Part shown: piece by piece, positions 1 through 64,000 of the stretch
Layout: every line of letters begins with the position of its first letter
Position numbering within the stretch: the first letter of the stretch is position 1
NCBI GenBank assembly: GCA_030525085.1
Contig: JAUNFK010000002.1
Coordinates: 123-64,122 of the forward strand
Reading direction: 5' to 3'
Length of the DNA stretch: 64,000 bases
DNA from: a bacterium
GTDB taxonomy: Bacteria > Bacillota_I > Bacilli_A > RF39 > UBA660
Program-made: the position numbers and the translations under genes
The notes under the pieces: model-generated
The model's input: only the letters and a program-made list of their open reading frames with translations
Databases searched by the model: none
Told to the model about the DNA's origin: nothing

Positions 1-365
1 ATTAACTTGAATATAAATGTCAATTCTTTAATAATGTATGTCCAATTTAGAATATCTGGTTTAACAAGGAAATAACCTATTATGTATATAAATATTAAAA
101 ATAATAAACCAAGTGAGGCTTTTTTATATTTTGATTTTGTTTTAAAAATATACAATACCATAATGAGAAGAAAAATGCTTTTTATTATGATACCTGGGGT
201 TATACTTAAGCTCGTATTTCTTGTTAGCAAAGCTGTTATCATGTCTAAAAATGGTAATAGCAAAAAATATGTTTCTAATTTTCTTGAATGTTTCATAAAA
301 CCCTACTCCTTGCACTTATTATACAAAAAAAAAGGAATAAAATCTATTATTCCATATTATTAATA

Positions 366-1313
366 TTATTTTGTATATTTATAAGCAAATACATCACAGT
401 ATAGTAACAATAATAATTTGTTTGTTTTTATTATTCTTGATATCTTGTTAAGTTTAAATACGTAATCGCATTTTTTCCAATTTTTATCTAAATCATTTAA
501 CATTTTAAATGCTTCATTTATAAATTTTTTTCTTTGACTATGTTCTTTAATGTATCTTTGCTGTGCACAATAATCTAGTAGTATCATAGTAATTAAATTT
601 GTTAAAGCCTTTTTATACTTTTTGTCATCAAGTTCTTTTATAATGATTTTACATATTTCTAAAATATCAAATATTCTTTTGTCACGAGTCGTTGTCTCAC
701 TGTTTTCGTGAATAACATAATATGTAAGAAAGTCATTTATTTTTCCAATTTTATTTGCTTTTTTAACTGCTTTAACAACAAATGGAGCATCCTCATATTT
801 AAGATTTTCTTCAAAATAAATATCGTTATTTTTCAATAATTCAAGTGAATATAATTTATTACATGGCCCTAAGTTGATATTGTTAATTAAACTTGGATTA
901 TCTTTTAATGACGTATCTTCAAAATCTTTAAATTTTATTCCATAGAGATTTCCTCTATCCTCAAAGAAATTACAAATTACTAAATCACAATTATCAGTAC
1001 TTGCTTTTTTGTACATGTATTCACAAAAATGTTCATTTAAATAATCATCAGAATCTACAAAAGCAATATATTCTCCAGTTGCTTCTTTAATTCCTCTATT
1101 TCTTGTTTTACCAATGCCTTCATTCTTCTTCGAAATATATTTAATTCTTTTATCCTTATATTCTTTAATAACTTTTTCTGATTCATCCGTAGATCCATCA
1201 TTTATTAAAATAATTTCGATGTCCTTTAGAGATTGATTTACTAACGAATCTATGCATTTATTTAAATACTTGCTTGAATTATAAATCGGTACTACTAAAC
1301 TTACTTTTGCCAT
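366..1313 (-). CDS. family 2 glycosyltransferase
   Basis: N-terminal VSLVVPIYNSSKYLNKCIDSLVNQS...INDGSTDES and a downstream DSDD motif, both typical of GT-A fold GT2 enzymes. It is the last gene of the minus-strand polysaccharide locus. Confidence 0.8.
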   Translation of the reverse strand: MAKVSLVVPIYNSSKYLNKCIDSLVNQSLKDIEIILINDGSTDESEKVIKEYKDKRIKYISKKNEGIGKTRNRGIKEATGEYIAFVDSDDYLNEHFCEYMYKKASTDNCDLVICNFFEDRGNLYGIKFKDFEDTSLKDNPSLINNINLGPCNKLYSLELLKNNDIYFEENLKYEDAPFVVKAVKKANKIGKINDFLTYYVIHENSETTTRDKRIFDILEICKIIIKELDDKKYKKALTNLITMILLDYCAQQRYIKEHSQRKKFINEAFKMLNDLDKNWKKCDYVFKLNKISRIIKTNKLLLLLYCDVFAYKYTK

Positions 1314-1315
1314 TA

Positions 1316-2239
1316 TTACCTCACTAAATAGTTATAAAATAGATAAGAATTTGTTTTAATTATTAAACTTCTTACTTTTGATTTTAAACCATTTTCTATT
1401 GGATGTTTATAACAATTCTTCTTTTTTAAAATTTTATTATATTTTTTGTAATCTCTATATTTTAAAGTTGTGGAATAGTATATTAAAGAATTATCTAAAA
1501 ATCTTAAAATTGGTTCAATATTATCGATATTTTTGATTTGCTCTTTTTCATAATCAGATTGTTTCAACATATCGTCCATTTTTTTTATTTTTTTTGTGTA
1601 ATCAGTATTGTTCATTAAACTATTATTTCTTTGGACGTAGTTATAACCTATGTAAGAAATTGATTTTACAGTTTTTGCTTTTACAATTACAAGTGGAGTT
1701 AATCCATAGTCTTCTGCGATACAATTTTCCATGTATTTAAACTTATTTTTTATAAAATAATCTCTTTTGTAGACATAGGCCCAAGCATTTTCAATATAAT
1801 GATATCTTATTATTTTATTAAAAGCTTCTGTTCCGTTCGTTGAATCAAATCCAATTTCATTATGATCTATTTTTTGGTCATTGATAATATCTCTTACCTG
1901 AAATCTTAAAATATCTGGTTTATCGTTTAAAGCTTTATTAATGGTTTCTAAAAAGTCATTTTCTAAATAATCATCCGAATCCAGTAGAACTATATAATCT
2001 CCTGTTGCTTTTTGAATACCTATATTCCTTGCCTTTGCTAATCCTGTATGTTCTTCGTATATTTTGACCCAACCATACTTTTTTATATATTTATCTGCAA
2101 TCTTTTCACTACCATCATCGCATTTATCTATAACGGTAATTACTTCAAAATTTTTATATGTTTGATTAATTAAAGATTCTAAGCATTCTTTCAAGTATGA
2201 ACCCACGTTGTAAATAGGAACAATTATGCTAAATTTCAT
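1316..2239 (-). CDS. family 2 glycosyltransferase
   Basis: FSIIVPIYNVGSYLKECLESLINQTY...DKCDDGSEKIA...LLDSDDYL. Start moved to the ATG at 2237-2239 (MKFSII), which is preceded by AAAGGAG. The ORF-track start at 2272 has no RBS. Confidence 0.8.
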   Translation of the reverse strand: MKFSIIVPIYNVGSYLKECLESLINQTYKNFEVITVIDKCDDGSEKIADKYIKKYGWVKIYEEHTGLAKARNIGIQKATGDYIVLLDSDDYLENDFLETINKALNDKPDILRFQVRDIINDQKIDHNEIGFDSTNGTEAFNKIIRYHYIENAWAYVYKRDYFIKNKFKYMENCIAEDYGLTPLVIVKAKTVKSISYIGYNYVQRNNSLMNNTDYTKKIKKMDDMLKQSDYEKEQIKNIDNIEPILRFLDNSLIYYSTTLKYRDYKKYNKILKKKNCYKHPIENGLKSKVRSLIIKTNSYLFYNYLVR

Positions 2240-3290
2240 GTTTACTCCTTTTTGATTGAAAAAAATTAACAAGATAATAGATAAGTGCGCCGCTGATAAG
2301 ATTAATTATTAAATATATAATTGTGATATATGGCTGTCTAATATTATCAAACCATAAAATTATTATATTACTGCACGTAGATTGCATTATATAAAATTCA
2401 AAACTTATTTTTCCAAAATATGTACTTAATTTATTTGAAAATAATTTATCAATTATTCCTTCTTTACTGAACATCATAATGATTAATAGTGCTGTTGTTG
2501 GTAAAATTAACACATTAAGCCTGCTAGCCTCTCTAAAAATTAGTAATCTTATAAATATAACAAAAAGGATTAATTCTATAATGTTGAAAAGTATATTATT
2601 CATATTTTTCACTTTGTTGTTGTATGACTTATAAATATAATATGAAACTATACCTAAAGATATACCGGCTAAGCCTCTAAGAAATGCAGAAGAAAGAAAG
2701 CCTGTTATAAAGTAATTTGGACTCATATTGTAATCTTTAACTATAAAGAAAGAATATATAGCTACTGACAAAATTCCAAATATTGCAGGATAATATTTAT
2801 TTTCACTTTTTCTTAAAATATAAATAATAAGTGGAATATTTAATAATAATGCTGAAACGTACCAAGCTGGGCCATTTATATAATTAAAATTTGATATTCC
2901 GCTACCTTGGAGCATTAATAACTCTGCTATAAAATTAGATGCGTGATTTGAATCATTCATCCAACTAATTATATTTAAGTTATACCATTTTAATGAGTAC
3001 ACTATTATTAGACTTATTAATGCTATAAAATATGCTGGATACAGTTTTTTTAATTTGTTTTCCAATATTGGTAGCGTATCTTTTCTATTCTTTTCAAAAT
3101 AAGATTTTGCAATTAAAAATCCTGATAGTATAAAGAAGAATTCAACTGCTATATATCCCGTCTTAAATACACCGTTTTTTGTTATAGGAAAGTATAACTC
3201 AAAGTGAAATAGTGCAATGACAATTGTTGCAATACCCCTTAAGCCATTAATCCCGTATGAAAAATTTTTGCTATTGTTCTTTGCTTTCAT
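2229..3290 (-). CDS. acyltransferase family 3 membrane O-acyltransferase
   Basis: NGLRGIATIVIALFHF motif near the N-terminus and about 10 predicted TM segments. Lies inside the GT cluster. Confidence 0.7.
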   Translation of the reverse strand: MKAKNNSKNFSYGINGLRGIATIVIALFHFELYFPITKNGVFKTGYIAVEFFFILSGFLIAKSYFEKNRKDTLPILENKLKKLYPAYFIALISLIIVYSLKWYNLNIISWMNDSNHASNFIAELLMLQGSGISNFNYINGPAWYVSALLLNIPLIIYILRKSENKYYPAIFGILSVAIYSFFIVKDYNMSPNYFITGFLSSAFLRGLAGISLGIVSYYIYKSYNNKVKNMNNILFNIIELILFVIFIRLLIFREASRLNVLILPTTALLIIMMFSKEGIIDKLFSNKLSTYFGKISFEFYIMQSTCSNIIILWFDNIRQPYITIIYLIINLISGALIYYLVNFFQSKRSKHEI

Positions 3291-6200
3291 ATACTATACT
3301 CTCATAAATATCTTTGGCGATTCTTTCTCCGGAATGTCCATCATGCAAAGTTACGCATTTTTCAAATTCTTTATTTCTATTACTTCGGTTGATATCTTTG
3401 GATTGCTCTATATCTTTCAAGAAGTTTTCTATGTCGCTTAACTCATAGCCTTTTTGATATGAATCTAAAAGTTCATTAAATTCCTCTATGTATCTTTCTG
3501 TATTCGTTTTACTTTCTAAGAATAAAATGGGTTTATCTAATGCAGCGAACTCTATTGCTAATGAACTTCTATCACAAATGAATGCATCAGCAGCAAGTAC
3601 AGGTTCTCGATAATCTTCCTCTTTAAACACAAAAATATTATCTGTATTTTGTAATTTTTTTAGCAATTTTAATGACTCTTTATTTTTCGTATTGTCATAC
3701 ATCAATGGATGAAGCATTACGATAAAATAAATATTTTCGTACTTATCAGCTTTATCTAGTATTTCAGTGTAAATACTCAAATCTGGAGTTACTTGTTTGC
3801 CATTAAAATATTTTGGAAAATGAATTTTTATTAAAACAATTTTTTTATTCTTTGCTAGTTTTCTAAAATCATAATTTGTTGTAAATGTTTTATTCATGAG
3901 ACCATCAAATTTAGGATGGCCAAGTGCTTTTACATCATTTATTGTGTGTTTTGAGTATATACAATAATATTTTTGTGTGACTTCAGATATTGTATAAATT
4001 CTCCACATGTTATTTATAAATTGAGAACAAAATTCTAATTTCAAAGATTCTTCTGTTCCACTAAATTCTATTCCATATGGAATATAAATTAATCTGATTC
4101 CCATTTTCTTAAGTTCAGTTGAAGAGAATTCTTTTTCTCTGTGCCATTCATCATATGGTGTTTGGATAATTGCCACATGAGGAGAAAATTCTTGCAGTTT
4201 ATCAATTGTAAGTGTTTCGTATTCAATTTTATTATTTTCAAGGAATTTCTTTGCACCAGCCATTTGTGCTGGTTCTTTGTATTCTTGCTCTATTAAAAAG
4301 AATTTTACGTTAAAGTTTGAATCTTCAATAAGCGCCTTATATACACTTTCTAATGATGGCCAAAATGATGCAATTTGGAATAATATTGCAATATTAATTT
4401 TGCCGCTATTATAAGAATTATATATTGATTGACTTCTGGTCATGAATGTTTGCTCATTTGATATATTTTTTAGTGCTTCTTTAAGTTCTGAATAATTTGT
4501 TTTTAATTCATTTATTTCATTATTTAAATAATTTGTTTTTTCTTCTATTTTATTGTTAACTCTGTACATAAATCTTGAATAAAATGGATTAATAACTGGC
4601 TTTAAAAGTTTTTTTATAAATCTTTTCATTTTGCTTTGACCTGATTCAGATTTGTACTCTTCTAAATCGTTATAATTATCTTTACCATTTATCCAATCTA
4701 TTCTCTTTTTTAAAGATAATTCTAATGATTCTTGATTGTAAATCTTTGCAGTTTTATTTTTCTCTAAAATATTTTCAAATAATTTTTCTGCTTCTTTTTT
4801 TAATTCTGGAATTTCGTTATACAGGAAATCCCATCCAACTAACAATCTCTCATCATATGTTCCTCGTTTTATTCCGAGATTTTCCAAATTCTTTGATATA
4901 ATTGATATTTCACTGTCAATTACTTTTTGGTGTTTAGCTTGGGTGATATTATTTCCATGAATTCTATATTCACCGAGAACTTCTGGAATACATGCTATTT
5001 TCTCTGTTTTTAACATTCTGTTCCATAAATCGAAGTCTTCCATTGCCATTTCAGGATTGTAAAAGTAATTGTTCTTTATCATATTATCTCTTTTGAACAT
5101 TATAGTAGAATGGCATACGTCACATTTAAATAATAAAGCCGCTGCTAAATCGTCACTACTACATGCTGATTTGTGGATATAAGTACCAAAATCTCCGAAA
5201 TGTCGTTGCCATGTGCTGACCAATGTTATATCTGGATTTTCTAATAAGTATTTTCTTTCTTTTTCTAATCTATCTGGCATGGATAAGTCATCTGAATCCA
5301 TTCTTGCTATAAATTTAGTCTTTGCTATTTTTATTCCTTCATTTAGAGTTTTTGCTAATCCTAATTTTTCCTTGTTTCTTATAACTTTGATTCTATTATC
5401 GTGAAATAAGCTTAAATATTCTTCAGTATTATCGTTGCTATCATACTCAACCATAATATATAATAAAAAGTACTTATAAGTTTGGTCTAGTAGTGTTAAA
5501 ACTGAATCTATTATATAGTTTTCGCTGTTATAAACTGGCATAAGGATTGTTATATCAGCTTTATCTAAATCAATGTTATTATTAATACGTAGTGATTCTC
5601 TATTAAAAATTGATTTGTCTATAAAAAAGTCTATTGCTGAGTTCTTTTGAGAGTTTGGAATGCTCCATCTTAATTCCTGCCAACGTTTTTTTAGAGTTTT
5701 AAACATTTTGTTTATGTCATACCCATGAATACTTGCACTATATAATATTTTTTTTAAAAGTACATCCAGTTTCGTAATGGCATTATATAAATCTTTGTCC
5801 GCTATATTACGCGTAGATATATGGCAGTCGAGTAAATTTATTTCTTCTTCTGAGAAATTAAGATTTAAATAATTCATAAAACAGTTTTTCATGATTTCAC
5901 TGTATATTTTGATTCCAATGTTATTATTCCTGTTTGTAGCGTTGGTTGGATACATTCTGTATTTGAATAAACTTTTATCATTTATATTTGCGATATTTGT
6001 AACTCCAACTACTCTTGAAAAAAAGTCGTAATCTTCTGTTGCTTTATAATCTTTATTATAGTAAATATTGTATTTATCTATTATTTCTCTACGAAACATA
6101 ATGCTAGGATGGACGCATGGTGTATAGAAGAAGATGTTACTTTTAATTTGTCCTGGGTCTGTTTCTATTTCCCAATAAATTTCTTCTGTTCCAATAAACT

Positions 6201-6564
6201 CTGGTACAATTCCACACAAACCTATTTCTGGGTTATTATCTAAATAATCCATTTGTTTTTTTAATCTATCTTTTCCAGATATATCGTCAGAATCCATTCT
6301 AGCAATATATTCGCCACTTGATGCTCTCAAACCGATATTAAGAGATTCAGAAATTCCTTCTCTCTTTTCATTTTGAATAAGTTTTATTCTTTTATCTCTG
6401 TCTAAGAATGATTTTATTATGTCTAATGACTCTTTATTTGAACCATATTCATTAACTATTATTAATTCCCAGTTACTGTATGATTGATTGATAATACTTT
6501 CTATTGATTCCCTTATATATTCTTCGCCATTATATACTGGCATTACTATAGATACTTTTTTCAT
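3271..6564 (-). CDS. trimodular glycosyltransferase: GT2 + GT2 + TagB/TagF-like CDP-glycerol glycerophosphotransferase domain
   Basis: Two separate GT2 signatures: VSIVMPVYNGEEYIRESIESIINQSY...MDSDD and ITILMPVYNSENYIIDSVLTLLDQTY...MDSDD. A coiled-coil linker (NEINELKTNYSELKEALKN) follows. The C-terminal roughly 400 aa carry GHPKFDG and ICDRSSLAIEFAALDKPILFLE, as in Glyphos_transf (TagF) enzymes. Confidence 0.65.
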   Translation of the reverse strand: MKKVSIVMPVYNGEEYIRESIESIINQSYSNWELIIVNEYGSNKESLDIIKSFLDRDKRIKLIQNEKREGISESLNIGLRASSGEYIARMDSDDISGKDRLKKQMDYLDNNPEIGLCGIVPEFIGTEEIYWEIETDPGQIKSNIFFYTPCVHPSIMFRREIIDKYNIYYNKDYKATEDYDFFSRVVGVTNIANINDKSLFKYRMYPTNATNRNNNIGIKIYSEIMKNCFMNYLNLNFSEEEINLLDCHISTRNIADKDLYNAITKLDVLLKKILYSASIHGYDINKMFKTLKKRWQELRWSIPNSQKNSAIDFFIDKSIFNRESLRINNNIDLDKADITILMPVYNSENYIIDSVLTLLDQTYKYFLLYIMVEYDSNDNTEEYLSLFHDNRIKVIRNKEKLGLAKTLNEGIKIAKTKFIARMDSDDLSMPDRLEKERKYLLENPDITLVSTWQRHFGDFGTYIHKSACSSDDLAAALLFKCDVCHSTIMFKRDNMIKNNYFYNPEMAMEDFDLWNRMLKTEKIACIPEVLGEYRIHGNNITQAKHQKVIDSEISIISKNLENLGIKRGTYDERLLVGWDFLYNEIPELKKEAEKLFENILEKNKTAKIYNQESLELSLKKRIDWINGKDNYNDLEEYKSESGQSKMKRFIKKLLKPVINPFYSRFMYRVNNKIEEKTNYLNNEINELKTNYSELKEALKNISNEQTFMTRSQSIYNSYNSGKINIAILFQIASFWPSLESVYKALIEDSNFNVKFFLIEQEYKEPAQMAGAKKFLENNKIEYETLTIDKLQEFSPHVAIIQTPYDEWHREKEFSSTELKKMGIRLIYIPYGIEFSGTEESLKLEFCSQFINNMWRIYTISEVTQKYYCIYSKHTINDVKALGHPKFDGLMNKTFTTNYDFRKLAKNKKIVLIKIHFPKYFNGKQVTPDLSIYTEILDKADKYENIYFIVMLHPLMYDNTKNKESLKLLKKLQNTDNIFVFKEEDYREPVLAADAFICDRSSLAIEFAALDKPILFLESKTNTERYIEEFNELLDSYQKGYELSDIENFLKDIEQSKDINRSNRNKEFEKCVTLHDGHSGERIAKDIYESIVYESKEQ

Positions 6565-6582
6565 ATAATCCTCCTACGATGT

Positions 6583-7635
6583 TTAAATTGTTTTATTTAG
6601 ATAAGGTATTTTTTTTATTATTAATACAACTATCAGTGTTAAAACAAAGTATAATCCGCTTCCTAATAGCATATTAATTAAGTTACCATTATTTGCTGTA
6701 AAGTGTAACCCAAATATATTTATATCTGGTAGAAGATACAAGAATATCATATGGATAAAATATATGCCACCTGTATTAGTAGCTACTAATGATATAAATT
6801 TTTTTATTTTTTGTGGTATTTTTTCTAAGTATTTATTTATAGATATCGCAAAAATAAACAGTGATGTGTCTAACATGAAATTTGGCAATAGCGTACAATC
6901 GAAATAAGGTTTTGTATTACTTATGCCCTGACTATTTATTATAATCTTTGCTAATACTGCAATTAATATTAATCCTAATATGGTTGTTCCGGTACTAATT
7001 AAAGATACTTTTGAATTTTGAAATGCTTTTTTGTTATCGTATAAGTATTTTCCTAAAACAAATAATCCTAATTCTGGAAAAAAGATTGCGAATTTTGGTA
7101 TTGATATAATATCCCAGAATTTTAATTGTAGAGTTCCTAAAAGTACTGGAAGAACTAAAATTAACATTAATAAACCTTTTTTCTCTCGTTCATTAAGACT
7201 CAAATAAAGTCTAGAGATAAATGGTGTAAGAATATATAAACCAATTAGCGGATACATATACCATAAGTGGTCAACTTGTTCTTTAAATAGTGCGGTAAAC
7301 ATTTTCTTTATTATATTAATATCTTGATTCATTAAAAATTTGAATATTAATAGATAAATAAGTGTCCAAAATAAGGTTTGTAAAATTATTTTTAGTACTT
7401 TTTTATAAAATGTTTTGTAATTTGTATTTTTTTTATTTATTAAGAAACATCCCGATAACATATAAAACAATGGCACTGCACAACTCGTTAAACTCGAAAT
7501 ACCTAGTGTCATTATAAACATTTTAGTTCCGTATGATTCGACATAATAATTACATGTAGCATGTATAATTACTACAAAGATTATTGCGAAAAATCTTAAT
7601 GTGTCCGCGAATATTTCTCTTTGTTGTTTTTCCAT
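6583..7635 (-). CDS. acyltransferase family 3 membrane protein
   Basis: FADTLRFFAIIFVVIIHA motif, polytopic. Start placed at the internal ATG (MEKQQREIF), which has a weak GGTGA RBS. The ORF-track start at 7692 has no RBS. Confidence 0.6.
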   Translation of the reverse strand: MEKQQREIFADTLRFFAIIFVVIIHATCNYYVESYGTKMFIMTLGISSLTSCAVPLFYMLSGCFLINKKNTNYKTFYKKVLKIILQTLFWTLIYLLIFKFLMNQDINIIKKMFTALFKEQVDHLWYMYPLIGLYILTPFISRLYLSLNEREKKGLLMLILVLPVLLGTLQLKFWDIISIPKFAIFFPELGLFVLGKYLYDNKKAFQNSKVSLISTGTTILGLILIAVLAKIIINSQGISNTKPYFDCTLLPNFMLDTSLFIFAISINKYLEKIPQKIKKFISLVATNTGGIYFIHMIFLYLLPDINIFGLHFTANNGNLINMLLGSGLYFVLTLIVVLIIKKIPYLNKTI

Positions 7636-7717
7636 AATATCACCGTTTATATCATAACATACTTTTATAGGAAATTCATTTGTTCTTAACAAAAAAAGTG
7701 GTATTATCCACTTTTTA

Positions 7718-8323
7718 TTAATGAGTATCTGCTATATTGTTACCTGTAATTTCATTTTTTGTTAAATAATTATAGAAGATTTTCATCATCATATGGTCAA
7801 ATGTCATATGTAAGTCTTCATCTATTTGCATATCTAATTCGTCAACATGCATTTTGTAATCAGCTAATTCTTTTAATTTTCCACCTGTGTATCCAGTAAT
7901 TCCAACTACTTTTGCTCCGCACTCTTTTGCATATTCTGCAGCATTAACAACATTTTTTGAGTTTCCTGAACCACTAATTCCAATAAATAAATCATTTGGA
8001 GTAATTTTATTTCTTAATTGGAATCTAAACACTTCTTCATAACCAATATCATTTGCTACAGCCATGATTGTAGCTACGTTATCATTTAAACAATAAAAAT
8101 TAAATTTCTTATCTACATATTCACTTATGCCTTTATTAAAATCATTTTGAAAATGACTTGCAGTACTTGCTGAACCACCATTTCCACAAATATAGATTGT
8201 TCCTTTTCTATTGTAAGCATCTAAAATTGCATTCATTGATTCATTTATTTCATCTAAATTGAATCTTTTAATTGCTGCCATTTCCCTTTCATAATATTCT
8301 TGAATTGCTTTTTTAAAATCCAT
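7718..8323 (-). CDS. gmhA: D-sedoheptulose-7-phosphate isomerase (SIS domain)
   Basis: ICGNGGSASTASHFQNDF and ISGSGNS SIS motifs. Start placed at MDFKKAIQEYY with a GAAGGAAAAG RBS, which removes the 29-nt overlap with the upstream gene. Confidence 0.8.
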   Translation of the reverse strand: MDFKKAIQEYYEREMAAIKRFNLDEINESMNAILDAYNRKGTIYICGNGGSASTASHFQNDFNKGISEYVDKKFNFYCLNDNVATIMAVANDIGYEEVFRFQLRNKITPNDLFIGISGSGNSKNVVNAAEYAKECGAKVVGITGYTGGKLKELADYKMHVDELDMQIDEDLHMTFDHMMMKIFYNYLTKNEITGNNIADTH

Positions 8324-8342
8324 TTTCTTTTCCTTCTTTCTA

Positions 8343-9662
8343 TTAAAGCTTTTTTGAAGCTTTTTTACCAATAATTTTATTTATTGCATCATTTAAATTT
8401 TCAGCAACTATTGTAGGTGATACTTCATATTTTCCGTCTTCACCCTTTTGGCCTGTTTTTAATAATACACTTTGCATTCCTGCATTTTCAGCCATTTTGA
8501 TGTCTAGTGTAGAATCACCAATCATTATAGAACTTGATAAATCGATGTTGTGCTCTCTTGCTGCTTTTTCTAACATTCCTGTTTTTGGTTTTCTACAATC
8601 GCATTCTATTTTTAATTCAGGAATTTCACCTTCAAATCCTTTATCTGGATGGTGTGGGCAATAGTAAATGTCATCTATATATGCACCATCTAATCCTAAA
8701 AGAGTCTCCATTTTTTTGTGGATTTCTCCTAGTTCTTCATCAGTTACTTCGCCTCTAGCGATTACTGGTTGGTTTGTTACTACTATTGCAAGATAACCAC
8801 TGTTATTAATATTTTTAATAGCTTCTGAAACTCCCGGTATCAATTCAAATTCTTCTTTTTTTCTTAAGAAACCAACATATTCATTTATTGTTCCGTCTCT
8901 ATCTAAAAATATTGCTTTTTGTTTATTTGCTAAGTTTTTAGCATCGCAAATTCCACTTGAATAGTCTTCTTGTACTCTTCGATATCTTTCAGGAGTTCCC
9001 ATATCTTTAGCATATTCACTTGATTTATAAGAAACAACTTTGCCTTCGCTAATTAATGGGACTATTATATCTTTTTCATAATTGTATTTTTTTAATTCTG
9101 GCAAATATTTGAAGATAGTTGGTGAGAATATCATAATTCCAGCGTTTACTAAATTCTTATAATTATATGTTGTTCTATCATTTGATTTATAATCGAATGA
9201 CTTTACTACTCCGCCTTCTTCAACAACTAAGTCACTATCAAATGGATGACCATTAGGGTGAGTTAGAAGCGTTACGTCTGCATTGTTTGCAACATGATAT
9301 TGTTCCATTTTTTCAAAATCAATATCTATAAAGACGTCTGCTAACAAAAATACAAAATTTTCTTTTATTTTATCTTTAAGAAAATATAGTGAGCCGGCTG
9401 TTCCCAGTGGCTTTTGTGGGTCTTCTTCAACATAGGATATATTTAATCCAAACTGCTTTCCATCTCCAAAATAGTCTTTGATGACATTTCCTAGATGGCC
9501 AATGATAACTGTTATGTCAGTGATTCCATTTTTCTTTAAATTCATCATTTGATGATATAAAATTGGATATCCTGATATTTCTAGCATTGGCTTAGGAATT
9601 ACGTCGCCTGTTATTTCGGAAATTCTCGTTCCTTTTCCTCCCGCCTGAATAACTGCTTTCAT
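8343..9662 (-). CDS. bifunctional D-glycero-D-manno-heptose-1-phosphate nucleotidyltransferase / D,D-heptose-1,7-bisphosphate phosphatase (HddC-GmhB fusion)
   Basis: N-terminal MKAVIQAGGKGTRISEITGDVIPKPML sugar-nucleotidyltransferase fold. C-terminal HAD phosphatase with AIFLDRDGTIN...VVTNQPVIARG...CDCRKPKTGM, the GmhB-type signature. Confidence 0.75.
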   Translation of the reverse strand: MKAVIQAGGKGTRISEITGDVIPKPMLEISGYPILYHQMMNLKKNGITDITVIIGHLGNVIKDYFGDGKQFGLNISYVEEDPQKPLGTAGSLYFLKDKIKENFVFLLADVFIDIDFEKMEQYHVANNADVTLLTHPNGHPFDSDLVVEEGGVVKSFDYKSNDRTTYNYKNLVNAGIMIFSPTIFKYLPELKKYNYEKDIIVPLISEGKVVSYKSSEYAKDMGTPERYRRVQEDYSSGICDAKNLANKQKAIFLDRDGTINEYVGFLRKKEEFELIPGVSEAIKNINNSGYLAIVVTNQPVIARGEVTDEELGEIHKKMETLLGLDGAYIDDIYYCPHHPDKGFEGEIPELKIECDCRKPKTGMLEKAAREHNIDLSSSIMIGDSTLDIKMAENAGMQSVLLKTGQKGEDGKYEVSPTIVAENLNDAINKIIGKKASKKL

Positions 9663-9663
9663 A

Positions 9664-10611
9664 TTAATAATGTTCCTTTATATATTTTGCAGTTTCTCTT
9701 ACTGATTCATCAGAAGTATGATGAGCTTGCCATCCAGCATTATGAATTTTTGTTAAATCATATTGAAATTTTGGAACATCACCTTTCCAACCGACATTAC
9801 CGCCTGTATATTTATACTCAACATTTTCATATCCTAATTCTTCACAAACAATATCTGCTATTGTTGTAACGCTAGTTGCTGTTTCTACTCCAGCATTATA
9901 AATTTCTACACCTTTTTTCATTTCAATATCTAGAGTGAATTTAACGATGGCATCAACCAAGTCTAGTACGTATAAATATGGTTTAGTTTGAGTACCGTCA
10001 CCTAAAATTTCTAGTTCATTTGGATTCTTTTGTAATTTTTTTACAAAGTCGAAGATAACTCCATGAGTTAAATTTGGACCGATAACGTTTGGAAATCTAA
10101 AAATTACTGTATTAAAATCATTCATAAAGCTATAAGAAGAGATAAATCCTTCTGATGCATATTTAGCTCCTCCATAATATGAGATAGGATGTAAATCACC
10201 AGTTACTTCTGTTAATAATTCTTTTTTATCTCCATAGATTGCAGAAGTTGATGAGAAAAATAAATTTTTGATGTTTTCTCTTCTCATATATTCTAATACT
10301 GTGTAAGTTGTCATAAATGTATCGTTATAATCAACACTTGGATTTTTTCCACCTTTTTGAATATCTGAGTTTGCAGCTAAATGATATACAATATCAATAT
10401 TTTCATTTTTTAGTTGTTCACAAAACTTTTCTGTTTCTTCAATGTTAATGTTATAAAATTTATAGTTTTCATTGTCTTTGAAGCAATCTACATTTTCTTG
10501 TTTGCCTAATGTGAAGTTATCAACTACTACAACTTCAAGGCCTCTTTCTAATAAATTTCTTACTAAATGAGTTCCGATGAATCCGGCTCCTCCTGTTACT
10601 AATGCTTTCAT
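9664..10611 (-). CDS. NAD-dependent epimerase/dehydratase (SDR), probably acting on the nucleotide-heptose
   Basis: MKALVTGGAGFIGTHLVRNLLERG Rossmann motif and the YxxxK region (YYGGAKYASE). Embedded between hddA and hddC-gmhB. Confidence 0.65.
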   Translation of the reverse strand: MKALVTGGAGFIGTHLVRNLLERGLEVVVVDNFTLGKQENVDCFKDNENYKFYNINIEETEKFCEQLKNENIDIVYHLAANSDIQKGGKNPSVDYNDTFMTTYTVLEYMRRENIKNLFFSSTSAIYGDKKELLTEVTGDLHPISYYGGAKYASEGFISSYSFMNDFNTVIFRFPNVIGPNLTHGVIFDFVKKLQKNPNELEILGDGTQTKPYLYVLDLVDAIVKFTLDIEMKKGVEIYNAGVETATSVTTIADIVCEELGYENVEYKYTGGNVGWKGDVPKFQYDLTKIHNAGWQAHHTSDESVRETAKYIKEHY

Positions 10612-10621
10612 TTTTTACCTC

Positions 10622-11599
10622 CTAATTTACAAATATTACGGTTGTACCTTGATGGTCAAATTTAAATTCCATCTCTGGTAAATCGCTCATTTCTTTTCTG
10701 AATTTTTCTTGTTTTTCTTCTGGAACATAGAATAGGAAGAATCCGCTTCCGCCAGCTCCTAAAAGTTTGCCGCCTGTTGCTCCAGCTTTGATACCTCTTT
10801 CGTACCACTCATCAAATTGAGGGTTGCTAATTCCAGAAGCTAATGTTCTTTTAATTTTCCAGTTTTCATCTAGGATTTTACCTACCGCATCGATATTGTT
10901 ATGTTCTAACTCGTATTTTAAGTCGTAGGTCATTTCCATAATTCTTTTTTGGCCTTCTTCTTTATCTTTGGCACTTACGATATTTTTAGATTGTTCTTCT
11001 AAAATAGCGGAAGCCTTATGTTCGCCACCTACATATAGCATTATTAAATTTTTTTCTAATTGTTTAAATGCTTCATGGTCCATTAAGACTGGTTCTACAT
11101 CAACTGAACCATCTTTGTTAAATTTATAAAAATTTAATCCGCCGAAAGCAGCAGCATATTGGTCTTGCTTTCCGTTTGTAGTATGAACAATATTATTTTC
11201 CATATTGCATGCTGATGCTGCAACGTCTGGCTTAGAGATATATTCTCTTTTATAACATTTTAAGTTTTTAATTAAACCTACAGTAAAAGAACTAGATGAA
11301 CCAAGACCTGTTCCTGATGGTACATCGGCAATTGAAGTTATTTCTAATCCCTCTAGGCCTTCTTGTTTTAAACATTCCCTAAATATGTTGTGTTCAATAT
11401 CATCTACATTTTGAACGGTTTCTGTTTTAGAGTATTTTAAAACTGTTGTTTTTTTATCGAATGATGGGTGGCTTGTTATGTACATATACTTGTTTATTGT
11501 TGTACTAAGCACACATCCTCCGTGTTTTTCATAGAATGACTTAATGTCACTACCACCACCACATAGACTTACTCTAAATGGAGTTCTTGTTATAATCAT
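10622..11599 (-). CDS. hddA: D-glycero-D-manno-heptose 7-phosphate kinase (GHMP kinase)
   Basis: MIITRTPFRVSLCGGGSD N-terminus and the GHMP ATP motif PSGTGLGSSSS. Start set to the internal ATG, which is preceded by AAAGGAAGG. Confidence 0.75.
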   Translation of the reverse strand: MIITRTPFRVSLCGGGSDIKSFYEKHGGCVLSTTINKYMYITSHPSFDKKTTVLKYSKTETVQNVDDIEHNIFRECLKQEGLEGLEITSIADVPSGTGLGSSSSFTVGLIKNLKCYKREYISKPDVAASACNMENNIVHTTNGKQDQYAAAFGGLNFYKFNKDGSVDVEPVLMDHEAFKQLEKNLIMLYVGGEHKASAILEEQSKNIVSAKDKEEGQKRIMEMTYDLKYELEHNNIDAVGKILDENWKIKRTLASGISNPQFDEWYERGIKAGATGGKLLGAGGSGFFLFYVPEEKQEKFRKEMSDLPEMEFKFDHQGTTVIFVN

Positions 11600-11636
11600 T
11601 GTAACACCTTCCTTTAATTTATAATTCAATTATAAC

Positions 11637-12371
11637 CTATTTCATTAATTTTTGATAATATTCGTCGCAAATTTCTTTTGCATCTCCCATTTTAACAATT
11701 TTACCGTGATCTAACCAGATTACTTTACTGCACAATTCTTTAATACTTGCTATAGAATGGGAAACATAAAGCACGGTAGTCCCGCCTTTTATCATTGACA
11801 TCATTTTATTTTTACTTTTTTCTTGAAATTTTATATCGCCGACTGATAATATTTCGTCTACAATTAGAACCTCTGGGTCAACAATTGTAGAGATTGAGAA
11901 AGCTAATTTTGCTACCATACCTGATGAAAAGTTTTTTATCGGAACATCAAGAAAATCTTTTAATTCTGAAAACTCAACTATTTCATCAAATTTATCTTCT
12001 AGAAATTCTTTCGAATAGCCTAGAATTGCGCCATTAAGATATATATTTTCTCTTGCTGTAAGTTCTTGGTCGAATCCAGCCCCAAGTTCAATCATGGGTG
12101 AAATCTTGCCGTTAACTTCTACAGTACCAGTTGTCGGTTTGTAAACACCACTTACTACTTTTAAAAGTGTACTTTTACCAGCACCGTTGGCTCCGATAAT
12201 TCCGACTACGTCGCCTTTATTAATTCTAAAATCAATATCTTTTAATGCCCAAAAGTATTCTTTCTTTTTTTTCTTTTTAGGAGTAAAAAGATTTATGAAT
12301 ATCATTTTTAGTGAATTATCTTTTTCGACCCCTAAGTTAAATTTCATTGATACATTATTAAGTATTATCAT
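11637..12371 (-). CDS. polysaccharide/teichoic-acid export ABC transporter ATP-binding protein (TagH/Wzt-like)
   Basis: Walker A GIIGANGAGKST, signature FSSGM (LSGGQ-like), Walker B LIVDEILSVGD. Start has an AGGAGG RBS. Confidence 0.8.
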   Translation of the reverse strand: MIILNNVSMKFNLGVEKDNSLKMIFINLFTPKKKKKKEYFWALKDIDFRINKGDVVGIIGANGAGKSTLLKVVSGVYKPTTGTVEVNGKISPMIELGAGFDQELTARENIYLNGAILGYSKEFLEDKFDEIVEFSELKDFLDVPIKNFSSGMVAKLAFSISTIVDPEVLIVDEILSVGDIKFQEKSKNKMMSMIKGGTTVLYVSHSIASIKELCSKVIWLDHGKIVKMGDAKEICDEYYQKLMK

Positions 12372-12380
12372 AAGAGCCTC

Positions 12381-13187
12381 CTAAATATAATAGACAAATT
12401 TGTCTTGCTTTTTTCTAAATATAAACATACCAACAATCATAGTTATAAATCCACTTAAAAATAATGCTACAACATTTGTAAGTGAAGGTCCATTTCCAAA
12501 TAAAACTATTTCTCTAATGGTATTAATATATAAATATAATGGATTCAATTTAAAGATGCTTTGTAAGTATGTAGGTAAAATTGTAATAGAGTAAAAAATT
12601 GGTGTGAAGTAATTTAAAATCGTAAGTAGGATCCCCCAAATATAAATGACATCTCTTAGAAATACTGTTACTGTTGATAAAATATAACCTATCCCCACAG
12701 TAAACATTAGAGTGCATAAAAATACGTATGGTAAGTATAAATACCAAATGTTGATTGTACACTTTGTTCCAGCTGCAGCGTCTCCTGATAATAAAATAAT
12801 TAAGAAGAATGGAATTAAAGTAAATAAGAAGTTAATTCCCGCAAATAGACATTTTGCTAATGGGAAGATGTACTTTGGCATATATACTTTATTTATTAGT
12901 GAGAAATTGCCAACTATTGATGTTAAACAGTTATTTGTAGCTTCACTAAAGTAATTGAAAATTAGTAAACCACTCATTAAGTATACTAGATAGTTGACTC
13001 CTTCCATGTTAAATTTAAACATGTTAGAGAATATCAAGGCCATAACACTCATCATTAAAAGTGGGTATAAGATACTCCATAGAACTCCTAGTACACTTCT
13101 TTTATATTTTACTTTAAAATCTCTCATTATTAATTGATTTAATAAGAATTTATATTTTTTTAAACTATATAATATTTTCTTTATCAC
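12381..13187 (-). CDS. ABC-2 type polysaccharide/teichoic-acid export permease (TagG/Wzm-like)
   Basis: Six TM segments and the RDFKVKYKRSVLGVLW ABC-2 signature. GTG start 3 nt after the upstream stop, which suggests translational coupling. Confidence 0.7.
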   Translation of the reverse strand: MIKKILYSLKKYKFLLNQLIMRDFKVKYKRSVLGVLWSILYPLLMMSVMALIFSNMFKFNMEGVNYLVYLMSGLLIFNYFSEATNNCLTSIVGNFSLINKVYMPKYIFPLAKCLFAGINFLFTLIPFFLIILLSGDAAAGTKCTINIWYLYLPYVFLCTLMFTVGIGYILSTVTVFLRDVIYIWGILLTILNYFTPIFYSITILPTYLQSIFKLNPLYLYINTIREIVLFGNGPSLTNVVALFLSGFITMIVGMFIFRKKQDKFVYYI

Positions 13188-13190
13188 TTA

Positions 13191-13925
13191 TTAGTCACCG
13201 CTTTCATTATAGCAATTATTTTTGAATATTACTAGATTTACAAATTTTATTAGTGTAAATATCTGTTTGAATCTCTTAGGTTCTTTAATCATTCTATATA
13301 GCCACTCCATATGTGTTTTCTGATAAAATGATGGAGCTCTATTTATTTTGCCACTATAAACGTCTATTGTTCCACCTATTGGCATTATTATTTTTATATC
13401 TTTAAATTTTTGCTTATTTTTGACTATAAAATTTTCCTGTTTTGGTGAGCCTAACGCTACAAATAAGAAGTCTGGTTTTGCTTTAAGTATTTTCATGAGT
13501 GCTTCATCTTCTGGTACGTATCCGTTAATATAGCCACATATGTTAATGTTTTTATATTTTTTTTCTATGTTTTTAATTGCTAAATCAAGATTTTCTTTTT
13601 TTGCACCATAAATAAATATTTTGCATTTTGTTTTTAGTGATAACTTGCACAGTTCATCAAACATTTCAATTCCTGCTATTCTTTCCTTGATTTGCCCATG
13701 TTTTAATTTTGATGCCAGTACTGTCCCAAATCCATCTGGAATGTTAAAATTTTCTTTATTTATTTCGCTTACCATCTCTTTGTCACGATAAAAATTACAA
13801 ATAATAAGTGGGTTTGCATTAAAAAGTATATTTTGTTTGTTGTTTTTAATATCTTTTTCAGCTGCTTTTATAATTTCGTCTTTAGTTTTGGTTGTTACTT
13901 TAATTCCTAATATCTTTTCATTCAT
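13191..13925 (-). CDS. WecB/TagA/CpsF family (GT26) glycosyltransferase
   Basis: ILGIKVTTKTKDEIIKAAEKDI...FNANPLII N-terminus and C-terminal WLYRMIKEPKR, typical of the TagA/WecG family. Confidence 0.7.
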   Translation of the reverse strand: MNEKILGIKVTTKTKDEIIKAAEKDIKNNKQNILFNANPLIICNFYRDKEMVSEINKENFNIPDGFGTVLASKLKHGQIKERIAGIEMFDELCKLSLKTKCKIFIYGAKKENLDLAIKNIEKKYKNINICGYINGYVPEDEALMKILKAKPDFLFVALGSPKQENFIVKNKQKFKDIKIIMPIGGTIDVYSGKINRAPSFYQKTHMEWLYRMIKEPKRFKQIFTLIKFVNLVIFKNNCYNESGD

Positions 13926-13965
13926 ATTTCCTCTTAAAAAAATAAATAGTATATTACTATACTAT

Positions 13966-14514
13966 CTATTGTGCACTAATGCCGATTGTTCCTTTAAAGG
14001 TTCCGTTATCATTTTTATCTTCTGTATAGTAAATATTTAATGTGTATGTATGTACTGCGTTTTTCCCTTGTGTAAATGAGCCAGGACCCATAGTTATATT
14101 TGTTGTCCCATTAAGTTCTTTTGCGGGTTTAATATTTTCAATAACAGTTCCTTTTTCAGAATAGTTATTGCTTACAATATTGTATTTTAATGAGCCATTT
14201 TTAAAGGTGTTTTCATTTATTACTAATGTAACATAATATGATATGTCTTCTGTGCTAGTGTTTGTTCCTGTTAATGTAAATGTTTTACTAATTATTGGCG
14301 TATTTTTTGCTTCTGGGTTAGAAAACTCGATTGTATTTGAACCACTAAAAGCAATATCGATATCGCCATTTTGTAATTTTAAATTTTCTGGTTTTGCGTT
14401 ACTACTGTCATTTACGCTTAAATAAGAGTAACTTCTACCTATTGCTACTACAACTAGTATTGCTACTAATAGGACATTAATTATTAATCGTTTATTTTTT
14501 TTCATAGCTATCAC
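13966..14514 (-). CDS. hypothetical secreted or membrane-anchored protein (signal anchor, Thr/Asn-rich)
   Basis: N-terminal MKKNKRLIINVLLVAILVVVAIG signal anchor. First gene of the locus transcription unit. Confidence 0.35.
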   Translation of the reverse strand: MIAMKKNKRLIINVLLVAILVVVAIGRSYSYLSVNDSSNAKPENLKLQNGDIDIAFSGSNTIEFSNPEAKNTPIISKTFTLTGTNTSTEDISYYVTLVINENTFKNGSLKYNIVSNNYSEKGTVIENIKPAKELNGTTNITMGPGSFTQGKNAVHTYTLNIYYTEDKNDNGTFKGTIGISAQ

Positions 14515-14664
14515 CTAATTATAATTATAGAGGAAATATTTAATTTTGGCTAGTGGTAGTTGATTATTTTTAAGGTTTTTACAAATTTTATATTTTTTAT
14601 TTTTTTAATAATTTCACATAATAATCATAAATTATTGATATTTATTTGGTGAGGAGATGATTTT

Positions 14665-14874
14665 ATGAAAGAAAAAATTATTGCGCTTTTTGTTGGCCTG
14701 TTAGTTGGTGCAATTATTTCAACTGGTTCAATATACTTTTATACTGTTGCCACAAATAATAGTAACAATCAAGGAATGCAAATGCCTAGTGATAATCAAG
14801 GTGGCGGAATGAATCAAAATGGTGGTACTCCACCAGAGATGCCTAATGGCAATGAGAACAGCACTCAAAGTTAG
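14665..14874 (+). CDS. small membrane protein with Gly/Asn/Gln-rich tail
   Basis: One TM segment (IIALFVGLLVGAIISTG) followed by a low-complexity tail. GGAGATGA RBS. Sits 12 nt upstream of the next gene. Confidence 0.35.
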   Translation: MKEKIIALFVGLLVGAIISTGSIYFYTVATNNSNNQGMQMPSDNQGGGMNQNGGTPPEMPNGNENSTQS

Positions 14875-14885
14875 GAAGGTGAATA

Positions 14886-16469
14886 ATGAGAAAATTTATT
14901 AATTATTTATTTGTTTCTTTTGCTTTATTATTTTGTTTGAATGTTAGAGCAAGTACAAGTACTTTATATGTTAATTTAGAAAATTTTAAATATTCTGTTG
15001 ATGGCAAAAAATATTCAGACATAAAAAGTTATGATAATTTAAGTGATTTTTTAGAGGATTATAATGATGGTAACTTACCGGAACTTTATGTCACTAATTT
15101 CTTATTTGATGGTGTATCAACTGTAAAGAGTCCTGATTTAGATGATTTTATAGATGATGGATCTAATGATACTAAAATTAAAACTTTAGAAATAGATGTT
15201 TTAAATATTAATACTACTGGTGATATTGAGCTTACTGGTAAGACAACAGGTACTATGATTGGAGTTAACACAAATAATGTTAAAGGCAATATCAATTTGA
15301 TATTAAATAATGTTAATATTGATACAGATACAAAGAAAGCACCTGCAATATTTGTATATAATAAAGATATGACATATACGGATTGTAAATTTACTATAAA
15401 AACAGCGAAGAACTCTAAAAATTATATTGAAGGTGGTAAATTTAAAAAGGTAAGTTTAATGCCTTCTGATAAACTTGAAGATTATGAATCTTATTATTCA
15501 GGAGATAATTTAACAAATTACAAGAAATATAGTTCTTATTATGGGATTTATACTTCTAGTCAGTTAGATGATATATTGTTTGCTACTGTTAAGGCGGATA
15601 ATGAGCATTTACAGGAAGGCGATCCTTACTTATTTTATAAAGGTAGTGGTGCAATAAGTTCCGATATTGATTTGTATTTTGAAGGTGATGGTTATTTAAA
15701 AGTTACTAGTAAAAATAAGGAAGGTATTGAAACTAAGGGAAATCTTACTTTAAGTGGTGGAACTGGTGATTATGAAATTTATGCACATGATGATTGTTTG
15801 AATACTACTACTGCTAGTAGTGCTGGAGATAACGTTAGAAATACTATGACAATTGATGTTAACTCTTTAGTTGCAATCGTTTCAGATGATGGCGATGAGG
15901 GTGATGCGATTGATTCTAATGGTACTCTTACTATTAATGGCGGAAAAATCTATGCATTTGCTCATTCAACAAGTCAGGATTCTGGGCTTGATTCAGATGG
16001 TGGAACATTTATAAATGGTGGCACAATTATTGCTACTGGTAATATGGCTGATATGATATCTAATGAATCTAAACAAAATTCTTTATATATAAGATTTAAT
16101 TCTAAAATAGAAAAAGGTACATTAATTGTAATTAAAGATGAAAACGATAAAATAATTACAGCATTTGAAACAAGTAAAGATATTACAACACTTCTTTATA
16201 GTTCTGAAGATTTAAGTTATAGTTCAGTTAAAGTTTATACTGGTGGTGAAATTGATGGTGAAAAAGAAAACGGACTTTATACAACTATAAATGATTATAA
16301 TAATGGTGAAAAAATTTCGTTTAACATAGTAAATGGTACTGATTCGTTTAAAAAACAAAATAATAATATTAGCAATACTTTATTAATTGCTCTACTTGTA
16401 GAATCTGGATTATTACTTCTGATACTTATTTATATTTATTTTGATAGGAAGAAGTTAAAAAATTATTAA
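14886..16469 (+). CDS. membrane-anchored secreted protein with Cthe_2159/DUF4353-like beta-helix carbohydrate-binding repeats
   Basis: Signal peptide MRKFINYLFVSFALLFCLNVRAST. Repeated G-G-T/D segments (NGTLTINGGKIYAFAHS, DSDGGTFINGGTIIATG) typical of that beta-helix family. C-terminal TM anchor plus a basic tail. Confidence 0.45.
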   Translation: MRKFINYLFVSFALLFCLNVRASTSTLYVNLENFKYSVDGKKYSDIKSYDNLSDFLEDYNDGNLPELYVTNFLFDGVSTVKSPDLDDFIDDGSNDTKIKTLEIDVLNINTTGDIELTGKTTGTMIGVNTNNVKGNINLILNNVNIDTDTKKAPAIFVYNKDMTYTDCKFTIKTAKNSKNYIEGGKFKKVSLMPSDKLEDYESYYSGDNLTNYKKYSSYYGIYTSSQLDDILFATVKADNEHLQEGDPYLFYKGSGAISSDIDLYFEGDGYLKVTSKNKEGIETKGNLTLSGGTGDYEIYAHDDCLNTTTASSAGDNVRNTMTIDVNSLVAIVSDDGDEGDAIDSNGTLTINGGKIYAFAHSTSQDSGLDSDGGTFINGGTIIATGNMADMISNESKQNSLYIRFNSKIEKGTLIVIKDENDKIITAFETSKDITTLLYSSEDLSYSSVKVYTGGEIDGEKENGLYTTINDYNNGEKISFNIVNGTDSFKKQNNNISNTLLIALLVESGLLLLILIYIYFDRKKLKNY

Positions 16470-16509
16470 GTTTACTAAATATGTATGGTGATAATAATAA
16501 TAAATAAAA

Positions 16510-16533
16510 ATTACGCTGTGGCGTAATTTTTTT
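16510..16533 (+). terminator. intrinsic terminator
   Basis: Hairpin ATTACGCTGTGGCGTAAT followed by TTTTTTT, downstream of the 14886-16469 CDS. Confidence 0.6.
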
Positions 16534-16609
16534 GCTTTTTGAGGTAAAATATTTTATTAAAATTTAAATATTTAAAACTTAATTTTTTGTAAAGTAATAT
16601 TAAATATTT

Positions 16610-16638
16610 TTGACTTTCCAAATATTGATAGATATAAT
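16610..16638 (+). promoter_or_regulatory. sigma-A type promoter of the glmS leader
   Basis: TTGACT at 16610-16615, a 17-bp spacer, then TATAAT at 16633-16638. Confidence 0.6.
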
Positions 16639-16659
16639 GTGTTTAGTTATACCCTAAAG

Positions 16660-16830
16660 GAGGATAATGGTATAATGAGCGCCAGACCCTATATGGGTGA
16701 CGAGGTCAGTGGAGTATCGAAATGTTCGGCGGGTGCCACTGCGGAGGGAAATCGTTAGATTATTTATAAAAAATAAAATCAAAATTATAACAACATAAGT
16801 AATCTTTCCAGCATTTTTTAGTGTGCATTA
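16660..16830 (+). ncRNA. glmS ribozyme: glmS ribozyme (GlcN6P-responsive self-cleaving leader)
   Basis: AGCGCCAGACCC...GGGTGACGAGGTCAGTGGAGTATCGAAATGTTCGGCGGGTGCCACTGCGGAGGGAAATCG matches the conserved core (AGCGCCAGA...GACGAGG...GGAG-UAUCGAA-UUUCGGCGG-UGCC). The predicted cleavage site is between A16678 and G16679. It lies directly upstream of glmS. Confidence 0.8.
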
Positions 16831-16844
16831 AAGGAGAGATGATT

Positions 16845-18644
16845 ATGTGTGGTATCGTAGGATACGTTGGAAAAAAGAATGCAATTAAGGTAATTATTAG
16901 TGGTCTTGAGACTCTTGAATATAGAGGTTATGATTCTGCTGGTATTGCTTATAGAAATGATAATAATGAGTTAAATATTGTTAAAGAAACAGGAAAGATT
17001 GTTAATTTAAAAGAAAAGTTAAATTTTAACGAAGAGTCTCATATTGGCGTTGGTCATACAAGATGGGCTACTCATGGTGAACCTAATAAAGTTAACAGTC
17101 ATCCGCATAAGGTTGGAGATATTACTTTAGTTCACAATGGTATTATTGAAAATTATGAAGCGTTAAAGAAAAGTGAGTTACTTAGAGGCTATACTTTTGA
17201 AAGTGAAACTGATACAGAAGTTGCTTGTGCTTTAATAGATGCTTTATATAAAAAAGAAAAAGATGTACTTAAGGTATTAATGGAAGCTCAAAAACTTATA
17301 TTAGGTAGTTATGCTTTTGGAATATTAGTTGATGGTGATGATAAGCTTTATGCTATGAGGAAAGATTCCCCATTAATTGTTGGCATCGGTAATGATGAAA
17401 ATTTTATTGCTAGTGATGTTCCTGCAATTTTAGCATATACAAACAGGTATTATTTATTAGATAATAATGATATTGCTATTATTAGTGATAAAGATATTAG
17501 TGTTTACGCTGTTGGAAAAAAGAAGAAAATGGAAGAGCAAGTCTTTGAATATGATATTGAAACTGCTTTAAAAGGTGGTTATGATCATTTCATGCTTAAG
17601 GAAATTTATGAACAACCAGAGGTTCTTGATAAGACTATTCATGAGTATTTAAAAGATGGCGAGTTCAGGAATTTGCCTGACTTAACTAAATATAATAGAA
17701 TTGATATTGTTGCTTGTGGTAGTGCTTATAATGTTGGATGCATTGCTAAGTTTATTTTTGAAGATTATGCAGATGCTGAAGTTAATACTTATATCGCTAG
17801 TGAGTATAGATATAAGAAGAATTTCTTAGATGATAGAAGTTTACTTATTGTTATTAGTCAGTCTGGCGAGACTGCAGATACACTTGCTTCTTTAAGATTA
17901 GTTAAAGAAAAAGGTGTAGATACACTTGCAATTGTTAATGTTGTTGGTTCTTCTATCGCTAGAGAGGCTAAAGAAGTTTTATATATTAAAGCTGGACCTG
18001 AGATAGCAGTTGCTACAACAAAAGCATTTACTGCTCAATGTGCACTTTTAAGTTTACTTGCATTTAAGATGGCTAGTGACAAGAAATTAATTAGTGATAA
18101 GGATAAAGAAAAAATAATTAATAGTTTTTATACTATTAGTGATGATGCCGATAACTTATTAAATAATGCAGTAAATTCTAAAAATATTGCTGAGAAGATT
18201 TATACTTGCCATGATATTTATTTCTTGGGAAGAAAAGTTGATTTTGCAGTTGCTTTAGAGGGATGTTTAAAGCTTAAAGAAATATCTTATATTCATAGTG
18301 AGGCTTATCAGTCAGGTGAACTTAAGCATGGGTCTATTGCTTTAATTAGTAAAGATACTCCTGTTATTAGTATTATCACTGATGATGATATTGCTCTTAA
18401 AACTTTAAGTAATATTAAAGAAACTAAGGCAAGAGGTGCTTATAGTATTGTTTTATCTTCTGTTAATGAGGAGCATATTAGTGAAGCTGCTGATGAATTT
18501 GTAGAGATTAAAAAAACAAGTGCATTTGTTATGCCAATATTACCTGTTATTTATTTACAGCTTGTTGCTTACTACGTTGCTAAGCTTAATGGTTGTGATA
18601 TTGATAAGCCAAGAAATTTAGCTAAGTCTGTTACTGTTGAATAA
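16845..18644 (+). CDS. glmS: glutamine--fructose-6-phosphate aminotransferase
   Basis: MCGIVGYVG (catalytic Cys2) and two SIS domains. AAGGAGAG RBS. The GTG start at 16821 in the ORF track is rejected because GlmS must begin Met-Cys. Confidence 0.9.
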   Translation: MCGIVGYVGKKNAIKVIISGLETLEYRGYDSAGIAYRNDNNELNIVKETGKIVNLKEKLNFNEESHIGVGHTRWATHGEPNKVNSHPHKVGDITLVHNGIIENYEALKKSELLRGYTFESETDTEVACALIDALYKKEKDVLKVLMEAQKLILGSYAFGILVDGDDKLYAMRKDSPLIVGIGNDENFIASDVPAILAYTNRYYLLDNNDIAIISDKDISVYAVGKKKKMEEQVFEYDIETALKGGYDHFMLKEIYEQPEVLDKTIHEYLKDGEFRNLPDLTKYNRIDIVACGSAYNVGCIAKFIFEDYADAEVNTYIASEYRYKKNFLDDRSLLIVISQSGETADTLASLRLVKEKGVDTLAIVNVVGSSIAREAKEVLYIKAGPEIAVATTKAFTAQCALLSLLAFKMASDKKLISDKDKEKIINSFYTISDDADNLLNNAVNSKNIAEKIYTCHDIYFLGRKVDFAVALEGCLKLKEISYIHSEAYQSGELKHGSIALISKDTPVISIITDDDIALKTLSNIKETKARGAYSIVLSSVNEEHISEAADEFVEIKKTSAFVMPILPVIYLQLVAYYVAKLNGCDIDKPRNLAKSVTVE

Positions 18645-18649
18645 AAAAA

Positions 18650-18674
18650 ATACGCAAATGCGTATTTTTTTTAT
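18650..18674. terminator. bidirectional intrinsic terminator shared by glmS (+) and the convergent minus-strand operon
   Basis: AAAAAAAATACGCAAATGCGTATTTTTTTT. Stem ATACGCA/TGCGTAT with A-run and T-run flanks. Confidence 0.7.
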
Positions 18675-19345
18675 TCGGTCTTATTTTTAATTTTATAAAT
18701 GCAAGAATCTTCTTTAGTATTTAAACTTAGAATTATTTCATTATTTAATTCACTTTTAATTGTACTATTAAATAAGGTATAAGTGTATTCATATGGACTT
18801 TCATATGTGTAATACTCTTTAAGGTGTCTTGCTTTAGATATTGGTAATGATGCTTCAAGTGGAACTATACCTGTAGTATGAATAATAAATTCTAAGGTAA
18901 TGATTTCATCTTTTGGTGGTTCTTGCACCACTATATAGTGCCCGTGTTTTATTTCGGTACATTCGTCATAAAAATCCACATTTGTTGGAAATAAGATTTG
19001 TAATAGATAAACAAATAATTTACTTTTATCAGGATGTATATTTAGCATCTCATAATCTGCACTTAAATACTTAGAAATATTGGAGTTTACATGCACTATC
19101 ATATTACGAGGATGAAATGAAACTTTAGGTTCTATATTTTCTTTTTCATAATGAAGCAATGTTCTTTCTATTTCTTCGTAGTCTTTTGTTGTGTATTTTT
19201 TTATACTTTCTAATTCTATGTATCTTCCCTTTTTTGAAGGAAAAGAAAAATAAATGGAATTATCTTTACCAAAAACAATATTTAGAAGTTTATATTTTTT
19301 TCCATCTTTTTCAAATAGTATCGGTGTTACCAAACTTTTACTCAT
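18671..19345 (-). CDS. hypothetical protein
   Basis: Overlaps tagO by 4 nt (ATGA) and is therefore likely co-transcribed with it. No recognisable motifs. Confidence 0.35.
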   Translation of the reverse strand: MSKSLVTPILFEKDGKKYKLLNIVFGKDNSIYFSFPSKKGRYIELESIKKYTTKDYEEIERTLLHYEKENIEPKVSFHPRNMIVHVNSNISKYLSADYEMLNIHPDKSKLFVYLLQILFPTNVDFYDECTEIKHGHYIVVQEPPKDEIITLEFIIHTTGIVPLEASLPISKARHLKEYYTYESPYEYTYTLFNSTIKSELNNEIILSLNTKEDSCIYKIKNKTE

Positions 19346-20427
19346 TTTTTATTTTTTTCCTTTTTATCATGCATAAAGAGAATGTCTGTTTTTAAGATTA
19401 GAGTTATTAATACTATTAATAAAATGATATAAAGGACTATTGCTTGATGATTGTCTCCTAGAGCATAGAATACTGATATAGAAGCACATAAGGCATCTAT
19501 TGCGTACATTATTAGAACTGTTTTCTTTGTTGATTTATTTAGTTTTAATAACTGGTGATGAATATGCTCTTTATCTGGAGCCCCAATATTTCCACCTTTA
19601 AGTAATCTTCTAAAGATTGCTAGAATTGTATCTATGATTGGTAGAAATAATATTAGTAGCGGAACAATTAAAGATGTTACTGTCGCAGCTTTAAATCCTA
19701 AAAGGGATATTACTGCTATCATGAATCCTAAGAATGTACTTCCAGTGTCCCCCATAAAAATAGATGCGGGATTAAAATTATATACTAGAAATCCTAAGGT
19801 CGCTCCTAGCATGATTAAACAAAGTGTTACATCTAGACCATTTAGTCTATTTAGGAAGTATGCAATTATTGCGATTGTTAAAAAGTATATTGAGCTAGTT
19901 CCTGCTGCTAATCCATCTAATCCATCTATTAGGTTTATAGCATTCATGATTGCTGTGATAAAGATAATAGTTATTGGCTGGCTTACAGCTCCAAATGAAA
20001 TATTTAGGCCAAATGCACTTAACTCTGAAATATAGATATTTCCATAGTAAACAACAACAGCAGAAGCTATAAGTTGTACAACAAATTTATATTTTGCGGG
20101 TATAGGTTTTATATCATCAAATATGCCTAAAAGAATAATAATGAAGCCACCAATTAGAATTGAGTTCATTTGAACTGTTGACTCGGCAAAAAAGATGTAT
20201 CCAATAAGAAATGATATAAATATTGCTAAGCCTCCTAATCTTGGCATTGGCTTTTTATGTACTTTTCTTTCATTAGGATAGTCTATTGCACCTACATGCT
20301 CTGCTATTTTTTTTACGATTGGTACAAGAATAACACTTGATATGAATGTTACAAGTAATATTATTAGAATACTGTTTCCATTAACTGCATATTTCATTTG
20401 ATCACTTCCATTAATATTATTATACAC
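19342..20427 (-). CDS. tagO: undecaprenyl-phosphate N-acetylhexosamine-1-phosphate transferase (MraY/WecA family)
   Basis: PNERKVHKKPMPRLGGLAIF, a polytopic membrane protein with the DDxxD-like loop IFDDIKPI. Confidence 0.8.
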   Translation of the reverse strand: MYNNINGSDQMKYAVNGNSILIILLVTFISSVILVPIVKKIAEHVGAIDYPNERKVHKKPMPRLGGLAIFISFLIGYIFFAESTVQMNSILIGGFIIILLGIFDDIKPIPAKYKFVVQLIASAVVVYYGNIYISELSAFGLNISFGAVSQPITIIFITAIMNAINLIDGLDGLAAGTSSIYFLTIAIIAYFLNRLNGLDVTLCLIMLGATLGFLVYNFNPASIFMGDTGSTFLGFMIAVISLLGFKAATVTSLIVPLLILFLPIIDTILAIFRRLLKGGNIGAPDKEHIHHQLLKLNKSTKKTVLIMYAIDALCASISVFYALGDNHQAIVLYIILLIVLITLILKTDILFMHDKKEKNKK

Positions 20428-20452
20428 TACTCTTTCTTAAATAAAAAGAAAT

Positions 20453-21175
20453 TTAGTAGGTAATGTCTACTAAATATAATCCATTTGCTGGTACTGTTGT
20501 GTATCCACTTGTATTTTTTTCTTTTTCTAGCATTTCTTTGATGCTTTCTTTAGATGCTTTATTTTCTCCTATTTTTATAAGGGCTCCAGTTAAGTTTCTA
20601 ACCATATATCTGTAAAAGCTTTTGCCAGTATATGTTATTACGAGGATATCTTTCTTTTTTGTAAATTTTATTTTATATATAACACTGTTATAATTTTCTC
20701 TTTCGCCACTAGTAAATGCTCTATAAGAATGAAAACCAAGTAAATATTTTGCAGCTTTTTTCATTTCTTTTATATTTAAGTCATGACAGTAATTATACAA
20801 ATAGTCATTATCTAGAGCATCAAATTCACCCATATTAATAACATACTGATATGTTTTAGTTACAACATTGAATCTTGCATGAAAATCATCGCTTACTTTT
20901 TCACAGTAATTTACGTGGATATATGGTTCAACTAGTGAGTTTATTGCGTTTGTTAATCTTTCTTCTGGAATTGTGATGTTTAGATCAAAATGAATCATTT
21001 GATTGTATGCGTGAACCCCACGGTCAGTTCTTCCAGCCCCTTTAACAACTACTATATTTTTGTTTATTTTTGTAAGAGCTTTTTCAAGAGTTTCTTGGAC
21101 ACTTTGTTTATTTTTTAATCTTTGAAATCCATAGAATTTACTTCCGTCATAGCTTATGCTTGCTTTATATCTCAT
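20453..21175 (-). CDS. truA: tRNA pseudouridine(38-40) synthase
   Basis: MRYKASISYDGSKFYGFQ...GAGRTDRGVHA, the catalytic Asp motif. Confidence 0.85.
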   Translation of the reverse strand: MRYKASISYDGSKFYGFQRLKNKQSVQETLEKALTKINKNIVVVKGAGRTDRGVHAYNQMIHFDLNITIPEERLTNAINSLVEPYIHVNYCEKVSDDFHARFNVVTKTYQYVINMGEFDALDNDYLYNYCHDLNIKEMKKAAKYLLGFHSYRAFTSGERENYNSVIYKIKFTKKKDILVITYTGKSFYRYMVRNLTGALIKIGENKASKESIKEMLEKEKNTSGYTTVPANGLYLVDITY

Positions 21176-21786
21176 TAAAATACACTCCTATAGATGGCTT
21201 TTAATAGTTCCTTGGTTTCTAAGTAGTAATCTAAATTGGCATCCTTTTCTTTGTTTGCTTCGTCAATAAAATTAATTATTTCGTTTTTAGGAATAAATCC
21301 TGCTTTAATTCCATTTATAATTGTTCCCTGGTATTTGATAATTTGATTTTTCATTACTATTATGTCTTTGCTTATATTATTTAAAAATACTGTGTTGTTG
21401 CTTATTATTATAAATTTTATTTGTTTTTCGGCATTTATTAGTCTAATAAAGTTTAAAAATTTATTTTTGTATTTTTCACAGATACAGAAATCTATATTAT
21501 AAAGAATTATTACTTTAGGATTTTTATTTATTGTACTAAGTAATTTTGTACACATTAATTCATATGAGCTAAGGTTTTCTATTTTTTTCTTGCTAATGTC
21601 GTCAAGTTTTAAGTTTTTAAAATATTCAATATTTTTTATATACGATTTTACTTTTTTAGTTGGTTTTAAAATTATTTTGTTAATATTTGGAGATAATATT
21701 TCAAGGTCATTTACCTCTCCAATGAAAGAGATAAAATTTTTATTTGATAGAATTATGTTATCTTCATTTAAATACATTATTTCCAT
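21175..21786 (-). CDS. degenerate ABC-ATPase-like protein with no Walker A
   Basis: Retains a signature-like and Walker-B-like stretch (LSSYELMCTKLL...KVIILYNIDFCI) but has no P-loop. Sits where ecfA2 sits in ecfA-ecfA-ecfT-truA operons. Confidence 0.4.
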   Translation of the reverse strand: MEIMYLNEDNIILSNKNFISFIGEVNDLEILSPNINKIILKPTKKVKSYIKNIEYFKNLKLDDISKKKIENLSSYELMCTKLLSTINKNPKVIILYNIDFCICEKYKNKFLNFIRLINAEKQIKFIIISNNTVFLNNISKDIIVMKNQIIKYQGTIINGIKAGFIPKNEIINFIDEANKEKDANLDYYLETKELLKAIYRSVF

Positions 21787-22538
21787 ATTTCACCTATTAG
21801 TGTTTTTTCATCATAACAGTTATTTTTTAGTAAATCGTAATAATTTAAACCGTTGCTAAGTTCAATTATAAATGGAGGTTTCATTCCATACTTGTTTATT
21901 AATTTTTCGTCTTTTAAAAGAATTTCAGTTTTTCCGTAATCTTCTACTTTGTGATTATCTATTATTAGAATGTAGTTACCAAGTAATAATTCTTCTTTAT
22001 TGTTTGTGACATTTAATATTGTTATATTATTTTCTTTTGCATATTTTACAATTTTCATTTTGTCTTCTAGTGGAAGATATGTTAATAGATTATCTATTCC
22101 TAAGATACTTGGATTAATAATTAATAATGATAATATTTTTATAAGGGCTTTTTCTCTTGACGTAAGTAAATTAATTTTTGATACTAGTAATTCCTCAATA
22201 CCAAAATATTTAGCCATGTTTTTTATTTTTTCTGTTGATAGTTCTCTGTTAATAGCGAGTTTGTCTTGATAGTAAATTAGTTCTTCTTCTGCGTATTCTG
22301 TATTAAATTTGTGGTCATCAAAAACTGCTGCAATATTTTTTTGCAGATAGTTCAGTGGTAATGTTTTTATATTTTGACCGTCAATTATTATTTCGTTTGA
22401 TTCTACTTTATTTATTAGCATTTTAAGAAGATATGTTTTTCCAGAAGATGGTAAGCCAATTATATTTATAAAGCCATCTATTTTAATATTAAGATTATAT
22501 TCGTGTATTTCTAATTTTTCCATCAGATATTCCCCCAT
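21777..22538 (-). CDS. degenerate ABC ATPase-like protein, probably a non-catalytic EcfA-like remnant
   Basis: Walker A GLPSSGKT is present. The signature is replaced by LTSREK, Walker B is ILGIDN (no catalytic Glu) and there is no H-loop His. Confidence 0.45.
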   Translation of the reverse strand: MGEYLMEKLEIHEYNLNIKIDGFINIIGLPSSGKTYLLKMLINKVESNEIIIDGQNIKTLPLNYLQKNIAAVFDDHKFNTEYAEEELIYYQDKLAINRELSTEKIKNMAKYFGIEELLVSKINLLTSREKALIKILSLLIINPSILGIDNLLTYLPLEDKMKIVKYAKENNITILNVTNNKEELLLGNYILIIDNHKVEDYGKTEILLKDEKLINKYGMKPPFIIELSNGLNYYDLLKNNCYDEKTLIGEIWK

Positions 22539-22606
22539 CCATTATAATTATTATAACATAGCATTTTTCATATTCAATAATTTAATAAAAAAAATTAGCA
22601 AATTTG

Positions 22607-23824
22607 CTAATTTGATAGGAATTGTGTTGCAGCATTTAGCTGTGTATCTTCAACAACTTGGTTTTCTTCTGTAGCTTCTGGAAGGCTATTTTCGATGTCT
22701 GGCGTTAGTCCAATTCCATCTATGCAGTTACCTTCTGGAGTAAGCCATCTTGCTGTGGTATATTTTATCATTGAACCATCACTAAGATTTGATGTTTGTT
22801 GTACTTTTCCTTTACCATATGATTTTGTTCCAACAAGTGTGGCGTTATAACTGTATTTTAATGCAGAAGCTAATACTTCTGAGGCTGATGCTGAGCTTTC
22901 ATTCATTAGGATGGCAACTTTATATGTGCGGTGCTCTTCAGTTTCATCTTTAGTAACTTCTGTTTTAGTTTTGTTTTCTAATGAATAAATTGTTTTTCCT
23001 TTTTCAATAAATAGTTCAGCAATTTTAGTAGCTTCATTTAAATAACCCCCTGTGTTATTTCTGACATCAATAATAAGTGAGTCAATTTTAGAGGCCTCTA
23101 ACTTTTGAAGTTCTTTATTAAATTGTTCATAAGCTGTGTCTGAGAACTTTGTTAATTCTATGTAACCAATATTTTTTTCATTTTGTTGAATTATTTTACT
23201 TGATACTGCTGGATTATAAAGTGTTTTCCTTGTTACATTAAAGGTTAACTCTTCTTCTCCTCTTTTTACAGTTATTTTAACGTTTGAATCTTTGCTTTCT
23301 TTTATTAGGGCTCCTAGGGATGAAGATGTTTGGCCATCTGTAGCTTCATCATTTATTTTTATAATTTTATCTCCTGGCATAATTCCAGCTTCTTTGGCTG
23401 GTGTATCGTCATACACAGTAGTAATTTCGAATTCATCATTTTCTGTTTTAGTTATTAGTACACCTATGCCTTCATATGTTCCTGTCAGTGATGATGTTAG
23501 ATATGATTTACTACTTTCATTAAGGTATGTTGTATATGGATCACCTAAATAATTTAGCATTCCTTTGATAGCAGCATCTACTAGAGCTGCTTCATCTATG
23601 TTATCATAGTAGTTATCTAATATTTGATTGTATGATTTAACAAATTCTTGTAAGTTTTTATTATTAGATGTATTTTGTTTGCCATTATTTATATTACGGT
23701 ATGCTATATAACCGGTACCAAGACTCATTATTAATGAAGAAATTATGGAAATAACAATTACTTCCCAAAGTTTAAATGTTGGTTTTTTGCTTTCTTTTTT
23801 CATACGACTCTCCATAATAATCAT
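22607..23824 (-). CDS. S41 family carboxyl-terminal processing peptidase with PDZ domain
   Basis: N-terminal TM, PDZ region GDKIIKINDEATDG and the S41 catalytic region ILMNESSASASEVLASALK...YGKGKVQ. Confidence 0.8.
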   Translation of the reverse strand: MIIMESRMKKESKKPTFKLWEVIVISIISSLIMSLGTGYIAYRNINNGKQNTSNNKNLQEFVKSYNQILDNYYDNIDEAALVDAAIKGMLNYLGDPYTTYLNESSKSYLTSSLTGTYEGIGVLITKTENDEFEITTVYDDTPAKEAGIMPGDKIIKINDEATDGQTSSSLGALIKESKDSNVKITVKRGEEELTFNVTRKTLYNPAVSSKIIQQNEKNIGYIELTKFSDTAYEQFNKELQKLEASKIDSLIIDVRNNTGGYLNEATKIAELFIEKGKTIYSLENKTKTEVTKDETEEHRTYKVAILMNESSASASEVLASALKYSYNATLVGTKSYGKGKVQQTSNLSDGSMIKYTTARWLTPEGNCIDGIGLTPDIENSLPEATEENQVVEDTQLNAATQFLSN

Positions 23825-23869
23825 ATCATAGTTTTTATATTTTTAGTTATAAAAAATAGACTTTTACGT

Positions 23870-24352
23870 CTATTTTAATACTTTGTCATAGTTTTCAGTA
23901 TATGCTGATGTAACCTTGCCGTTTTTAATTAAGTATAGGGCACTTCCATTTACTTTTACATCTTCGCTATTAGCTGGTTTTTTGTTTGTTGTGTCAGCTT
24001 CTGCAATTTTGTTTAAACCATCTTTTAAATCAATGTAATATAGTTTTTTAGCTTCATCTTTTGCTCTATATGTTTTAACTATGTTATTGTATGTTGCTGC
24101 GTTATCATCATCGCTTTTGTAGATAAATACATAATATTCATCGTAAGGACGATTAAACATAGTTCCTATAGTTGCTTCATCATAGTTAAATGATACTTCA
24201 GTAGTATTTTCATTTTCTTTTTTATTTAATACTTTTTCGGTAAGAAAATATAAACCGGTTGCAATTAGTGCGATTACTAATGTGATAATAATTAAATTTC
24301 TAATTTCACTTGTATCTTCACTTTGATAATTTTTTAATTTTTTTTGTTTCAT
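23870..24352 (-). CDS. hypothetical membrane-anchored protein
   Basis: Single N-terminal TM (LIIITLVIALIATGLYF). No motifs. Confidence 0.35.
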   Translation of the reverse strand: MKQKKLKNYQSEDTSEIRNLIIITLVIALIATGLYFLTEKVLNKKENENTTEVSFNYDEATIGTMFNRPYDEYYVFIYKSDDDNAATYNNIVKTYRAKDEAKKLYYIDLKDGLNKIAEADTTNKKPANSEDVKVNGSALYLIKNGKVTSAYTENYDKVLK

Positions 24353-24395
24353 CTAAACCACCTTGCATATATTATATCACAAGATTAATAAAAAA

Positions 24396-24424
24396 GAAGC
24401 CTTTTTATCTAGGCTTCTCAAATA
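24396..24424 (-). terminator. intrinsic terminator downstream of the YihY gene
   Basis: On the minus strand, GAAGCCTAGATAAAAAGGCTTC followed by TTTTTT. Confidence 0.55.
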
Positions 24425-24513
24425 TTACTCCACGATATCGTTAATTCTTTTGAATTAGATTGATATTATGATGTAACTGTGCACTAAGTAATATTCGTGT
24501 GCACATTATTATT

Positions 24514-25386
24514 TTAGTCATTACTGTTAATATTAATTCTGCCAGTTTTTTCCATTTCATCATTATCGAATTTTGCTGTTAAACTTAAACCAATAACTAG
24601 GATGTAACTTAGGAAATATACCCAAAGCATTAATACAGCTATGTTTGATAGTCCTGCATAAAAGATGTCATATCTAGCAAAGTGAGATATATAATAACTA
24701 TATACTTCTGTTGTAAGAATCCATCCTGCTGCAGTAAAGATTGCACCTAAATTTATTCTTGATGCTGGAATGCTTTTGTTTGGTGCCATTGTAAATATTA
24801 CTTTAATAAATACAAAGATGATTAACCATGAAATTGGTCCTTGCATAATTTCAAGAATACTTGTGATTACTGACTTTATGTGAAAGTAATCTATAGCATC
24901 AATTATTTTTTCACCAAATACTGGTACTAATAAAATAAATAAATATAGAACTACTATTAAAAGTGTCATAAAGATTGCTTTTATTCTTCTTTTAATCCAT
25001 GAGGTTTGTTTACATCCATATATTTCGTTAGCACTAAATATTATTGAATCTGCTGCATTTGATGATAGGTATGACATTGTAATTATAATCATTAATAGTT
25101 TCGCATCGATTGTTTTACCGTCTATGATTGGTACAATCATTTTTACTATATTGTCACTAAAATTAGTTTTTACCAATTCAATAATGGAATCTATGGAAAT
25201 ATTAAATAGTGAGGCTCCATAGCCTATTAAGGTTACTATTGGTACTAGTGATAGTATTAAAAAGAATGCTATCTGACCAGGTAGGGCCATCATGTATGGT
25301 TTGTTTAATATTATCCAAACATCTTTCAAGAACTTTTTAAAACCATTTTTTCTCTTTTCGATTTTGGTATTAATTTTCTTTTTCAT
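24514..25386 (-). CDS. YihY/BrkB family membrane protein
   Basis: FLKDVWIILNKPYMMALPGQIAFFLILSLVP N-terminal signature and six TM segments. Start trimmed to an internal Met to limit overlap with the upstream gene. Confidence 0.65.
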   Translation of the reverse strand: MKKKINTKIEKRKNGFKKFLKDVWIILNKPYMMALPGQIAFFLILSLVPIVTLIGYGASLFNISIDSIIELVKTNFSDNIVKMIVPIIDGKTIDAKLLMIIITMSYLSSNAADSIIFSANEIYGCKQTSWIKRRIKAIFMTLLIVVLYLFILLVPVFGEKIIDAIDYFHIKSVITSILEIMQGPISWLIIFVFIKVIFTMAPNKSIPASRINLGAIFTAAGWILTTEVYSYYISHFARYDIFYAGLSNIAVLMLWVYFLSYILVIGLSLTAKFDNDEMEKTGRININSND

Positions 25387-27391
25387 TTGCCTCAATCGCT
25401 TCTTTGTTTTCACGCATTTGAATGCTTGCTTCGTTGATAGCATCATCAAGTAATTTTAAGTCATCAACTATCATACTGAAACCAATTGCTGCGCTATAAT
25501 CGTATGGTAATGTTTTAAATTCTTTAACTAATTTTTTAATATAATTTATAACTTGTTTTTCATTGTATCCAACTAAGTATACCATGAATTCATTACCATC
25601 TGTTCTCATGATTTCTGAGTTATCAAGTTGTGTTTTTATTAAGCTCCCTGCAGCAGCTTTAATTTGTTTATCTCCTTCTTCATGACCAAATGTATCATTA
25701 ATATATTTTAAGTTATTTAAGTCAATTACTACGATGGCTTGTGGATATATTGTATTTTTATTCCATGCGGCCATTTTTTCATTTAGATAATTACGATTTT
25801 TTAAGCTTGTTAACATATCTATAAATTTTAATTTTTCATCTTTACGAATTTTGGTGTCTAGTTTAATATGTTTTTTTGAAGCTATTACTACACTTATGAT
25901 TATTACAGCTATTGATGTTCCTAGTAAAATATATTTTGCTATTACACCAGCTATATTTTCTTGTGTATTAGTTTGACTATAACTATTTAATCCTTCTGAT
26001 ATTATTTTGTTATCATCTAAGAATAATGCATAAGTACTAAATAGTTTGTAGAATGCATCATCATTTGCTTGGTATCTAAATTCCATGTTATTTGGAATAT
26101 ATCCAGTGTAGTTTATAATGCTATCTTTAATATTTTTATTTTGATAGAAATGGTAAGCATTAGCGTCAATTGCTATTGTTTTACCTTTTTTATAAGCTTT
26201 TATTAAATTACTATTATTTTTAACTTCATTAATTTTTACTTTGCTATCTAAGTAATTTGCTAACTTAGTACCTTTTACTACATATATTTCGTTTTCAACA
26301 TATGCTAAGTCTGATACTTTGTTACTATTTTCATAGTTATTAACAATATAATATTTATATGGTAAGTTGATTTTAATAGCATAATCATTAAGAGTTTCAT
26401 CTGTGTTGTTAATCATAAGATCAACGTCTTTATTATTATATGCTTTTATTAAACTACTGTCATTTTTATATTTTGTGTAAGTAAAATCTGTGTTTACGAA
26501 TTTGCTAAAATCAGTTAAGTATGCAAATAGGATACCGCCTGTTTTGTTTCCACTTAATGAAGTATATCCTGTATTTTCAGTAAATCCAATTTTGTATGTT
26601 TTGCTAGTTAACTTATCTGTATCTAATCCGCTTAAGCCTAACTTTTCAACAAATAAATTATATAGATTAGTATAGTATGATGATTCGTATTTTTCACCAT
26701 ACCAGATATTGTAGAATTTTTTTACGATGTTATTTAAAGTTTCATCAGTTCCAAAATGAATATAATAATATTTTTTTAGTTCTGGGAAGTGATAAGATAT
26801 AACATAATTTTTTGAGAGTATTTTATCAATGTATTCGTTTAGTGGTACTAGAGCAAAATCAATTGTTCCTTCTTCTAAGCCTTTATTTAATCCATCATCA
26901 TTTTCAAATGTAACATATGTGCTTGTAATTTTATATCCTTTTGAGATATAAGCGATGCCTTCATTTAAACCACCAATCTTTTTGCCATTTAAATCAGTTG
27001 GTTCATTTATTAATGCTTTATTCTTAGAAACAAGTACATAGTGATCAACAAATAGTAATAATCCTTCTTCTGGTTCAGTTTCGGATACTGTTAATCCAAG
27101 AGATGTATTTGTTTTATAGTCTGTTACATTTTTATTTATAGCTATACCATAGTTTTTTGATAATTCATCAAAGAATTCATTTACGATACCTTTTCCATCA
27201 GTACTAAATACATTTAAGTTGTTTGGAAGATTAATAGTAACTATACTCGATTTATTTTTATCTATCCACTCTTTTTCTTTGATACTTAATTGGTTATTGT
27301 TTCTAAATGAAGTAAAGTATATTATTATTGGGACGATTATTAATAATAAGATAACTGAAACAGTTACTATTATTTTAGTATTTTTTTTCAT
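25370..27391 (-). CDS. GGDEF-domain protein with N-terminal membrane-anchored extracytoplasmic sensor region; active-site motif degenerate (DGNEF)
   Basis: N-terminal TM, a long periplasmic-type domain, a second TM, then a GGDEF fold (VVIDLNNLKYINDTFGHEEGD...RTDGNEFMV) where the canonical GG[DE]EF reads DGNEF. Confidence 0.7.
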   Translation of the reverse strand: MKKNTKIIVTVSVILLLIIVPIIIYFTSFRNNNQLSIKEKEWIDKNKSSIVTINLPNNLNVFSTDGKGIVNEFFDELSKNYGIAINKNVTDYKTNTSLGLTVSETEPEEGLLLFVDHYVLVSKNKALINEPTDLNGKKIGGLNEGIAYISKGYKITSTYVTFENDDGLNKGLEEGTIDFALVPLNEYIDKILSKNYVISYHFPELKKYYYIHFGTDETLNNIVKKFYNIWYGEKYESSYYTNLYNLFVEKLGLSGLDTDKLTSKTYKIGFTENTGYTSLSGNKTGGILFAYLTDFSKFVNTDFTYTKYKNDSSLIKAYNNKDVDLMINNTDETLNDYAIKINLPYKYYIVNNYENSNKVSDLAYVENEIYVVKGTKLANYLDSKVKINEVKNNSNLIKAYKKGKTIAIDANAYHFYQNKNIKDSIINYTGYIPNNMEFRYQANDDAFYKLFSTYALFLDDNKIISEGLNSYSQTNTQENIAGVIAKYILLGTSIAVIIISVVIASKKHIKLDTKIRKDEKLKFIDMLTSLKNRNYLNEKMAAWNKNTIYPQAIVVIDLNNLKYINDTFGHEEGDKQIKAAAGSLIKTQLDNSEIMRTDGNEFMVYLVGYNEKQVINYIKKLVKEFKTLPYDYSAAIGFSMIVDDLKLLDDAINEASIQMRENKEAIEANEKEN

Positions 27392-27397
27392 AGTTTC

Positions 27398-27880
27398 CTA
27401 CTTTCTTTCACTTTGCTTTATCCATGATATTAATGTTGCATCACTCTTTTTGTAGCCCATTAGTGGGAAGAATTTTGCGTTATCATCTTCAGCAGTATTA
27501 GTGAAAATAAAATTAATATCGTAGAACTCTTTTTCTTCTGTACTAAGATATTCTAAAGCTTTAATTGCAATTGCTTGTGCATCTTCTGTAGTGCCAGTTT
27601 TTAATTCGATAGTTAAATAAATAATTTTGCCTTTTAAGTCGAAGGTTACTTTATTTATTTTTTCATCTTCTTTAATTTTTTCTTCTATTTCCTTTTGTTT
27701 AGTATCAGTTATTTTTACATTTTCTATACCATATAGTCTTTTTCCATAGACATCAGTTCTTGTTTGCTCAATAAAATAGTATACAAACGCTGATGCGATT
27801 AAGATAATGCATATGATACTAACAATCATTAGAATGCAATATATACGATTGTTTTCGTAGAACCCCTTTAATTTTTTCAT
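27398..27880 (-). CDS. hypothetical membrane-anchored protein
   Basis: Single TM (ILMIVSIICIILIASAFVYYF). Sits 7 nt upstream of the GGDEF gene, so likely co-transcribed. Confidence 0.35.
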   Translation of the reverse strand: MKKLKGFYENNRIYCILMIVSIICIILIASAFVYYFIEQTRTDVYGKRLYGIENVKITDTKQKEIEEKIKEDEKINKVTFDLKGKIIYLTIELKTGTTEDAQAIAIKALEYLSTEEKEFYDINFIFTNTAEDDNAKFFPLMGYKKSDATLISWIKQSERK

Positions 27881-27963
27881 AATCTTTCACCTCTTTAAGT
27901 ATCTTTATTATACTATATTAATATTTACTTTTCAATTTACCTTTTAAATAAAAGAAAAAGCTT

Positions 27964-29952
<1,989 letters not shown>

Positions 29953-29981
29953 TCAGAATTTACTATATTATTATAGTCTAT

Positions 29982-30500
29982 TTATTTATAATTATAAAGA
30001 AGTTCTTTTTCTTTTAAGTATCTTTTTAGAAAGTATTCATCTAAGTTATAAAGGTAGTTTGTTATATCATTAAAATCATATTTTTGTTGTTCTTTAAAGT
30101 TTGAAGCTAGTAGAAATTTTACGTATGAATTATTATCCGAATTTTTTCTTACTATGTAAATGTTGCCTTCATTAAGGTTTGTCCCACTTTTATTTGAAAA
30201 ATATAATAGATAAGGTTTTTCATTTGTTGTTTCTTTGATAAAATTCATAATATCTAAATCGTCATTTAGTTGTGATTCATTTTCGTTAATATTGTAGTCC
30301 ATTATAATTATTTTTGATTTTGTTTTAAATATTGTATAACTTCGAACATTTTGAGATTCATCTGAAAAATAGTTTAGTAATTCATATTCTTCATTTTCAT
30401 TAAAGAACTGTTTTAAGAGATTAATGATAAAGTATTTTGTATTTAAGTTATCCCATAGATACTTAATGGTAATCGGATTTAATAGTGAGATGTATTTCAT
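29982..30500 (-). CDS. hypothetical protein
   Basis: ORF between pcrA and ligA. No motifs. Confidence 0.35.
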   Translation of the reverse strand: MKYISLLNPITIKYLWDNLNTKYFIINLLKQFFNENEEYELLNYFSDESQNVRSYTIFKTKSKIIIMDYNINENESQLNDDLDIMNFIKETTNEKPYLLYFSNKSGTNLNEGNIYIVRKNSDNNSYVKFLLASNFKEQQKYDFNDITNYLYNLDEYFLKRYLKEKELLYNYK

Positions 30501-30549
30501 AGTACCTCCTATTTATATATGTTGTAAGTCTTTAGCTCGTTTCCTTTTT

Positions 30550-32625
30550 TTAATTTACTTTTTTAATACTTTTGTGATTTTTCATTAGTTTTTTAATACC
30601 TGTTTTAAAAGCTACTGATATTAATGAACCATCACATTTTACAACTACACCTGTTCCGTATTGTTCATGGCTTATAATGCTGCCTTCAGTTATATCATCA
30701 TTATCTTTTGTATACATTTCTTTTTTATCTATTACTTTATTTTCTTCTTTAGGGCCAATCTTTTCAATTAAACTTTCGTCTATTTCATTTATAAATCTTG
30801 ATGGCATATTCATATTATCTTTTCCGTAAAGCATTCTTCTTTTGGCATTTGTTATGTAAAGTCTTTCTTTTGCTCTTGTTATCCCAACATAGCAAAGTCT
30901 TCTTTCTTCTTCTAGATTGTTTTCCATTAATGACATATTGTGTGGGAAAATCCCCTCTTCCATACCTACTAGGAATACTACTGGGAATTCTAGACCTTTT
31001 GCACTATGAAGTGTCATAAGGGTAACTACATCGCCATCTTCAGTGTGGTTAGAAATATCAGCAATAAGAGATACTTCTTCTAAGAAATCTCCTAGGTTAG
31101 CTGAACCGGTTCTTTCTTCAAATGACGCTGTTATACTTTTAACTTCCATTAGGTTTTCTAGTCTAATTTCATCTTCAAGAGATTTGCTGCTTTCTAGTTC
31201 TTTTTTCATTCCGGATCTTTCTAGAACTTCATCAATTAATTCAGTTAAAGATAAGCTTTCGCTTCTTTTAATTAAGTCTTCAATGATATCTTTAAACTCT
31301 AATTCTTTTCTTGATTCTAATGCGTCGAACATGCTTATATTTTGTTCTTTGGCTCTTTCTTCTATTGCAGCTATTGCACTATCACCGATGCCTCTTTTTG
31401 GCGTATTAATAACTCTTCTTAGGCTTATTTCATCATGAGGATTATATATTAATCTAAGATAACTAATAAGGTCTTTAATTTCTTTACGATTGTAGAAATA
31501 ATAACTACCGAAAACTTTATATGGAATGCCTTTTGCTAGGAAAACATCTTCGATTGCACGTGATTGTGCATTTGTTCTGTAAAGTATTGCAATATCTGAG
31601 TTTTTGTATCCTTCTGTTAGTAGTTTTTTTATTTCGTCTATTACTAGTGTGATTTCATGCTTTTCATCATAAGCACGCATGTATTTTATTTTTACACCGT
31701 CTCCATTATCAGAAAATAGTTTAAGATCTTTTCTTTCTGTGTTGTGTCTAATGACTTCGTTTGCAGCTGATAGAATGTTGTTGGTACTACGATAATTATG
31801 TTCTAATTTTATTACTTTAGCGCCTTTAAAGTCATTTTCAAAGTTGATTATATTTCTAAAGTCAGCTTGTCTAAATGCATAGATGCTTTGATTCATATCG
31901 CCTACAACAAAAATATTCTTATATTTATTAGATAGCATTACTGATAATTTATATTGTACTGGGTTAGTGTCTTGGTACTCATCAATAAGAATGTATTTAA
32001 ATTTATCTTGATAATGTTCTAAAATGTCTTTACGTTCTTTAAATAGATTTACTGGTAAAAGTAATAAATCATCAAAATCTACAGAGGCACTTGTTTTAAG
32101 TTTATTGTTGTATCTATGATAAACTTCTACAACAACTTTATCCATCGGTGTATTAAATAGTCGCTCGAGTTCTCCATCGCTTAGCATTTGGTTCTTGATA
32201 AAGCTGATTCTATTTCTAACGTATGATGGTGAATATTGTTTACTATCTAAGTTCATTTCTTTTAATATTTTTTTGATAATAGTATTAGTGTCATCACTAT
32301 CAATTATTGTAAAGTTATTTGGTAAACCTAATGCATCGTGATTTTCTCTTATGATTCGAACTCCTAATGAGTGAAATGTACCAATGAAAGAAGAAACATC
32401 ACCTATTAAATTTGATACACGGTCTCTCATTTCTGCTGCTGCTTTGTTTGTAAATGTTATTGCTAAAATATTATAAGATGGTACTCCTTCTTCAATTAAG
32501 TAAGCTATCCTTGTTGTTAGGACTTTGGTTTTACCACTTCCTGCTCCTGCCATTACTAGAACTGGTCCATCCATTGTTTTAACTGCTTCTATTTGTTCTT
32601 TATTTAAGTTTTTTAATAATTCCAT
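30550..32625 (-). CDS. pcrA: ATP-dependent DNA helicase PcrA (UvrD family)
   Basis: MELLKNLNKEQIEAVKTMDGPVLVMAGAGSGKTKVLTTRIAYL. Start set at MELLKN (AAAGG RBS). The ORF-track N-terminal extension MFAIFFLEFFF... is a hydrophobic read-through artefact. Confidence 0.9.
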   Translation of the reverse strand: MELLKNLNKEQIEAVKTMDGPVLVMAGAGSGKTKVLTTRIAYLIEEGVPSYNILAITFTNKAAAEMRDRVSNLIGDVSSFIGTFHSLGVRIIRENHDALGLPNNFTIIDSDDTNTIIKKILKEMNLDSKQYSPSYVRNRISFIKNQMLSDGELERLFNTPMDKVVVEVYHRYNNKLKTSASVDFDDLLLLPVNLFKERKDILEHYQDKFKYILIDEYQDTNPVQYKLSVMLSNKYKNIFVVGDMNQSIYAFRQADFRNIINFENDFKGAKVIKLEHNYRSTNNILSAANEVIRHNTERKDLKLFSDNGDGVKIKYMRAYDEKHEITLVIDEIKKLLTEGYKNSDIAILYRTNAQSRAIEDVFLAKGIPYKVFGSYYFYNRKEIKDLISYLRLIYNPHDEISLRRVINTPKRGIGDSAIAAIEERAKEQNISMFDALESRKELEFKDIIEDLIKRSESLSLTELIDEVLERSGMKKELESSKSLEDEIRLENLMEVKSITASFEERTGSANLGDFLEEVSLIADISNHTEDGDVVTLMTLHSAKGLEFPVVFLVGMEEGIFPHNMSLMENNLEEERRLCYVGITRAKERLYITNAKRRMLYGKDNMNMPSRFINEIDESLIEKIGPKEENKVIDKKEMYTKDNDDITEGSIISHEQYGTGVVVKCDGSLISVAFKTGIKKLMKNHKSIKKVN

Positions 32626-32722
32626 ACTTCTGCCTTTCATCTTCAATATAAGTATTATAGCAAATAAAAAAAAGAATTCCAAGAAAAATATAGCGAACAT
32701 TTGTATTTTTCTTTAATTCCTT

Positions 32723-33694
32723 TTAAATATATTTTGAGTCGTCTTTGATTAAGCCTTGAGCTATAAGTTTGTATAACATTTTTTCATAATTATATGGTTC
32801 TTCAGTAAAGGCAATTTCGTGAATTTGATTTTTATTAATATAAATATTTGTATATTTAGCATTTGATGCAGTTATAATTTCTTCTTCTAATAATCTTTTT
32901 ACAACATTTTTGTAAGATACTTTATATGTGTTACTGTAAGCAATTATTTCATTAAAGTGTATTTTTACACGTTTATCTCCAAATTCAGTTTTTAGTGATT
33001 TTTCAGGCATTAGTAATGATCCAGCAAAACTTTCAGCAAGTTCTTCTTTGTCACCATTTGCCATTATTAGAAGTTCGCCTAAGTATTTAGCTACTAAATG
33101 TCTTTGTTCATAACCATTTTCTGCTGATGGGACTACTATTACAGGCACATTATTTATAATTTCGTAAAAGCCTAAAAATAAATCTTCACTAACTTCTTTA
33201 GGAACAGTTAAAATTATAATATTATGATTTTCAAGTAAATATATTAAATTATGGATTGGTGCATCAATTGGTATTTGAAAGAAGATTCTTAGTTTTGTTG
33301 CTAAGCTTTGAGCTTCTTTTTTATTGTTTACTAAATGGACACCAAATTTATTGTGTAGAGTTATTCCTGACAAATTTAATAGATTAAAATAATTTTCGAT
33401 TTTTGTATTTATGTAATTTTTAATATTTTCTTTTTTAATATTTGAAGTTTTTTCTTTAAAATAAATATTATCATATTTTATTACTAAGCTTGTGTCAATA
33501 TTTAAAATTTCTTCTACAGATGTGTCATAAGCTTTGGCAAATGCCTCAAGTCTTGGAAGAGAAGCTACTATTTTGTTTCTTTCATATTTTAAAATCGCTG
33601 GAGCAGATACGCCAATTTTTTTACCTGCCTCTTCCATTGATAAGCCCTTTTTTATTCTGTACATCTTTAGGTTTTCACCAACTGTTTTTTTCAT
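32723..33694 (-). CDS. XRE-family helix-turn-helix transcriptional regulator with uncharacterised C-terminal domain
   Basis: N-terminal HTH_3-like LKMYRIKKGLSMEEAGKKIGVSAPAILKYERNK. Divergent from rnr. Confidence 0.55.
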   Translation of the reverse strand: MKKTVGENLKMYRIKKGLSMEEAGKKIGVSAPAILKYERNKIVASLPRLEAFAKAYDTSVEEILNIDTSLVIKYDNIYFKEKTSNIKKENIKNYINTKIENYFNLLNLSGITLHNKFGVHLVNNKKEAQSLATKLRIFFQIPIDAPIHNLIYLLENHNIIILTVPKEVSEDLFLGFYEIINNVPVIVVPSAENGYEQRHLVAKYLGELLIMANGDKEELAESFAGSLLMPEKSLKTEFGDKRVKIHFNEIIAYSNTYKVSYKNVVKRLLEEEIITASNAKYTNIYINKNQIHEIAFTEEPYNYEKMLYKLIAQGLIKDDSKYI

Positions 33695-33845
33695 GTGCTC
33701 ACCTCGTTAATATTTTCTTGATTTAATTCTACCTCTTTAACTCATAAATTTCAAGTTTTTTGCATAAATTTTAATAAATTACTTTACTAAATTGTAGTTT
33801 TGTTTTATCCTTTAATTAGGAAAAATAACGAGTGTGGGGTGTAAG

Positions 33846-36017
33846 ATGGAAGAGATTATTCGTATTTTAAGAGAAAAGGTTAGTGCAGATCCTTTTAAAA
33901 GATTTGATTATGATGCACTGCGTGATATTGTAATTAGTGGTGGCACTGCGCCGGAAAAAGTTGATGAAACAATATTTGAATTGGAGCAAAAAGGCTATGT
34001 TTACTCATCAAATGGCTTTTACAGAGTAGTGAGAGAAACGACTAAAAAAGGTATGCTTGATGTCACTCATCGTGGTACGCTATTTATCATGGATGGTGAG
34101 AAGAAAAGGCATGTTGATTCAGCTAATTTGAAAGGTGCTCTGCCAAATGACATTGTACTTTATGATGTAGCTGATGATGAAGTAAAAATTCTTAAAATAC
34201 TTAAAAGGAATAATCCGAATGTTGTATGTGAGGTACTTCAAAAAGATAATGGCAAATATAAGCTTGACCCTAAAAAGGTTAGAGGTAGTCTTAATATTAA
34301 TATTAGTCAAGATGTGTTAGCAAAACTTGGTGCCGGTAGTTATGTTCTTGTTAAGCTTGATAAGGACATGAAATACGGAATGTTTGATGGTGAAGTTGTT
34401 AAGCCGATTGTTTTGAATGGCAAAATTGATAAAGACTTAGCTATGGTAGCGTTTAGTAATGGTTTTGATACTGAGTTTTCTCCTGCTTCAATAAATGAAG
34501 TTAAGGCACTACCAAATAGCGTTCTTCCTGAAGAAATTGAAGAACGAAAAGAAAATGATTTTAGAGATGAACTTATATTTACGATTGATGGTGCAGATAC
34601 AAAAGATATGGATGATGCTGTAAGTTTAAAAATTTTACCTAATGGTAATTATGAACTTGGTGTACATATTGCTAATGTTTCACACTATTTAAGAAAGTGT
34701 CCTCATTTACTTAAGGAAGCAAAAGAAAGAAGCACAAGTTTGTATATGCTTAATACTGTTATTCCGATGCTACCGCCTAAATTATCTGATTGGTTGTGTT
34801 CATTAAATCCTAATGTTGATAGATTGGCTAAATCCGTTATTATGGAAATAGATAGTGAAGGCAATGTAGTTAATTCGAGAATTTGCGATTCAGTAATTAA
34901 TTCTAAAAAGAAAATGACTTATGATGATGTTAATAGTATTTTAGAAGATGGTGTTGTTCCAGAAGGATATGAACCATTTAAAGATACTTTGAAGAAAATG
35001 AACAAACTTAGTAAAATAATTGGAGCTAAGAAATATGATAACGGCGAAGTTAATTTTTGTTCTTCTGAAACTAGTGTAGAAGTTGATCAAGAAGGCAAAG
35101 CGGCTAAGATAAGTACACGTACCAGTCTTTCTGCGGAGAAATTAATTGAAAGATTTATGATTCTTGCCAATGAGACGGTTGCGAGTTATGTTGATATGAT
35201 GGATTTGCCATTTGTTTATAGGGTTCATGAGGGACCTAATCCAATAAAGTTAAAAGAAGCTTTAAAAATTATTAATACTTTGGGTTTTAATATTCCAGAA
35301 GGAAAAATTTTACGCAGTCCAAGATTGATTAAAGATATTTTGGAAAAAGTTAAAGATAGTGATGAGTTTCCACTTTTATCTAATCTTCTTTTAGTTAGTA
35401 TGAGTAGAGCTAAGTATTCTAAAGAGAATTTAGGGCATTTTGCACTGGCATCTAATGCTTATACTCATTTTACAAGTCCGATTAGAAGGTTTCCAGATAC
35501 AATGGTTCACTTCTTACTTGATTATTACAATGATGTTGCTTTGGGTAATAAAACTTTAGATTATGAAACTTTAAAGAAGATTGAAGCATCTTTAGCTGAA
35601 GCTTGTGAATATGCTTCATTAAGAGAAAGACAAGCTAATAGAGCTGAATATCAAGCTAGCAGACGTAAGATTATGGATTATATGAGAACATTAGAAGGTC
35701 AATCTTTTGAGGCAGTAATTAATATGATTGATAGAAAAGAAGTAAGTGTTACAACAGATAATGGTATTACTGGTACTATTCCATTTAGAGATGTTCTTGG
35801 CGATAGTTTCTTCTTCCATGAAAATAATTATATGTTAATTGGTCGTCATACTAAGAGAAAGTATAAGATAGGTAATAGAGTTTTAGTTACGGTTAAGGGT
35901 GTTAATGAATTTGAAGAAAAAGTACTTTTTACATTAGATAAAAATATTTCTAGAGCTTATGCAGAAAGTAAAGAGTTTAATGGTGGTAAAAAGTTAAGGA
36001 AAAAATATAATAATTAA
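33846..36017 (+). CDS. rnr: ribonuclease R (RNB family 3'-5' exoribonuclease)
   Basis: RNB catalytic region DGADTKDMDDAVS, cold-shock-like N-terminus and a C-terminal S1-like basic tail. Start set at ATG 33846 (MEEIIRIL), preceded by a G-rich RBS. Confidence 0.85.
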   Translation: MEEIIRILREKVSADPFKRFDYDALRDIVISGGTAPEKVDETIFELEQKGYVYSSNGFYRVVRETTKKGMLDVTHRGTLFIMDGEKKRHVDSANLKGALPNDIVLYDVADDEVKILKILKRNNPNVVCEVLQKDNGKYKLDPKKVRGSLNINISQDVLAKLGAGSYVLVKLDKDMKYGMFDGEVVKPIVLNGKIDKDLAMVAFSNGFDTEFSPASINEVKALPNSVLPEEIEERKENDFRDELIFTIDGADTKDMDDAVSLKILPNGNYELGVHIANVSHYLRKCPHLLKEAKERSTSLYMLNTVIPMLPPKLSDWLCSLNPNVDRLAKSVIMEIDSEGNVVNSRICDSVINSKKKMTYDDVNSILEDGVVPEGYEPFKDTLKKMNKLSKIIGAKKYDNGEVNFCSSETSVEVDQEGKAAKISTRTSLSAEKLIERFMILANETVASYVDMMDLPFVYRVHEGPNPIKLKEALKIINTLGFNIPEGKILRSPRLIKDILEKVKDSDEFPLLSNLLLVSMSRAKYSKENLGHFALASNAYTHFTSPIRRFPDTMVHFLLDYYNDVALGNKTLDYETLKKIEASLAEACEYASLRERQANRAEYQASRRKIMDYMRTLEGQSFEAVINMIDRKEVSVTTDNGITGTIPFRDVLGDSFFFHENNYMLIGRHTKRKYKIGNRVLVTVKGVNEFEEKVLFTLDKNISRAYAESKEFNGGKKLRKKYNN

Positions 36018-36046
36018 AAAAGGAAGTGTGTGCCTCCTTTTTTAGT
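36018..36046 (+). terminator. intrinsic terminator after rnr
   Basis: AAAAAGGAAGTGTGTGCCTCCTTTTTT. Confidence 0.55.
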
Positions 36047-36128
36047 TTTCTTTAATTTCTAAATTATTGGTTCAAATTTTTCTTTCATATTTACTGAAAT
36101 AATAAATTACAAATTAAAATCAGTCACA

Positions 36129-36377
36129 TTAATTTTGCGAATCGTCAACATTTTGGGCATCAATTAGTTCACTGTAGACTTTTGGAATATCTAAAGGACT
36201 AATTTCTAGGTCTTCTAAAATCTTATAAGCTGTTTCAATGCTCATTTTTAAAAAGGCGTTGGGTTCATCAAGAAGCGTTTTTATAAGTTCTTGTCTTCTA
36301 CGGGGCTCTGGGTCATCTTTATACTCATTTAAAAGAGTCTCGTTTATTGTTTTAAGTTTATTTATCATTTTTATCAC
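36129..36377 (-). CDS. small acidic hypothetical protein
   Basis: 82 aa. Its start abuts the stop of the upstream 539-aa gene (36377/36378), so it is likely co-translated as a partner. Confidence 0.35.
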   Translation of the reverse strand: MIKMINKLKTINETLLNEYKDDPEPRRRQELIKTLLDEPNAFLKMSIETAYKILEDLEISPLDIPKVYSELIDAQNVDDSQN

Positions 36378-37997
36378 CTACCTTATGCCTGGTATATATT
36401 GTTCTTCTTCATCTATAAAATTTAAATTATTTGTTGTTATAAGTCTTTTTAGGGTTCTTTTAGGAATTCTTTTTAGCTGGCCATCTATATAGATGTAGTA
36501 TTTATTATGCTCTTCATCTTTAAATATGCCCTTTTCATTCATTGTTATTATACCACAAGTTCCAACTATTTTATCAGGTTCTTTAGGTTTATTATCTCTG
36601 ATTATCTCAAAATCTATTAAACGTTCTTTTTCATCTGGAGTAAAAAGAGTGTTTGTTAATCTAACAATATAGGACATAAGGTTAATTCCAGTAAATGCTG
36701 TTGCTCTTATTTTTTCTAGGTATAATTCGAAGCGTTCAGCAAATGGAAGATTAAATTTTCTTGCCTTCGTTATTTCTTCGTATTCTTTTAAAACCTTACT
36801 AAATTCGCTTTTATTTTCTTTTTTGATATCACGATATACTTTTCTTAATATTTCTTCGAATTCTAGATAGGTGTCAAAGTTTTGATTAAGGCATTTTAAT
36901 CCTTTGATGTCTGAACCTATTTTGGCATTGAATAGATCACCAGTTAAAATTCTTTTTGAAGAGTCAGCTTCGATAATGAATTTACCTACTCTAAAGCTAA
37001 GATTTTCGTGGCCATCTCCATATTTGTTTTTCCAATTGAAGCATTGTCTTTCAAAATTTATACCTAATTTATGAAGCATTTTAGCATATATGGCATTAAA
37101 TTCAAAACATACTACCTCTGGGTAATTCGGTGTGATTACTTCAATATAATCAATATACCTATGTTTTTCTGCGGCTAAGCCTCTTTGTTTTGCAGCAAAG
37201 AACTCGTCATTATATGAAAGAATTTTGCACATTTTAATATATATGTATATTGCTTTTTCTAGTGGAGAATAGGCTTCTGGTATTTCTTTTAAGATTGCTT
37301 CTTCTAGTTCTTCACTTATAACTGTTTTATCTGCAAGAGAGTTTTCGTCGCTTAAATAAGTGTTTACTGCTTCAAAGTCTAGAAGTTCGTAATTTAGAAT
37401 TTTGTCTATTTTAGTTTCAACTTCTGGAGGTAAAATAAAATTTTGATCTAAGTCATGAATAACTATATATTTTCTAACTAGGTATAGAAATATTTCTTTA
37501 GGGATTACATCTTTTTGATTTGGTGCTGATAGATATTCCTGCATTTCTTCATCGCTTAATTCAAGGAATTCTAAAATTTTTGCTACAGGCATAAAGTATT
37601 CTTTTTTCTCAACGTGTAATCTTAATATTTTATTTTTTGTGCTTCTTTTTAAATTATTATAACTAATGAGTTCTAATAAAAGTTTGTATCTGTTTGCCAT
37701 TGTTCCTGTTAGTTTTAAAAATCCTTTATTTTGAGCTATTTCGATTGCTTCAATAATTGCTATTTTGTTAAAATCATATGTTTCACTTTCTTCATCTGTG
37801 CTTATTATTGTTACTTTTGATCTTTTCTTAAATATTTCATATAGGTTTTTAAATGATAAGTCGTCTTTTAAAAGATATTCTACAAGAGAAACTGGAATTA
37901 TGTCTTTGCCAATTATTATTTTGTTTGTGTCGTTAAAAATTCTTTCAAAGTCTTCTTCTAAAATTGATAATGTTTGGTATTCATTATAAGTTCGCAT
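36378..37997 (-). CDS. transglutaminase-like (papain-fold) domain protein
   Basis: VVCFEFNAIYAKMLHKLGINFERQ matches the TGase-core Cys motif (C-x-x-F-a ... GIpaR). A downstream GDGHENLSF...EADSS supplies the His/Asp. Confidence 0.45.
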   Translation of the reverse strand: MRTYNEYQTLSILEEDFERIFNDTNKIIIGKDIIPVSLVEYLLKDDLSFKNLYEIFKKRSKVTIISTDEESETYDFNKIAIIEAIEIAQNKGFLKLTGTMANRYKLLLELISYNNLKRSTKNKILRLHVEKKEYFMPVAKILEFLELSDEEMQEYLSAPNQKDVIPKEIFLYLVRKYIVIHDLDQNFILPPEVETKIDKILNYELLDFEAVNTYLSDENSLADKTVISEELEEAILKEIPEAYSPLEKAIYIYIKMCKILSYNDEFFAAKQRGLAAEKHRYIDYIEVITPNYPEVVCFEFNAIYAKMLHKLGINFERQCFNWKNKYGDGHENLSFRVGKFIIEADSSKRILTGDLFNAKIGSDIKGLKCLNQNFDTYLEFEEILRKVYRDIKKENKSEFSKVLKEYEEITKARKFNLPFAERFELYLEKIRATAFTGINLMSYIVRLTNTLFTPDEKERLIDFEIIRDNKPKEPDKIVGTCGIITMNEKGIFKDEEHNKYYIYIDGQLKRIPKRTLKRLITTNNLNFIDEEEQYIPGIR

Positions 37998-38035
37998 CGC
38001 ATCACCTTAGTACCATTTTAACATGTTAGAGGCAT

Positions 38036-38060
38036 AAAAAAAAGACGACTAGCGTCTTTT
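38036..38060 (-). terminator. intrinsic terminator directly after the YfcC-family gene stop
   Basis: Minus-strand AAGACGCTAGTCGTCTT followed by TTTTTTTT. Confidence 0.55.
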
Positions 38061-39462
38061 AGCAAATAATTACCATAAGTACAAGAATTACGATAAACAT
38101 TGCAAGAATGAATTTCCAGATGTATTTCATCCATTCTTTATAAGTTATACCTAGGTAAGATAAACCAATAAGTAGAATAGCTGAACTTGGAGCAAACATA
38201 CTTGCTAGTCCGTAAGTTGATTGTAACATTATAGGAATTTGTTTTGCAAAGTCAGAGTATGCAGTTGTTAGGTAGTTACCAACTAGACTTAATGTATACT
38301 GATATTCTACAGAGAATAATGATGTAAATAAGCCAGCGATAGTACCTAGGATTACATTAAACTTACTTGCAAGTTTCATGAACCAATCTACGATTGTAGG
38401 AACTACTGGGAACATTACTGCGATTTCTAATACTAGGTATGCCATTAACATAACTACTACTAGTTTACCAGATTTTTTGAATCCTTCACCAAAGCTTTCA
38501 GCGAAATCATCAAAGCTCATTTTGTAAATCCATTTAATTAGTAATGCGGCAATTAGCATTAGAATTTGCATTCCGAAGATATCCCAAGTTCCAAATGCTT
38601 GAACGTTACCTAAGATATAACGGAAGATTGTAGCATCAAATATTTTGCATTCTAATATTTTATCTGTTGCTGTACTAAATGCTGTTACTCCCCATGCTTC
38701 CCATGGAAGGTATGCTAGAATACCAACTACAGCAGTTAAAATTAGAACAGTTGCTACTGGCCATACAGATTTCTTTTCAGTAGTATTTTTTGTTTCGTAT
38801 ACTTCTTCAATTACTGCAATATCTTTTTTGTTAGCTTTCTTAATTTTACGAATATGTAAAATTGTGAATAAACTAAATAGAATAAATGCTACAGCGTAGA
38901 TTACTAGTTTAACCCATAGGTAATCTGTATAAGATGTTCCTAATGTGCTTACGTTCATTCCAGCAACTTTTGAGTTGTAAACTGAACCTAAAACACCAAC
39001 TAGAATACTACCAAATGTAGTAATGAATCCAGTCATTTTATCTAATCCCATTTTTCTTAGGATTGTGATAAAGAATGGAGCTACACATAGCATTACATAG
39101 TATTCATTAGTTATTGCTGTGATTGCAGAAATAATAAATGATACTAATAGTACAAAAAGATATTCCTTTCCACTAAATGTTTTTGCAAGACTATCAGTTA
39201 GTTTTTGATATCCGCTACATTTAGCTAGTACTTGATAAAATGCTCCAAGTACGAATAAGAATGTTACTAATACAGTAAAGTAATACATTCCAAGTAATCC
39301 ATAGTTGAAGAAATCAAATAATCCTACACGAGTAATTTCACTTACTTGAATTGAGCCACTATAGAAATATCCTTGTGGAATAATCCAAGTTAGGATAACG
39401 CATAGTAATACCATTAAACCTGAAACTTTGATTAAGTCATGCTTTTCCCAAAACTTTTTCAT
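38059..39462 (-). CDS. YfcC-family polytopic membrane transporter
   Basis: About 12 TM segments. N-terminal MKKFWEKHDLIKVSGLMVLLCVILTWIIPQGYF resembles YfcC/DUF1538 putative antiporters. Confidence 0.55.
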   Translation of the reverse strand: MKKFWEKHDLIKVSGLMVLLCVILTWIIPQGYFYSGSIQVSEITRVGLFDFFNYGLLGMYYFTVLVTFLFVLGAFYQVLAKCSGYQKLTDSLAKTFSGKEYLFVLLVSFIISAITAITNEYYVMLCVAPFFITILRKMGLDKMTGFITTFGSILVGVLGSVYNSKVAGMNVSTLGTSYTDYLWVKLVIYAVAFILFSLFTILHIRKIKKANKKDIAVIEEVYETKNTTEKKSVWPVATVLILTAVVGILAYLPWEAWGVTAFSTATDKILECKIFDATIFRYILGNVQAFGTWDIFGMQILMLIAALLIKWIYKMSFDDFAESFGEGFKKSGKLVVVMLMAYLVLEIAVMFPVVPTIVDWFMKLASKFNVILGTIAGLFTSLFSVEYQYTLSLVGNYLTTAYSDFAKQIPIMLQSTYGLASMFAPSSAILLIGLSYLGITYKEWMKYIWKFILAMFIVILVLMVIIC

Positions 39463-39514
39463 TTCTAACCTCCTCTACTTAACATTATAACACGGATATC
39501 CTTTATTTAAATAG

Positions 39515-39548
39515 GTTTTTGACAATTTTTTGCATAAAAAATAGGCTT
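39515..39548 (-). terminator. intrinsic terminator after lysS
   Basis: Minus-strand AATAGGCTATTTAAGCCTATT followed by TTTTTAT. Confidence 0.55.
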
Positions 39549-39558
39549 AAATAGCCTA

Positions 39559-41460
39559 TTAATATAGTTTTGCTCCTGCTGGGATATCATCATCAACCAT
39601 TAGAAGGTGTAATCGTTCTTCTCCTTCTTCACTGTGAACTGCTGAAATAAGCATTCCACATGAATCAATTCCCATCATTTTTCTTGCTGGTAAGTTTGTG
39701 ATTGCAATTAGAGTTTTACCTACTAGTTCTTCTGGTTCATAGTAAGCGTGAATACCACTTAAGATAACTCTATCTTCACCTGTACCATCATTTAAAACAA
39801 ATTTTAGAAGTTTGCTTGATTTAGGTACTGCTTCGCATTCTTTTACTTTAACTGCTCTAAAGTCTGATTTACTAAATGTTTCAAAGTCAACGTAATCTTC
39901 GAATAGTGGCTCAATTTCAACTTTACTAAAATCAATTTTTTGAGTAGTTGTTGTACTTGGTTTATTTATTACTTGTTTTGCTCCTTGTGGTTTCATTGTT
40001 GGGAATAGGATAACATCTCTAATTGATGCACTTTCAGTAAAGAACATAACTAGTCTATCAATTCCGTAACCTATTCCACCTGCTGGTGGCATACCGTATT
40101 CAAGAGCTTCAACAAAGTCCATATCGATGTCATTTGCTTCTTCATTTCCAAGTTCTCTTTCTTTTAATTGGTCTTCGAAACGTTCTAATTGGTCGATTGG
40201 GTCGTTAAGTTCTGTGTAAGCGTTAGCAAATTCTTTACCACCAATGAATAGTTCAAAGCGGTCAACAAATCTTGAGTCTTCTGGATTTTTCTTAGTAAGT
40301 GGAGAAATTTCTACTGGATGACCATATAAGAATGTTGGTTGAATTAAAGTTTCTTCTACATATTTTTCGAAGAATAGGTTAATAATATGACCTAGTGTTT
40401 TTTCATGTTCAGCGACTTCAATCTTATGTTCTTCTGCTAGTTTCAAAGCATCTTCTACAGAAATTGTCCTAAAGTCGATGCCTGTTTTTTCTTTGATAGC
40501 ATCAGTCATACTAACTTTTTTCCATTCGCCAGCAATATTAATTTCATTACCATTCCACATAAATGTATCTTTATGGAAAATATCTTTAGCAATTGTTTTA
40601 AACATGCTTTCAGTCATTTCCATCATACCATCTAAGTTAGAGTATGCTAAGTATGCTTCCATTAGAGTAAACTCTGGGTTATGCATTGGATCCATACCTT
40701 CGTTTCTGAAAGTTCTACCTATTTCGTATACAGCTTCCATACCACCAACTAGTAATCTTTTTAGAGGTAGTTCTAGTGCTATTCTTAAATACATGTCTAA
40801 ATCTTGAGTGTTATGATGAGTGATGAAAGGTCTAGCTGATGCTCCAGTTAGTAATGTGTTTAGAATTGGTGTTTCAACTTCAGTGAATCCACGATTATCC
40901 ATGAAGTTTTGAATGCATCTAATAATTTTTGGTCTTAGGAATGCTACTCTTTTAGATTCTTCATTCATTATTAAGTCTACGTATCTTCTACGGTATCTTT
41001 CTTCAATGTCAGTTAGTCCGTGGAACTTTTCTGGTAGTGGTCTTAAGGCTTTAACTAGGTGAGTGTATTCTAGACATTTAATAGTAATTTCACCAGTCAT
41101 AGTTTTCATTACTCTACCTTTAACGCCAACGATGTCACCAATATCAGCACTCTTAAATAAAGTGTAAGCTTCTTCACCAATGTCGTTAATTGAAATATAA
41201 ATTTGAATTTTGTCTGTTTTGTCTTGAATTGTGAAGAATGATGCTTTACCCATTTTTCTTATGAACATTATTCTTCCAGCTACAGTATATTCGTCAGTTA
41301 TGTTTTCAAATTCATCATGGTCAACGTCTTTATATTTTTCTTTGATATCCTTAGCAAAAGCAGTACGGTTAAATACGTGACCGAATGGGTCCATACCTAA
41401 ACTTCTAATTTTTTCAGCTTTTTCTCTTCTAATTTTTTCTTGATCAGTAAGTTCTCTCAT
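39559..41460 (-). CDS. lysS: lysine--tRNA ligase (class II) with C-terminal Trbp111/EMAP-II-like tRNA-binding domain
   Basis: N-terminal OB anticodon-binding domain and a class II core (motif 2/3 region ...GGKEFANAYTELNDP..., ...GMPPAGGIGYGIDRLVMF). An extra roughly 130-aa C-terminal domain (KVKECEAVPKSSKLLKFVLNDGTGEDRVILSGI...DSCGMLISA) is typical of Myf/Trbp111 domains. Confidence 0.85.
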   Translation of the reverse strand: MRELTDQEKIRREKAEKIRSLGMDPFGHVFNRTAFAKDIKEKYKDVDHDEFENITDEYTVAGRIMFIRKMGKASFFTIQDKTDKIQIYISINDIGEEAYTLFKSADIGDIVGVKGRVMKTMTGEITIKCLEYTHLVKALRPLPEKFHGLTDIEERYRRRYVDLIMNEESKRVAFLRPKIIRCIQNFMDNRGFTEVETPILNTLLTGASARPFITHHNTQDLDMYLRIALELPLKRLLVGGMEAVYEIGRTFRNEGMDPMHNPEFTLMEAYLAYSNLDGMMEMTESMFKTIAKDIFHKDTFMWNGNEINIAGEWKKVSMTDAIKEKTGIDFRTISVEDALKLAEEHKIEVAEHEKTLGHIINLFFEKYVEETLIQPTFLYGHPVEISPLTKKNPEDSRFVDRFELFIGGKEFANAYTELNDPIDQLERFEDQLKERELGNEEANDIDMDFVEALEYGMPPAGGIGYGIDRLVMFFTESASIRDVILFPTMKPQGAKQVINKPSTTTTQKIDFSKVEIEPLFEDYVDFETFSKSDFRAVKVKECEAVPKSSKLLKFVLNDGTGEDRVILSGIHAYYEPEELVGKTLIAITNLPARKMMGIDSCGMLISAVHSEEGEERLHLLMVDDDIPAGAKLY

Positions 41461-41474
41461 AATATTCCTTCTTT

Positions 41475-41700
41475 CTAATAAAAAAAGTTAATGATTAAAG
41501 GGACGATTTTGTTCGTGGTACCACCCTTCTTTAATCATTAACTGATTCTCTTAACTGATAACGGCAGTCTGCCGGATATTCTCTCCAAGGTTTTTATTCA
41601 TATTAGGTTACTATTAACTTCCACCAACCGTTAATTCTCTATAAGCACGCATTAATATTACTCGTCCTTTTCATCGATTTATGCCTAGATAATACCAGAA
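41475..41700 (-). promoter_or_regulatory. T-box riboswitch leader of lysS
   Basis: Minus-strand AAAGAAGGGTGGTACCACG matches the T-box consensus AANNNGGGTGGNACCGCG. It is embedded in a terminator helix GTTAATGATTAAAG...CTTTAATCATTAAC (14-bp perfect arms, + coordinates 41487-41542) followed by TTTTTTT. Confidence 0.6.
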
Positions 41701-41703
41701 GTT

Positions 41704-43326
41704 TTAGTTTTTGTCAACTTCTTCGTTTAAAAGTTCATAATGAAGGACAACGTTTTTATCGTAATACATGATTCGGCCACTAGGTAAAAGAAGCATTCTT
41801 TCAATTCCTAGGTTATCAACAAATTCTAGGTTGTGTGATACGACTAGCATTGTGCCTTCATAATCTTTGAAGGTGTCAGCAATAATTAGTTGGGTCATTG
41901 GGTCTAAATGGTTAGTTGGTTCATCTAGTAATAGGGTGTTTGCTCCTGATAGCGCTATTTTAGCTAGTGCTACCCTAGAGCGCTCTCCTGGAGATAAGAT
42001 ATTTATTTTTTTGAAGATGTCATCATTTGTAAATAGGAAGCTACCAAGAAATCTTCTTAACTCATAGTCCGTTAGACCACTATCACTAAAGTTTTCTTTA
42101 ATAGTTTTATCTTTATTTAATAGGTCATGCTCCTGAGCATAATAACCAATAAGTGTTTTTTCTGATATGTTAATAGAGCCTTCAAGCGGAGTTAAAATAT
42201 TCATGATAAGTTTTAAAAGAGTTGTTTTTCCAATACCATTTTCTCCAACTATTAGAAATTTTTCGCCTCTAATAAGATCAAAGGTTAAATTTTGGTAAAG
42301 TAAATTCTCTTCTGTGTACCCGAATGTTAAGTTGTTACAACTTATAGGAACCAAATAACTTGGATATTTTATGTTAATTTTAAATTTTGTATATTTGTTT
42401 TTCTTTTCGACTTCTACTTTTTCACTTAATAGTTTTTCTAGCTTTTTCTGTCTATCTTTAGCAATGTTCGCTTTCTTTTCGTTACCTCTTATGTAACGAG
42501 CAATTATTTCTTTTAGTTTTTCTTCTTCTTTTTGTTGTTTATCGTGAAGTCTTGATGTTGCTAGTTCTCTTTCCTTTTTGATTTTTTCGTATTTTGAGTA
42601 TGAGCCATTATAAAGAGTGCCTGTTTTTTTATTTTTATCTATATATAATGTTTTGTTTGTGATTTCATCTAGGAAGGATGTGTCATGAGAAATTACTAAG
42701 ATTAGTCCTTTATAATTTTTAAGATACTCAATAATGTAATCTTTAGTGTCTAGGTCTAGGTGGTTAGTTGGTTCATCTAACAAAAGAGTTTCTGGTTTAG
42801 AGTATAGAAGTCTAGCAAAGGCAATTTTTGATTTTTGACCACCAGATAAATTTTTTAATTTTAAATCTAATAAGGCATCATCAATGTTCATGCCCGCGAT
42901 TATTTTTAGTAATTCACTTTCAGCGTTGTATTGTTCATAATATGTTAATTCATCTTCAACTTTAGTGATATCTTTCATGAATTTTTTTAGGTTATATTCA
43001 TTTTTTTCAGTTGCTATTTGTTCATAAAGATTAGTTAGTTTATTTTCTAGTTCTTTAATGGGTCTTGCAGATAGAAGGTAATCAAAAACAGACATTTCTT
43101 TATCAAAGTTATCTTCAATAACTTGTGGAAGGTAGCCGATTTTTGATGGCACAGTTATGGTACCTGTATCTGGTGTAAGCTCGCCTAGGATAAGTTTTAA
43201 AAGTGTTGTTTTACCAGCCCCGTTAACGCCGATTATGCCAACTTTATCATTTTGATTAAATTCAACAGTTAAATTTTTATAAACTTCGGCAGTTCCGAAA
43301 CTAAGAGATAAATTGTCGATTTTCAT
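41704..43326 (-). CDS. ABC-F family ATPase (two ABC domains, no TMD)
   Basis: Two cassettes (GVNGAGKTTLLK/LSGGQKSKIA and GENGIGKTTLLK/LSPGERSRVA) joined by a roughly 80-aa charged linker. Confidence 0.8.
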   Translation of the reverse strand: MKIDNLSLSFGTAEVYKNLTVEFNQNDKVGIIGVNGAGKTTLLKLILGELTPDTGTITVPSKIGYLPQVIEDNFDKEMSVFDYLLSARPIKELENKLTNLYEQIATEKNEYNLKKFMKDITKVEDELTYYEQYNAESELLKIIAGMNIDDALLDLKLKNLSGGQKSKIAFARLLYSKPETLLLDEPTNHLDLDTKDYIIEYLKNYKGLILVISHDTSFLDEITNKTLYIDKNKKTGTLYNGSYSKYEKIKKERELATSRLHDKQQKEEEKLKEIIARYIRGNEKKANIAKDRQKKLEKLLSEKVEVEKKNKYTKFKINIKYPSYLVPISCNNLTFGYTEENLLYQNLTFDLIRGEKFLIVGENGIGKTTLLKLIMNILTPLEGSINISEKTLIGYYAQEHDLLNKDKTIKENFSDSGLTDYELRRFLGSFLFTNDDIFKKINILSPGERSRVALAKIALSGANTLLLDEPTNHLDPMTQLIIADTFKDYEGTMLVVSHNLEFVDNLGIERMLLLPSGRIMYYDKNVVLHYELLNEEVDKN

Positions 43327-43411
43327 GTTAGTCCTTCTTCCTTTATACGATTATATAGAAAATTGTTAATATTTTCAAATTATTTTACATAGTTTTAACT
43401 AGAGGTGAATT

Positions 43412-43744
43412 ATGAACGGACAGTTTTATAAAAATACTGGTTATCAAGAACCACTTAATTTAGCGACCGCACCAATTGGTAATGTGGATAACGAGCAAAG
43501 TTATATTGAAAATATTTTAAGGCAAAATAAAGGTAAGAAAGCTAAAGCATATTTTTCTTTTACAGATTCAAATGCGTGGCGTGATAAGGTGTTTGAAGGT
43601 GTAATTGAAGAAGCAGGTAAAGATCATTTAGTTATGAGCGATCCTTCTACTGGTAAATGGGAGCTTATCTTACTTATTTATTTAAATTATGTAGAGTTTG
43701 ATGAAGCGATTAACTACAATAAAAACTATGTTGATAAATATTAA
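43412..43744 (+). CDS. gerQ: spore coat protein GerQ-like
   Basis: C-terminal region NILRQNKGKKAKAYFSFTDSNAWRDKVFEGVIEEAGKDHLVMSDPSTGKWELILLIYLNYVEFDE resembles the conserved GerQ core. GAGGTGAAT RBS. Confidence 0.55.
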   Translation: MNGQFYKNTGYQEPLNLATAPIGNVDNEQSYIENILRQNKGKKAKAYFSFTDSNAWRDKVFEGVIEEAGKDHLVMSDPSTGKWELILLIYLNYVEFDEAINYNKNYVDKY

Positions 43745-44256
43745 ACATAGTTTTTTAAATTTTGTTCTTCTTCTTTTAAGGTTGTGCTAGGACCATGACC
43801 CGGATAGATAGTTATATCTTTATCGTATTTTAGAATTTTGTGGATACTGTTTTGCATGTCTTTGAAATTACTTCCATCTAGGTCGTATCTTCCAATTGTT
43901 CCTTTAAAGATGAAGTCACCGCAGAATAAATCTTTATTGAATAAGAGTGATATTAAGTCATCTTTATGACCTGGTGTTTTTATCATTTCAAATGTAAAGT
44001 CACCTATTTTATTTTGACCTTCTTTTAAGTTTTGATAGTCATAAACCTTACAGTTATATTTTGCTTGTAGAACACCAACTGCACCTACATGATCAAAGTG
44101 ATGATGAGTTATTAGAATACCTACTACTTGTTTAGTTATATTCGGCATTATTTTTTCTGCTTCATCTCCTGGGTCTATTATAAGAGTTTCTTTATCATTT
44201 TCTAATATATAACAATTTGTTTCTAAGTATCCTACTTTTACTATTTTTATTTGCAT
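43741..44256 (-). CDS. MBL-fold metallo-hydrolase
   Basis: ILITHHHFDHVGAV metal-binding motif. Confidence 0.7.
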   Translation of the reverse strand: MQIKIVKVGYLETNCYILENDKETLIIDPGDEAEKIMPNITKQVVGILITHHHFDHVGAVGVLQAKYNCKVYDYQNLKEGQNKIGDFTFEMIKTPGHKDDLISLLFNKDLFCGDFIFKGTIGRYDLDGSNFKDMQNSIHKILKYDKDITIYPGHGPSTTLKEEEQNLKNYV

Positions 44257-44339
44257 TTAAATCACCTTTATTATTATAGCAAAGATATTTTATTTTTCAT
44301 AATGACGTGATATAATTTTATTAGAAGGTAGGTTTTAGT

Positions 44340-44879
44340 GTGGAAACTATTTTATTAACTATAGTGATTTTTACCGGCGTTATTGTCGTTACTTATATTA
44401 TTTTATACAATAACATTCAGGCTTTTAATATTAAGATTAATGAGGCTGAAAGTATTATTGATGATTTACTTAGAAAAAAATATGATAATTTAGATAATAT
44501 GAAAAGTATTATTTTAAGAGAAACAGATTTGCCAGAACAGACATTTGAAGTTTTTGAGAAAATTAAAAATGTGAATATTTCTAGTTTTGATTTAGATAGA
44601 AAGTTAACTGAGATTTATAGTTTAATTAATCAGATAAAGTTAGATTATGATAAATTGGATAGCAATGAAGATTTTAGTAATTATTTTGAAGATGTATATG
44701 AGATTGATGAGAAGTTAGAAGCTGCAAAGTCATTTTATAATAAGTATACTACTTTACTTAATACAGCAATTAAGAAGTTTCCATCAAATGTGATTGCAAG
44801 TTTTCATCATATTAAAGTTAAAGCATATTTTGATGGTAAAGATATGTTTGATGAAGAAATTAAAGATTTTAAGTTATAA
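44340..44879 (+). CDS. LemA-family membrane protein
   Basis: N-terminal TM followed by YNNIQAFNIKINEAESIIDDLLRKKYDNL (LemA-like). GTG start with an AGAAGGTAGG RBS. Extended -10 TGATATAAT upstream. Confidence 0.45.
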   Translation: METILLTIVIFTGVIVVTYIILYNNIQAFNIKINEAESIIDDLLRKKYDNLDNMKSIILRETDLPEQTFEVFEKIKNVNISSFDLDRKLTEIYSLINQIKLDYDKLDSNEDFSNYFEDVYEIDEKLEAAKSFYNKYTTLLNTAIKKFPSNVIASFHHIKVKAYFDGKDMFDEEIKDFKL

Positions 44880-44900
44880 AAAAAGCCACAGATGTGGTTT

Positions 44901-45563
44901 TTAATTTAGGTCCCAGTTTATTTTTTCTTCACCATTTTTTTCTAGGAATTCATTTGTTTTAGAAAATGGATGGCTTCCAAAGAAACCGTATCTAGCACTA
45001 AATGGTGATGGATGCGGAGATGTTAGTACTAAGTGTTTAGGATTTGTAATAAATACTTTTTTACTTTTAGCAAAGTTTCCCCAAAGAATAAATACTACTG
45101 GTTCTTCTTTTTGATTTATTTTTTTGATTATATAATCTGTTAAATTACTCCAGCCAATATTTTGATGAGAGTTAGGACAGTCTTTGATTACTGTAAGTGA
45201 TGAGTTTAATAGAAGTACCCCTTCTTTAGCCCATTTTGTTAGGTCACCGCAGTTTGGTTCGATAATACCTAAGTCATCATATATTTCTTTGTAGATATTT
45301 TTTAGTGATGGAGGAAGCGTAACACCTTTTTGAACTGAGAAAGATAGTCCATGAGCTTCGCCTACTCCATGATATGGATCTTGGCCCACTATGACTACTT
45401 TAACTTTATTATATGGTGTTAGTTTTAAAGCATTAAAGATATTTTCTTTTGCTGGAAAGATATCCTTAGTAGCATATTCATTCATTACGATATCCCAAAA
45501 TTTGTGGAAACCAGGACTATCCCAGATTATTTTTAATTCGTTATCCCAATCGTTGCCAATCAT
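44901..45563 (-). CDS. ung: uracil-DNA glycosylase (family 1)
   Basis: GQDPYHGVGEAHGLSFSV and a C-terminal HPSP motif. Confidence 0.85.
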   Translation of the reverse strand: MIGNDWDNELKIIWDSPGFHKFWDIVMNEYATKDIFPAKENIFNALKLTPYNKVKVVIVGQDPYHGVGEAHGLSFSVQKGVTLPPSLKNIYKEIYDDLGIIEPNCGDLTKWAKEGVLLLNSSLTVIKDCPNSHQNIGWSNLTDYIIKKINQKEEPVVFILWGNFAKSKKVFITNPKHLVLTSPHPSPFSARYGFFGSHPFSKTNEFLEKNGEEKINWDLN

Positions 45564-45570
45564 GATTCAC

Positions 45571-45996
45571 CTAATACATTATTTTATTTTCAATAGCCCA
45601 TGGAATAAAGTGGTCTTTAATTGCAGTTGCAAGTTCTTCTTTGTCATCGTTAATTCCATGCCATTTGTATTCAATTATTTCGTCGTTAGGTAATAGTTCT
45701 ACGTCGATTTTTTTATGGGCTAGCATCATATGCATTTCAATTGTAAGACTTGGGTCAGATAAGGCAGGCTCCCTGAAACAAAGAATTTCTTCTAATTCTC
45801 TTTCTTCAATATTAAAGCCGTTTGCTATTTCTTCTAAGCATTCTCTTCTAGCAGCTTCTTTGAAGGTTTCACCTTTTTCAACGCCACCACCTACAAGAGT
45901 GTATTTACCTTTTTTTGAGCTTCTTTGACTCATACTAACTAATACTTTTCCATTACTAATAAAGGCAGTGCCTACTACATATATTAAATTATCCAT
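45571..45996 (-). CDS. NUDIX hydrolase
   Basis: Nudix box GGGVEKGETFKEAARRECLEEIA. Confidence 0.75.
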   Translation of the reverse strand: MDNLIYVVGTAFISNGKVLVSMSQRSSKKGKYTLVGGGVEKGETFKEAARRECLEEIANGFNIEERELEEILCFREPALSDPSLTIEMHMMLAHKKIDVELLPNDEIIEYKWHGINDDKEELATAIKDHFIPWAIENKIMY

Positions 45997-46005
45997 TTTT
46001 ACTCC

Positions 46006-46440
46006 TTATTTATGATATGTTTCATTGTTAATTATTTTAAATCCCCTGTAGATTTGTTCTAACAGAATTGCTCTAAATAGACCGTGTGGAAATGTTAAGT
46101 CACTAAATGATAGTTCATAGTCTATGTTATCAAGTACTTCTTTACTGATACCATTTGAACCACCAATAATAAAATCAATATTAGCATTTTCCATTAAATG
46201 GGCATTTATAAATTTAGCAAATTCTGGTGAGCTTATTTTATGACCTTTTATAGTTAAAGCAACTTTGAATGATTTCTTAGATAGTTTTTCTAAGATTTTT
46301 GTTCCTTCTTTTTCTATTCCATCATCATTTATTTCGATTATTTCTAATTTATGATATTTGTTAATTCTTTTCTTGTAATCTTCTACCATGTTAACTAGGT
46401 ATTGTTCTTTTAATTTACCTACGACAATTAGTTTTATCAT
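46006..46440 (-). CDS. rlmH: 23S rRNA (pseudouridine1915-N3)-methyltransferase (SPOUT)
   Basis: MIKLIVVGKLKEQYLV...INKYHKLEIIEI, a YbeA/RlmH-like protein of 144 aa. Confidence 0.8.
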   Translation of the reverse strand: MIKLIVVGKLKEQYLVNMVEDYKKRINKYHKLEIIEINDDGIEKEGTKILEKLSKKSFKVALTIKGHKISSPEFAKFINAHLMENANIDFIIGGSNGISKEVLDNIDYELSFSDLTFPHGLFRAILLEQIYRGFKIINNETYHK

Positions 46441-47201
46441 ACTTCAATTAACTCCGTTTTTTCTTTTGGTTTTGCTGCAATAATGTTGGTAAACTCGATA
46501 TTGTTTTCTTTAAATGTATTTTCAATTTGTTTAAGTGCAAGCTCTGGTGTGTTGTTTTCTTCACTAAGGTGGGCCAGAATTATCATTTTAGTATTGTTTC
46601 CAATTATCTTACTTAAGTAGTAAGAGGATGCTTCATTTGATAAGTGGCCTGTGTCGCTTAGCATTCTTTGTTTTAACCATGCTGGGTATTTACCATGCAT
46701 TAACATTTCAATATCATGATTACTTTCCATTATATATAGACTTTTATTTGAAATTTTTTTAAAGTTCTTTTGATTAATATACCCGGTATCTGTTATGTTT
46801 ACTATAGATGCGCCGTTTTCACTAATGATATAGCCACGACTGTCGGTTGTGTCATGGCTAGTTTTAATGTTTTCGATTTTTAATGTGTCTATTTCAATAT
46901 CATCAAATAATATTAGGATATGGTCATAGTCTTCTAAGAAGGGAAGATCTTTGAACATAAGTGCTGACATTATGATTGTTGGATGATATTTTTTTACGAT
47001 GTTATTAAGGGCACTAACGTGGTCTGAATGGGTGTGCGTTATTAGTATGTAATCTATGTTAGATAGGTCAGTGCCGTTTTCTCTTAATTTTTCGTTTAGA
47101 TATTTTACATTAGTTCCAGCGTCTATTAGAAGTTCATGGTTTTGCGTTTTAACATATACAGAGTTACCTTTTGAACTACTTGCTAAAACACTAACTAACA
47201 T
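46437..47201 (-). CDS. walJ: MBL-fold metallo-hydrolase YycJ/WalJ-like
   Basis: ILITHTHSDHV. Gene order walJ-rlmH matches the 3' end of walRKHIJ operons. Confidence 0.7.
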   Translation of the reverse strand: MLVSVLASSSKGNSVYVKTQNHELLIDAGTNVKYLNEKLRENGTDLSNIDYILITHTHSDHVSALNNIVKKYHPTIIMSALMFKDLPFLEDYDHILILFDDIEIDTLKIENIKTSHDTTDSRGYIISENGASIVNITDTGYINQKNFKKISNKSLYIMESNHDIEMLMHGKYPAWLKQRMLSDTGHLSNEASSYYLSKIIGNNTKMIILAHLSEENNTPELALKQIENTFKENNIEFTNIIAAKPKEKTELIEV

Positions 47202-48715
47202 TTGAATACCGTTTTACATGGATTAACGATTTGTCCATATGTACTACCTTTTCTAAGTTCGAAGTGTAAGTGGGTTCCAGTTGATGAACCACTTGATCCC
47301 ATGTAACCAATGATTTGGCCACGGCTTACAGTGTCACCTACTTTTACTTGTACGTCTCTTGTTAAGTGGGCATATTTTACGATTAATTCACTATCGTTAT
47401 ATGATACAAATACATAGTTTCCGTATGAGCCACCACACATATCGCGAACTCCACTACCAAAGTTAGGACATGTACTGTGAGTTTCGATTACTACACCGTC
47501 AGTTGATGATCTAATTGGTGAACCGAATCCTGAACCGGAAATATCTATTCCTTTGTGATATGAACCCCATCTTGGTTCTACCCAGCTTGTAATTACATAT
47601 GGGCTTGTTGTTGGCCAGTACCATGTATCACTACCAGTGTTAATGTACGTTGTACTACCACCACCAGTGTATACTTTAGTTCCTTTAGCAACAATTTCGT
47701 TTACGGTTGGAGTTATTTCACTTTTTTTAGTGATAACTAGTTTTTCAATTGCTCCATTTTTATACTGAATTTCTTCGGTAACACGGTTAAGTCCATTTGA
47801 CCCTTTTTGAATTACTTTAGTTTGACCTCTATACATTGTGTCATCATTTTGATATTCAGTTTCGTAGTTGCTTGGAATGTCTTCAATTACAACATTTTCG
47901 TTTACGATTGTTATGATTGGTGAGATAAGGCCAACAGATACAGTTTGTCCTGGAGTAAGTAAAGCATTTGCATTTGGAATACTTGGATTTGCAATTAAGA
48001 ATTCTTCAATATTTAACGTGTTGTCTTCAAGAATTTTAGATATTGAGTCTCCTTCTTTAACTGTGTATTCTTTTTGTTTTTCTATTGTACCAAATAGTAA
48101 GAATTTACTGATGTCGTTTTCATTGGTGAATATATAATCATTTGTGTTTAAGTAGTTTTTCTTGATAGTAATTTCTTCATCCCAATAAATTGATTTTATT
48201 TTAGTACCTGTTTCAGTTATTTCACTTTGGGTTTTATTTTTATATTCGTCTAGTTTTTGAGTTCCGATGAATGATGCCATTGTGTCATAAAAGGCACTTG
48301 CAAAGTCTTCTTTATTTAGAACTTGTAATACTACAGGTTCTTTTGATTCATCGTCATATTTAATTGTTATTGTATATCCTTCTATTGTGAATGGTTCATT
48401 ATATTCAATTGTATGGTATATTTCATCAGCAGTTTTGATATTATCACTATACGTTGTTTTTTCGATTGTTTTTAGAGTTGCTGGAGGATACACTTTTTCA
48501 ACATTATACTTGTCTTTGATTTCTTGTTGTTTATCATCTACTAGTGCTAGTAAATCGTCTTTTGAGTCTAATAGACCTACTGATTTACCATTTAAGAAGA
48601 CCTCGTAAACGTTTTGTGGTTCAGTACTTGTTTTTCGATTTGAGCATATAAAGATTACGAATGCTCCAAGAATAATTGTTGCTAGTAACGATGTAATTAT
48701 TTCTTTCGGTTTCAT
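47195..48715 (-). CDS. membrane-anchored LysM + M23 family metallopeptidase
   Basis: N-terminal TM, LysM (YTVKEGDSISKIL) and a C-terminal M23 domain with HKGIDISGS and HLHFEL. Confidence 0.7.
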   Translation of the reverse strand: MKPKEIITSLLATIILGAFVIFICSNRKTSTEPQNVYEVFLNGKSVGLLDSKDDLLALVDDKQQEIKDKYNVEKVYPPATLKTIEKTTYSDNIKTADEIYHTIEYNEPFTIEGYTITIKYDDESKEPVVLQVLNKEDFASAFYDTMASFIGTQKLDEYKNKTQSEITETGTKIKSIYWDEEITIKKNYLNTNDYIFTNENDISKFLLFGTIEKQKEYTVKEGDSISKILEDNTLNIEEFLIANPSIPNANALLTPGQTVSVGLISPIITIVNENVVIEDIPSNYETEYQNDDTMYRGQTKVIQKGSNGLNRVTEEIQYKNGAIEKLVITKKSEITPTVNEIVAKGTKVYTGGGSTTYINTGSDTWYWPTTSPYVITSWVEPRWGSYHKGIDISGSGFGSPIRSSTDGVVIETHSTCPNFGSGVRDMCGGSYGNYVFVSYNDSELIVKYAHLTRDVQVKVGDTVSRGQIIGYMGSSGSSTGTHLHFELRKGSTYGQIVNPCKTVFKC

Positions 48716-48726
48716 ATTACCTTCCT

Positions 48727-50073
48727 TTATTTTTCTTCATTTTTCTTGATGTAGTTTCTGAAGTTTGACATGTCTCTTTCAAAGAGTAGCTCAATAGTTC
48801 CTGTGCTACCATTACGATGTTTTCCTAAAATTAGTTCTGTAACAGATACGTTTGACTGTTCTGCTGCTGATTTATTGTAGTAGTCATCACGGTATAGGAA
48901 TGCGACTATATCGGCATCTTGCTCGATTGAACCAGATTCTCTTAAGTCACTCATGATTGGTCTTTTATTTTCACGAAGTTCTACAGAACGTGATAACTGA
49001 GCTAGAGCAATTACTGGTATTTTTAGTTCCATTGCCATTGTTTTTAGGGAACGAGAGATTTCAGATACTTCTTGTTGACGGTTTCCTTCGTATTTTGCTC
49101 CACCTTGAATTAGCTGTAAGTAGTCGATTACGACCATTGCTAGGCCTGGTTCTTTGGTTGCAAGTCTTCTACATTTTGCTCTTATTTCAGATACAGTCAT
49201 ACCTGATGAGTCTTCGATGTAAAGATGCGTATCTCCTAATTCACTCATGGCTTCATTAACTTTACGCCAGTCATTATGTTCTAGGCGTCCTGTTCTAAGT
49301 TTATTAAGTTCGATGCCACCAGCAGAAGCGATCATACGCATTGCTAACTGTTCAGCGTTCATTTCCATGTTGAATATGGCAACGCTTTTTTTAGTATTTA
49401 TGGCAGCGTTTACGGCTAAGTTTAAACCAAAGGCAGTTTTACCCATTGCTGGACGAGCTGCTAGGATAATAAGTTCGTTTGGATGGAAACCACTAGTCAT
49501 TTTATCTAAATCATAAAAGCCAGATGGTACACCAGTTATATCGGTTTTATTTTTAGCTAGGCGTTCTAGTTCTTCTTGGGTTGAACGTATAACTTCACCA
49601 ATTGATTTAAATTCTCCTGCTTTACGAGCTTTAGTAACACTGAAGATTCTTTTTTCAGCGTCATCTATAATGTCGTTTGTGTCTGATTCTTCATTGTAAG
49701 CATTAGTTGTAATGTTTGTTGTTACGTCAATTAGTTTTCTTCTTAAGGCTTTATCTCTAACAATATCAATGTAATAATCTACATTTGCTGCAGTTATTAC
49801 CGAATCAATTACATCACTTAAATACTCAATGCCACCAATAATATTGATAGAGCCTTTTTTTTCAATTTCATTTTTTACAGTAGCTGAATCTAATGGAATT
49901 TTGTTTTGATGAAGTTCATATATGGCTTCAAATATTCTTTTGTTTGCTTCACTTAAAAACATATCTGAAGAAAGCTCTTCACATACTTTTTCTAAGGCGT
50001 AGGTTGTTAAAAAGGCACAACCTAAAACATTCATTTCAGCTTCTAAGTTTTGTGGGAGTTTTCTTTCAGCCAT
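48727..50073 (-). CDS. dnaB: replicative DNA helicase
   Basis: LPQNLEAEMNVLGCAFL N-terminus, Walker A GARPAMGKTAF and the RecA-like C-terminus. Confidence 0.9.
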   Translation of the reverse strand: MAERKLPQNLEAEMNVLGCAFLTTYALEKVCEELSSDMFLSEANKRIFEAIYELHQNKIPLDSATVKNEIEKKGSINIIGGIEYLSDVIDSVITAANVDYYIDIVRDKALRRKLIDVTTNITTNAYNEESDTNDIIDDAEKRIFSVTKARKAGEFKSIGEVIRSTQEELERLAKNKTDITGVPSGFYDLDKMTSGFHPNELIILAARPAMGKTAFGLNLAVNAAINTKKSVAIFNMEMNAEQLAMRMIASAGGIELNKLRTGRLEHNDWRKVNEAMSELGDTHLYIEDSSGMTVSEIRAKCRRLATKEPGLAMVVIDYLQLIQGGAKYEGNRQQEVSEISRSLKTMAMELKIPVIALAQLSRSVELRENKRPIMSDLRESGSIEQDADIVAFLYRDDYYNKSAAEQSNVSVTELILGKHRNGSTGTIELLFERDMSNFRNYIKKNEEK

Positions 50074-50075
50074 TA

Positions 50076-50519
50076 TTACACCTCTTTTACTTCAATTTTT
50101 GCTACGGCAATTACTTTTTTGTGAAGTTCGATGTCAACGTTGTGAACTCCTAGAGTATCAACTGGAACAAGTGGTTTAATCATTTTCTTATCAATGTTAA
50201 AGCCTTTTTTATTTATTTCTTCAGCAATCTGTTTCGTTGAAATGCAACCAAACATTTTTCCTTCTTTGCCAGTTTTTACTTTGAATGTGAATGACATACT
50301 TTCGATTTTCTTTTTGATTTCTTCACATTCTTTTATTTTTTCTTCTTCGTTTTTGTTTCTTGTATCTATTTCTTTTTTAAGACGCTCGCTACTTCCGTCA
50401 GTGTATTTGATAGCTAAACCATTTTTAATTAAGAAGTTTTGTGCATAGCCATCACTAACGTTTATTATGTCGTCTTTTTTCCCTTGTTTCTTTACGTCTT
50501 TTAATAATATAACTTTCAT
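50076..50519 (-). CDS. rplI: 50S ribosomal protein L9
   Basis: [30 protein letters not shown]. Confidence 0.9.
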
Positions 50520-50589
50520 AGAACCTCCTTAACTACAAAGTATTATATCAAATATATGCAAAAAAAGATATATTTTGGGTTTTATCTAA

Positions 50590-50615
50590 AAATAAAAACG
50601 CATATTACTATGCGC
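50590..50615 (-). terminator. intrinsic terminator between rpsR and rplI
   Basis: Minus-strand CGCATAGTAATATGCG followed by TTTTTATTTTT. Confidence 0.55.
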
Positions 50616-50630
50616 TATTTTGTTTATTAA

Positions 50631-50846
50631 TTATTTTACAAATGGGATTAAAGCCATAAAACGAGCTCTTTTAATTTGCATTGCAATATATCTTTGATGT
50701 TTAGCACATGCTCCAGTCATTCTTCTTGGCATGATTTTGCCTTTTTCATTGATATATTTATTAATAATAGCTACGTCTTTATAATCTACGCTTTTGCCAG
50801 CACACATTTGACAAATTTTCTTTTTCTTACGATAAAATTCAGCCAT
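50631..50846 (-). CDS. rpsR: 30S ribosomal protein S18
   Basis: Full-length match to the S18 pattern ([11 protein letters not shown]...RRMTG). Confidence 0.9.
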
Positions 50847-50861
50847 TTTAATTCTTCCTTT

Positions 50862-51323
50862 CTAAAATGGTAAATCGTCATCTGTTAAAACTACTTCTGA
50901 ACCAAAGTTTTTAAATGGATCTTCAGTTACGTCTGTTGTTTCGATTGGACTTTGATTTACATTATTGTTAATAGGTGCCTCAGTAAATGAAGCACTGCCG
51001 GTATTATTTTTGCTTCCTAAGAATGTTACGTTATCTGCTACTACTTCAGTAACGTATCTTTTTTGACCATCTTGGCCATCATAACTTCTAGTTTGAATAC
51101 GTCCAGTAACTCCAACAAGAGAACCTTGAGTACAGTATTTGCAAACATTTTCTGCTTGTTTACGCCATACAACAACAGTTATAAAATCTGCTTCTCTTTC
51201 TCCACTTGCACTAGTAAATGGGCGATTTACTGCAACAGTGATAGTGGTTGTAACTTGACCGTTAGCAATAGTTCTTAATTCTGGAGTTCTAGTTATTCTT
51301 CCTACTAAAGTAACATTGTTCAT
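50862..51323 (-). CDS. ssb: single-stranded DNA-binding protein
   Basis: OB fold MNNVTLVGRITRTPELR and an acidic DDDLPF tail. Confidence 0.9.
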   Translation of the reverse strand: MNNVTLVGRITRTPELRTIANGQVTTTITVAVNRPFTSASGEREADFITVVVWRKQAENVCKYCTQGSLVGVTGRIQTRSYDGQDGQKRYVTEVVADNVTFLGSKNNTGSASFTEAPINNNVNQSPIETTDVTEDPFKNFGSEVVLTDDDLPF

Positions 51324-51325
51324 TT

Positions 51326-51616
51326 TTACTCCTCGTCTAATTTAATAATTAGGTGTCTAATAATATTTTCATTGATTCTAGCTTTACGATTTAATTCGTT
51401 GATAATATCGTTATTAGCTTCGAAATTAAATACATAGTAGAAACCACTAACTTCTTTATTAATAGGATAAGCAAGTTCTCTTTGTCCCATTTCTTTAGTG
51501 TTAGTAATTTTGCCGTTCATACTTGTAATGATATCAGAAAATTCTTTTACAGTATTTTTAACAGCAGCTTCTTCTAAAGTTGTTTTAACAATGAACATCA
51601 TTTCGTAATTTTTCAT
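51326..51616 (-). CDS. rpsF: 30S ribosomal protein S6
   Basis: MKNYEMMFIV start preceded by AGAAGGAGGTAAAT. The ORF-track upstream extension has no RBS. Confidence 0.9.
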   Translation of the reverse strand: MKNYEMMFIVKTTLEEAAVKNTVKEFSDIITSMNGKITNTKEMGQRELAYPINKEVSGFYYVFNFEANNDIINELNRKARINENIIRHLIIKLDEE

Positions 51617-51681
51617 ATTTACCTCCTTCTGGTCTATTGGCTTATATTTATATATAAGCAAGGAGCTTTCGCTCAAGTGGT

Positions 51682-51710
51682 ATTATAGCATACTCCTTAA
51701 GTATATGCAA
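51682..51710 (-). promoter_or_regulatory. sigma-A promoter of the rpsF-ssb-rpsR operon
   Basis: Minus strand: TTGCAT (+ coordinates 51705-51710), a 17-nt spacer, then TATAAT (+ 51682-51687). Confidence 0.55.
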
Positions 51711-51727
51711 ACAAAAAAAGTAGATAA

Positions 51728-53560
51728 CTACTTTTCTGTTATGAAGAATCTTTGATACCATGTTAGGAATGCGTAAATGGTGTAAATCTGTTTTCCATAT
51801 ACAGCTCCGTTATAGTGATCATCTAAAAGTTTATTGATTGCTTCGTTGTCGAAGAATTCTTTTGAGAAGTCGGTATTAAATAAGTCTTTTACTTTATTAT
51901 AGTATTTTTCTTCTCTTATCCATTTACCGAAAGGTACTGGGAAACCTTTTTTCTTACGTTTTGCCCATTCTTCTGGAATTTTTTCGTCAGCTATTCTTCT
52001 AAAAATATATTTAGTTTCGCCATCTTTAACCATATATTTTGTTGGTATTTTTTTTGAAAGTTTCCAAACTTCTTTATCTAGGAATGGAACTCTTAATTCA
52101 ACAGAGTTTGCCATACTCATTTTATCTGCTTTAAGTAGGATATCATTTGGAAGCCAGAAGTTTAAGTCAATATACATTTTTCTTTGAACGTCATCTTTGC
52201 CTTTTACTTCGTTATAGTAAGGTGCACATAAGTCAAACGGAGATAGATTTGTTTTGTATTTTGGCATAAGAATTTTTTGAGCATCTTCACTTAAGAACAT
52301 TTCTGTTTTATTATAATATCTTTTTTCTAGAGGCTTACTATATTTTTCGATAGTATGTTTTCCTTTGAAATATGGAAGTTTATCTGATACTGCACCTATT
52401 CCTTTTCTTAAGAATAGTGGCACTTTGTTATAGAATTTTTCTAGGCCTTCTAGGTTATATTCGTTGTAGCCGCCAAACATTTCATCTGCGCCTTCACCTG
52501 AAAGAACTACTTTAACTTGTTTTCTTGCAAGCTGGCTTAAAAAGTATAGTGGCACGGCTGATACGTTTGCGCTTGGTTCATCTAAATGATATTCGACTGT
52601 TGGCAAAATATCAAAGAATTCATCAGCACTTATTACTTTTGAGTAATGCTTTATTTTGAAGTGGTCTGATAAGTCCTTTGCATATTCAATTTCAGAAAAG
52701 CCTTTACCGTCAAAACCTACTGTAAATGTTTTATTTGGTTTTGCTTCAGCTACAACGTATGAAGAGTCAACTCCACCGCTTAAATATGAACCTACTTCAA
52801 CATCACTTATTTGGTGGTATTTAATTGAACTTTCAATTGTTTCTTTTAATACTTTTTCGTATTCTTCAAATGGTTTGTCTTCTTTATCATAAGCTAATTT
52901 AAAATATTCTTTTATTTCTAATTTGTTATTTTGGTAAATAAAGAAATGGCCTGGTCTTAGTTTGTATGTATATTTGAAGAAAGTTTCTTCCATATGATTT
53001 GTTCCATAAGATAAATACATACTTAAAACTTTATCATTTAGTTCTTTTTTGAAGTCTGGGTGTGATAGGAATGATTTTATTTCTGAGGCAAACATGAATA
53101 AGCCTTTATTTTTGTAATAATAAAATGGTTTAATTCCGAAGATGTCTCTTGCACCAATTATTTTTTCTTTTTTAATATCATAGATGATGATTCCATACAT
53201 TCCACGTAGTTTATTAAAGACTTCTGTGTCCCATTCTTCATATCCATGAACGATTACCTCTGTGTCAGTATTTGTTTTAAAAATATGTCCTTTGTTAATT
53301 AATTCTTCACGGAGACTTTGGTAGTTATAGATTTCTCCGTTAAAGGTAATTGCAATGGTATTATCTTCGTTATAAATTGGCTGACTGCCGCCTTTTAAGT
53401 CAATTATTGATAGTCTTCTAAAGCCTAGAGCAACGTTCTCATCAACGTAATATCCGTCACTATCTGGCCCACGGTGAATGATTCTATCAGCCATATTTTT
53501 TATTATTTTTTCTTTTTCTTTTTTTGATTTCTTATCCTTAAATCCACAAAATCCGCACAT
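51728..53560 (-). CDS. asnB: asparagine synthase (glutamine-hydrolysing)
   Basis: MCGFCGF Ntn-amidotransferase start and the PP-loop SGGVDSS. Confidence 0.85.
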   Translation of the reverse strand: MCGFCGFKDKKSKKEKEKIIKNMADRIIHRGPDSDGYYVDENVALGFRRLSIIDLKGGSQPIYNEDNTIAITFNGEIYNYQSLREELINKGHIFKTNTDTEVIVHGYEEWDTEVFNKLRGMYGIIIYDIKKEKIIGARDIFGIKPFYYYKNKGLFMFASEIKSFLSHPDFKKELNDKVLSMYLSYGTNHMEETFFKYTYKLRPGHFFIYQNNKLEIKEYFKLAYDKEDKPFEEYEKVLKETIESSIKYHQISDVEVGSYLSGGVDSSYVVAEAKPNKTFTVGFDGKGFSEIEYAKDLSDHFKIKHYSKVISADEFFDILPTVEYHLDEPSANVSAVPLYFLSQLARKQVKVVLSGEGADEMFGGYNEYNLEGLEKFYNKVPLFLRKGIGAVSDKLPYFKGKHTIEKYSKPLEKRYYNKTEMFLSEDAQKILMPKYKTNLSPFDLCAPYYNEVKGKDDVQRKMYIDLNFWLPNDILLKADKMSMANSVELRVPFLDKEVWKLSKKIPTKYMVKDGETKYIFRRIADEKIPEEWAKRKKKGFPVPFGKWIREEKYYNKVKDLFNTDFSKEFFDNEAINKLLDDHYNGAVYGKQIYTIYAFLTWYQRFFITEK

Positions 53561-53569
53561 TTTTCCTCC

Positions 53570-54667
53570 TTATACGTTGAATCTGAAGTAGCAAATGTCA
53601 CCGTCTTGCATTAAATAGTCTTTACCTTCTAAGCGCATTTTACCAGCTTCTTTTACTTTTAATTCGCTTCCATATGTTTTAAGATCGTCAAATGACATTA
53701 CTTCGGCTTTAATAAAGCCTCTTTCAAAGTCACTATGAATAATTCCAGCACATTCTGGAGCTTTCATGCCCTTTTTAAATGTCCATGCTCTACATTCGTC
53801 TTTTCCTGACGTAAAGAATGTTTGTAAGCCAAGTAAATCATATGTTGCATATATTAGTTTATCTAAACCAGATGATGTAATACCCATTTCTTTTAGGAAT
53901 TCTTTTTTGTCATCTTCGTTTAGCTCTGCTAGTTCACTTTCCATTTTAGCACATACTACGATTACACTAGCATCTTCTTTTGATGCGTACTCGCTTACTA
54001 AATCTGTGTATTTGTTATGACCTACAATGGCGTCATCTTCGTTAACGTTTGTCATATATATAATTGGTTTTAGTGTGATAAAACAAAAGGCTTTTAATGA
54101 TGCTTTTTCTTCTTTTGTTAAGTCTAGTCTTCTAAGAGGTATATTTTGAAGTAGAGCCTCTTCACACTTTTTTAATGTTTGAAATTCTAAAAGTTCTGCT
54201 TTATCTTTTGTCATTTCGCACTTTTTAGCAATTTTACTTATTCTATTTTGAACAATTTCTAAATCTGAGATTATTAATTCTACATTTATTATTTCGATGT
54301 CTCTAATTGGATCAACATTTCCTTCAACGTGAATGATATCACCATTTTCAAAGCATCTTACTACTTCAACGATAGCATCTACTTCTCTAATATGACTTAA
54401 GAATTTATTACCTAATCCTTCACCATTAGATGCACCTTTTACTAGTCCCGCAATGTCAGTAAATTCATATGTTGTTGGTATTGTTCTTTCTGGCATGTAT
54501 AAATTTTCTAGGTATGCTAGTCTTTCATCTGGTACTGTTACTACACCAACATTTGGGTCGATTGTTGCAAATGGGTAGTTAGCTGCTAGTATATTCTTTT
54601 TTGTTATGGCATTAAATAAGGTGCTTTTTCCTACATTTGGTAGACCTACTATTCCTGCTTTTAACAT
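53570..54667 (-). CDS. ychF: redox-regulated ATPase YchF (Obg family)
   Basis: MLKAGIVGLPNVGKSTLFNAIT and a C-terminal TGS domain. Confidence 0.9.
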   Translation of the reverse strand: MLKAGIVGLPNVGKSTLFNAITKKNILAANYPFATIDPNVGVVTVPDERLAYLENLYMPERTIPTTYEFTDIAGLVKGASNGEGLGNKFLSHIREVDAIVEVVRCFENGDIIHVEGNVDPIRDIEIINVELIISDLEIVQNRISKIAKKCEMTKDKAELLEFQTLKKCEEALLQNIPLRRLDLTKEEKASLKAFCFITLKPIIYMTNVNEDDAIVGHNKYTDLVSEYASKEDASVIVVCAKMESELAELNEDDKKEFLKEMGITSSGLDKLIYATYDLLGLQTFFTSGKDECRAWTFKKGMKAPECAGIIHSDFERGFIKAEVMSFDDLKTYGSELKVKEAGKMRLEGKDYLMQDGDICYFRFNV

Positions 54668-54685
54668 GTTATCATCTCTTTCTAA

Positions 54686-55687
54686 TTATTTTCCTTTTTG
54701 ATAGGCGATTATTTCTTTTTTGACTTTTTCTAAATCTGGCTTTACGCCTCTTTTATATAACACTTGTACAATGTCCATTCCTGGGCCTCTGTTTCCTTCA
54801 ATAATAAGTGGTCCATCTTTGCTAATAGCGACATCCCAGCCTATGATGTTAACATTATCATTAACTTTTGCTGCCTTATTAACCATTTTTTTGATGTCTT
54901 TCCAGTATGGTATTTTGTACCCGTTTACTTTAATGTGAGTGTCATTAGTGTATTCTGAAGTATTTCCTTCTTTATCAATTGCTTCACCTTCAAGAATGCC
55001 TTTAGCTGTATTTATTTTAACACCTACTCCTCCTTGATGAAAGTTGTCAGCAATAGTTTTGCCTGCACCAATTCTAGCAACAGCAAAAAGAATTTCACTT
55101 TGACCGCCAATACACTTGGTTACAATTCTTAGTGTGTTTATACTTTTGGGATTTAGTTTGCCCCATTCATCATCTTGAATAACTAATTCTTCAATTAAGC
55201 AGTTTTCTTCTTTTAATTTTTCGTAGAATGTTTTTAAATCTTTAATGTCTTTTGCATTTATTTTTTCAACGTCTTTGCCGCCTAAACCACTGATTGGCTT
55301 ACGAACAAATTCTTTATGCGAACTAATAAATTCTTTTACTTTAGAAAAACCGTCATCGTATGAAACAAATTTTCTTTTAGTAAATTCACTAAAATTTTTG
55401 TGAAAGTTTACTTTGTTTGAGAAGAATGGTGCGTATTTGACATTGGCTGCTAATTCATAAAAATTATTTTGGTAACCAATTGTTGCATATTCTTTTCTTT
55501 CTTTAAATGATTTGTTATAAAATTCGTAATTTAAATAGTCTTGAAGGCCTGATTTAAAAATAAGCGCTGAAACAGCTGTATCTATAAACATTAAATTTGC
55601 ACTTTTACCAGTTTTTTTGGAAATTTTTTTTAGATTTTGGTAATGTCTTTTGTAGTTTCCTTTAAGTGCGAACTGAATAAATCCCAT
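54686..55687 (-). CDS. ATP-grasp domain protein (sugar-transfer-associated ATP-grasp type)
   Basis: C-terminal ILFAVARIGAGKTIADNFHQGGVGVKIN...IIGWDVAISKDGPLIIEGNRGPGMD resembles the ATPgrasp_ST family. Start trimmed to MGFIQ. Confidence 0.45.
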   Translation of the reverse strand: MGFIQFALKGNYKRHYQNLKKISKKTGKSANLMFIDTAVSALIFKSGLQDYLNYEFYNKSFKERKEYATIGYQNNFYELAANVKYAPFFSNKVNFHKNFSEFTKRKFVSYDDGFSKVKEFISSHKEFVRKPISGLGGKDVEKINAKDIKDLKTFYEKLKEENCLIEELVIQDDEWGKLNPKSINTLRIVTKCIGGQSEILFAVARIGAGKTIADNFHQGGVGVKINTAKGILEGEAIDKEGNTSEYTNDTHIKVNGYKIPYWKDIKKMVNKAAKVNDNVNIIGWDVAISKDGPLIIEGNRGPGMDIVQVLYKRGVKPDLEKVKKEIIAYQKGK

Positions 55688-55715
55688 GGTATCACCTACA
55701 ACCAAGTATAACAAA

Positions 55716-55745
55716 AAAAAGACTTCTTTAAAAGTCTTTATTCTG
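55716..55745 (-). terminator. intrinsic terminator overlapping the htrA stop
   Basis: Minus-strand AAGACTTTTAAAGAAGTCTT followed by TTTTTTTT. Confidence 0.55.
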
Positions 55746-56844
55746 CGGTTTGACTTAAGGTTATCGTTTTTGTTTCGGTTTTTGTTCCTCTTATATATGT
55801 TAGTTCTACTTTGTCGCCAACATTATATTTATATAAGTAATATTTTAAGAATGAAGAACTTTTAATATCATAGTCTCCGAATTTTGTGATAACGTCACCT
55901 TTTTCTAATCCTGCTTTATCAGCTGGAGAGCCTTTTTGAACATATCCAACAACTGCACCTTCAGTGATATTTTTACTTAGTGAGATACCATATTCTCTAA
56001 TAAGTGCATCTGTATTAGAAACATCTAAAGTACCAACTCCTAGTACTGGACGCTCGATTTTTCCACCTTTAATTAGTGTTTCTGCTATTTTCGTAGCATC
56101 TTCGATTGGAATAGCAAATCCCATGCCTTCTACTCCACTACTAACTAGTTTCATGTTTGTGATACCAATAACCTCACCGTTTGCATTTGCGATTGGACCA
56201 CCTGAGTTACCACTATTGATTGCAGCGTCAGTTTGCATTACATTCATTACCCATGAAGATACGCTAGAGTTACTAGCATTTACTTCTACAAGTCTATCTT
56301 TACCACTGATGATACCTCTTGCAACTGTCCATGAGTATTCTGATGCAAGTGGGGTACCTATTACAAATGCGGTATCTCCTAAACGAGTACTTTCTGTGCT
56401 ACCTATTTCAGCTACTTTTATTATTTTATCTTTATCTATTGATAGAACACCAATATCTGAGTATTCATCACTGCCAACTACTTTAACTGTTTCTGTTGTG
56501 TTATTTGTGAATTTTACTTTTACTTCTGTTGCTCCAGAGATAACATGGTTGTTTGTTAAGATGTATGCATTATCTCCTTCGGTTTTATATACAAAACCAC
56601 TACCACTACTTACTAGTGTACCTTTTTGATAAGATTCTACAACTACTACGGCATCATATAGTTTTTCTACAGCGTCAGCAATACCAGAGTCAGTTACTGT
56701 AACTTCTTTTTCTAATTTATTTACTACAGTCTGACTTAATGGTTTATAGTATTTTATTCCGTAGTACATACCTACGCTTCCTAGTCCTAGAGCTACTAAA
56801 AATATAACAACATATACAAGAATTTTACTTTTATCCTTTTTCAT
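55738..56844 (-). CDS. htrA: HtrA/DegP family serine protease with PDZ domain
   Basis: N-terminal TM and a trypsin-like triad region (TNNHVISGA...GNSGGP), followed by PDZ. Confidence 0.85.
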   Translation of the reverse strand: MKKDKSKILVYVVIFLVALGLGSVGMYYGIKYYKPLSQTVVNKLEKEVTVTDSGIADAVEKLYDAVVVVESYQKGTLVSSGSGFVYKTEGDNAYILTNNHVISGATEVKVKFTNNTTETVKVVGSDEYSDIGVLSIDKDKIIKVAEIGSTESTRLGDTAFVIGTPLASEYSWTVARGIISGKDRLVEVNASNSSVSSWVMNVMQTDAAINSGNSGGPIANANGEVIGITNMKLVSSGVEGMGFAIPIEDATKIAETLIKGGKIERPVLGVGTLDVSNTDALIREYGISLSKNITEGAVVGYVQKGSPADKAGLEKGDVITKFGDYDIKSSSFLKYYLYKYNVGDKVELTYIRGTKTETKTITLSQTAE

Positions 56845-56852
56845 TTTTCCTC

Positions 56853-57782
56853 CTATAAATCTAATATATCTCTAAAATTTCTTGGAAATCCCATAGTATC
56901 AAGGACTTTCCCAATGTTTATAACTTTAAGTTTTCCACAAAGAACGTCTATTTCATAGCTTAATTCGTTAATAAGTAAGCGAAATTCTTCTGGTCTTAAA
57001 AGTTGTTTTAAAATAATGATTAAAGCAAAAAGGTCATCTTTACCATAGATGTATTCACCATCGGTAGTTGGTATTTCTAGACCGTCATGATATTTTGTGT
57101 CTCCGATTATTTTTTGAGTTCGGTGATCATATAAAATATCTTCATGAGCGCATAGATTACGATAATTAGATAGGATTGGTAGATATGTCAGAAGACTATT
57201 AACTGATAAGTCATAGATGCTGGCAATTTCTTCTTGGTCTTCCCTTTTCATAACTGTGTATAGTTCACCAACTATTCCAAATGATAAAACTTTTACAACT
57301 ACCCATAGAGGAACGTATCCATAGTTTTTTAGGTAATGGCTTGTTGCAGAATGCTGGGAGCCATTTACTCTTATTTGGCGTTTCATCTTTTTTAGAGTAT
57401 CATTTAGTTGTCTTTGTTTTTCAGGTACTTTTGTAAAGTTTTCTTGTCTCAAATAATCTTTTTCCCTAAAACCATATTTTTTAGATAGTTGATAAGAAAT
57501 AATACTTTTTAGGTTGTTTTCTATTATCAGTAAATTCTTGAAAAATATGTTTCTTATTTGCCTATCAAAATTGAATAGTGAATATAATTCTCTAAAGGTA
57601 GTGCCTTTGATAAAATTACGATCTTTTGGGCTTTTTAGGAATAAATGACGATAGCCACTAATGAAGAAATAATTCTCACGAATAAGAATATCTTCTGTGG
57701 AAAGATAGTCGTCAATAATAAGACCTTTGTTTTCAAGGATACTTATTTGTTCTTGAATTGTTTTAAAGACTTTCATCTTCAT
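56853..57782 (-). CDS. Abi (abortive infection) family protein, Abi_2/AbiD-AbiF type
   Basis: N-terminal IQEQISILENKGLIIDDYLSTEDILIRENYFFISGYRHLF matches the Abi_2 family N-terminus. 309 aa. Confidence 0.65.
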   Translation of the reverse strand: MKMKVFKTIQEQISILENKGLIIDDYLSTEDILIRENYFFISGYRHLFLKSPKDRNFIKGTTFRELYSLFNFDRQIRNIFFKNLLIIENNLKSIISYQLSKKYGFREKDYLRQENFTKVPEKQRQLNDTLKKMKRQIRVNGSQHSATSHYLKNYGYVPLWVVVKVLSFGIVGELYTVMKREDQEEIASIYDLSVNSLLTYLPILSNYRNLCAHEDILYDHRTQKIIGDTKYHDGLEIPTTDGEYIYGKDDLFALIIILKQLLRPEEFRLLINELSYEIDVLCGKLKVINIGKVLDTMGFPRNFRDILDL

Positions 57783-57856
57783 AGTCTCACCTATTATTGA
57801 ATTATATCACACATTCCGGATAAATCATATAATTATATTATGAAAATTTTATGAAT

Positions 57857-58405
57857 TTACGCATAAAAATAATTTATCAGAGCTTCGGTTATTTTTGCCG
57901 AAAGTTTTTTTATATAGTTTTCATTTAATAAATTGGTTCTGTCAAAGTAGTTAGATAAAAAGCCACATTCTATTAATACGCCTGTTGGATTTAATTTATC
58001 ATACATGTATTTTCCAGTCATTTTTTTAGATTTGCGATTCGTTTTTGTAAATTCGTTTAGTTCTTTTTGAAGTTGCTCTGCTAGGGTTTTGTTATTATGA
58101 TTATTAGTTACATAGAATACTTGAGCTCCACGATATTTTGTACTCGAAAAAATATTTTGATGAATAGACAAGTATATATCTGGATTAGTGTTATTGATGA
58201 TTTCGATTCTTTTGTCGAAGTCACTTTTTTTACGTCTTTTAGCATTTTCATCGCTTAAATCTTTATCACTATTTCGAGTTAAAATAACATTAGCTCCTTT
58301 TTCTTCTAGGGCGTTTTTTAGTGCGAAAGCTATATTTAGATTGATATCTTTTTCTTTGACGCCTTCTATTTCTGCACCACCATCCTTACCACCGTGTGCA
58401 GCATA
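57857..58405 (-). CDS. cwlD: germination-specific N-acetylmuramoyl-L-alanine amidase CwlD, C-terminal segment of a split gene
   Basis: The frame is open from the in-frame TAA at about 58410: RYAAHGGKDGGAEIEGVKEKDINLNIAFALKNALEEKGANVILTRNSDKDL...RRKKSDFDKRIEIINNTNPDIYLSIHQNIF...YRGAQVFYV...GVLIECGFLSNYFD. This is an Amidase_3 catalytic domain starting mid-way through the D-x-G-H-G-G motif. No start codon. The ORF-track MSIHQ 'start' is TTG inside this frame. Confidence 0.8.
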   Translation of the reverse strand, partial: YAAHGGKDGGAEIEGVKEKDINLNIAFALKNALEEKGANVILTRNSDKDLSDENAKRRKKSDFDKRIEIINNTNPDIYLSIHQNIFSSTKYRGAQVFYVTNNHNNKTLAEQLQKELNEFTKTNRKSKKMTGKYMYDKLNPTGVLIECGFLSNYFDRTNLLNENYIKKLSAKITEALINYFYA

Positions 58406-58418
58406 CCTTTATGCACAG

Positions 58419-59501
58419 TTATATTTCTTTTTTATTCGGAATTGTTTTTGTTATAGGTGTTTTTATTAATGCTTTTGTATACTGAAAATTTTTATAATTT
58501 TGTTTAGGAATAGTAAAATCCTTGCCCCATGATGAAACTACTATGTCATTATTTTCATCAAACCCTACAATTAACATACTGTGTCCTGCCTCTTTAGAAG
58601 ATACGCCTACTTTTTCTTTGTTTGATGTTATAAATGTATCACTGTTTGGAGAAGAAGCAACTTCTAATACATATCCTTCATTTAACAATTCTTTTAAATA
58701 TTCTTGAAACTCTTCATATGTCCTGTTATTTATTACAAGAGGTTCACTTGTAAATTCAATTCTTATATTTTTTTCTAATAAATAATAATTTATCCATGCA
58801 TTAATATTGCTTTTTATTAACCCAGATAATTTCGATTCTGGAGAATTATCATGTTCTTCAAATGTAATATCCTTTTCTGCTAAGAGTTTTTTTAATTTTT
58901 CTTTATCCATATTTTCATCGTTAATGTTTAGTAATGATTTTGCAATTTCTGGATATGACCCAAGTATTACTTCGTTAATTGGTTTGACGTTTTTATATCT
59001 ATTTTCTTTGGTTATCTCATCGATTCCGTCTGAAATAATACCATTATTAAAAAGTTCTATAATTGCTTCTTGCTCGCTAGCAAAATCTTTGCCAAGTAAA
59101 TCTTTTGCTGCTGATACAGCATTTTTGTAATGATAAGTCTGATATTTATGTACAGTTAATTTAACTTTATCGTATAAAAATGCAAACATATCAAGCATCA
59201 ACATATTACAGTCAAGTGTTTCATCATCATGACTTAATGAAAATCCGAAAATTTCTTTAATAACTGAATCTGTTAACTCTTGACTTGAGTCTATTATAAT
59301 TTTAGTAATTATGGCATTAGCAATATATGCATATGTACAGCCTTTTTGTTCTAATTCAAATAATATGTTTGGATTATTAATTCCATTTTTTTTCAAAATT
59401 TCCATGTAATCATAAATTGTTTTTTTAGTTATTTTTGATTTAAATATTTTTTTAAATTGTTCTTTTGGAAATCCTTGATTAGCATAACATATATACTGCA
59501 T
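58419..59501 (-). CDS. element cargo protein, putative papain-like (Cys/His) peptidase-fold protein
   Basis: ELEQKGCTYAYIANAII (Gln-x-x-Cys followed by an aromatic, papain-like nucleophile context) and C-terminal GHSMLIVGFDENNDIV (His then Asp/Asn). No signal peptide. Confidence 0.35.
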   Translation of the reverse strand: MQYICYANQGFPKEQFKKIFKSKITKKTIYDYMEILKKNGINNPNILFELEQKGCTYAYIANAIITKIIIDSSQELTDSVIKEIFGFSLSHDDETLDCNMLMLDMFAFLYDKVKLTVHKYQTYHYKNAVSAAKDLLGKDFASEQEAIIELFNNGIISDGIDEITKENRYKNVKPINEVILGSYPEIAKSLLNINDENMDKEKLKKLLAEKDITFEEHDNSPESKLSGLIKSNINAWINYYLLEKNIRIEFTSEPLVINNRTYEEFQEYLKELLNEGYVLEVASSPNSDTFITSNKEKVGVSSKEAGHSMLIVGFDENNDIVVSSWGKDFTIPKQNYKNFQYTKALIKTPITKTIPNKKEI

Positions 59502-59856
59502 AATAACACCAGCTTTCTATATTAAATCATATCATATAATTTGTTTTTTATAAATTGATACATTGCAAATAAAGTAGCTAATTAGTTATTTAATTTAAAG
59601 TATTTTCATAAATTGAACTAGAAACTTAAAGTATTCTTAAGGAGGAATTTTTATATTAAAAATAAAACAAATTATATAATTGAAAATGAATTTATAACAA
59701 ACGCTAAAAATGAAGACGAATTAACTGAGATATTTAATAAAAAGTGGGCAGTGATTATTTCAAGTTTTAATAATGAAGTAAAAAGTTTCAACGTTGTGTA
59801 ATTTTATTATAGATTGATTATGTCGTATTTTTTTATTAATTACGAAAGGAATATTT

Positions 59857-61953
59857 ATGTTAGAGAATGAAAAAGACTCTGAATGCAGCAACTTGCGTAA
59901 CGTGTCAAGTTTAAATATTGATTATTTGAAAACAACTGAATTTAAGATGATTAAAAAGTTACTCTCTGAAGACAATTTAGAATATATAACAGATTATTTA
60001 AGAGATTTATTAAATGTATCCAAAGAAAATAACCCAGATTGTTTTGTAAAAAAGACTCCATTTGATTCTTTACATAGTCATGAAAAAAGAGGAATCATGT
60101 ATGTTAGGTTATCTCAGGAAGATTTGGATAAAGAAGAAGGTAATGTTAGTAAAAGCATTTTAAATCAAATATTAATGTTGTTATCTTATTGTAATGATAA
60201 AAAAATTAAAGTTGTTGGTATATTCTATGAAGAAGATATAAGTGGAAGTGACAGGTCACGTATTGAATGGAATAAAACGCTTCGGTTTTGTGAGCTTGGA
60301 AATACAGATATTTATATTTGCAAGACTCAAGCTAGATTTGCAAGGAGTATCGAATTTGTAGAAAAATATTTACATAAAAAGTTTATAGAATGGAATATTA
60401 GATTTTTAAGTATTGTAGATAATATTGATACTTTTAACAAGGGAAATAAAAAATCGAGTCAAATAACCGCAATGGTAGACGAATGGAAACTTGAAGAACA
60501 GTCTATAAATACTAAAAAAACTTTAAGAGCTAAAAATGATGCTGGACAATGGACAGGCTCTTTTGCTCCATACGGTTATATGGAAGATCCGGATGATATG
60601 TATCATTTAGTAGTAGATGAAGAAGCAGCTAAAGTTGTAAGAGAAATATATTCTATGTATGCTAATGGATATGGATATTATAAAATCTGTCAATGTCTTA
60701 ATGAGAGAAAAATACCAACTCCAAGTAAATATAAAAAATTACATGGTTTAAAATTTGTTTGTGGTAAAGCTCCGAATGGTGCCGAGTTTTGGAACACAGA
60801 TACAATAAAAAAAATATTATTAGATGAGACTTACGACGGTATTTTAATCCAACATAGAACTGAGAAAGTTGCTTATAACATTAAGAGGTACAGGAAGGTT
60901 CCAAGAAACGAACAAAGTATTATAGCATGTGCACACGATAGAATTGTAGATTCAGATGTTTCTAATACAGTCAGGAAAAAATTTGCTGATAGAAAATTTA
61001 AAATTGATTTAGATAATGCTAGAAAATGTTCAACTCAATTGATATGTTATGTTAAAGAATGTCTCAAAAATTTAAGTATTGAGAAAGTAAAAAGTGAAGA
61101 AATAAACACTGCAATAAAAGAATTAGAAAATGATTTAATAAGTGACGATATTAAGCTTATAACTAATAAATACGGTAATTTAAGAGAAAAGATAAGCACT
61201 TTAAATAACGATTTGTACTCTTCGATTAATGATAAACTGGATATTTTTACGACATCAAAATCAAGATCTCGTCCTGGGAAAAATGGTGATATTCATATTT
61301 TTAGTAGAAAAGTTTACTGTGCCGTTTGTGGTAAGGCTTTTCAAAAAAATAATAGTAAATCAGGTTCAAAAGAAAAATTATTAAAGAAAGCTTACTTACA
61401 TTGTGGAAATCATAAAAAAACTGGTGGAATTCAATGTGATAATAATGGATATATTAGTTATGATGTTTTAGAAGAATTAGTTTTAAATGAAATAAATAAA
61501 ATTATAAAAAAATATTATAGTACCGAAAAAATAGAAAAATATTATTCTTTAAAAAAGCAAAGTTATGATTGTGAGAAAGATATTATAATATTAGAAAATG
61601 AAAAAAAAGATATAGAAAAAAAATTAAATAAAAAAAATGAACATTTGGTTATGTTATATGAAGATAAAATAGAAGGGATAATTACTACTGATGAATTTGT
61701 TATATTGAAAAGTAAATATCAAAAAGATGTGGATAACTTTAGTTCAAGGATTAAGGAAATAAAAAAAGAAATAAACAGATCAAATATAAAAAAAACTGTT
61801 GATGACAATAAAAATAATATATTAAAAAAATATACTCACATTACTAAACTTAATAGACGAATTGTTAATGATTTTATAGAAAAAATTTTAATTGGAAAAA
61901 AAGATGATAACAATAATAGATTTATTAAAATTTTTTGGGATTTTAATATATAA
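59857..61953 (+). CDS. large serine recombinase (resolvase/invertase catalytic domain + recombinase domain + zinc ribbon + coiled coil)
   Basis: IMYVRLSQEDLD (catalytic Ser), DISGSDRSR, RFARS. Zinc ribbon CAVCGKAF...HCGNHKKTGGIQC. C-terminal coiled-coil KEINRSNIKK. GAAAGGA RBS before ATG 59857. An alternative internal start at ATG 60097 (MYVRLS) would give a canonical N-terminus. Confidence 0.85.
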   Translation: MLENEKDSECSNLRNVSSLNIDYLKTTEFKMIKKLLSEDNLEYITDYLRDLLNVSKENNPDCFVKKTPFDSLHSHEKRGIMYVRLSQEDLDKEEGNVSKSILNQILMLLSYCNDKKIKVVGIFYEEDISGSDRSRIEWNKTLRFCELGNTDIYICKTQARFARSIEFVEKYLHKKFIEWNIRFLSIVDNIDTFNKGNKKSSQITAMVDEWKLEEQSINTKKTLRAKNDAGQWTGSFAPYGYMEDPDDMYHLVVDEEAAKVVREIYSMYANGYGYYKICQCLNERKIPTPSKYKKLHGLKFVCGKAPNGAEFWNTDTIKKILLDETYDGILIQHRTEKVAYNIKRYRKVPRNEQSIIACAHDRIVDSDVSNTVRKKFADRKFKIDLDNARKCSTQLICYVKECLKNLSIEKVKSEEINTAIKELENDLISDDIKLITNKYGNLREKISTLNNDLYSSINDKLDIFTTSKSRSRPGKNGDIHIFSRKVYCAVCGKAFQKNNSKSGSKEKLLKKAYLHCGNHKKTGGIQCDNNGYISYDVLEELVLNEINKIIKKYYSTEKIEKYYSLKKQSYDCEKDIIILENEKKDIEKKLNKKNEHLVMLYEDKIEGIITTDEFVILKSKYQKDVDNFSSRIKEIKKEINRSNIKKTVDDNKNNILKKYTHITKLNRRIVNDFIEKILIGKKDDNNNRFIKIFWDFNI

Positions 61954-62101
61954 CCAGCTGTGTATAAGAGTATTTGCCATGCCCTGCATCTATGATGATG
62001 GTTTTACCTAGTAGTGGGAAAGTACTTGAAGCTCCACTAACAGAAAACGTAAATGCTAATAAAAACATAATTATTAATATAATATATAAATATTTTCTCA
62101 T
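61943..62101 (-). CDS. cwlD: CwlD N-terminal segment (signal peptide + start of Amidase_3 domain) ending in element-derived codons
   Basis: MRKYLYIILIIMFLLAFTFSVSGASSTFPLLGKTIIIDAGHG, then KYSYTQLVIY and a stop read from element sequence. The D-A-G-H-G motif is the expected partner of the AHGGKDGGA start of the 57857-58405 segment. Confidence 0.75.
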   Translation of the reverse strand: MRKYLYIILIIMFLLAFTFSVSGASSTFPLLGKTIIIDAGHGKYSYTQLVIY

Positions 62102-62120
62102 AATATATTATATGCGTTAA

Positions 62121-62146
62121 TAAAAAAAACAGCATATCGCTGTTTT
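62121..62146 (-). terminator. intrinsic terminator after the acyl-CoA synthetase gene
   Basis: Minus-strand ACAGCGATATGCTGT followed by TTTTTTTT. Confidence 0.6.
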
Positions 62147-63880
62147 TTAATCCATTTTTTCTAATTCTTTATATGCTATTTTTCCGACTAAGGTTGTTGG
62201 TAGTTCATCTATATATCTTATTTCTCTAGGTATTTCATATCTTGCTAAGTTTTCTTTCATATATTTTTGAATGCTACTTTTTGTTAGAAGATTATTATAA
62301 CCTTCTCTTAGCACGATAAAGGCTTTAACTATTTCTCCTTTTGATTCGTTTTTGACACCGATAACGGCACATTTTAATATTGCTTCATGATTAGTCAAAA
62401 TTTCTTCAACATGTGATGGGTAAACGTTATATCCGCTTGTTATAATCATTCTTTTTAGTCTTGATTTATAATGAAATAATCCTCTTTTATCAACGCAGGC
62501 GATGTCACCTGTATGAAGCCAGATTTTCCCTTCCATTTCAAATAATGTATTATTTGTTTCTTCTGGCTCTTCAAGGTAGCCTAGCATGACATTTGGTCCA
62601 GTTATTATTAATTCACCATCTACTTCTAATGGTGTTTCTTTTTTAGTATTGATATCTATTATTTTAAATTCAGTATTTGGAAATGGATACCCAATTACGT
62701 CTGATTCATTAAGTATTCCATTAGGCGATAATGATACTACTCCAGATGATTCTGTAAGTCCGTAGCCTATTTTTAGTTCTGTTTCACACCCATAATCATG
62801 TAAAAATTCATTTACTCTGTTTTTTAAATCTATACTCATGGCGTCGCCACCACAAACTACTAATTTAAGAATACTTAATTCATTTTTACGAAATTTCATT
62901 TTTGATATTGCATCATATAAAGTTGGTACTCCACATAAAACATTAAATTTATATTTTCTTACGTATTTTTTGAATTTTTTTGCATTAAATTGTGGAATTA
63001 GTATTGCTCTCATGCCGTTATACAATGGTGTATGTGTACAAATGCCAATGCCGAATGCATGAAAGTTTGGTAAAAAAGTTAAGAAGGCATTTTCTGGCTC
63101 TAGTGCTTCTGGTTCTGTGTATTTACTTTGAAGAGCTTGGGCATTAAATGAATAATTTGATATTACTACTCCTTTTGGTTTGCCAGTTGTTCCACCACTA
63201 TAGAGAATTACTGCTGGGTCTTGTGAAGATACAAGTTCATAAGGATCTTCAGTGTATTCATTTGCTTTTGAAATAAAATGGTCCCATAAAATTATTTTTT
63301 CTGTCTCTTCAATATTTATTTTTCTTCCTTTTACTAACCAATATAGGAAAGCAGTTATTCTTTCCATAGATTTTGTTGCGCTGGTTACAATAACTTTTTC
63401 TAAAGCAGTGTTGTCGATGATGTTACTGACTTTTTTATACGCGATATCTATACAAAGCATTATCTTAGAATTACTTTTATTTAAATAATACTCTATGTCC
63501 TTTTCACTTGATAACGGATGAATCATATTTGCAACAGCACCAATTTCATTTATCGCATAGAACATTGTTACTTCTTCTGGAGTATTTGGCATACAAATTG
63601 TAACTTTATCGCCTTTTTGAACGCCTAAAGCTTTTAATGCTTTAGCAACTTTATTTATTCTTTTAATTAATTGTTTGTAAGTTATTTGATTGTTTTCATA
63701 TTCTATAGCGGTGTTGTATGGGTATTTTAGTGCACTTTCGTATACAGCATCATATAAACTTCCCTCAAAATATTTGACATTTTTTGGCAACTTTTTATGA
63801 TGATAATGCCATTTATTAATTATTTTAACACTTACTTTTCTATACGCATTTCTTACTTTAAGATATAATTTTTCTAACAT
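62147..63880 (-). CDS. AMP-dependent synthetase/ligase (long-chain-fatty-acid--CoA ligase-like)
   Basis: AMP-binding signature LYSGGTTGKPKGVVISNYSF plus a downstream ...GYGLTES... motif. Confidence 0.8.
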   Translation of the reverse strand: MLEKLYLKVRNAYRKVSVKIINKWHYHHKKLPKNVKYFEGSLYDAVYESALKYPYNTAIEYENNQITYKQLIKRINKVAKALKALGVQKGDKVTICMPNTPEEVTMFYAINEIGAVANMIHPLSSEKDIEYYLNKSNSKIMLCIDIAYKKVSNIIDNTALEKVIVTSATKSMERITAFLYWLVKGRKINIEETEKIILWDHFISKANEYTEDPYELVSSQDPAVILYSGGTTGKPKGVVISNYSFNAQALQSKYTEPEALEPENAFLTFLPNFHAFGIGICTHTPLYNGMRAILIPQFNAKKFKKYVRKYKFNVLCGVPTLYDAISKMKFRKNELSILKLVVCGGDAMSIDLKNRVNEFLHDYGCETELKIGYGLTESSGVVSLSPNGILNESDVIGYPFPNTEFKIIDINTKKETPLEVDGELIITGPNVMLGYLEEPEETNNTLFEMEGKIWLHTGDIACVDKRGLFHYKSRLKRMIITSGYNVYPSHVEEILTNHEAILKCAVIGVKNESKGEIVKAFIVLREGYNNLLTKSSIQKYMKENLARYEIPREIRYIDELPTTLVGKIAYKELEKMD

Positions 63881-64000
63881 TTTAGTCCTCTTTTCTCACT
63901 TAAGTTTATGATTAACTATATATATTATATTAACATAAATAAATGATTAAAAAAAGAAACCATTAAGATTTTTTTTGAAGTTGTAAAATAAAAGTAGACA

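Follow-up and report, generated by a model that had tools for sequence, protein, structure and literature searches.

A strain-variable gene cluster for a putative heptose-containing surface polysaccharide in an uncultured lineage of human-gut Bacilli

The rhamnose polysaccharides of streptococci, lactococci and enterococci (GAC, RGP, CWPS and EPA; PMC9574508, PMC4931226, PMC7188991) are initiated by a TagO/WecA homologue, grow in the cytoplasm and are exported by a short ABC transporter of the Wzm/Wzt type. Their clusters contain the nucleotide-sugar genes and join a conserved backbone part to a strain-variable one; the polymers are O-acetylated, carry anionic decorations (GroP or teichoic-like) and functionally replace wall teichoic acid (WTA), and the LCP genes lie elsewhere, as in L. 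lactis, where the lcp genes are apart from the cwps cluster (PMC9574508). The S-layer-glycan (slg) clusters of Gram-positive bacteria pair nucleotide-sugar genes, including the GmhA/HddA/GmhB/HddC route, with a Wzm/Wzt exporter, glycosyltransferases of several domains and a membrane protein of the O-antigen-ligase type; even a TagF-like domain occurs among them, in WsfC (PMC2943079). The WTA pathway relies on TagO, TagA, TagG/H and proteins of the PF04464 family. Among O-antigens exported by ABC transporters, polymerase-terminator examples are E. coli O9a WbdA/WbdD and Klebsiella O12 WbbB, where WecA initiates, the polymerase is a multidomain glycosyltransferase, a helical linker leads on to a domain that modifies or caps the chain, export is by Wzm/Wzt and the ligase is WaaL-like. 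To our knowledge, the only Gram-positive heptose glycan proven chemically is that of Aneurinibacillus thermoaerophilus, and it is of the S-layer protein-glycan kind.

The locus described here resembles the rhamnose polysaccharide clusters on each of these points, its polymer being likewise a probable stand-in for WTA, and shares the features listed above with the other systems. It lies in a 64-kb stretch of DNA (the window) from an uncultured human-gut Bacilli lineage binned as "Tenericutes", and its closest genomes are MAGs of uncultured gut bacteria that carry the label Tenericutes/Bacilli. Thirteen minus-strand genes (366-14514), spaced by -44 to +40 nt, appear to form a tightly packed operon for making, exporting and decorating a heptose-based surface polysaccharide. 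We put at roughly 0.7 the probability that its product is a heptose-containing surface heteropolysaccharide, strain-variable and O-acetylated, made by an ABC-transporter-dependent route of the O-antigen, wall-teichoic-acid or Rha-CWPS type. The genes claimed by the initial annotation, TagO/WecA included, were all found at their coordinates on the minus strand, with every domain it had listed (TagO/TagA/TagGH-type machinery, four GT2 domains, a TagF-family domain and two AT3 acyltransferases); it had passed over the SDR gene, the secreted-protein gene and the edge gene, as well as the strain-variable character of 2165-7733. The features are as follows:

13966-14514, minus strand: secreted-protein gene, first of the unit (179-182 aa; signal or anchor helix at the N-terminus)
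13191-13925, minus strand: TagA/WecG-family GT26 (PF03808, E 3.3e-52)
12381-13187, minus strand: Wzm/TagG-type ABC-2 permease (PF01061, E 5.7e-16)
11637-12371, minus strand: Wzt/TagH-type ABC exporter ATPase (PF00005)
10622-11629, minus strand: HddA, GHMP-family D-glycero-D-manno-heptose 7-phosphate anomeric kinase (likely start, ATG at 11599)
9664-10611, minus strand: GalE-type extended SDR, GDP-sugar 4-epimerase subgroup (PDB match and motifs)
8343-9662, minus strand: HddC-GmhB fusion, NTP_transferase and HAD-IIIA domains (profile and PDB matches)
7718-8371, minus strand: GmhA-type sedoheptulose-7-phosphate isomerase, SIS domain (likely start, ATG at 8323; 201 aa)
6583-7692, minus strand: AT3_b, acyltransferase-3 membrane O-acyltransferase (Acyl_transf_3, PF01757, E 3.8e-29; likely start 7635), strain-specific
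3271-6564, minus strand: 1097-aa multidomain enzyme, GT2-GT2-linker-TagF-like (GT2 twice, then PF04464 at the C-terminus)
2229-3290, minus strand: AT3_a, acyltransferase-3 membrane O-acyltransferase (Acyl_transf_3, PF01757, E 3.5e-21)
1316-2272, minus strand: GT2_b glycosyltransferase (PF00535, E 1e-30; likely start, ATG at 2239, giving 307 aa and matching calls in relatives), conserved in relatives
366-1313, minus strand: GT2_a glycosyltransferase (PF00535, E 1.7e-38), conserved in relatives (54-95% identity)
296-1, minus strand: initial 98 codons of a gene for a large membrane protein (translation matches the N-terminus of L001:16745-19669)
19342-20427, minus strand: TagO/WecA-type polyprenyl-phosphate GlcNAc-1-phosphate transferase, a WecA/TagO-type GT4 (PF00953, E 3e-39)

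The complete heptose pathway proposed by the initial annotation was upheld as the GHMP-kinase route (alpha-anomer, GDP-type), since GmhA, HddA and GmhB each have heptose-pathway enzymes as their best NCBIfam and PDB matches and none of these matches indicates a different sugar pathway. For GmhA, the top NCBIfam match is TIGR00441 gmhA (117 bits, below the cutoff of 209) and every one of the best 13 PDB matches is a phosphoheptose isomerase; the protein retains the SGSGNS loop and the catalytic His, with an Asp aligned at the position of the catalytic Glu. HddA has NF049969 HddA as its top match (161 bits, below the cutoff of 600), and its best 4 PDB matches are all heptose-7-P kinases (3k85 with 7e-44, WcbL 4usk, and 4n3o). 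The fusion protein joins an HddC-like sugar-1-phosphate nucleotidyl(guanylyl)transferase, scoring 141 bits for Man-1-P guanylyltransferase and 75.6 bits for HddC (NCBIfam), to the heptose-1,7-bisphosphate 7-phosphatase GmhB (NF006506, 178.2 against a cutoff of 178); it matches 2gmw (7e-33), 7d72 (8e-21) and 5xhw (1e-15) and has intact GGKGTR, DRDGT and CPHHPD..CxCRKP motifs. Because the NCBIfam scores of GmhA, HddA, HddC, TagA(TarA), TagH and WecA all fall under the equivalog cutoffs, exact specificities are left at the level of the family; from these families we infer the chemistry of the precursor steps, and likewise all of the assembly steps. GmhA would isomerise sedoheptulose-7-phosphate, HddA would lead to the alpha-1,7-bisphosphate and the GmhB half would remove the 7-phosphate. 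Two independent lines of evidence point to GDP as the nucleotide of the activated heptose: the transferase half is nearest to Man-1-P guanylyltransferases and HddC, and the adjacent SDR is nearest to a GDP-preferring 4-epimerase whose guanine-stacking Trp it keeps.

This SDR, whose gene is better conserved than any other in the locus, matches the Pyrococcus GDP-sugar 4-epimerase PhGal4E_1 (8rdg) end to end with 43% identity (E 2.5e-74). PhGal4E_1 is a GDP-preferring sugar 4-epimerase with a guanine-stacking Trp (PMC12171764). The SDR retains Y146xxxK150, N175, H183 and the Trp of GWKGDV, and motif inspection found no Asp-Glu dehydratase motif in it. In L001-L014 and L030-L037 (our labels for related loci) its place is always between hddA and hddC/gmhB, and in the Eubacteriales MAG L026 it adjoins the cassette genes. 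We predict that it is a GDP-heptose C4-epimerase, which would interconvert GDP-heptose and its C4 epimer GDP-D-glycero-alpha-D-talo-heptose; two of the four residues highlighted in PhGal4E_1 are changed (P80 to S and R83 to Q), so it could act on another nucleotide sugar. With a 4-epimerase-like SDR embedded in the cassette, the sugar may be a C4-epimeric (talo-type) heptose rather than plain manno-heptose: of the D-glycero-D-manno-heptose first proposed for the polymer, the heptose stands and the manno configuration, which had been assigned with the SDR ignored, is in doubt. In its capsular GDP-heptose toolkit, C. jejuni alters the configuration at C4 through a separate C4-dehydrogenase or 4,6-dehydratase together with epimerases and C4-reductases, and the 6-deoxy product of talo configuration is listed among those not seen there (PMC10680097), whereas a single GalE-type enzyme is predicted here. 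The rhamnose polysaccharide clusters differ in using dTDP-rhamnose in place of this GDP-heptose pathway with its SDR, the locus having no rml genes; compared with the slg clusters, it stands out by its HddC-GmhB fusion and by the SDR within its cassette.

The initiation and export genes resemble both O-antigen and teichoic acid machinery. The ABC ATPase is short (244 aa) and, in contrast to the Wzt of E. coli O9a and Klebsiella O12, lacks a C-terminal glycan- or cap-binding domain; it scores 209 bits with the NF050108 galactan Wzt model and 188-200 bits with TagH models, all below the cutoffs. The GT26 protein reaches 155 with TIGR00696 (cutoff 69) and 158 bits with TarA (below the cutoff of 350), and the TagO/WecA protein 173 bits with TIGR02380 WecA against 80 bits with MraY. 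In L005, L008 and L012, tagO directly adjoins tagG or tagA in the transporter region. The gene for MnaA (UDP-GlcNAc 2-epimerase) lies within the locus in L004 and L012, which supports a GlcNAc-ManNAc linkage unit, and no mnaA was found in the window; TagA/GT26, and MnaA in the relatives, are as in WTA and set the locus apart from the rhamnose polysaccharide clusters.

The order of the core genes is repeated in 16 GTDB genome loci and on 8 contigs from human-gut metagenomes, so that the arrangement is not due to chance. Only tagO, tagA-tagG-tagH, hddA-SDR-hddC/gmhB-gmhA and two GT2 genes are common to about 20 related contigs. That two unrelated neighbouring pathways are involved, the heptose cassette feeding another product and the TagO/TagA/TagGH polymer being heptose-free, seems to us very improbable. 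The four-gene cassette does occur without adjacent tagGH in the rabbit-gut MAG loci L007, L009 and L011 and is thus a separable module, but in the roughly 20 contigs it sits between the transporter and glycosyltransferase genes in one tight same-strand unit, and no other NDP-heptose consumer is encoded nearby. The region between gmhA and GT2_b (2165-7733) differs by strain, and its alternatives occupy the same position:

this window: AT3 / GT2-GT2-TagF-like (1097 aa) / AT3
L001: AT3 and GT8-GT2
L002: two GT8-GT2 proteins
L030-L037: radical-SAM gene and GT2-GT2-pyruvyltransferase

AT3_a, which is missing from L001, belongs to this cassette. The 1097-aa enzyme has a first GT2 domain with a DxD motif at about residue 90 and a second at about 335-560 (DxD at about 422). 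A helical linker, for which the prediction is of low confidence (pLDDT 40-69), follows at about 640-715, and a GT-B domain of the TagB/TagF family at about 720-1097 (PF04464, 52 bits against a cutoff of 22). A search of solved structures gave no sequence match of this last domain to solved TagF, and its predicted fold best matches generic GT-B proteins. The pyruvyltransferase and TagF-like modules take the same C-terminal place behind a similar linker, suggesting interchangeable modules that add anionic non-sugar substituents; the locus differs from E. coli O9a and Klebsiella O12 in that its putative capping module belongs to the TagF family in this strain and is a pyruvyltransferase in sister strains. 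The 1097-aa enzyme is a putative serotype-specific polymerase with a module for phospho-substituent capping or decoration. As to the glycerol phosphate suggested earlier as a possible constituent, the PF04464 domain is there, but divergent and confined to the variable cassette of this strain, and no tagD gene was found in the window. TagD and standalone TagB/TagF, which the WTA pathway has, are absent from the window; the locus consists mostly of glycosyltransferases and a heptose pathway, which argues for a glycan and not a polyol-phosphate chain. None of its glycosyltransferases could be assigned as a heptosyltransferase.

The left end of the locus is cut by the window edge, and the last gene continues past position 1. 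Homologues of its product in L001 and L030-L037 have 973/974 aa and combine an O-antigen-ligase-like domain (PF13425), a GT4 and a PssD/Cps14F-like module, the latter replaced by a TagA/GT26 domain in L004; an ending of this kind distinguishes the operon from the rhamnose polysaccharide clusters. A plus-strand ORF at 82-363 is a shadow ORF and not a gene. The PF13425 domain, the sole ligase-like domain in the locus, is kept at the operon end in the window, L001, L002, L004, L008 and L030-L037. This conservation, and the joining of the domain to TagA in L004, which ties it to the same lipid-linked intermediate, are consistent with an S-layer-glycan type of protein O-glycosylation, in which an undecaprenyl-PP-linked heptose glycan exported by Wzm/Wzt would be transferred en bloc by this domain to Ser/Thr/Tyr residues of an S-layer or other surface protein. 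WsaB and WsfB of Geobacillus and Paenibacillus are reportedly proposed as such transferases to the S-layer protein. The similarity to slg clusters, the lack of an LCP gene close by and the small secreted protein that leads the operon (kept at this position in L001, L014 and L030-L037, with no Pfam or NCBIfam match) favour this explanation, which we nevertheless regard as unlikely: initiation is of the WecA/TagO type, with TagA, whereas characterised slg clusters use an enzyme of the WbaP/WsaP type, the window yielded no gene for an SLH-domain or S-layer protein, and PF13425 fits Wzy-like polymerases or side-chain transferases equally well. The domain has no sequence match to any solved protein, and a homologue search with it gave only a 58-aa fragment.

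Peptidoglycan anchoring, implied when the product was called a wall polymer, is an inference only, as no LCP ligase gene was found in the window or in the 10 kb left flank of the relatives. Transfer of the exported heptose polymer onto a glycolipid, giving a membrane-anchored lipoglycan that echoes the heptose-glycolipids and lipoglycans of the related lineage Acholeplasma, is in our opinion quite improbable. The GDP-heptose pathway of Acholeplasma oculi and the heptose-containing pentaglycosyl diglyceride of A. modicum (PMC4221730) speak for it, together with a host among Bacilli lineages interleaved with wall-less Mollicutes and predicted to have a thin or reduced wall (PMC10868615). A cell wall is likely, however, given the M23-LysM-G5 hydrolase, the Amidase_3 fragment and the spore-coat protein encoded in the window; TagO/TagA/MnaA form the classical murein-linkage-unit set, and no glycolipid synthase was found in the locus. 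The WaaL-type ligases of Gram-negative bacteria, which use a lipid acceptor, would also suit a lipoglycan; this host, being monoderm, has no lipid A-core. The host had been called a spore-former, and GerQ, above its NCBIfam equivalog cutoff, supports sporulation while being the sole marker in the window, in a group with uncultured relatives.

Our best reading is thus an O-antigen-like heptose polysaccharide built on undecaprenyl-PP-GlcNAc, like the streptococcal rhamnose wall polysaccharides. TagO/WecA would load GlcNAc-1-P onto undecaprenyl phosphate and TagA/GT26 would add the second, ManNAc-type sugar of the linkage unit to Und-PP-GlcNAc. The chain would grow at the cytoplasmic face through GT2_a, GT2_b and the strain-specific multidomain enzyme, in which the TagF-family domain probably attaches a cap or side group of the phospho-polyol type and not a poly(glycerol phosphate) chain. 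Export of the completed lipid-linked polymer would fall to the short Wzm/Wzt (TagG/H) pair, and the two AT3 proteins would O-acetylate it. Final transfer, the least certain step, would most likely be to peptidoglycan through an LCP ligase whose gene lies outside the locus, as with WTA and the streptococcal rhamnose polysaccharides, or alternatively through the conserved O-antigen-ligase-like fusion protein.

The host, which unlike those of the rhamnose polysaccharides belongs to an uncultured gut lineage like RF39, RFN20 and ML615J-28, is very common in the human gut and related to wall-less mycoplasmas. Field et al. 2024 predicted RF39, RFN20 and ML615J-28 to be without standard WTA and LTA pathways (PMC10868615), which leaves room for such a polymer. 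Judging from the gene sequences, part of the operon is swapped among strains, in a manner that resembles serotype genes.

Scanning the ORFs against Pfam and NCBIfam, we found that all the genes listed in the initial annotation are real and lie at the coordinates it gave. The window has a G+C content of about 28%, and 13 ORFs follow one another on the minus strand from position 14514 down to 366, with a spacing of -44 to +40 nt. Scanning for promoters and terminators was uninformative in such AT-rich DNA (112 promoter-like sites versus 120 expected).

Genes of the heptose polymer locus, in transcription order, and the initiating transferase (Pfam and NCBIfam assignments; PF00953 for the last line)
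13966-14514, minus strand: small secreted or anchored protein of 179-182 aa without known domains, first in transcription order
13191-13925, minus strand: TagA/GT26
12381-13187, minus strand: ABC-2 permease
11637-12371, minus strand: short ABC ATPase of the TagH/Wzt kind
10622-11629, minus strand: HddA, a GHMP kinase
9664-10611, minus strand: extended SDR
8343-9662, minus strand: HddC-GmhB, a fusion of NTP-transferase and HAD-IIIA
7718-8371, minus strand: SIS/GmhA
6583-7692, minus strand: acyltransferase-3
3271-6564, minus strand: protein of 1097 aa, two GT2 domains followed by PF04464 at the C-terminus
2229-3290, minus strand: second acyltransferase-3
1316-2272 and 366-1313, minus strand: two GT2 enzymes
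19342-20427, minus strand: WecA/TagO-type transferase

The locus is bigger than first reported, as it extends past the left edge of the window through a gene starting at 296-1 (minus strand). In the closest genome (L001) and in eight human-gut metagenome contigs (L030-L037), the corresponding protein has 973/974 aa and combines an O-antigen-ligase-like membrane domain (PF13425) with a GT4 and a PssD/Cps14F domain; downstream of this ligase-like fusion come a PssE/Cps14G gene and a HAD-GtrA gene. A 93-aa ORF at 82-363 (plus strand) was rejected as a real gene, being the shadow of the N-terminus of the fusion on the opposite strand. Between tagO and the heptose operon lies a glmS ribozyme (16667-16813, plus strand; Rfam RF00234, 57 bits for a GA of 37), upstream of glmS itself (16821-18644).

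The claim of a nucleotide-activated heptose pathway held, since for GmhA, HddA and GmhB the top family matches, the PDB matches and the motifs are all of the heptose type; profile searches did not assign the homologues to other sugar pathways. GmhA, HddA and the HddC half all stay under the strict NCBIfam equivalog cutoffs, with a heptose family as top match for each. For GmhA, the best NCBIfam match is gmhA (117 bits, cutoff 209) and the 13 best PDB matches of this SIS protein are without exception phosphoheptose isomerases; the SGSGNS phosphate loop and the catalytic His are retained, and an Asp is aligned with the Glu. HddA presents both PF00288 and PF08544, its best NCBIfam match is HddA, and its four top PDB matches are all D-glycero-D-manno-heptose-7-phosphate kinases, including WcbL. 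The anomeric kinase is thus of the GHMP type and not the ribokinase-type HldE of the ADP-heptose route, which points to the alpha-anomer and a GDP-type route. In the HddC-GmhB fusion, the motifs are intact (GGKGTR, DRDGT and the Cys/His zinc site); the GmhB half reaches the NF006506 cutoff (178.2 versus 178) and matches E. coli GmhB (2gmw) at 7e-33 in the PDB search. The HddC half carries an NTP_transferase domain, is closest to mannose-1-phosphate guanylyltransferase (141 bits, versus 75.6 bits for HddC, whose cutoff is 300) and finds mannose-1-phosphate guanylyltransferases and Yersinia HddC in the PDB. Its GTP/GDP specificity is a prediction, which the neighboring GDP-type epimerase supports indirectly. 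The same fusion, with 43-48% identity, adjoins hddA and gmhA in marine Bacteroidota (Schleiferiaceae/Owenweeksia, L017-L029), whose copies come without the SDR and without tagGH; the fusion therefore predates the Bacilli locus or moves more readily than it does.

The SDR, a GalE-type enzyme absent from the summary of the initial annotation, probably alters the sugar predicted there. It aligns end to end with PhGal4E_1, the Pyrococcus GDP-sugar 4-epimerase (PDB 8rdg; E 2.5e-74, 43% identity), and its residues S/T122-124, Y146, K150, N175, H183 and the Trp of GWKGDV match their counterparts in that alignment (PMC12171764). The features of PhGal4E_1 kept in this way are the S/T...YxxxK triad, N174, H182 and the guanine-stacking Trp. 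The two proteins differ in loop R, where P80 becomes S82 and R83 becomes Q85; P80 of PhGal4E_1 acts through its backbone carbonyl. A 4,6-dehydratase, which would open a 6-deoxy-heptose route, was ruled out by the STSAIYG motif, which does not contain the Asp-Glu pair, and a Cj1427/Cj1428-like enzyme was ruled out because neither protein is found among the PDB matches with E<1e-20. The SDR is not RmlB- or RmlD-like either. No other protein of the locus is as conserved as the SDR (74-99% identity), which invariably lies inside the heptose cassette (hddA-SDR-hddC/gmhB-gmhA) in Bacilli relatives, and a 40%-identical copy adjoins hddC/gmhB-hddA-gmhA in an unrelated Eubacteriales MAG. We infer that the SDR is probably a one-enzyme GDP-heptose C4-epimerase, yielding a talo-configured heptose. 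The C. jejuni toolkit instead uses a separate dehydrogenase or dehydratase, an epimerase and a reductase, and in the survey of that species a 6-deoxy talo-configured product was entered as not observed (PMC10680097).

Comparison with relatives separated a conserved core from a strain-variable cassette. The core comprises tagO, tagA, tagG, tagH, hddA, the SDR, hddC/gmhB, gmhA, the GT2 genes at 1316-2272 and 366-1313 and the ligase-like fusion, and alignment with L001 defined three window-specific segments.

Window-specific segments
2165-7733: acyltransferase-3, 1097-aa enzyme and acyltransferase-3; L001 has instead an acyltransferase-3 and a GT8-GT2 protein
14602-16558, plus strand: small membrane ORF and Cthe_2159 beta-helix surface protein; absent from L001
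18644-19346, minus strand: 224-aa ORF without known domain between glmS and tagO; absent from L001 and from the related locus L014

In the second segment, the small membrane ORF (about 14665-14874) has a Gly/Asn/Gln-rich tail, and the 527-aa Cthe_2159-type protein is a carbohydrate-binding beta-helix that has a signal peptide and is anchored in the membrane at its C-terminus. Between gmhA and the GT2 gene at 1316-2272, the related locus L002 has two GT8-GT2 proteins, while the eight human-gut contigs have a radical-SAM gene and a 1057-aa GT2-GT2-pyruvyltransferase. In another relative, L004, the ligase-like protein ends in a TagA domain, so that one chain combines TagA with the O-antigen-ligase-like/GT4 part, and MnaA comes next (L004:15771-20033); in L012, gmhA is followed by MnaA. 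L004 also has an acyltransferase-3 inserted in its heptose cassette, between the SDR and hddC/gmhB (L004:9015-10013). The wall polymer had been predicted to be O-acylated and possibly to contain glycerol phosphate: the TagF-like domain and both acyltransferases are real, but they are confined to one serotype-like cassette.

The glycerol-phosphate part of that prediction depends on the 1097-aa enzyme. Both of its GT2 domains have DxD motifs, and PF04464 is found at residues 853-1087 with 52 bits versus a cutoff of 22; however, the C-terminal domain has no sequence match to solved TagF, and the real ORFs of the 64-kb window include no cytidylyltransferase (TagD), which could lie elsewhere in the genome. 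The C-terminal 380 residues give a confident GT-B model, whose best fold matches are UDP-GlcNAc 2-epimerases, the TagF-like capsule multienzyme Bcs3 appearing at ranks 34 and 47; the domain thus belongs to PF04464 and its predicted fold is a generic GT-B. A word-indexed search had returned six matches and made this domain look nearly unique, a reading rejected as a sensitivity artefact after an exhaustive HMMER search, in which homologues spanning the full length (61% and 48% identity) appeared alongside many proteins of 1050-1200 aa having only one half in common with the enzyme. These matches place the enzyme in a modular family. In sister strains, a pyruvyltransferase stands at the same position after a similar linker. 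These findings favor a polymerase-plus-modifier design over a poly(glycerol phosphate) backbone. The C-terminal module would then add an anionic non-sugar group, of the phospho-polyol type here and a pyruvate ketal in the sister strains, a design that may be likened to P. alvei WsfC or to the O9a/O12 O-antigen terminators.

The rest of the machinery is of the teichoic-acid type. TagO scores 173 bits with WecA versus 80 bits with MraY, so the initiating enzyme is WecA/TagO-type; TagA reaches 155 with TIGR00696 (cutoff 69), and the TagG/TagH exporter presents PF01061 and PF00005, with TagH and Wzt models at 188-209 bits, under the equivalog cutoffs. MnaA is missing from the window, yet encoded in the orthologous loci L004 and L012. 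In the best-supported model, TagO (and TagA) would prime an ABC-transporter-dependent heteropolysaccharide made with GDP-heptose (and its epimer) and other sugars, which a short Wzm/Wzt pair would export and which would be O-acetylated. Its closest working analogues are the ovococcal rhamnose-rich wall polysaccharides, which likewise combine TagO initiation with ABC export and have a conserved-plus-variable locus architecture and anionic decorations (PMC9574508). The locus resembles these systems in its working and is no member of them: no rml genes (dTDP-rhamnose, rmlABCD) were found in the window.

The weak point of this model is the final acceptor. No LytR-CpsA-Psr (LCP) ligase is encoded in the window, nor within +/-10 kb of hddC in the eight human-gut contigs; in the ovococcal systems, the LCP genes are located elsewhere (PMC9574508). 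The only ligase-like domain is the PF13425 domain in the last gene, which could serve in ligation, in polymerization or in side-chain transfer. Because LCP is missing from the window and from the left flank of the relatives, and because the sole ligase-like domain is O-antigen-ligase-like, two rival explanations are live. S-layer-type protein O-glycosylation (PMC2943079) would transfer the glycan to a protein; S-layer glycan (slg) clusters have a WbaP/WsaP-type initiating hexose-1-P transferase, whereas the initiator here is WecA/TagO-type, and no SLH domain or S-layer target protein was found among the window ORFs scanned. The other, a lipid-anchored lipoglycan, has a precedent in Acholeplasma (PMC4221730). 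Elsewhere in the window (51728-55714, minus strand), an asparagine synthase of 610 aa and a PF14397 "sugar-transfer associated ATP-grasp" protein are about 1 kb apart and flank YchF; WsfA of the P. alvei S-layer glycan cluster is also a homologue of asparagine synthase.

The host lineage was long treated as wall-less "Tenericutes" and, to our knowledge, nothing from the clade has been cultured. The nearest genomes are uncultured MAGs from the human gut, labelled "uncultured Tenericutes bacterium UMGS1021" (L001; 95% protein identity, about 89-90% nucleotide identity) and "uncultured Bacilli bacterium" (Hadza, rabbit and goat MAGs). Mixed phenotypes have been predicted for the orders RF39, RFN20 and ML615J-28, with standard WTA and LTA synthesis predicted absent (Field et al. 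2024, PMC10868615). The features of the window fit a walled, possibly sporulating Firmicute: the glmS ribozyme, a T-box leader, an M23-LysM-G5 hydrolase, an Amidase_3 fragment and GerQ. This agrees with the mixed phenotypes predicted for those orders. The host had been called a spore-former, which GerQ partly bears out (43412-43744, plus strand; PF09671 E 1.3e-32; TIGR02728 98.9, passing the equivalog cutoff of 88.95), but this is the one clear sporulation marker of the window, recovered from a scan of small ORFs after three Pfam rounds without a sporulation gene, and MAGs of the lineage are labelled Tenericutes. The T-box leader (41496-41683, minus strand) lies upstream of a lysyl-tRNA synthetase with an extra C-terminal tRNA-binding domain. 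The Amidase_3 fragment is a 104-aa ORF (57857-58171, minus strand) matching this N-acetylmuramoyl-L-alanine amidase profile only over its C-terminal part (positions 73-173 of 174); it is a truncated pseudogene unless its start was mis-called. The region 56853-61953 encodes a large serine recombinase (698 aa), an Abi_2 abortive-infection-like protein and an ORF of 360 aa; it may be the edge of a mobile element, or the recombinase may be SpoIVCA-like. Within the PcrA/UvrD ORF, 30841-30937 (minus strand) is a borderline member of the "sRNA in helicase gene" family of C. difficile (65.4, GA 65.2).

Overall, the observation behind the initial annotation was sound and its interpretation was borne out only in part. 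Nothing in the locus is categorically new; its interest lies in the GDP-type 4-epimerase embedded in it, in polymerase-modifier cassettes that can be swapped, in the ligase-like fusion and in a host that is prevalent and uncultured. A bolder joint reading, which we consider unlikely, would have the main anionic envelope polymer of a prevalent uncultured gut Bacilli lineage devoid of classical WTA and LTA built with D-glycero-D-talo-heptose from a one-enzyme GalE-type epimerase and finished by a WaaL-like ligase without LCP. If true, this heptose would be a configuration so far not known from nature's GDP-heptose toolkit, a WaaL-like ligase domain would be fused to early glycosyltransferases, and a monoderm would possess a real "O-antigen" system whose serotypes are defined by interchangeable polymerase-terminator cassettes (TagF-like, pyruvyltransferase, GT8-GT2).

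Most known heptose biochemistry comes from Campylobacter and LPS systems, and in Gram-negatives heptose metabolites are innate-immune signals. A single-enzyme route to a C4-epimeric GDP-heptose, as predicted here, would be new, would extend this biochemistry and would supply a biocatalyst. Human-gut metagenomes contain the host clade in abundance: HddC-GmhB variants with 95-96% identity turn up extremely often in metagenome assemblies, and one such sequence alone is indexed in 491 collection blocks. The locus is a concrete candidate for the major surface polymer of the clade, and its variable cassette predicts strain-level "serotypes" that would be likely targets for phages and host antibodies.

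Follow-up and report, generated by a model that had tools for sequence, protein, structure and literature searches.

A 3.6-kb non-phage recombinase element splits a CwlD-type amidase gene at its GHGG codons and may excise during sporulation

A mobile element inside a sporulation gene could simply inactivate it, or it could be removed precisely in the cell that needs the gene; which of these applies to the CwlD-type amidase gene described here, from an uncultured gut spore-former? In the window (the whole 64,000-nucleotide stretch analyzed), this gene is present as two minus-strand segments. The 5' segment (61982..62101) encodes Met1-Gly40, a signal/TM peptide followed by ...LLGKTIIIDAG. Its present ORF extends into the element to 61943 (61943..62101, minus strand), reading MRKY...LLGKTIIIDAGHG followed by KYSYTQLVIY, 10 codons of unrelated sequence, before it stops; the product is 100% identical to NCBI MDO4375695.1, annotated as a hypothetical protein. 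The 3' segment (57857..58394) runs from base 3 of His41 through its stop codon at 57857 (...HGGKDGGAEIEG...YFYA); it opens after an in-frame stop and reads ...AAHGGKDGGAEIEG... Joining 61982..62101 to 57857..58396 yields a CwlD-type Amidase_3 protein of 219 aa with zero internal stops. A sequence-only reading of this DNA had recognized one amidase in two minus-strand pieces, which was borne out, and had put its length at roughly 210 aa, which was too short. When the joined protein was used in a tblastn search, two collinear pieces were returned, residues 1-42 (3e-22) and 39-219 (6e-119). The Pfam Amidase_3 model is matched end to end (residues 35-214, 4e-42), and alignment with 11 intact homologues is gapless across GHGG, confirming that the residues on either side of the junction are contiguous, a point which that reading had singled out for checking.

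The joined protein reads as a single Amidase_3 domain behind a hydrophobic N terminus, and its similarities support assignment as a CwlD-type spore-cortex amidase, albeit below the equivalog cut-off. Its top NCBIfam match is spore_cwlD (TIGR02883), which is matched over positions 1-189 of 189 and leads the next match by >130 bits; the score of 198.8 bits falls under the curated cut-off of 221.55 bits, and the CwlD-like proteins of the host lineage all score 190-215 bits. In the PDB, the top match is Clostridium difficile CwlD (7RAG_B, 120 bits; runner-up, 62 bits). The insertion lies inside the coding sequence of a CwlD-type sporulation gene, with the provisos that the host is uncultured and the amidase is below that cut-off. 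The spore-specific host gene gerQ also lies in the window, and at one related locus (L003) a dacB-spmA-spmB-like operon adjoins the split gene.

We deduced the crossover by comparing both junctions with empty alleles L001 and L199. The insertion point is the CA dinucleotide of the His41 codon, within the GHGG zinc-binding motif, and it appears as TG on the plus strand at both the right (61980..61981) and left (58395..58396) junctions; the same CA is present at all junctions of 20+ related loci. Flanking it on the element side are two recombinase half-sites, the attP arms, at 61958..61979 (CTGTGTATAAGAGTATTTGCCA on the plus strand) and 58397..58418 (TGCAGCATACCTTTATGCACAG on the plus strand), which form an imperfect inverted repeat agreeing at 15/22 positions in the window; the family consensus of the former is TGGCAnATAmTCTTATRCACGG in gene sense, and the rebuilt attP has a dyad fold (z = -2.2). 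These sites have the properties of serine-integrase att sites, namely an imperfect attP dyad, a non-palindromic 2-bp crossover, and attB/attP identity limited to the core. Together, the junctions show that a large serine recombinase exchanged strands at CA between an attP with inverted-repeat arms and an attB supplied by the D-A-G-H-G-G codons. Since the two crossover copies lie in direct orientation, recombination between attL and attR releases a circular element and leaves the collinear 219-aa gene restored.

Alleles without the element agree with this prediction. At three empty sites (L001, L199, and L200), the sequence follows the joined window flanks collinearly and crosses the junction without a gap; L001 aligns over 1261 bp with 0 gaps, and the 8.3-kb conspecific contig L199 aligns over 8254 bp at 96.9% identity. 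Conspecific contigs thus carry the uninterrupted gene, so that precise excision restores it, and the earlier proposals that an element of this type splits the gene, that its precise excision rebuilds the gene, and that uninterrupted copies should be sought in relatives all hold in silico. The source is a metagenome-assembled genome, and a chimeric contig that fused unrelated DNA within the amidase gene could in principle have produced the same picture. This artefact is effectively refuted by independent contigs: these junctions are also present in assemblies made independently from other samples (L002, and a 104-aa 3' ORF on at least 10 contigs), and they show an exact serine-recombinase att architecture common to >20 loci.

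Counting one crossover copy, the element is 3,585 bp and holds three genes: a 698-aa large serine recombinase, a 48-codon ORF, and one papain-like cargo gene. The recombinase (59857..61953, plus strand; identical to MDO4375694.1) has a conserved 78-aa N-terminal extension followed by Resolvase, Recombinase, Zn_ribbon_recom, and DUF4368 Pfam domains (PF00239, 1.8e-15; PF07508, 1.1e-19; PF13408, 3e-12). We classed it as a large serine recombinase from its Y-x-R-x-S resolvase domain and its Recombinase and zinc-ribbon domains; the YVRLSQED serine motif (Y82, R84, S86) is invariant in 18 homologues. The gene is intact and under purifying selection, with a dN/dS of 0.14 relative to the L002 copy. 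Its stop and the crossover (61980-61981) are 27 bp apart, matching the earlier description of a 698-aa opposite-strand recombinase about 30 bp from the right junction. The single cargo ORF noted in that description was also found (58419..59501, minus strand), and a conserved small ORF at 59655..59801 had been missed. The 360-aa cargo protein is a putative papain-fold cysteine peptidase: it has a weak Peptidase_C39_2 match below the Pfam cut-off, it has 68 representative homologues, Cys54 and His306 are invariant, and its AF2 model (pLDDT 90.7) matches papain-like folds, although weakly only. No phage genes or phage relatives of the element were found, and the label "skin-like" applied to it in the sequence-only reading does not suit the content of a 3.6-kb element of this kind.

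The small ORF (59655..59801, plus strand; 48 codons) lies directly upstream of the recombinase. Homologues occupy the position immediately upstream in L002-L018 and L035, and an ORF of 42-57 aa is found there in all three recombinase subfamilies. It is under purifying selection (dN/dS 0.09-0.42), and comparison with Pfam and PHROG placed it in no family. By position, size, and conservation only, it is a candidate recombination directionality factor (RDF). Translation probably starts at an ATT codon 9 nt after AGGAGG; neither the window copy nor those of L002, L007-L010, and L017 have an ATG, GTG, or TTG start.

We looked to the region upstream of the small ORF for signs of developmental control, as the sequence-only reading had suggested in asking for a sporulation promoter or a directionality gene. 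In the window, cwlD and the recombinase are convergent, and hence the recombinase cannot be driven from the host promoter. The cargo gene and the small-ORF-recombinase operon diverge from an intergenic region (59502..59654) that has no recognizable sigma-E, K, G, or F motif, and such motifs were likewise absent upstream of the small ORF in the closest relatives of this copy (L002, L007-L010, and L017). The window copy offers a candidate small ORF without a motif, but 11 related loci carry a sigma-E-type motif upstream of the small ORF, at 9-32 nt in eight (L003, L006, L011, L012, L013, L015, L016, and L018) and at ~20 nt in three (L019, L020, and L021). This motif has a background frequency of 0.081 matches per kb on each strand, which predicts ~0.003 per locus; as an internal control, the window gerQ carries the same motif. 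The cwlD gene is under sigma-E control in both C. difficile (PMC6021603) and Bacillus subtilis (PMC517825).

Uncultured gut Bacilli and Clostridia harbor a broad clade of related recombinase elements, apparently undescribed, to which the present one belongs; at least 24 loci in this clade, from genomes that include 19 GTDB species representatives, have the insertion at these GHGG codons. The targets are CwlD-like genes or a different gene encoding a LysM amidase, and recombinases 95-99% identical occupy one or the other. The earlier statement that cwlD is the target stands insofar as a CwlD-like gene is split here; the real target is the GHGG-coding DNA of Amidase_3 genes. Sigma-K-type motifs closely precede the ribosome-binding sites of the LysM-amidase targets, and both target amidase genes are probably mother-cell-expressed. 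The element is recently mobile and is polymorphic within the host species, where empty alleles occur besides the present element and a different one occupying its site.

These features could reflect a plain insertion of the TnpX kind, in which GHGG-coding DNA serves as a dependable attB, the amidase is knocked out, and excision is sporadic and has no developmental role. Polymorphism within a species and use of the same site by a second element fit this explanation, as do the 99%-identical recombinases found in five species. The occurrence of near-identical recombinases in two different amidase genes fits a target chosen for its DNA motif and not for the function of the gene, no sporulation promoter motif is present in the window copy, and the DUF4368 tail and the TnpX catalytic domain as top PDB match recall clostridial large serine recombinase transposons. 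Under such an insertion, carriers would be cwlD-null and germination-impaired, or would belong to lineages with relaxed selection on sporulation. We nevertheless consider it unlikely, although it is the strongest competitor. The sigma-E-type motifs before the operon in the 11 related loci are far over background, and both target classes resemble mother-cell genes. Every split gene examined is an intact ORF, with reconstituted ORFs unbroken in seven independent split genes. The split cwlD-type gene is under purifying selection, with a dN/dS of 0.066 in a comparison of two carriers of the element (18 synonymous versus 5 nonsynonymous changes), in which the divergence of the element is about that of the gene (dS 0.115 and 0.147, respectively); given that the element is polymorphic and recently mobile, this selection could predate insertion and have acted on the intact gene. 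A cwlD null has a severe germination defect in model spore-formers (PMC6021603), and stable carriage of a knockout in at least 10 contigs would thus be costly.

The recombinase does resemble those of the TnpX/TndX transposons (Tn4451/Tn4453 and Tn5397). Its top PDB match by sequence is the TnpX catalytic domain, a remote similarity at 29 bits, and like these transposons the present element is a few-kb cargo element with a ~700-aa DUF4368-tailed recombinase at one end, a 2-bp crossover, and, as predicted here, a circular intermediate. TnpX targets GA dinucleotides at several sites, its transposons carry mobilization functions, and to our knowledge it functions without an RDF. In contrast, all of the 24 or more loci of the present family share a single, strictly conserved target, the GHGG codons with a CA crossover, and the family also has a conserved small ORF as partner; this single target and partner argue against multi-site GA insertion without a directionality factor.

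Our preferred reading is that a non-phage integrative element resides in the cwlD-type gene and that its recombinase, with the small ORF as RDF, excises it in the sporulating mother cell; we place the probability of this reading at about 60%. Excision would require the recombinase and the conserved 48-codon protein, and it would be timed to the sigma-E stage of the mother cell, at which cwlD expression is needed. Retained in the forespore, the element would be inherited without cost to the muramic-delta-lactam-dependent germination of the host. Mother-cell excision is plausible but unproven, its plausibility deriving from the sigma-E-type motifs in 11 relatives and the purifying selection on the split gene. 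Against it weigh the lack of such a motif in the window copy and its closest relatives, the failure to find an attP junction in the metagenome and viral collections searched, the polymorphism and recent mobility of the element, the convergent layout, and the CwlD score under the equivalog cut-off.

The element is an addition, at a new target, to the known elements that intervene in sporulation genes, such as skin, SPbeta, vfbin, gin, and yin; we found no open-access paper in which cwlD is connected with an intervening element, an integrase, or insertion of a prophage, in agreement with the sequence-only reading, which knew of none. Judging from its description rather than from the GirC and GirX sequences, a close parallel in design is gin in gerE of Bacillus cereus ATCC10987, a non-phage element within a mother-cell sporulation gene which combines a large serine recombinase (GirC) with a small accessory factor (GirX), has att sites in which an imperfect inverted repeat flanks the central dinucleotide, and rebuilds its gene on excision (PMC5595907). 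gin is 28.6 kb with three recombinases (PMC5595907), whereas the present element is 3.6 kb with one; gerE acts at the sigma-K stage, whereas the present target is a cortex amidase; and excision and the GirX requirement are experimental for gin (PMC5595907), whereas here their counterparts are predicted. Like skin in sigK and SPbeta in spsM, the element would reconstitute a sporulation gene by precise recombinase-mediated deletion in the terminally differentiating mother cell. Those systems pair SpoIVCA with Skr (B. subtilis skin), CD1231 with CD1234 (C. difficile skin), and SprA with SprB (SPbeta), and sporulation sigma factors control the recombinase or the RDF (PMC5595907); CD1234 is 53 aa (PMC10747680), comparable with the 48 codons of our candidate. 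However, skin and SPbeta are prophages or prophage remnants of 14-134 kb with single specific gene targets, whereas the present element has no phage genes or relatives, and its family uses a catalytic-motif sequence common to two paralogous amidase genes.

The yin element in yabG of Clostridium botulinum V73 also interrupts a sporulation gene, has its large serine recombinase beside one junction, and has an empty-site relative; its small RDF is predicted, with a predicted sporulation-sigma promoter (PMC10747680). It is prophage-like and known from one strain only, in contrast to the 24 or more loci here, which include 19 species-representative genomes, and measurements detected its excision in every growth phase (PMC10747680), whereas that of the present element is predicted. 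yin thus provides a precedent for a reversible population switch (active lysogeny or phase variation), in which vegetative excision and re-integration would generate subpopulations with or without germination-competent spores. Such a switch would fit the presence in public assemblies of an empty and an occupied allele (L001 and L002) whose cwlD sequences are 99.2% identical, and the weak ATT start of the small ORF could allow low-level, stochastic excision. We regard it as improbable, and clearly more so than plain insertion: the empty and occupied alleles came from different samples, no attP (excised-circle) junction was present in the metagenome or viral collections searched, and the sigma-E motifs of relatives favor compartment-specific over vegetative expression.

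More tentatively, and with somewhat less than even confidence, mother-cell excision may extend to the whole group: lineages of recombinase mini-elements with a small partner would be sigma-E-timed, self-excising switches at the GHGG codons of amidases which act only in the mother cell, competing for attB within single species of uncultured gut spore-formers. If true, this would represent a general "germ-line-safe harbour" strategy of minimal mobile elements rather than a one-off domesticated prophage. The two amidase targets would then be a CwlD-like cortex amidase and a CwlC-like LysM amidase.

The sequence-only reading had held that two minus-strand segments of the window together make up one split Amidase_3 gene, and this was borne out by ORF reading, by collinear tblastn hits and by gap-free alignment. 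The 5' segment (ORF 61943..62101, minus strand) reads MRKYLYIILIIMFLLAFTFSVSGASSTFPLLGKTIIIDAGHG before running into ten unrelated codons and a stop, and the 3' segment (58402..57857, minus strand), after an in-frame stop, reads AAHGGKDGGAEIEG... up to the natural C terminus. With the joined sequence as query, both pieces were recovered collinearly (tblastn, E = 3e-22 and 6e-119), and the joined protein aligned across the GHGG zinc-binding motif without gaps to intact homologues (51-98% identity). This 219-aa protein has a hydrophobic N terminus followed by a complete Amidase_3 domain (Pfam, 4e-42). Among NCBIfam models it scores best on the sporulation amidase CwlD (TIGR02883), with a full-length match of 198.8 bits, which falls below the curated cut-off of 221.55 bits, with the next family at 61 bits; every CwlD-like protein of the window's lineage scores 190-215 bits on this model versus 85 bits for a paralogous amidase. 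The closest solved structure is C. difficile CwlD (7RAG_B, 120 bits; runner-up, 62 bits). Because CwlD is the best model and the best structure, yet the score stays under the cut-off, we call the predicted product a CwlD-type amidase and not a proven CwlD equivalog.

An uninterrupted cwlD in related genomes, proposed earlier as a check, was found in three sets of public contigs (L001, 1.3 kb; L199, 8.3 kb; L200, 6.6 kb) with the same neighborhood as the window (AMP-ligase, amidase, Abi_2, HtrA, ATP-grasp, YchF, AsnB). Joining the window flanks at the crossover gives a sequence that shares 96.9% identity with the L199 empty allele over 8,254 bp. In gene sense, comparison with the empty alleles gives attB as ...ATAGATGCTGGGCA/CGGTGGTAAGG..., alongside a 5' junction of ...ATAGATGCAGGGCA/TGGCAAATACTCTTATACACAG... 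and a 3' junction of ...CTGTGCATAAAGGTATGCTGCACA/CGGTGGTAAGG...; base-by-base comparison of the three places the change in host identity inside the CA of the His41 codon, a 2-bp crossover as expected for a serine recombinase. The crossover copies lie in direct orientation (TG at 58395-58396 and 61980-61981 on the plus strand), and recombination between them would delete a 3,585-bp circle, with ...GATGCAGGGCA/CGGTGGTAAGG... as the rebuilt attB and ...GGTATGCTGCACA/TGGCAAATACTC... as the rebuilt attP, whose arms are imperfectly symmetrical (15/22 positions match). Misassembly was rejected because the same junctions recur in independent contigs. We put the probability that a recombinase element splits a CwlD-type gene here at about 0.95.

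The 3.6-kb element carries the recombinase, a small ORF and one cargo gene; the earlier reading had listed the recombinase and the cargo correctly and had overlooked the small ORF. The large serine recombinase (698 aa; 59857..61953, plus strand; identical to MDO4375694.1) contains Resolvase, Recombinase, zinc-ribbon and DUF4368 domains, it retains an intact catalytic YVRLSQED motif, which does not vary within the family, and only 4 bp separate its stop from the right half-site. An N-terminal extension of ∼78 aa (59857..60090) precedes the catalytic domain and is kept in the ∼700-aa subfamily (e.g., Y23, E28, I32, K33, L41 and Y43), while the 534-aa subfamily lacks it. Just upstream of the recombinase lies the small ORF (48 codons; 59655..59801, plus strand), with a homologue similarly placed in all close relatives; these homologues share the motif NYIIENxxITNxxNxE[DE]xIExFNKKxAxII and evolve under purifying selection (dN/dS 0.09-0.42, eight pairs). 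In most loci it has GGGGG plus ATG; in the window (59640..59657), in L002 (another carrier of this element) and in the L007 group, there is no ATG, GTG or TTG, and the sole plausible start is an ATT 9 nt after AGGAGG. On the strength of its size, placement and conservation, it is the candidate directionality factor; known factors of this kind dock on the coiled-coil or zinc-ribbon region of the recombinase. The cargo gene (360 aa; 58419..59501) is divergently transcribed and encodes invariant Cys54 and His306; its AF2 model is confident (pLDDT 90.7), and its only fold matches are weak ones to papain-like proteins. Pfam and PHROGs searches with the small ORF, the 78-aa extension and the cargo returned nothing significant. 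Modules of ∼340 aa homologous to the cargo also occur at the C termini of very large proteins (900-2000 aa), a placement typical of effector or toxin domains, and in L002 the cargo gene is called shorter (291 aa) after a single indel. The element contains no phage genes, and a phage or plasmid origin was rejected, the best identity being 35% in GenBank phages, 42% in PLSDB plasmids and 32% in IMG/VR.

About a hundred full-length homologues of the recombinase (49-96% identity) were collected, the nearest all from uncultured gut MAGs labeled Bacilli, Tenericutes or Mollicutes and the remoter ones from Clostridia. All loci whose recombinases are at least 56% identical (L002-L018 and L021) show, at most 260 bp from the recombinase stop, a junction that falls in the same His codon of an Amidase_3 gene, as do two further subfamilies, of ∼630 aa (L019-L020) and ∼534 aa (L025-L027, L040 and L195); this junction was absent for the more distant recombinases examined. 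Element sizes range from the 3.6 kb of the window, the smallest, up to ∼10.6 kb. Two classes of target are used: CwlD-like genes (window, L002-L005, L010, L013, L015, L018-L021, L026 and L195) and genes for a signal-less Amidase_3 protein that contains four or five LysM repeats (L006, L011, L012, L014, L017, L025, L027 and L040). Recombinases that are 95% identical (L011 versus L013) can differ in target class, and so can those at 99%: L007-L010 and L017, representatives of five GTDB species, share one 99%-identical recombinase, with a CwlD-like target in L010 and a LysM-type target in L017. Such identity across five species points to very recent horizontal spread. The window's own species has three alleles at the same CA: one is empty, one holds the window element, and one holds another element, whose recombinase has 534 aa. 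Sequencing run SRR31239511 also contains the occupied allele, and run SRR17704073 contains the second element. From near-identical recombinases in different target classes and polymorphic alleles, we infer that the recombinase is specific for DNA coding for the invariant catalytic motif and that the elements are currently mobile.

The second element (L195, 4150..5965; also L196-L198) sits in a host cwlD at least 90% identical to the window's, with the same synteny; in L195 it has a same-strand layout and carries HTH_36 and HTH_3 genes, a small ORF of its own (47 aa) and a recombinase that lacks the N-terminal extension. A second break, directly behind the conserved ...ISNH(I/L)NAGG and marked by junk codons and a stop, affects the LysM-type amidase's 3' fragment in five related loci (L006, ∼2372..2641; L012, ∼2646..2876; and, immediately behind the recombinase, L025, L027 and L040), while in L011 and L017 the reading continues unbroken into the LysM repeats. 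These breaks suggest a second insertion hot-spot within the gene; the DNA downstream of the one in L006 encodes HTH_36 and ResIII/Eco57I-like proteins.

We then weighed whether the element is excised in the sporulating mother cell, a reading to which we give somewhat better than even odds, or whether it is a non-developmental insertion, its main rival. In C. difficile, cwlD is under sigma-E (mother-cell) control (PMC6021603), and in B. subtilis it is among the sigma-E cortex genes and is transcribed in the forespore too (PMC517825). Among host genes, the window encodes GerQ (PF09671, 1.3e-32) and a CtpB-like protease, and in the related locus L003, a dacB-spmA-spmB-like operon adjoins the split gene. 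Promoters were sought with a relaxed sigma-E-type pattern, kmATAnn-N13-15-CATAnnnT, whose consensus is reportedly that of Eichenberger et al. in 2003. gerQ itself (43412..43744, plus strand) provides a useful internal control, with TAATATT-N14-CATAGTTT ending 16 nt before its ATG (region 43367..43744). In L003, L006, L011, L012, L013, L015, L016 and L018, 9-32 nt separate the end of the motif from the small ORF downstream of it; in L019, L020 and L021, the distance to the homologous ORF is ∼20 nt, and at least seven sequence-distinct versions of the motif occur in all. Across 1.43 Mb of these loci, the pattern has a background density of 0.081 per kb per strand, which gives ∼0.003 expected per locus. 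The sequence-only reading had proposed looking for such a promoter or a small directionality gene; the latter search yielded the candidate ORF, while sigma-E, K, G and F patterns were all absent from the element of the window, L002 and the L007 subgroup, and a sigma-70 scan was not enriched (25 sites seen, 35 expected). That absence in the window's element and those nearest to it, together with their lack of a canonical small-ORF start, counts against developmental excision, as does the search for the circle junction: a strict family attP pattern gave 0 matches in metagenome_contigs and viral_contigs, and a looser 17-base pattern gave 108 matches, all chance (flanks agreeing at no more than 11/25 positions).

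The reconstructed split genes are intact ORFs in 7/7 cases, and the cwlD genes of the two carriers, window and L002, are separated by 18 synonymous and 5 nonsynonymous substitutions (dN/dS 0.066), with element divergence similar in extent. Because the element is polymorphic and horizontally spread, the selection on cwlD may predate the splitting and have acted on an intact gene. The LysM-amidase genes bear sigma-K-type motifs directly before their ribosome-binding sites, as the full AC-N16-17-CATAnnnTA pattern in L011, L012, L016 and L017 and as the CATAnnnTA -10 element in these four and in L006, L008 and L009 (background, 0.003 per 60 nt), which suggests a CwlC-like late mother-cell enzyme. 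In the window (62102..62148), only 45 bp lie between the AMP-ligase stop with its terminator hairpin (62124..62148) and the amidase ATG; the amidase start has no Shine-Dalgarno and an CATATAAT box 5 nt before the ATG. CATAnnnT/A boxes also lie near the starts of CwlD-like genes in L003, L006, L010, L012 and L013.

Sporulation genes already known to be interrupted by recombinase elements are sigK, spsM, gerE, spoVFB, spoVR and yabG; cwlD, and more broadly the GHGG codons of Amidase_3 genes, would be added to these. Our search of the open-access literature found no report of an insertion in cwlD or an Amidase_3 gene, nor is one listed in the Mageeney 2020 catalogue of integrative elements that disrupt genes, as far as its text and supplements were searched. 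In its predicted mechanism the element matches skin, SPbeta, vfbin, gin and yin (PMC5595907, PMC10747680). Of these, gin is the closest in kind, being likewise non-phage; it is 28.6 kb long and has three recombinases (PMC5595907). The recombinase is distantly similar in architecture to those of TnpX-type clostridial transposons, from which the family differs in its single conserved target and partner ORF. What appears new is the target site and, at the level of the family, a catalytic-motif sequence common to two amidase genes that are probably expressed in the mother cell. At 3.6 kb, the window's element is shorter than any gene-intervening element for which a size was checked, and it nearly defines the minimal module needed. 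Members of the family are frequent in uncultured gut Bacilli and Clostridia, are polymorphic within a species and move from one species to another, so metagenomic reads offer a direct test of developmental excision in unculturable organisms. Annotation pipelines currently assign "hypothetical protein" to the fragments and leave the gene unrecognized, as for the 5' fragment in the NCBI MAG contig (MDO4375695.1, on the contig that also encodes MDO4375694.1), a gap that can skew surveys of sporulation genes across gut MAGs. Genome engineers, too, may find use for these recombinases, which come with a candidate directionality factor and an attB/attP pair that is defined.

The amidase gene is followed by an abortive-infection-like Abi_2 gene (56853..57782) and an HtrA-type protease gene (55738..56844). 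Because this pair stays adjacent to amidase genes in the distant relatives L006, L195 and L199, Abi_2 seems to belong to the conserved chromosomal surroundings rather than to a mobile island. At the other end of the window, a long minus-strand glycosyltransferase/acyltransferase cluster (366..13925) with an ABC-2 exporter, sugar-nucleotide enzymes and a 1097-aa CDP-glycerol glycerophosphotransferase-like protein is a wall teichoic acid or polysaccharide locus, which makes the relatives labeled Tenericutes or Mollicutes walled bacteria.
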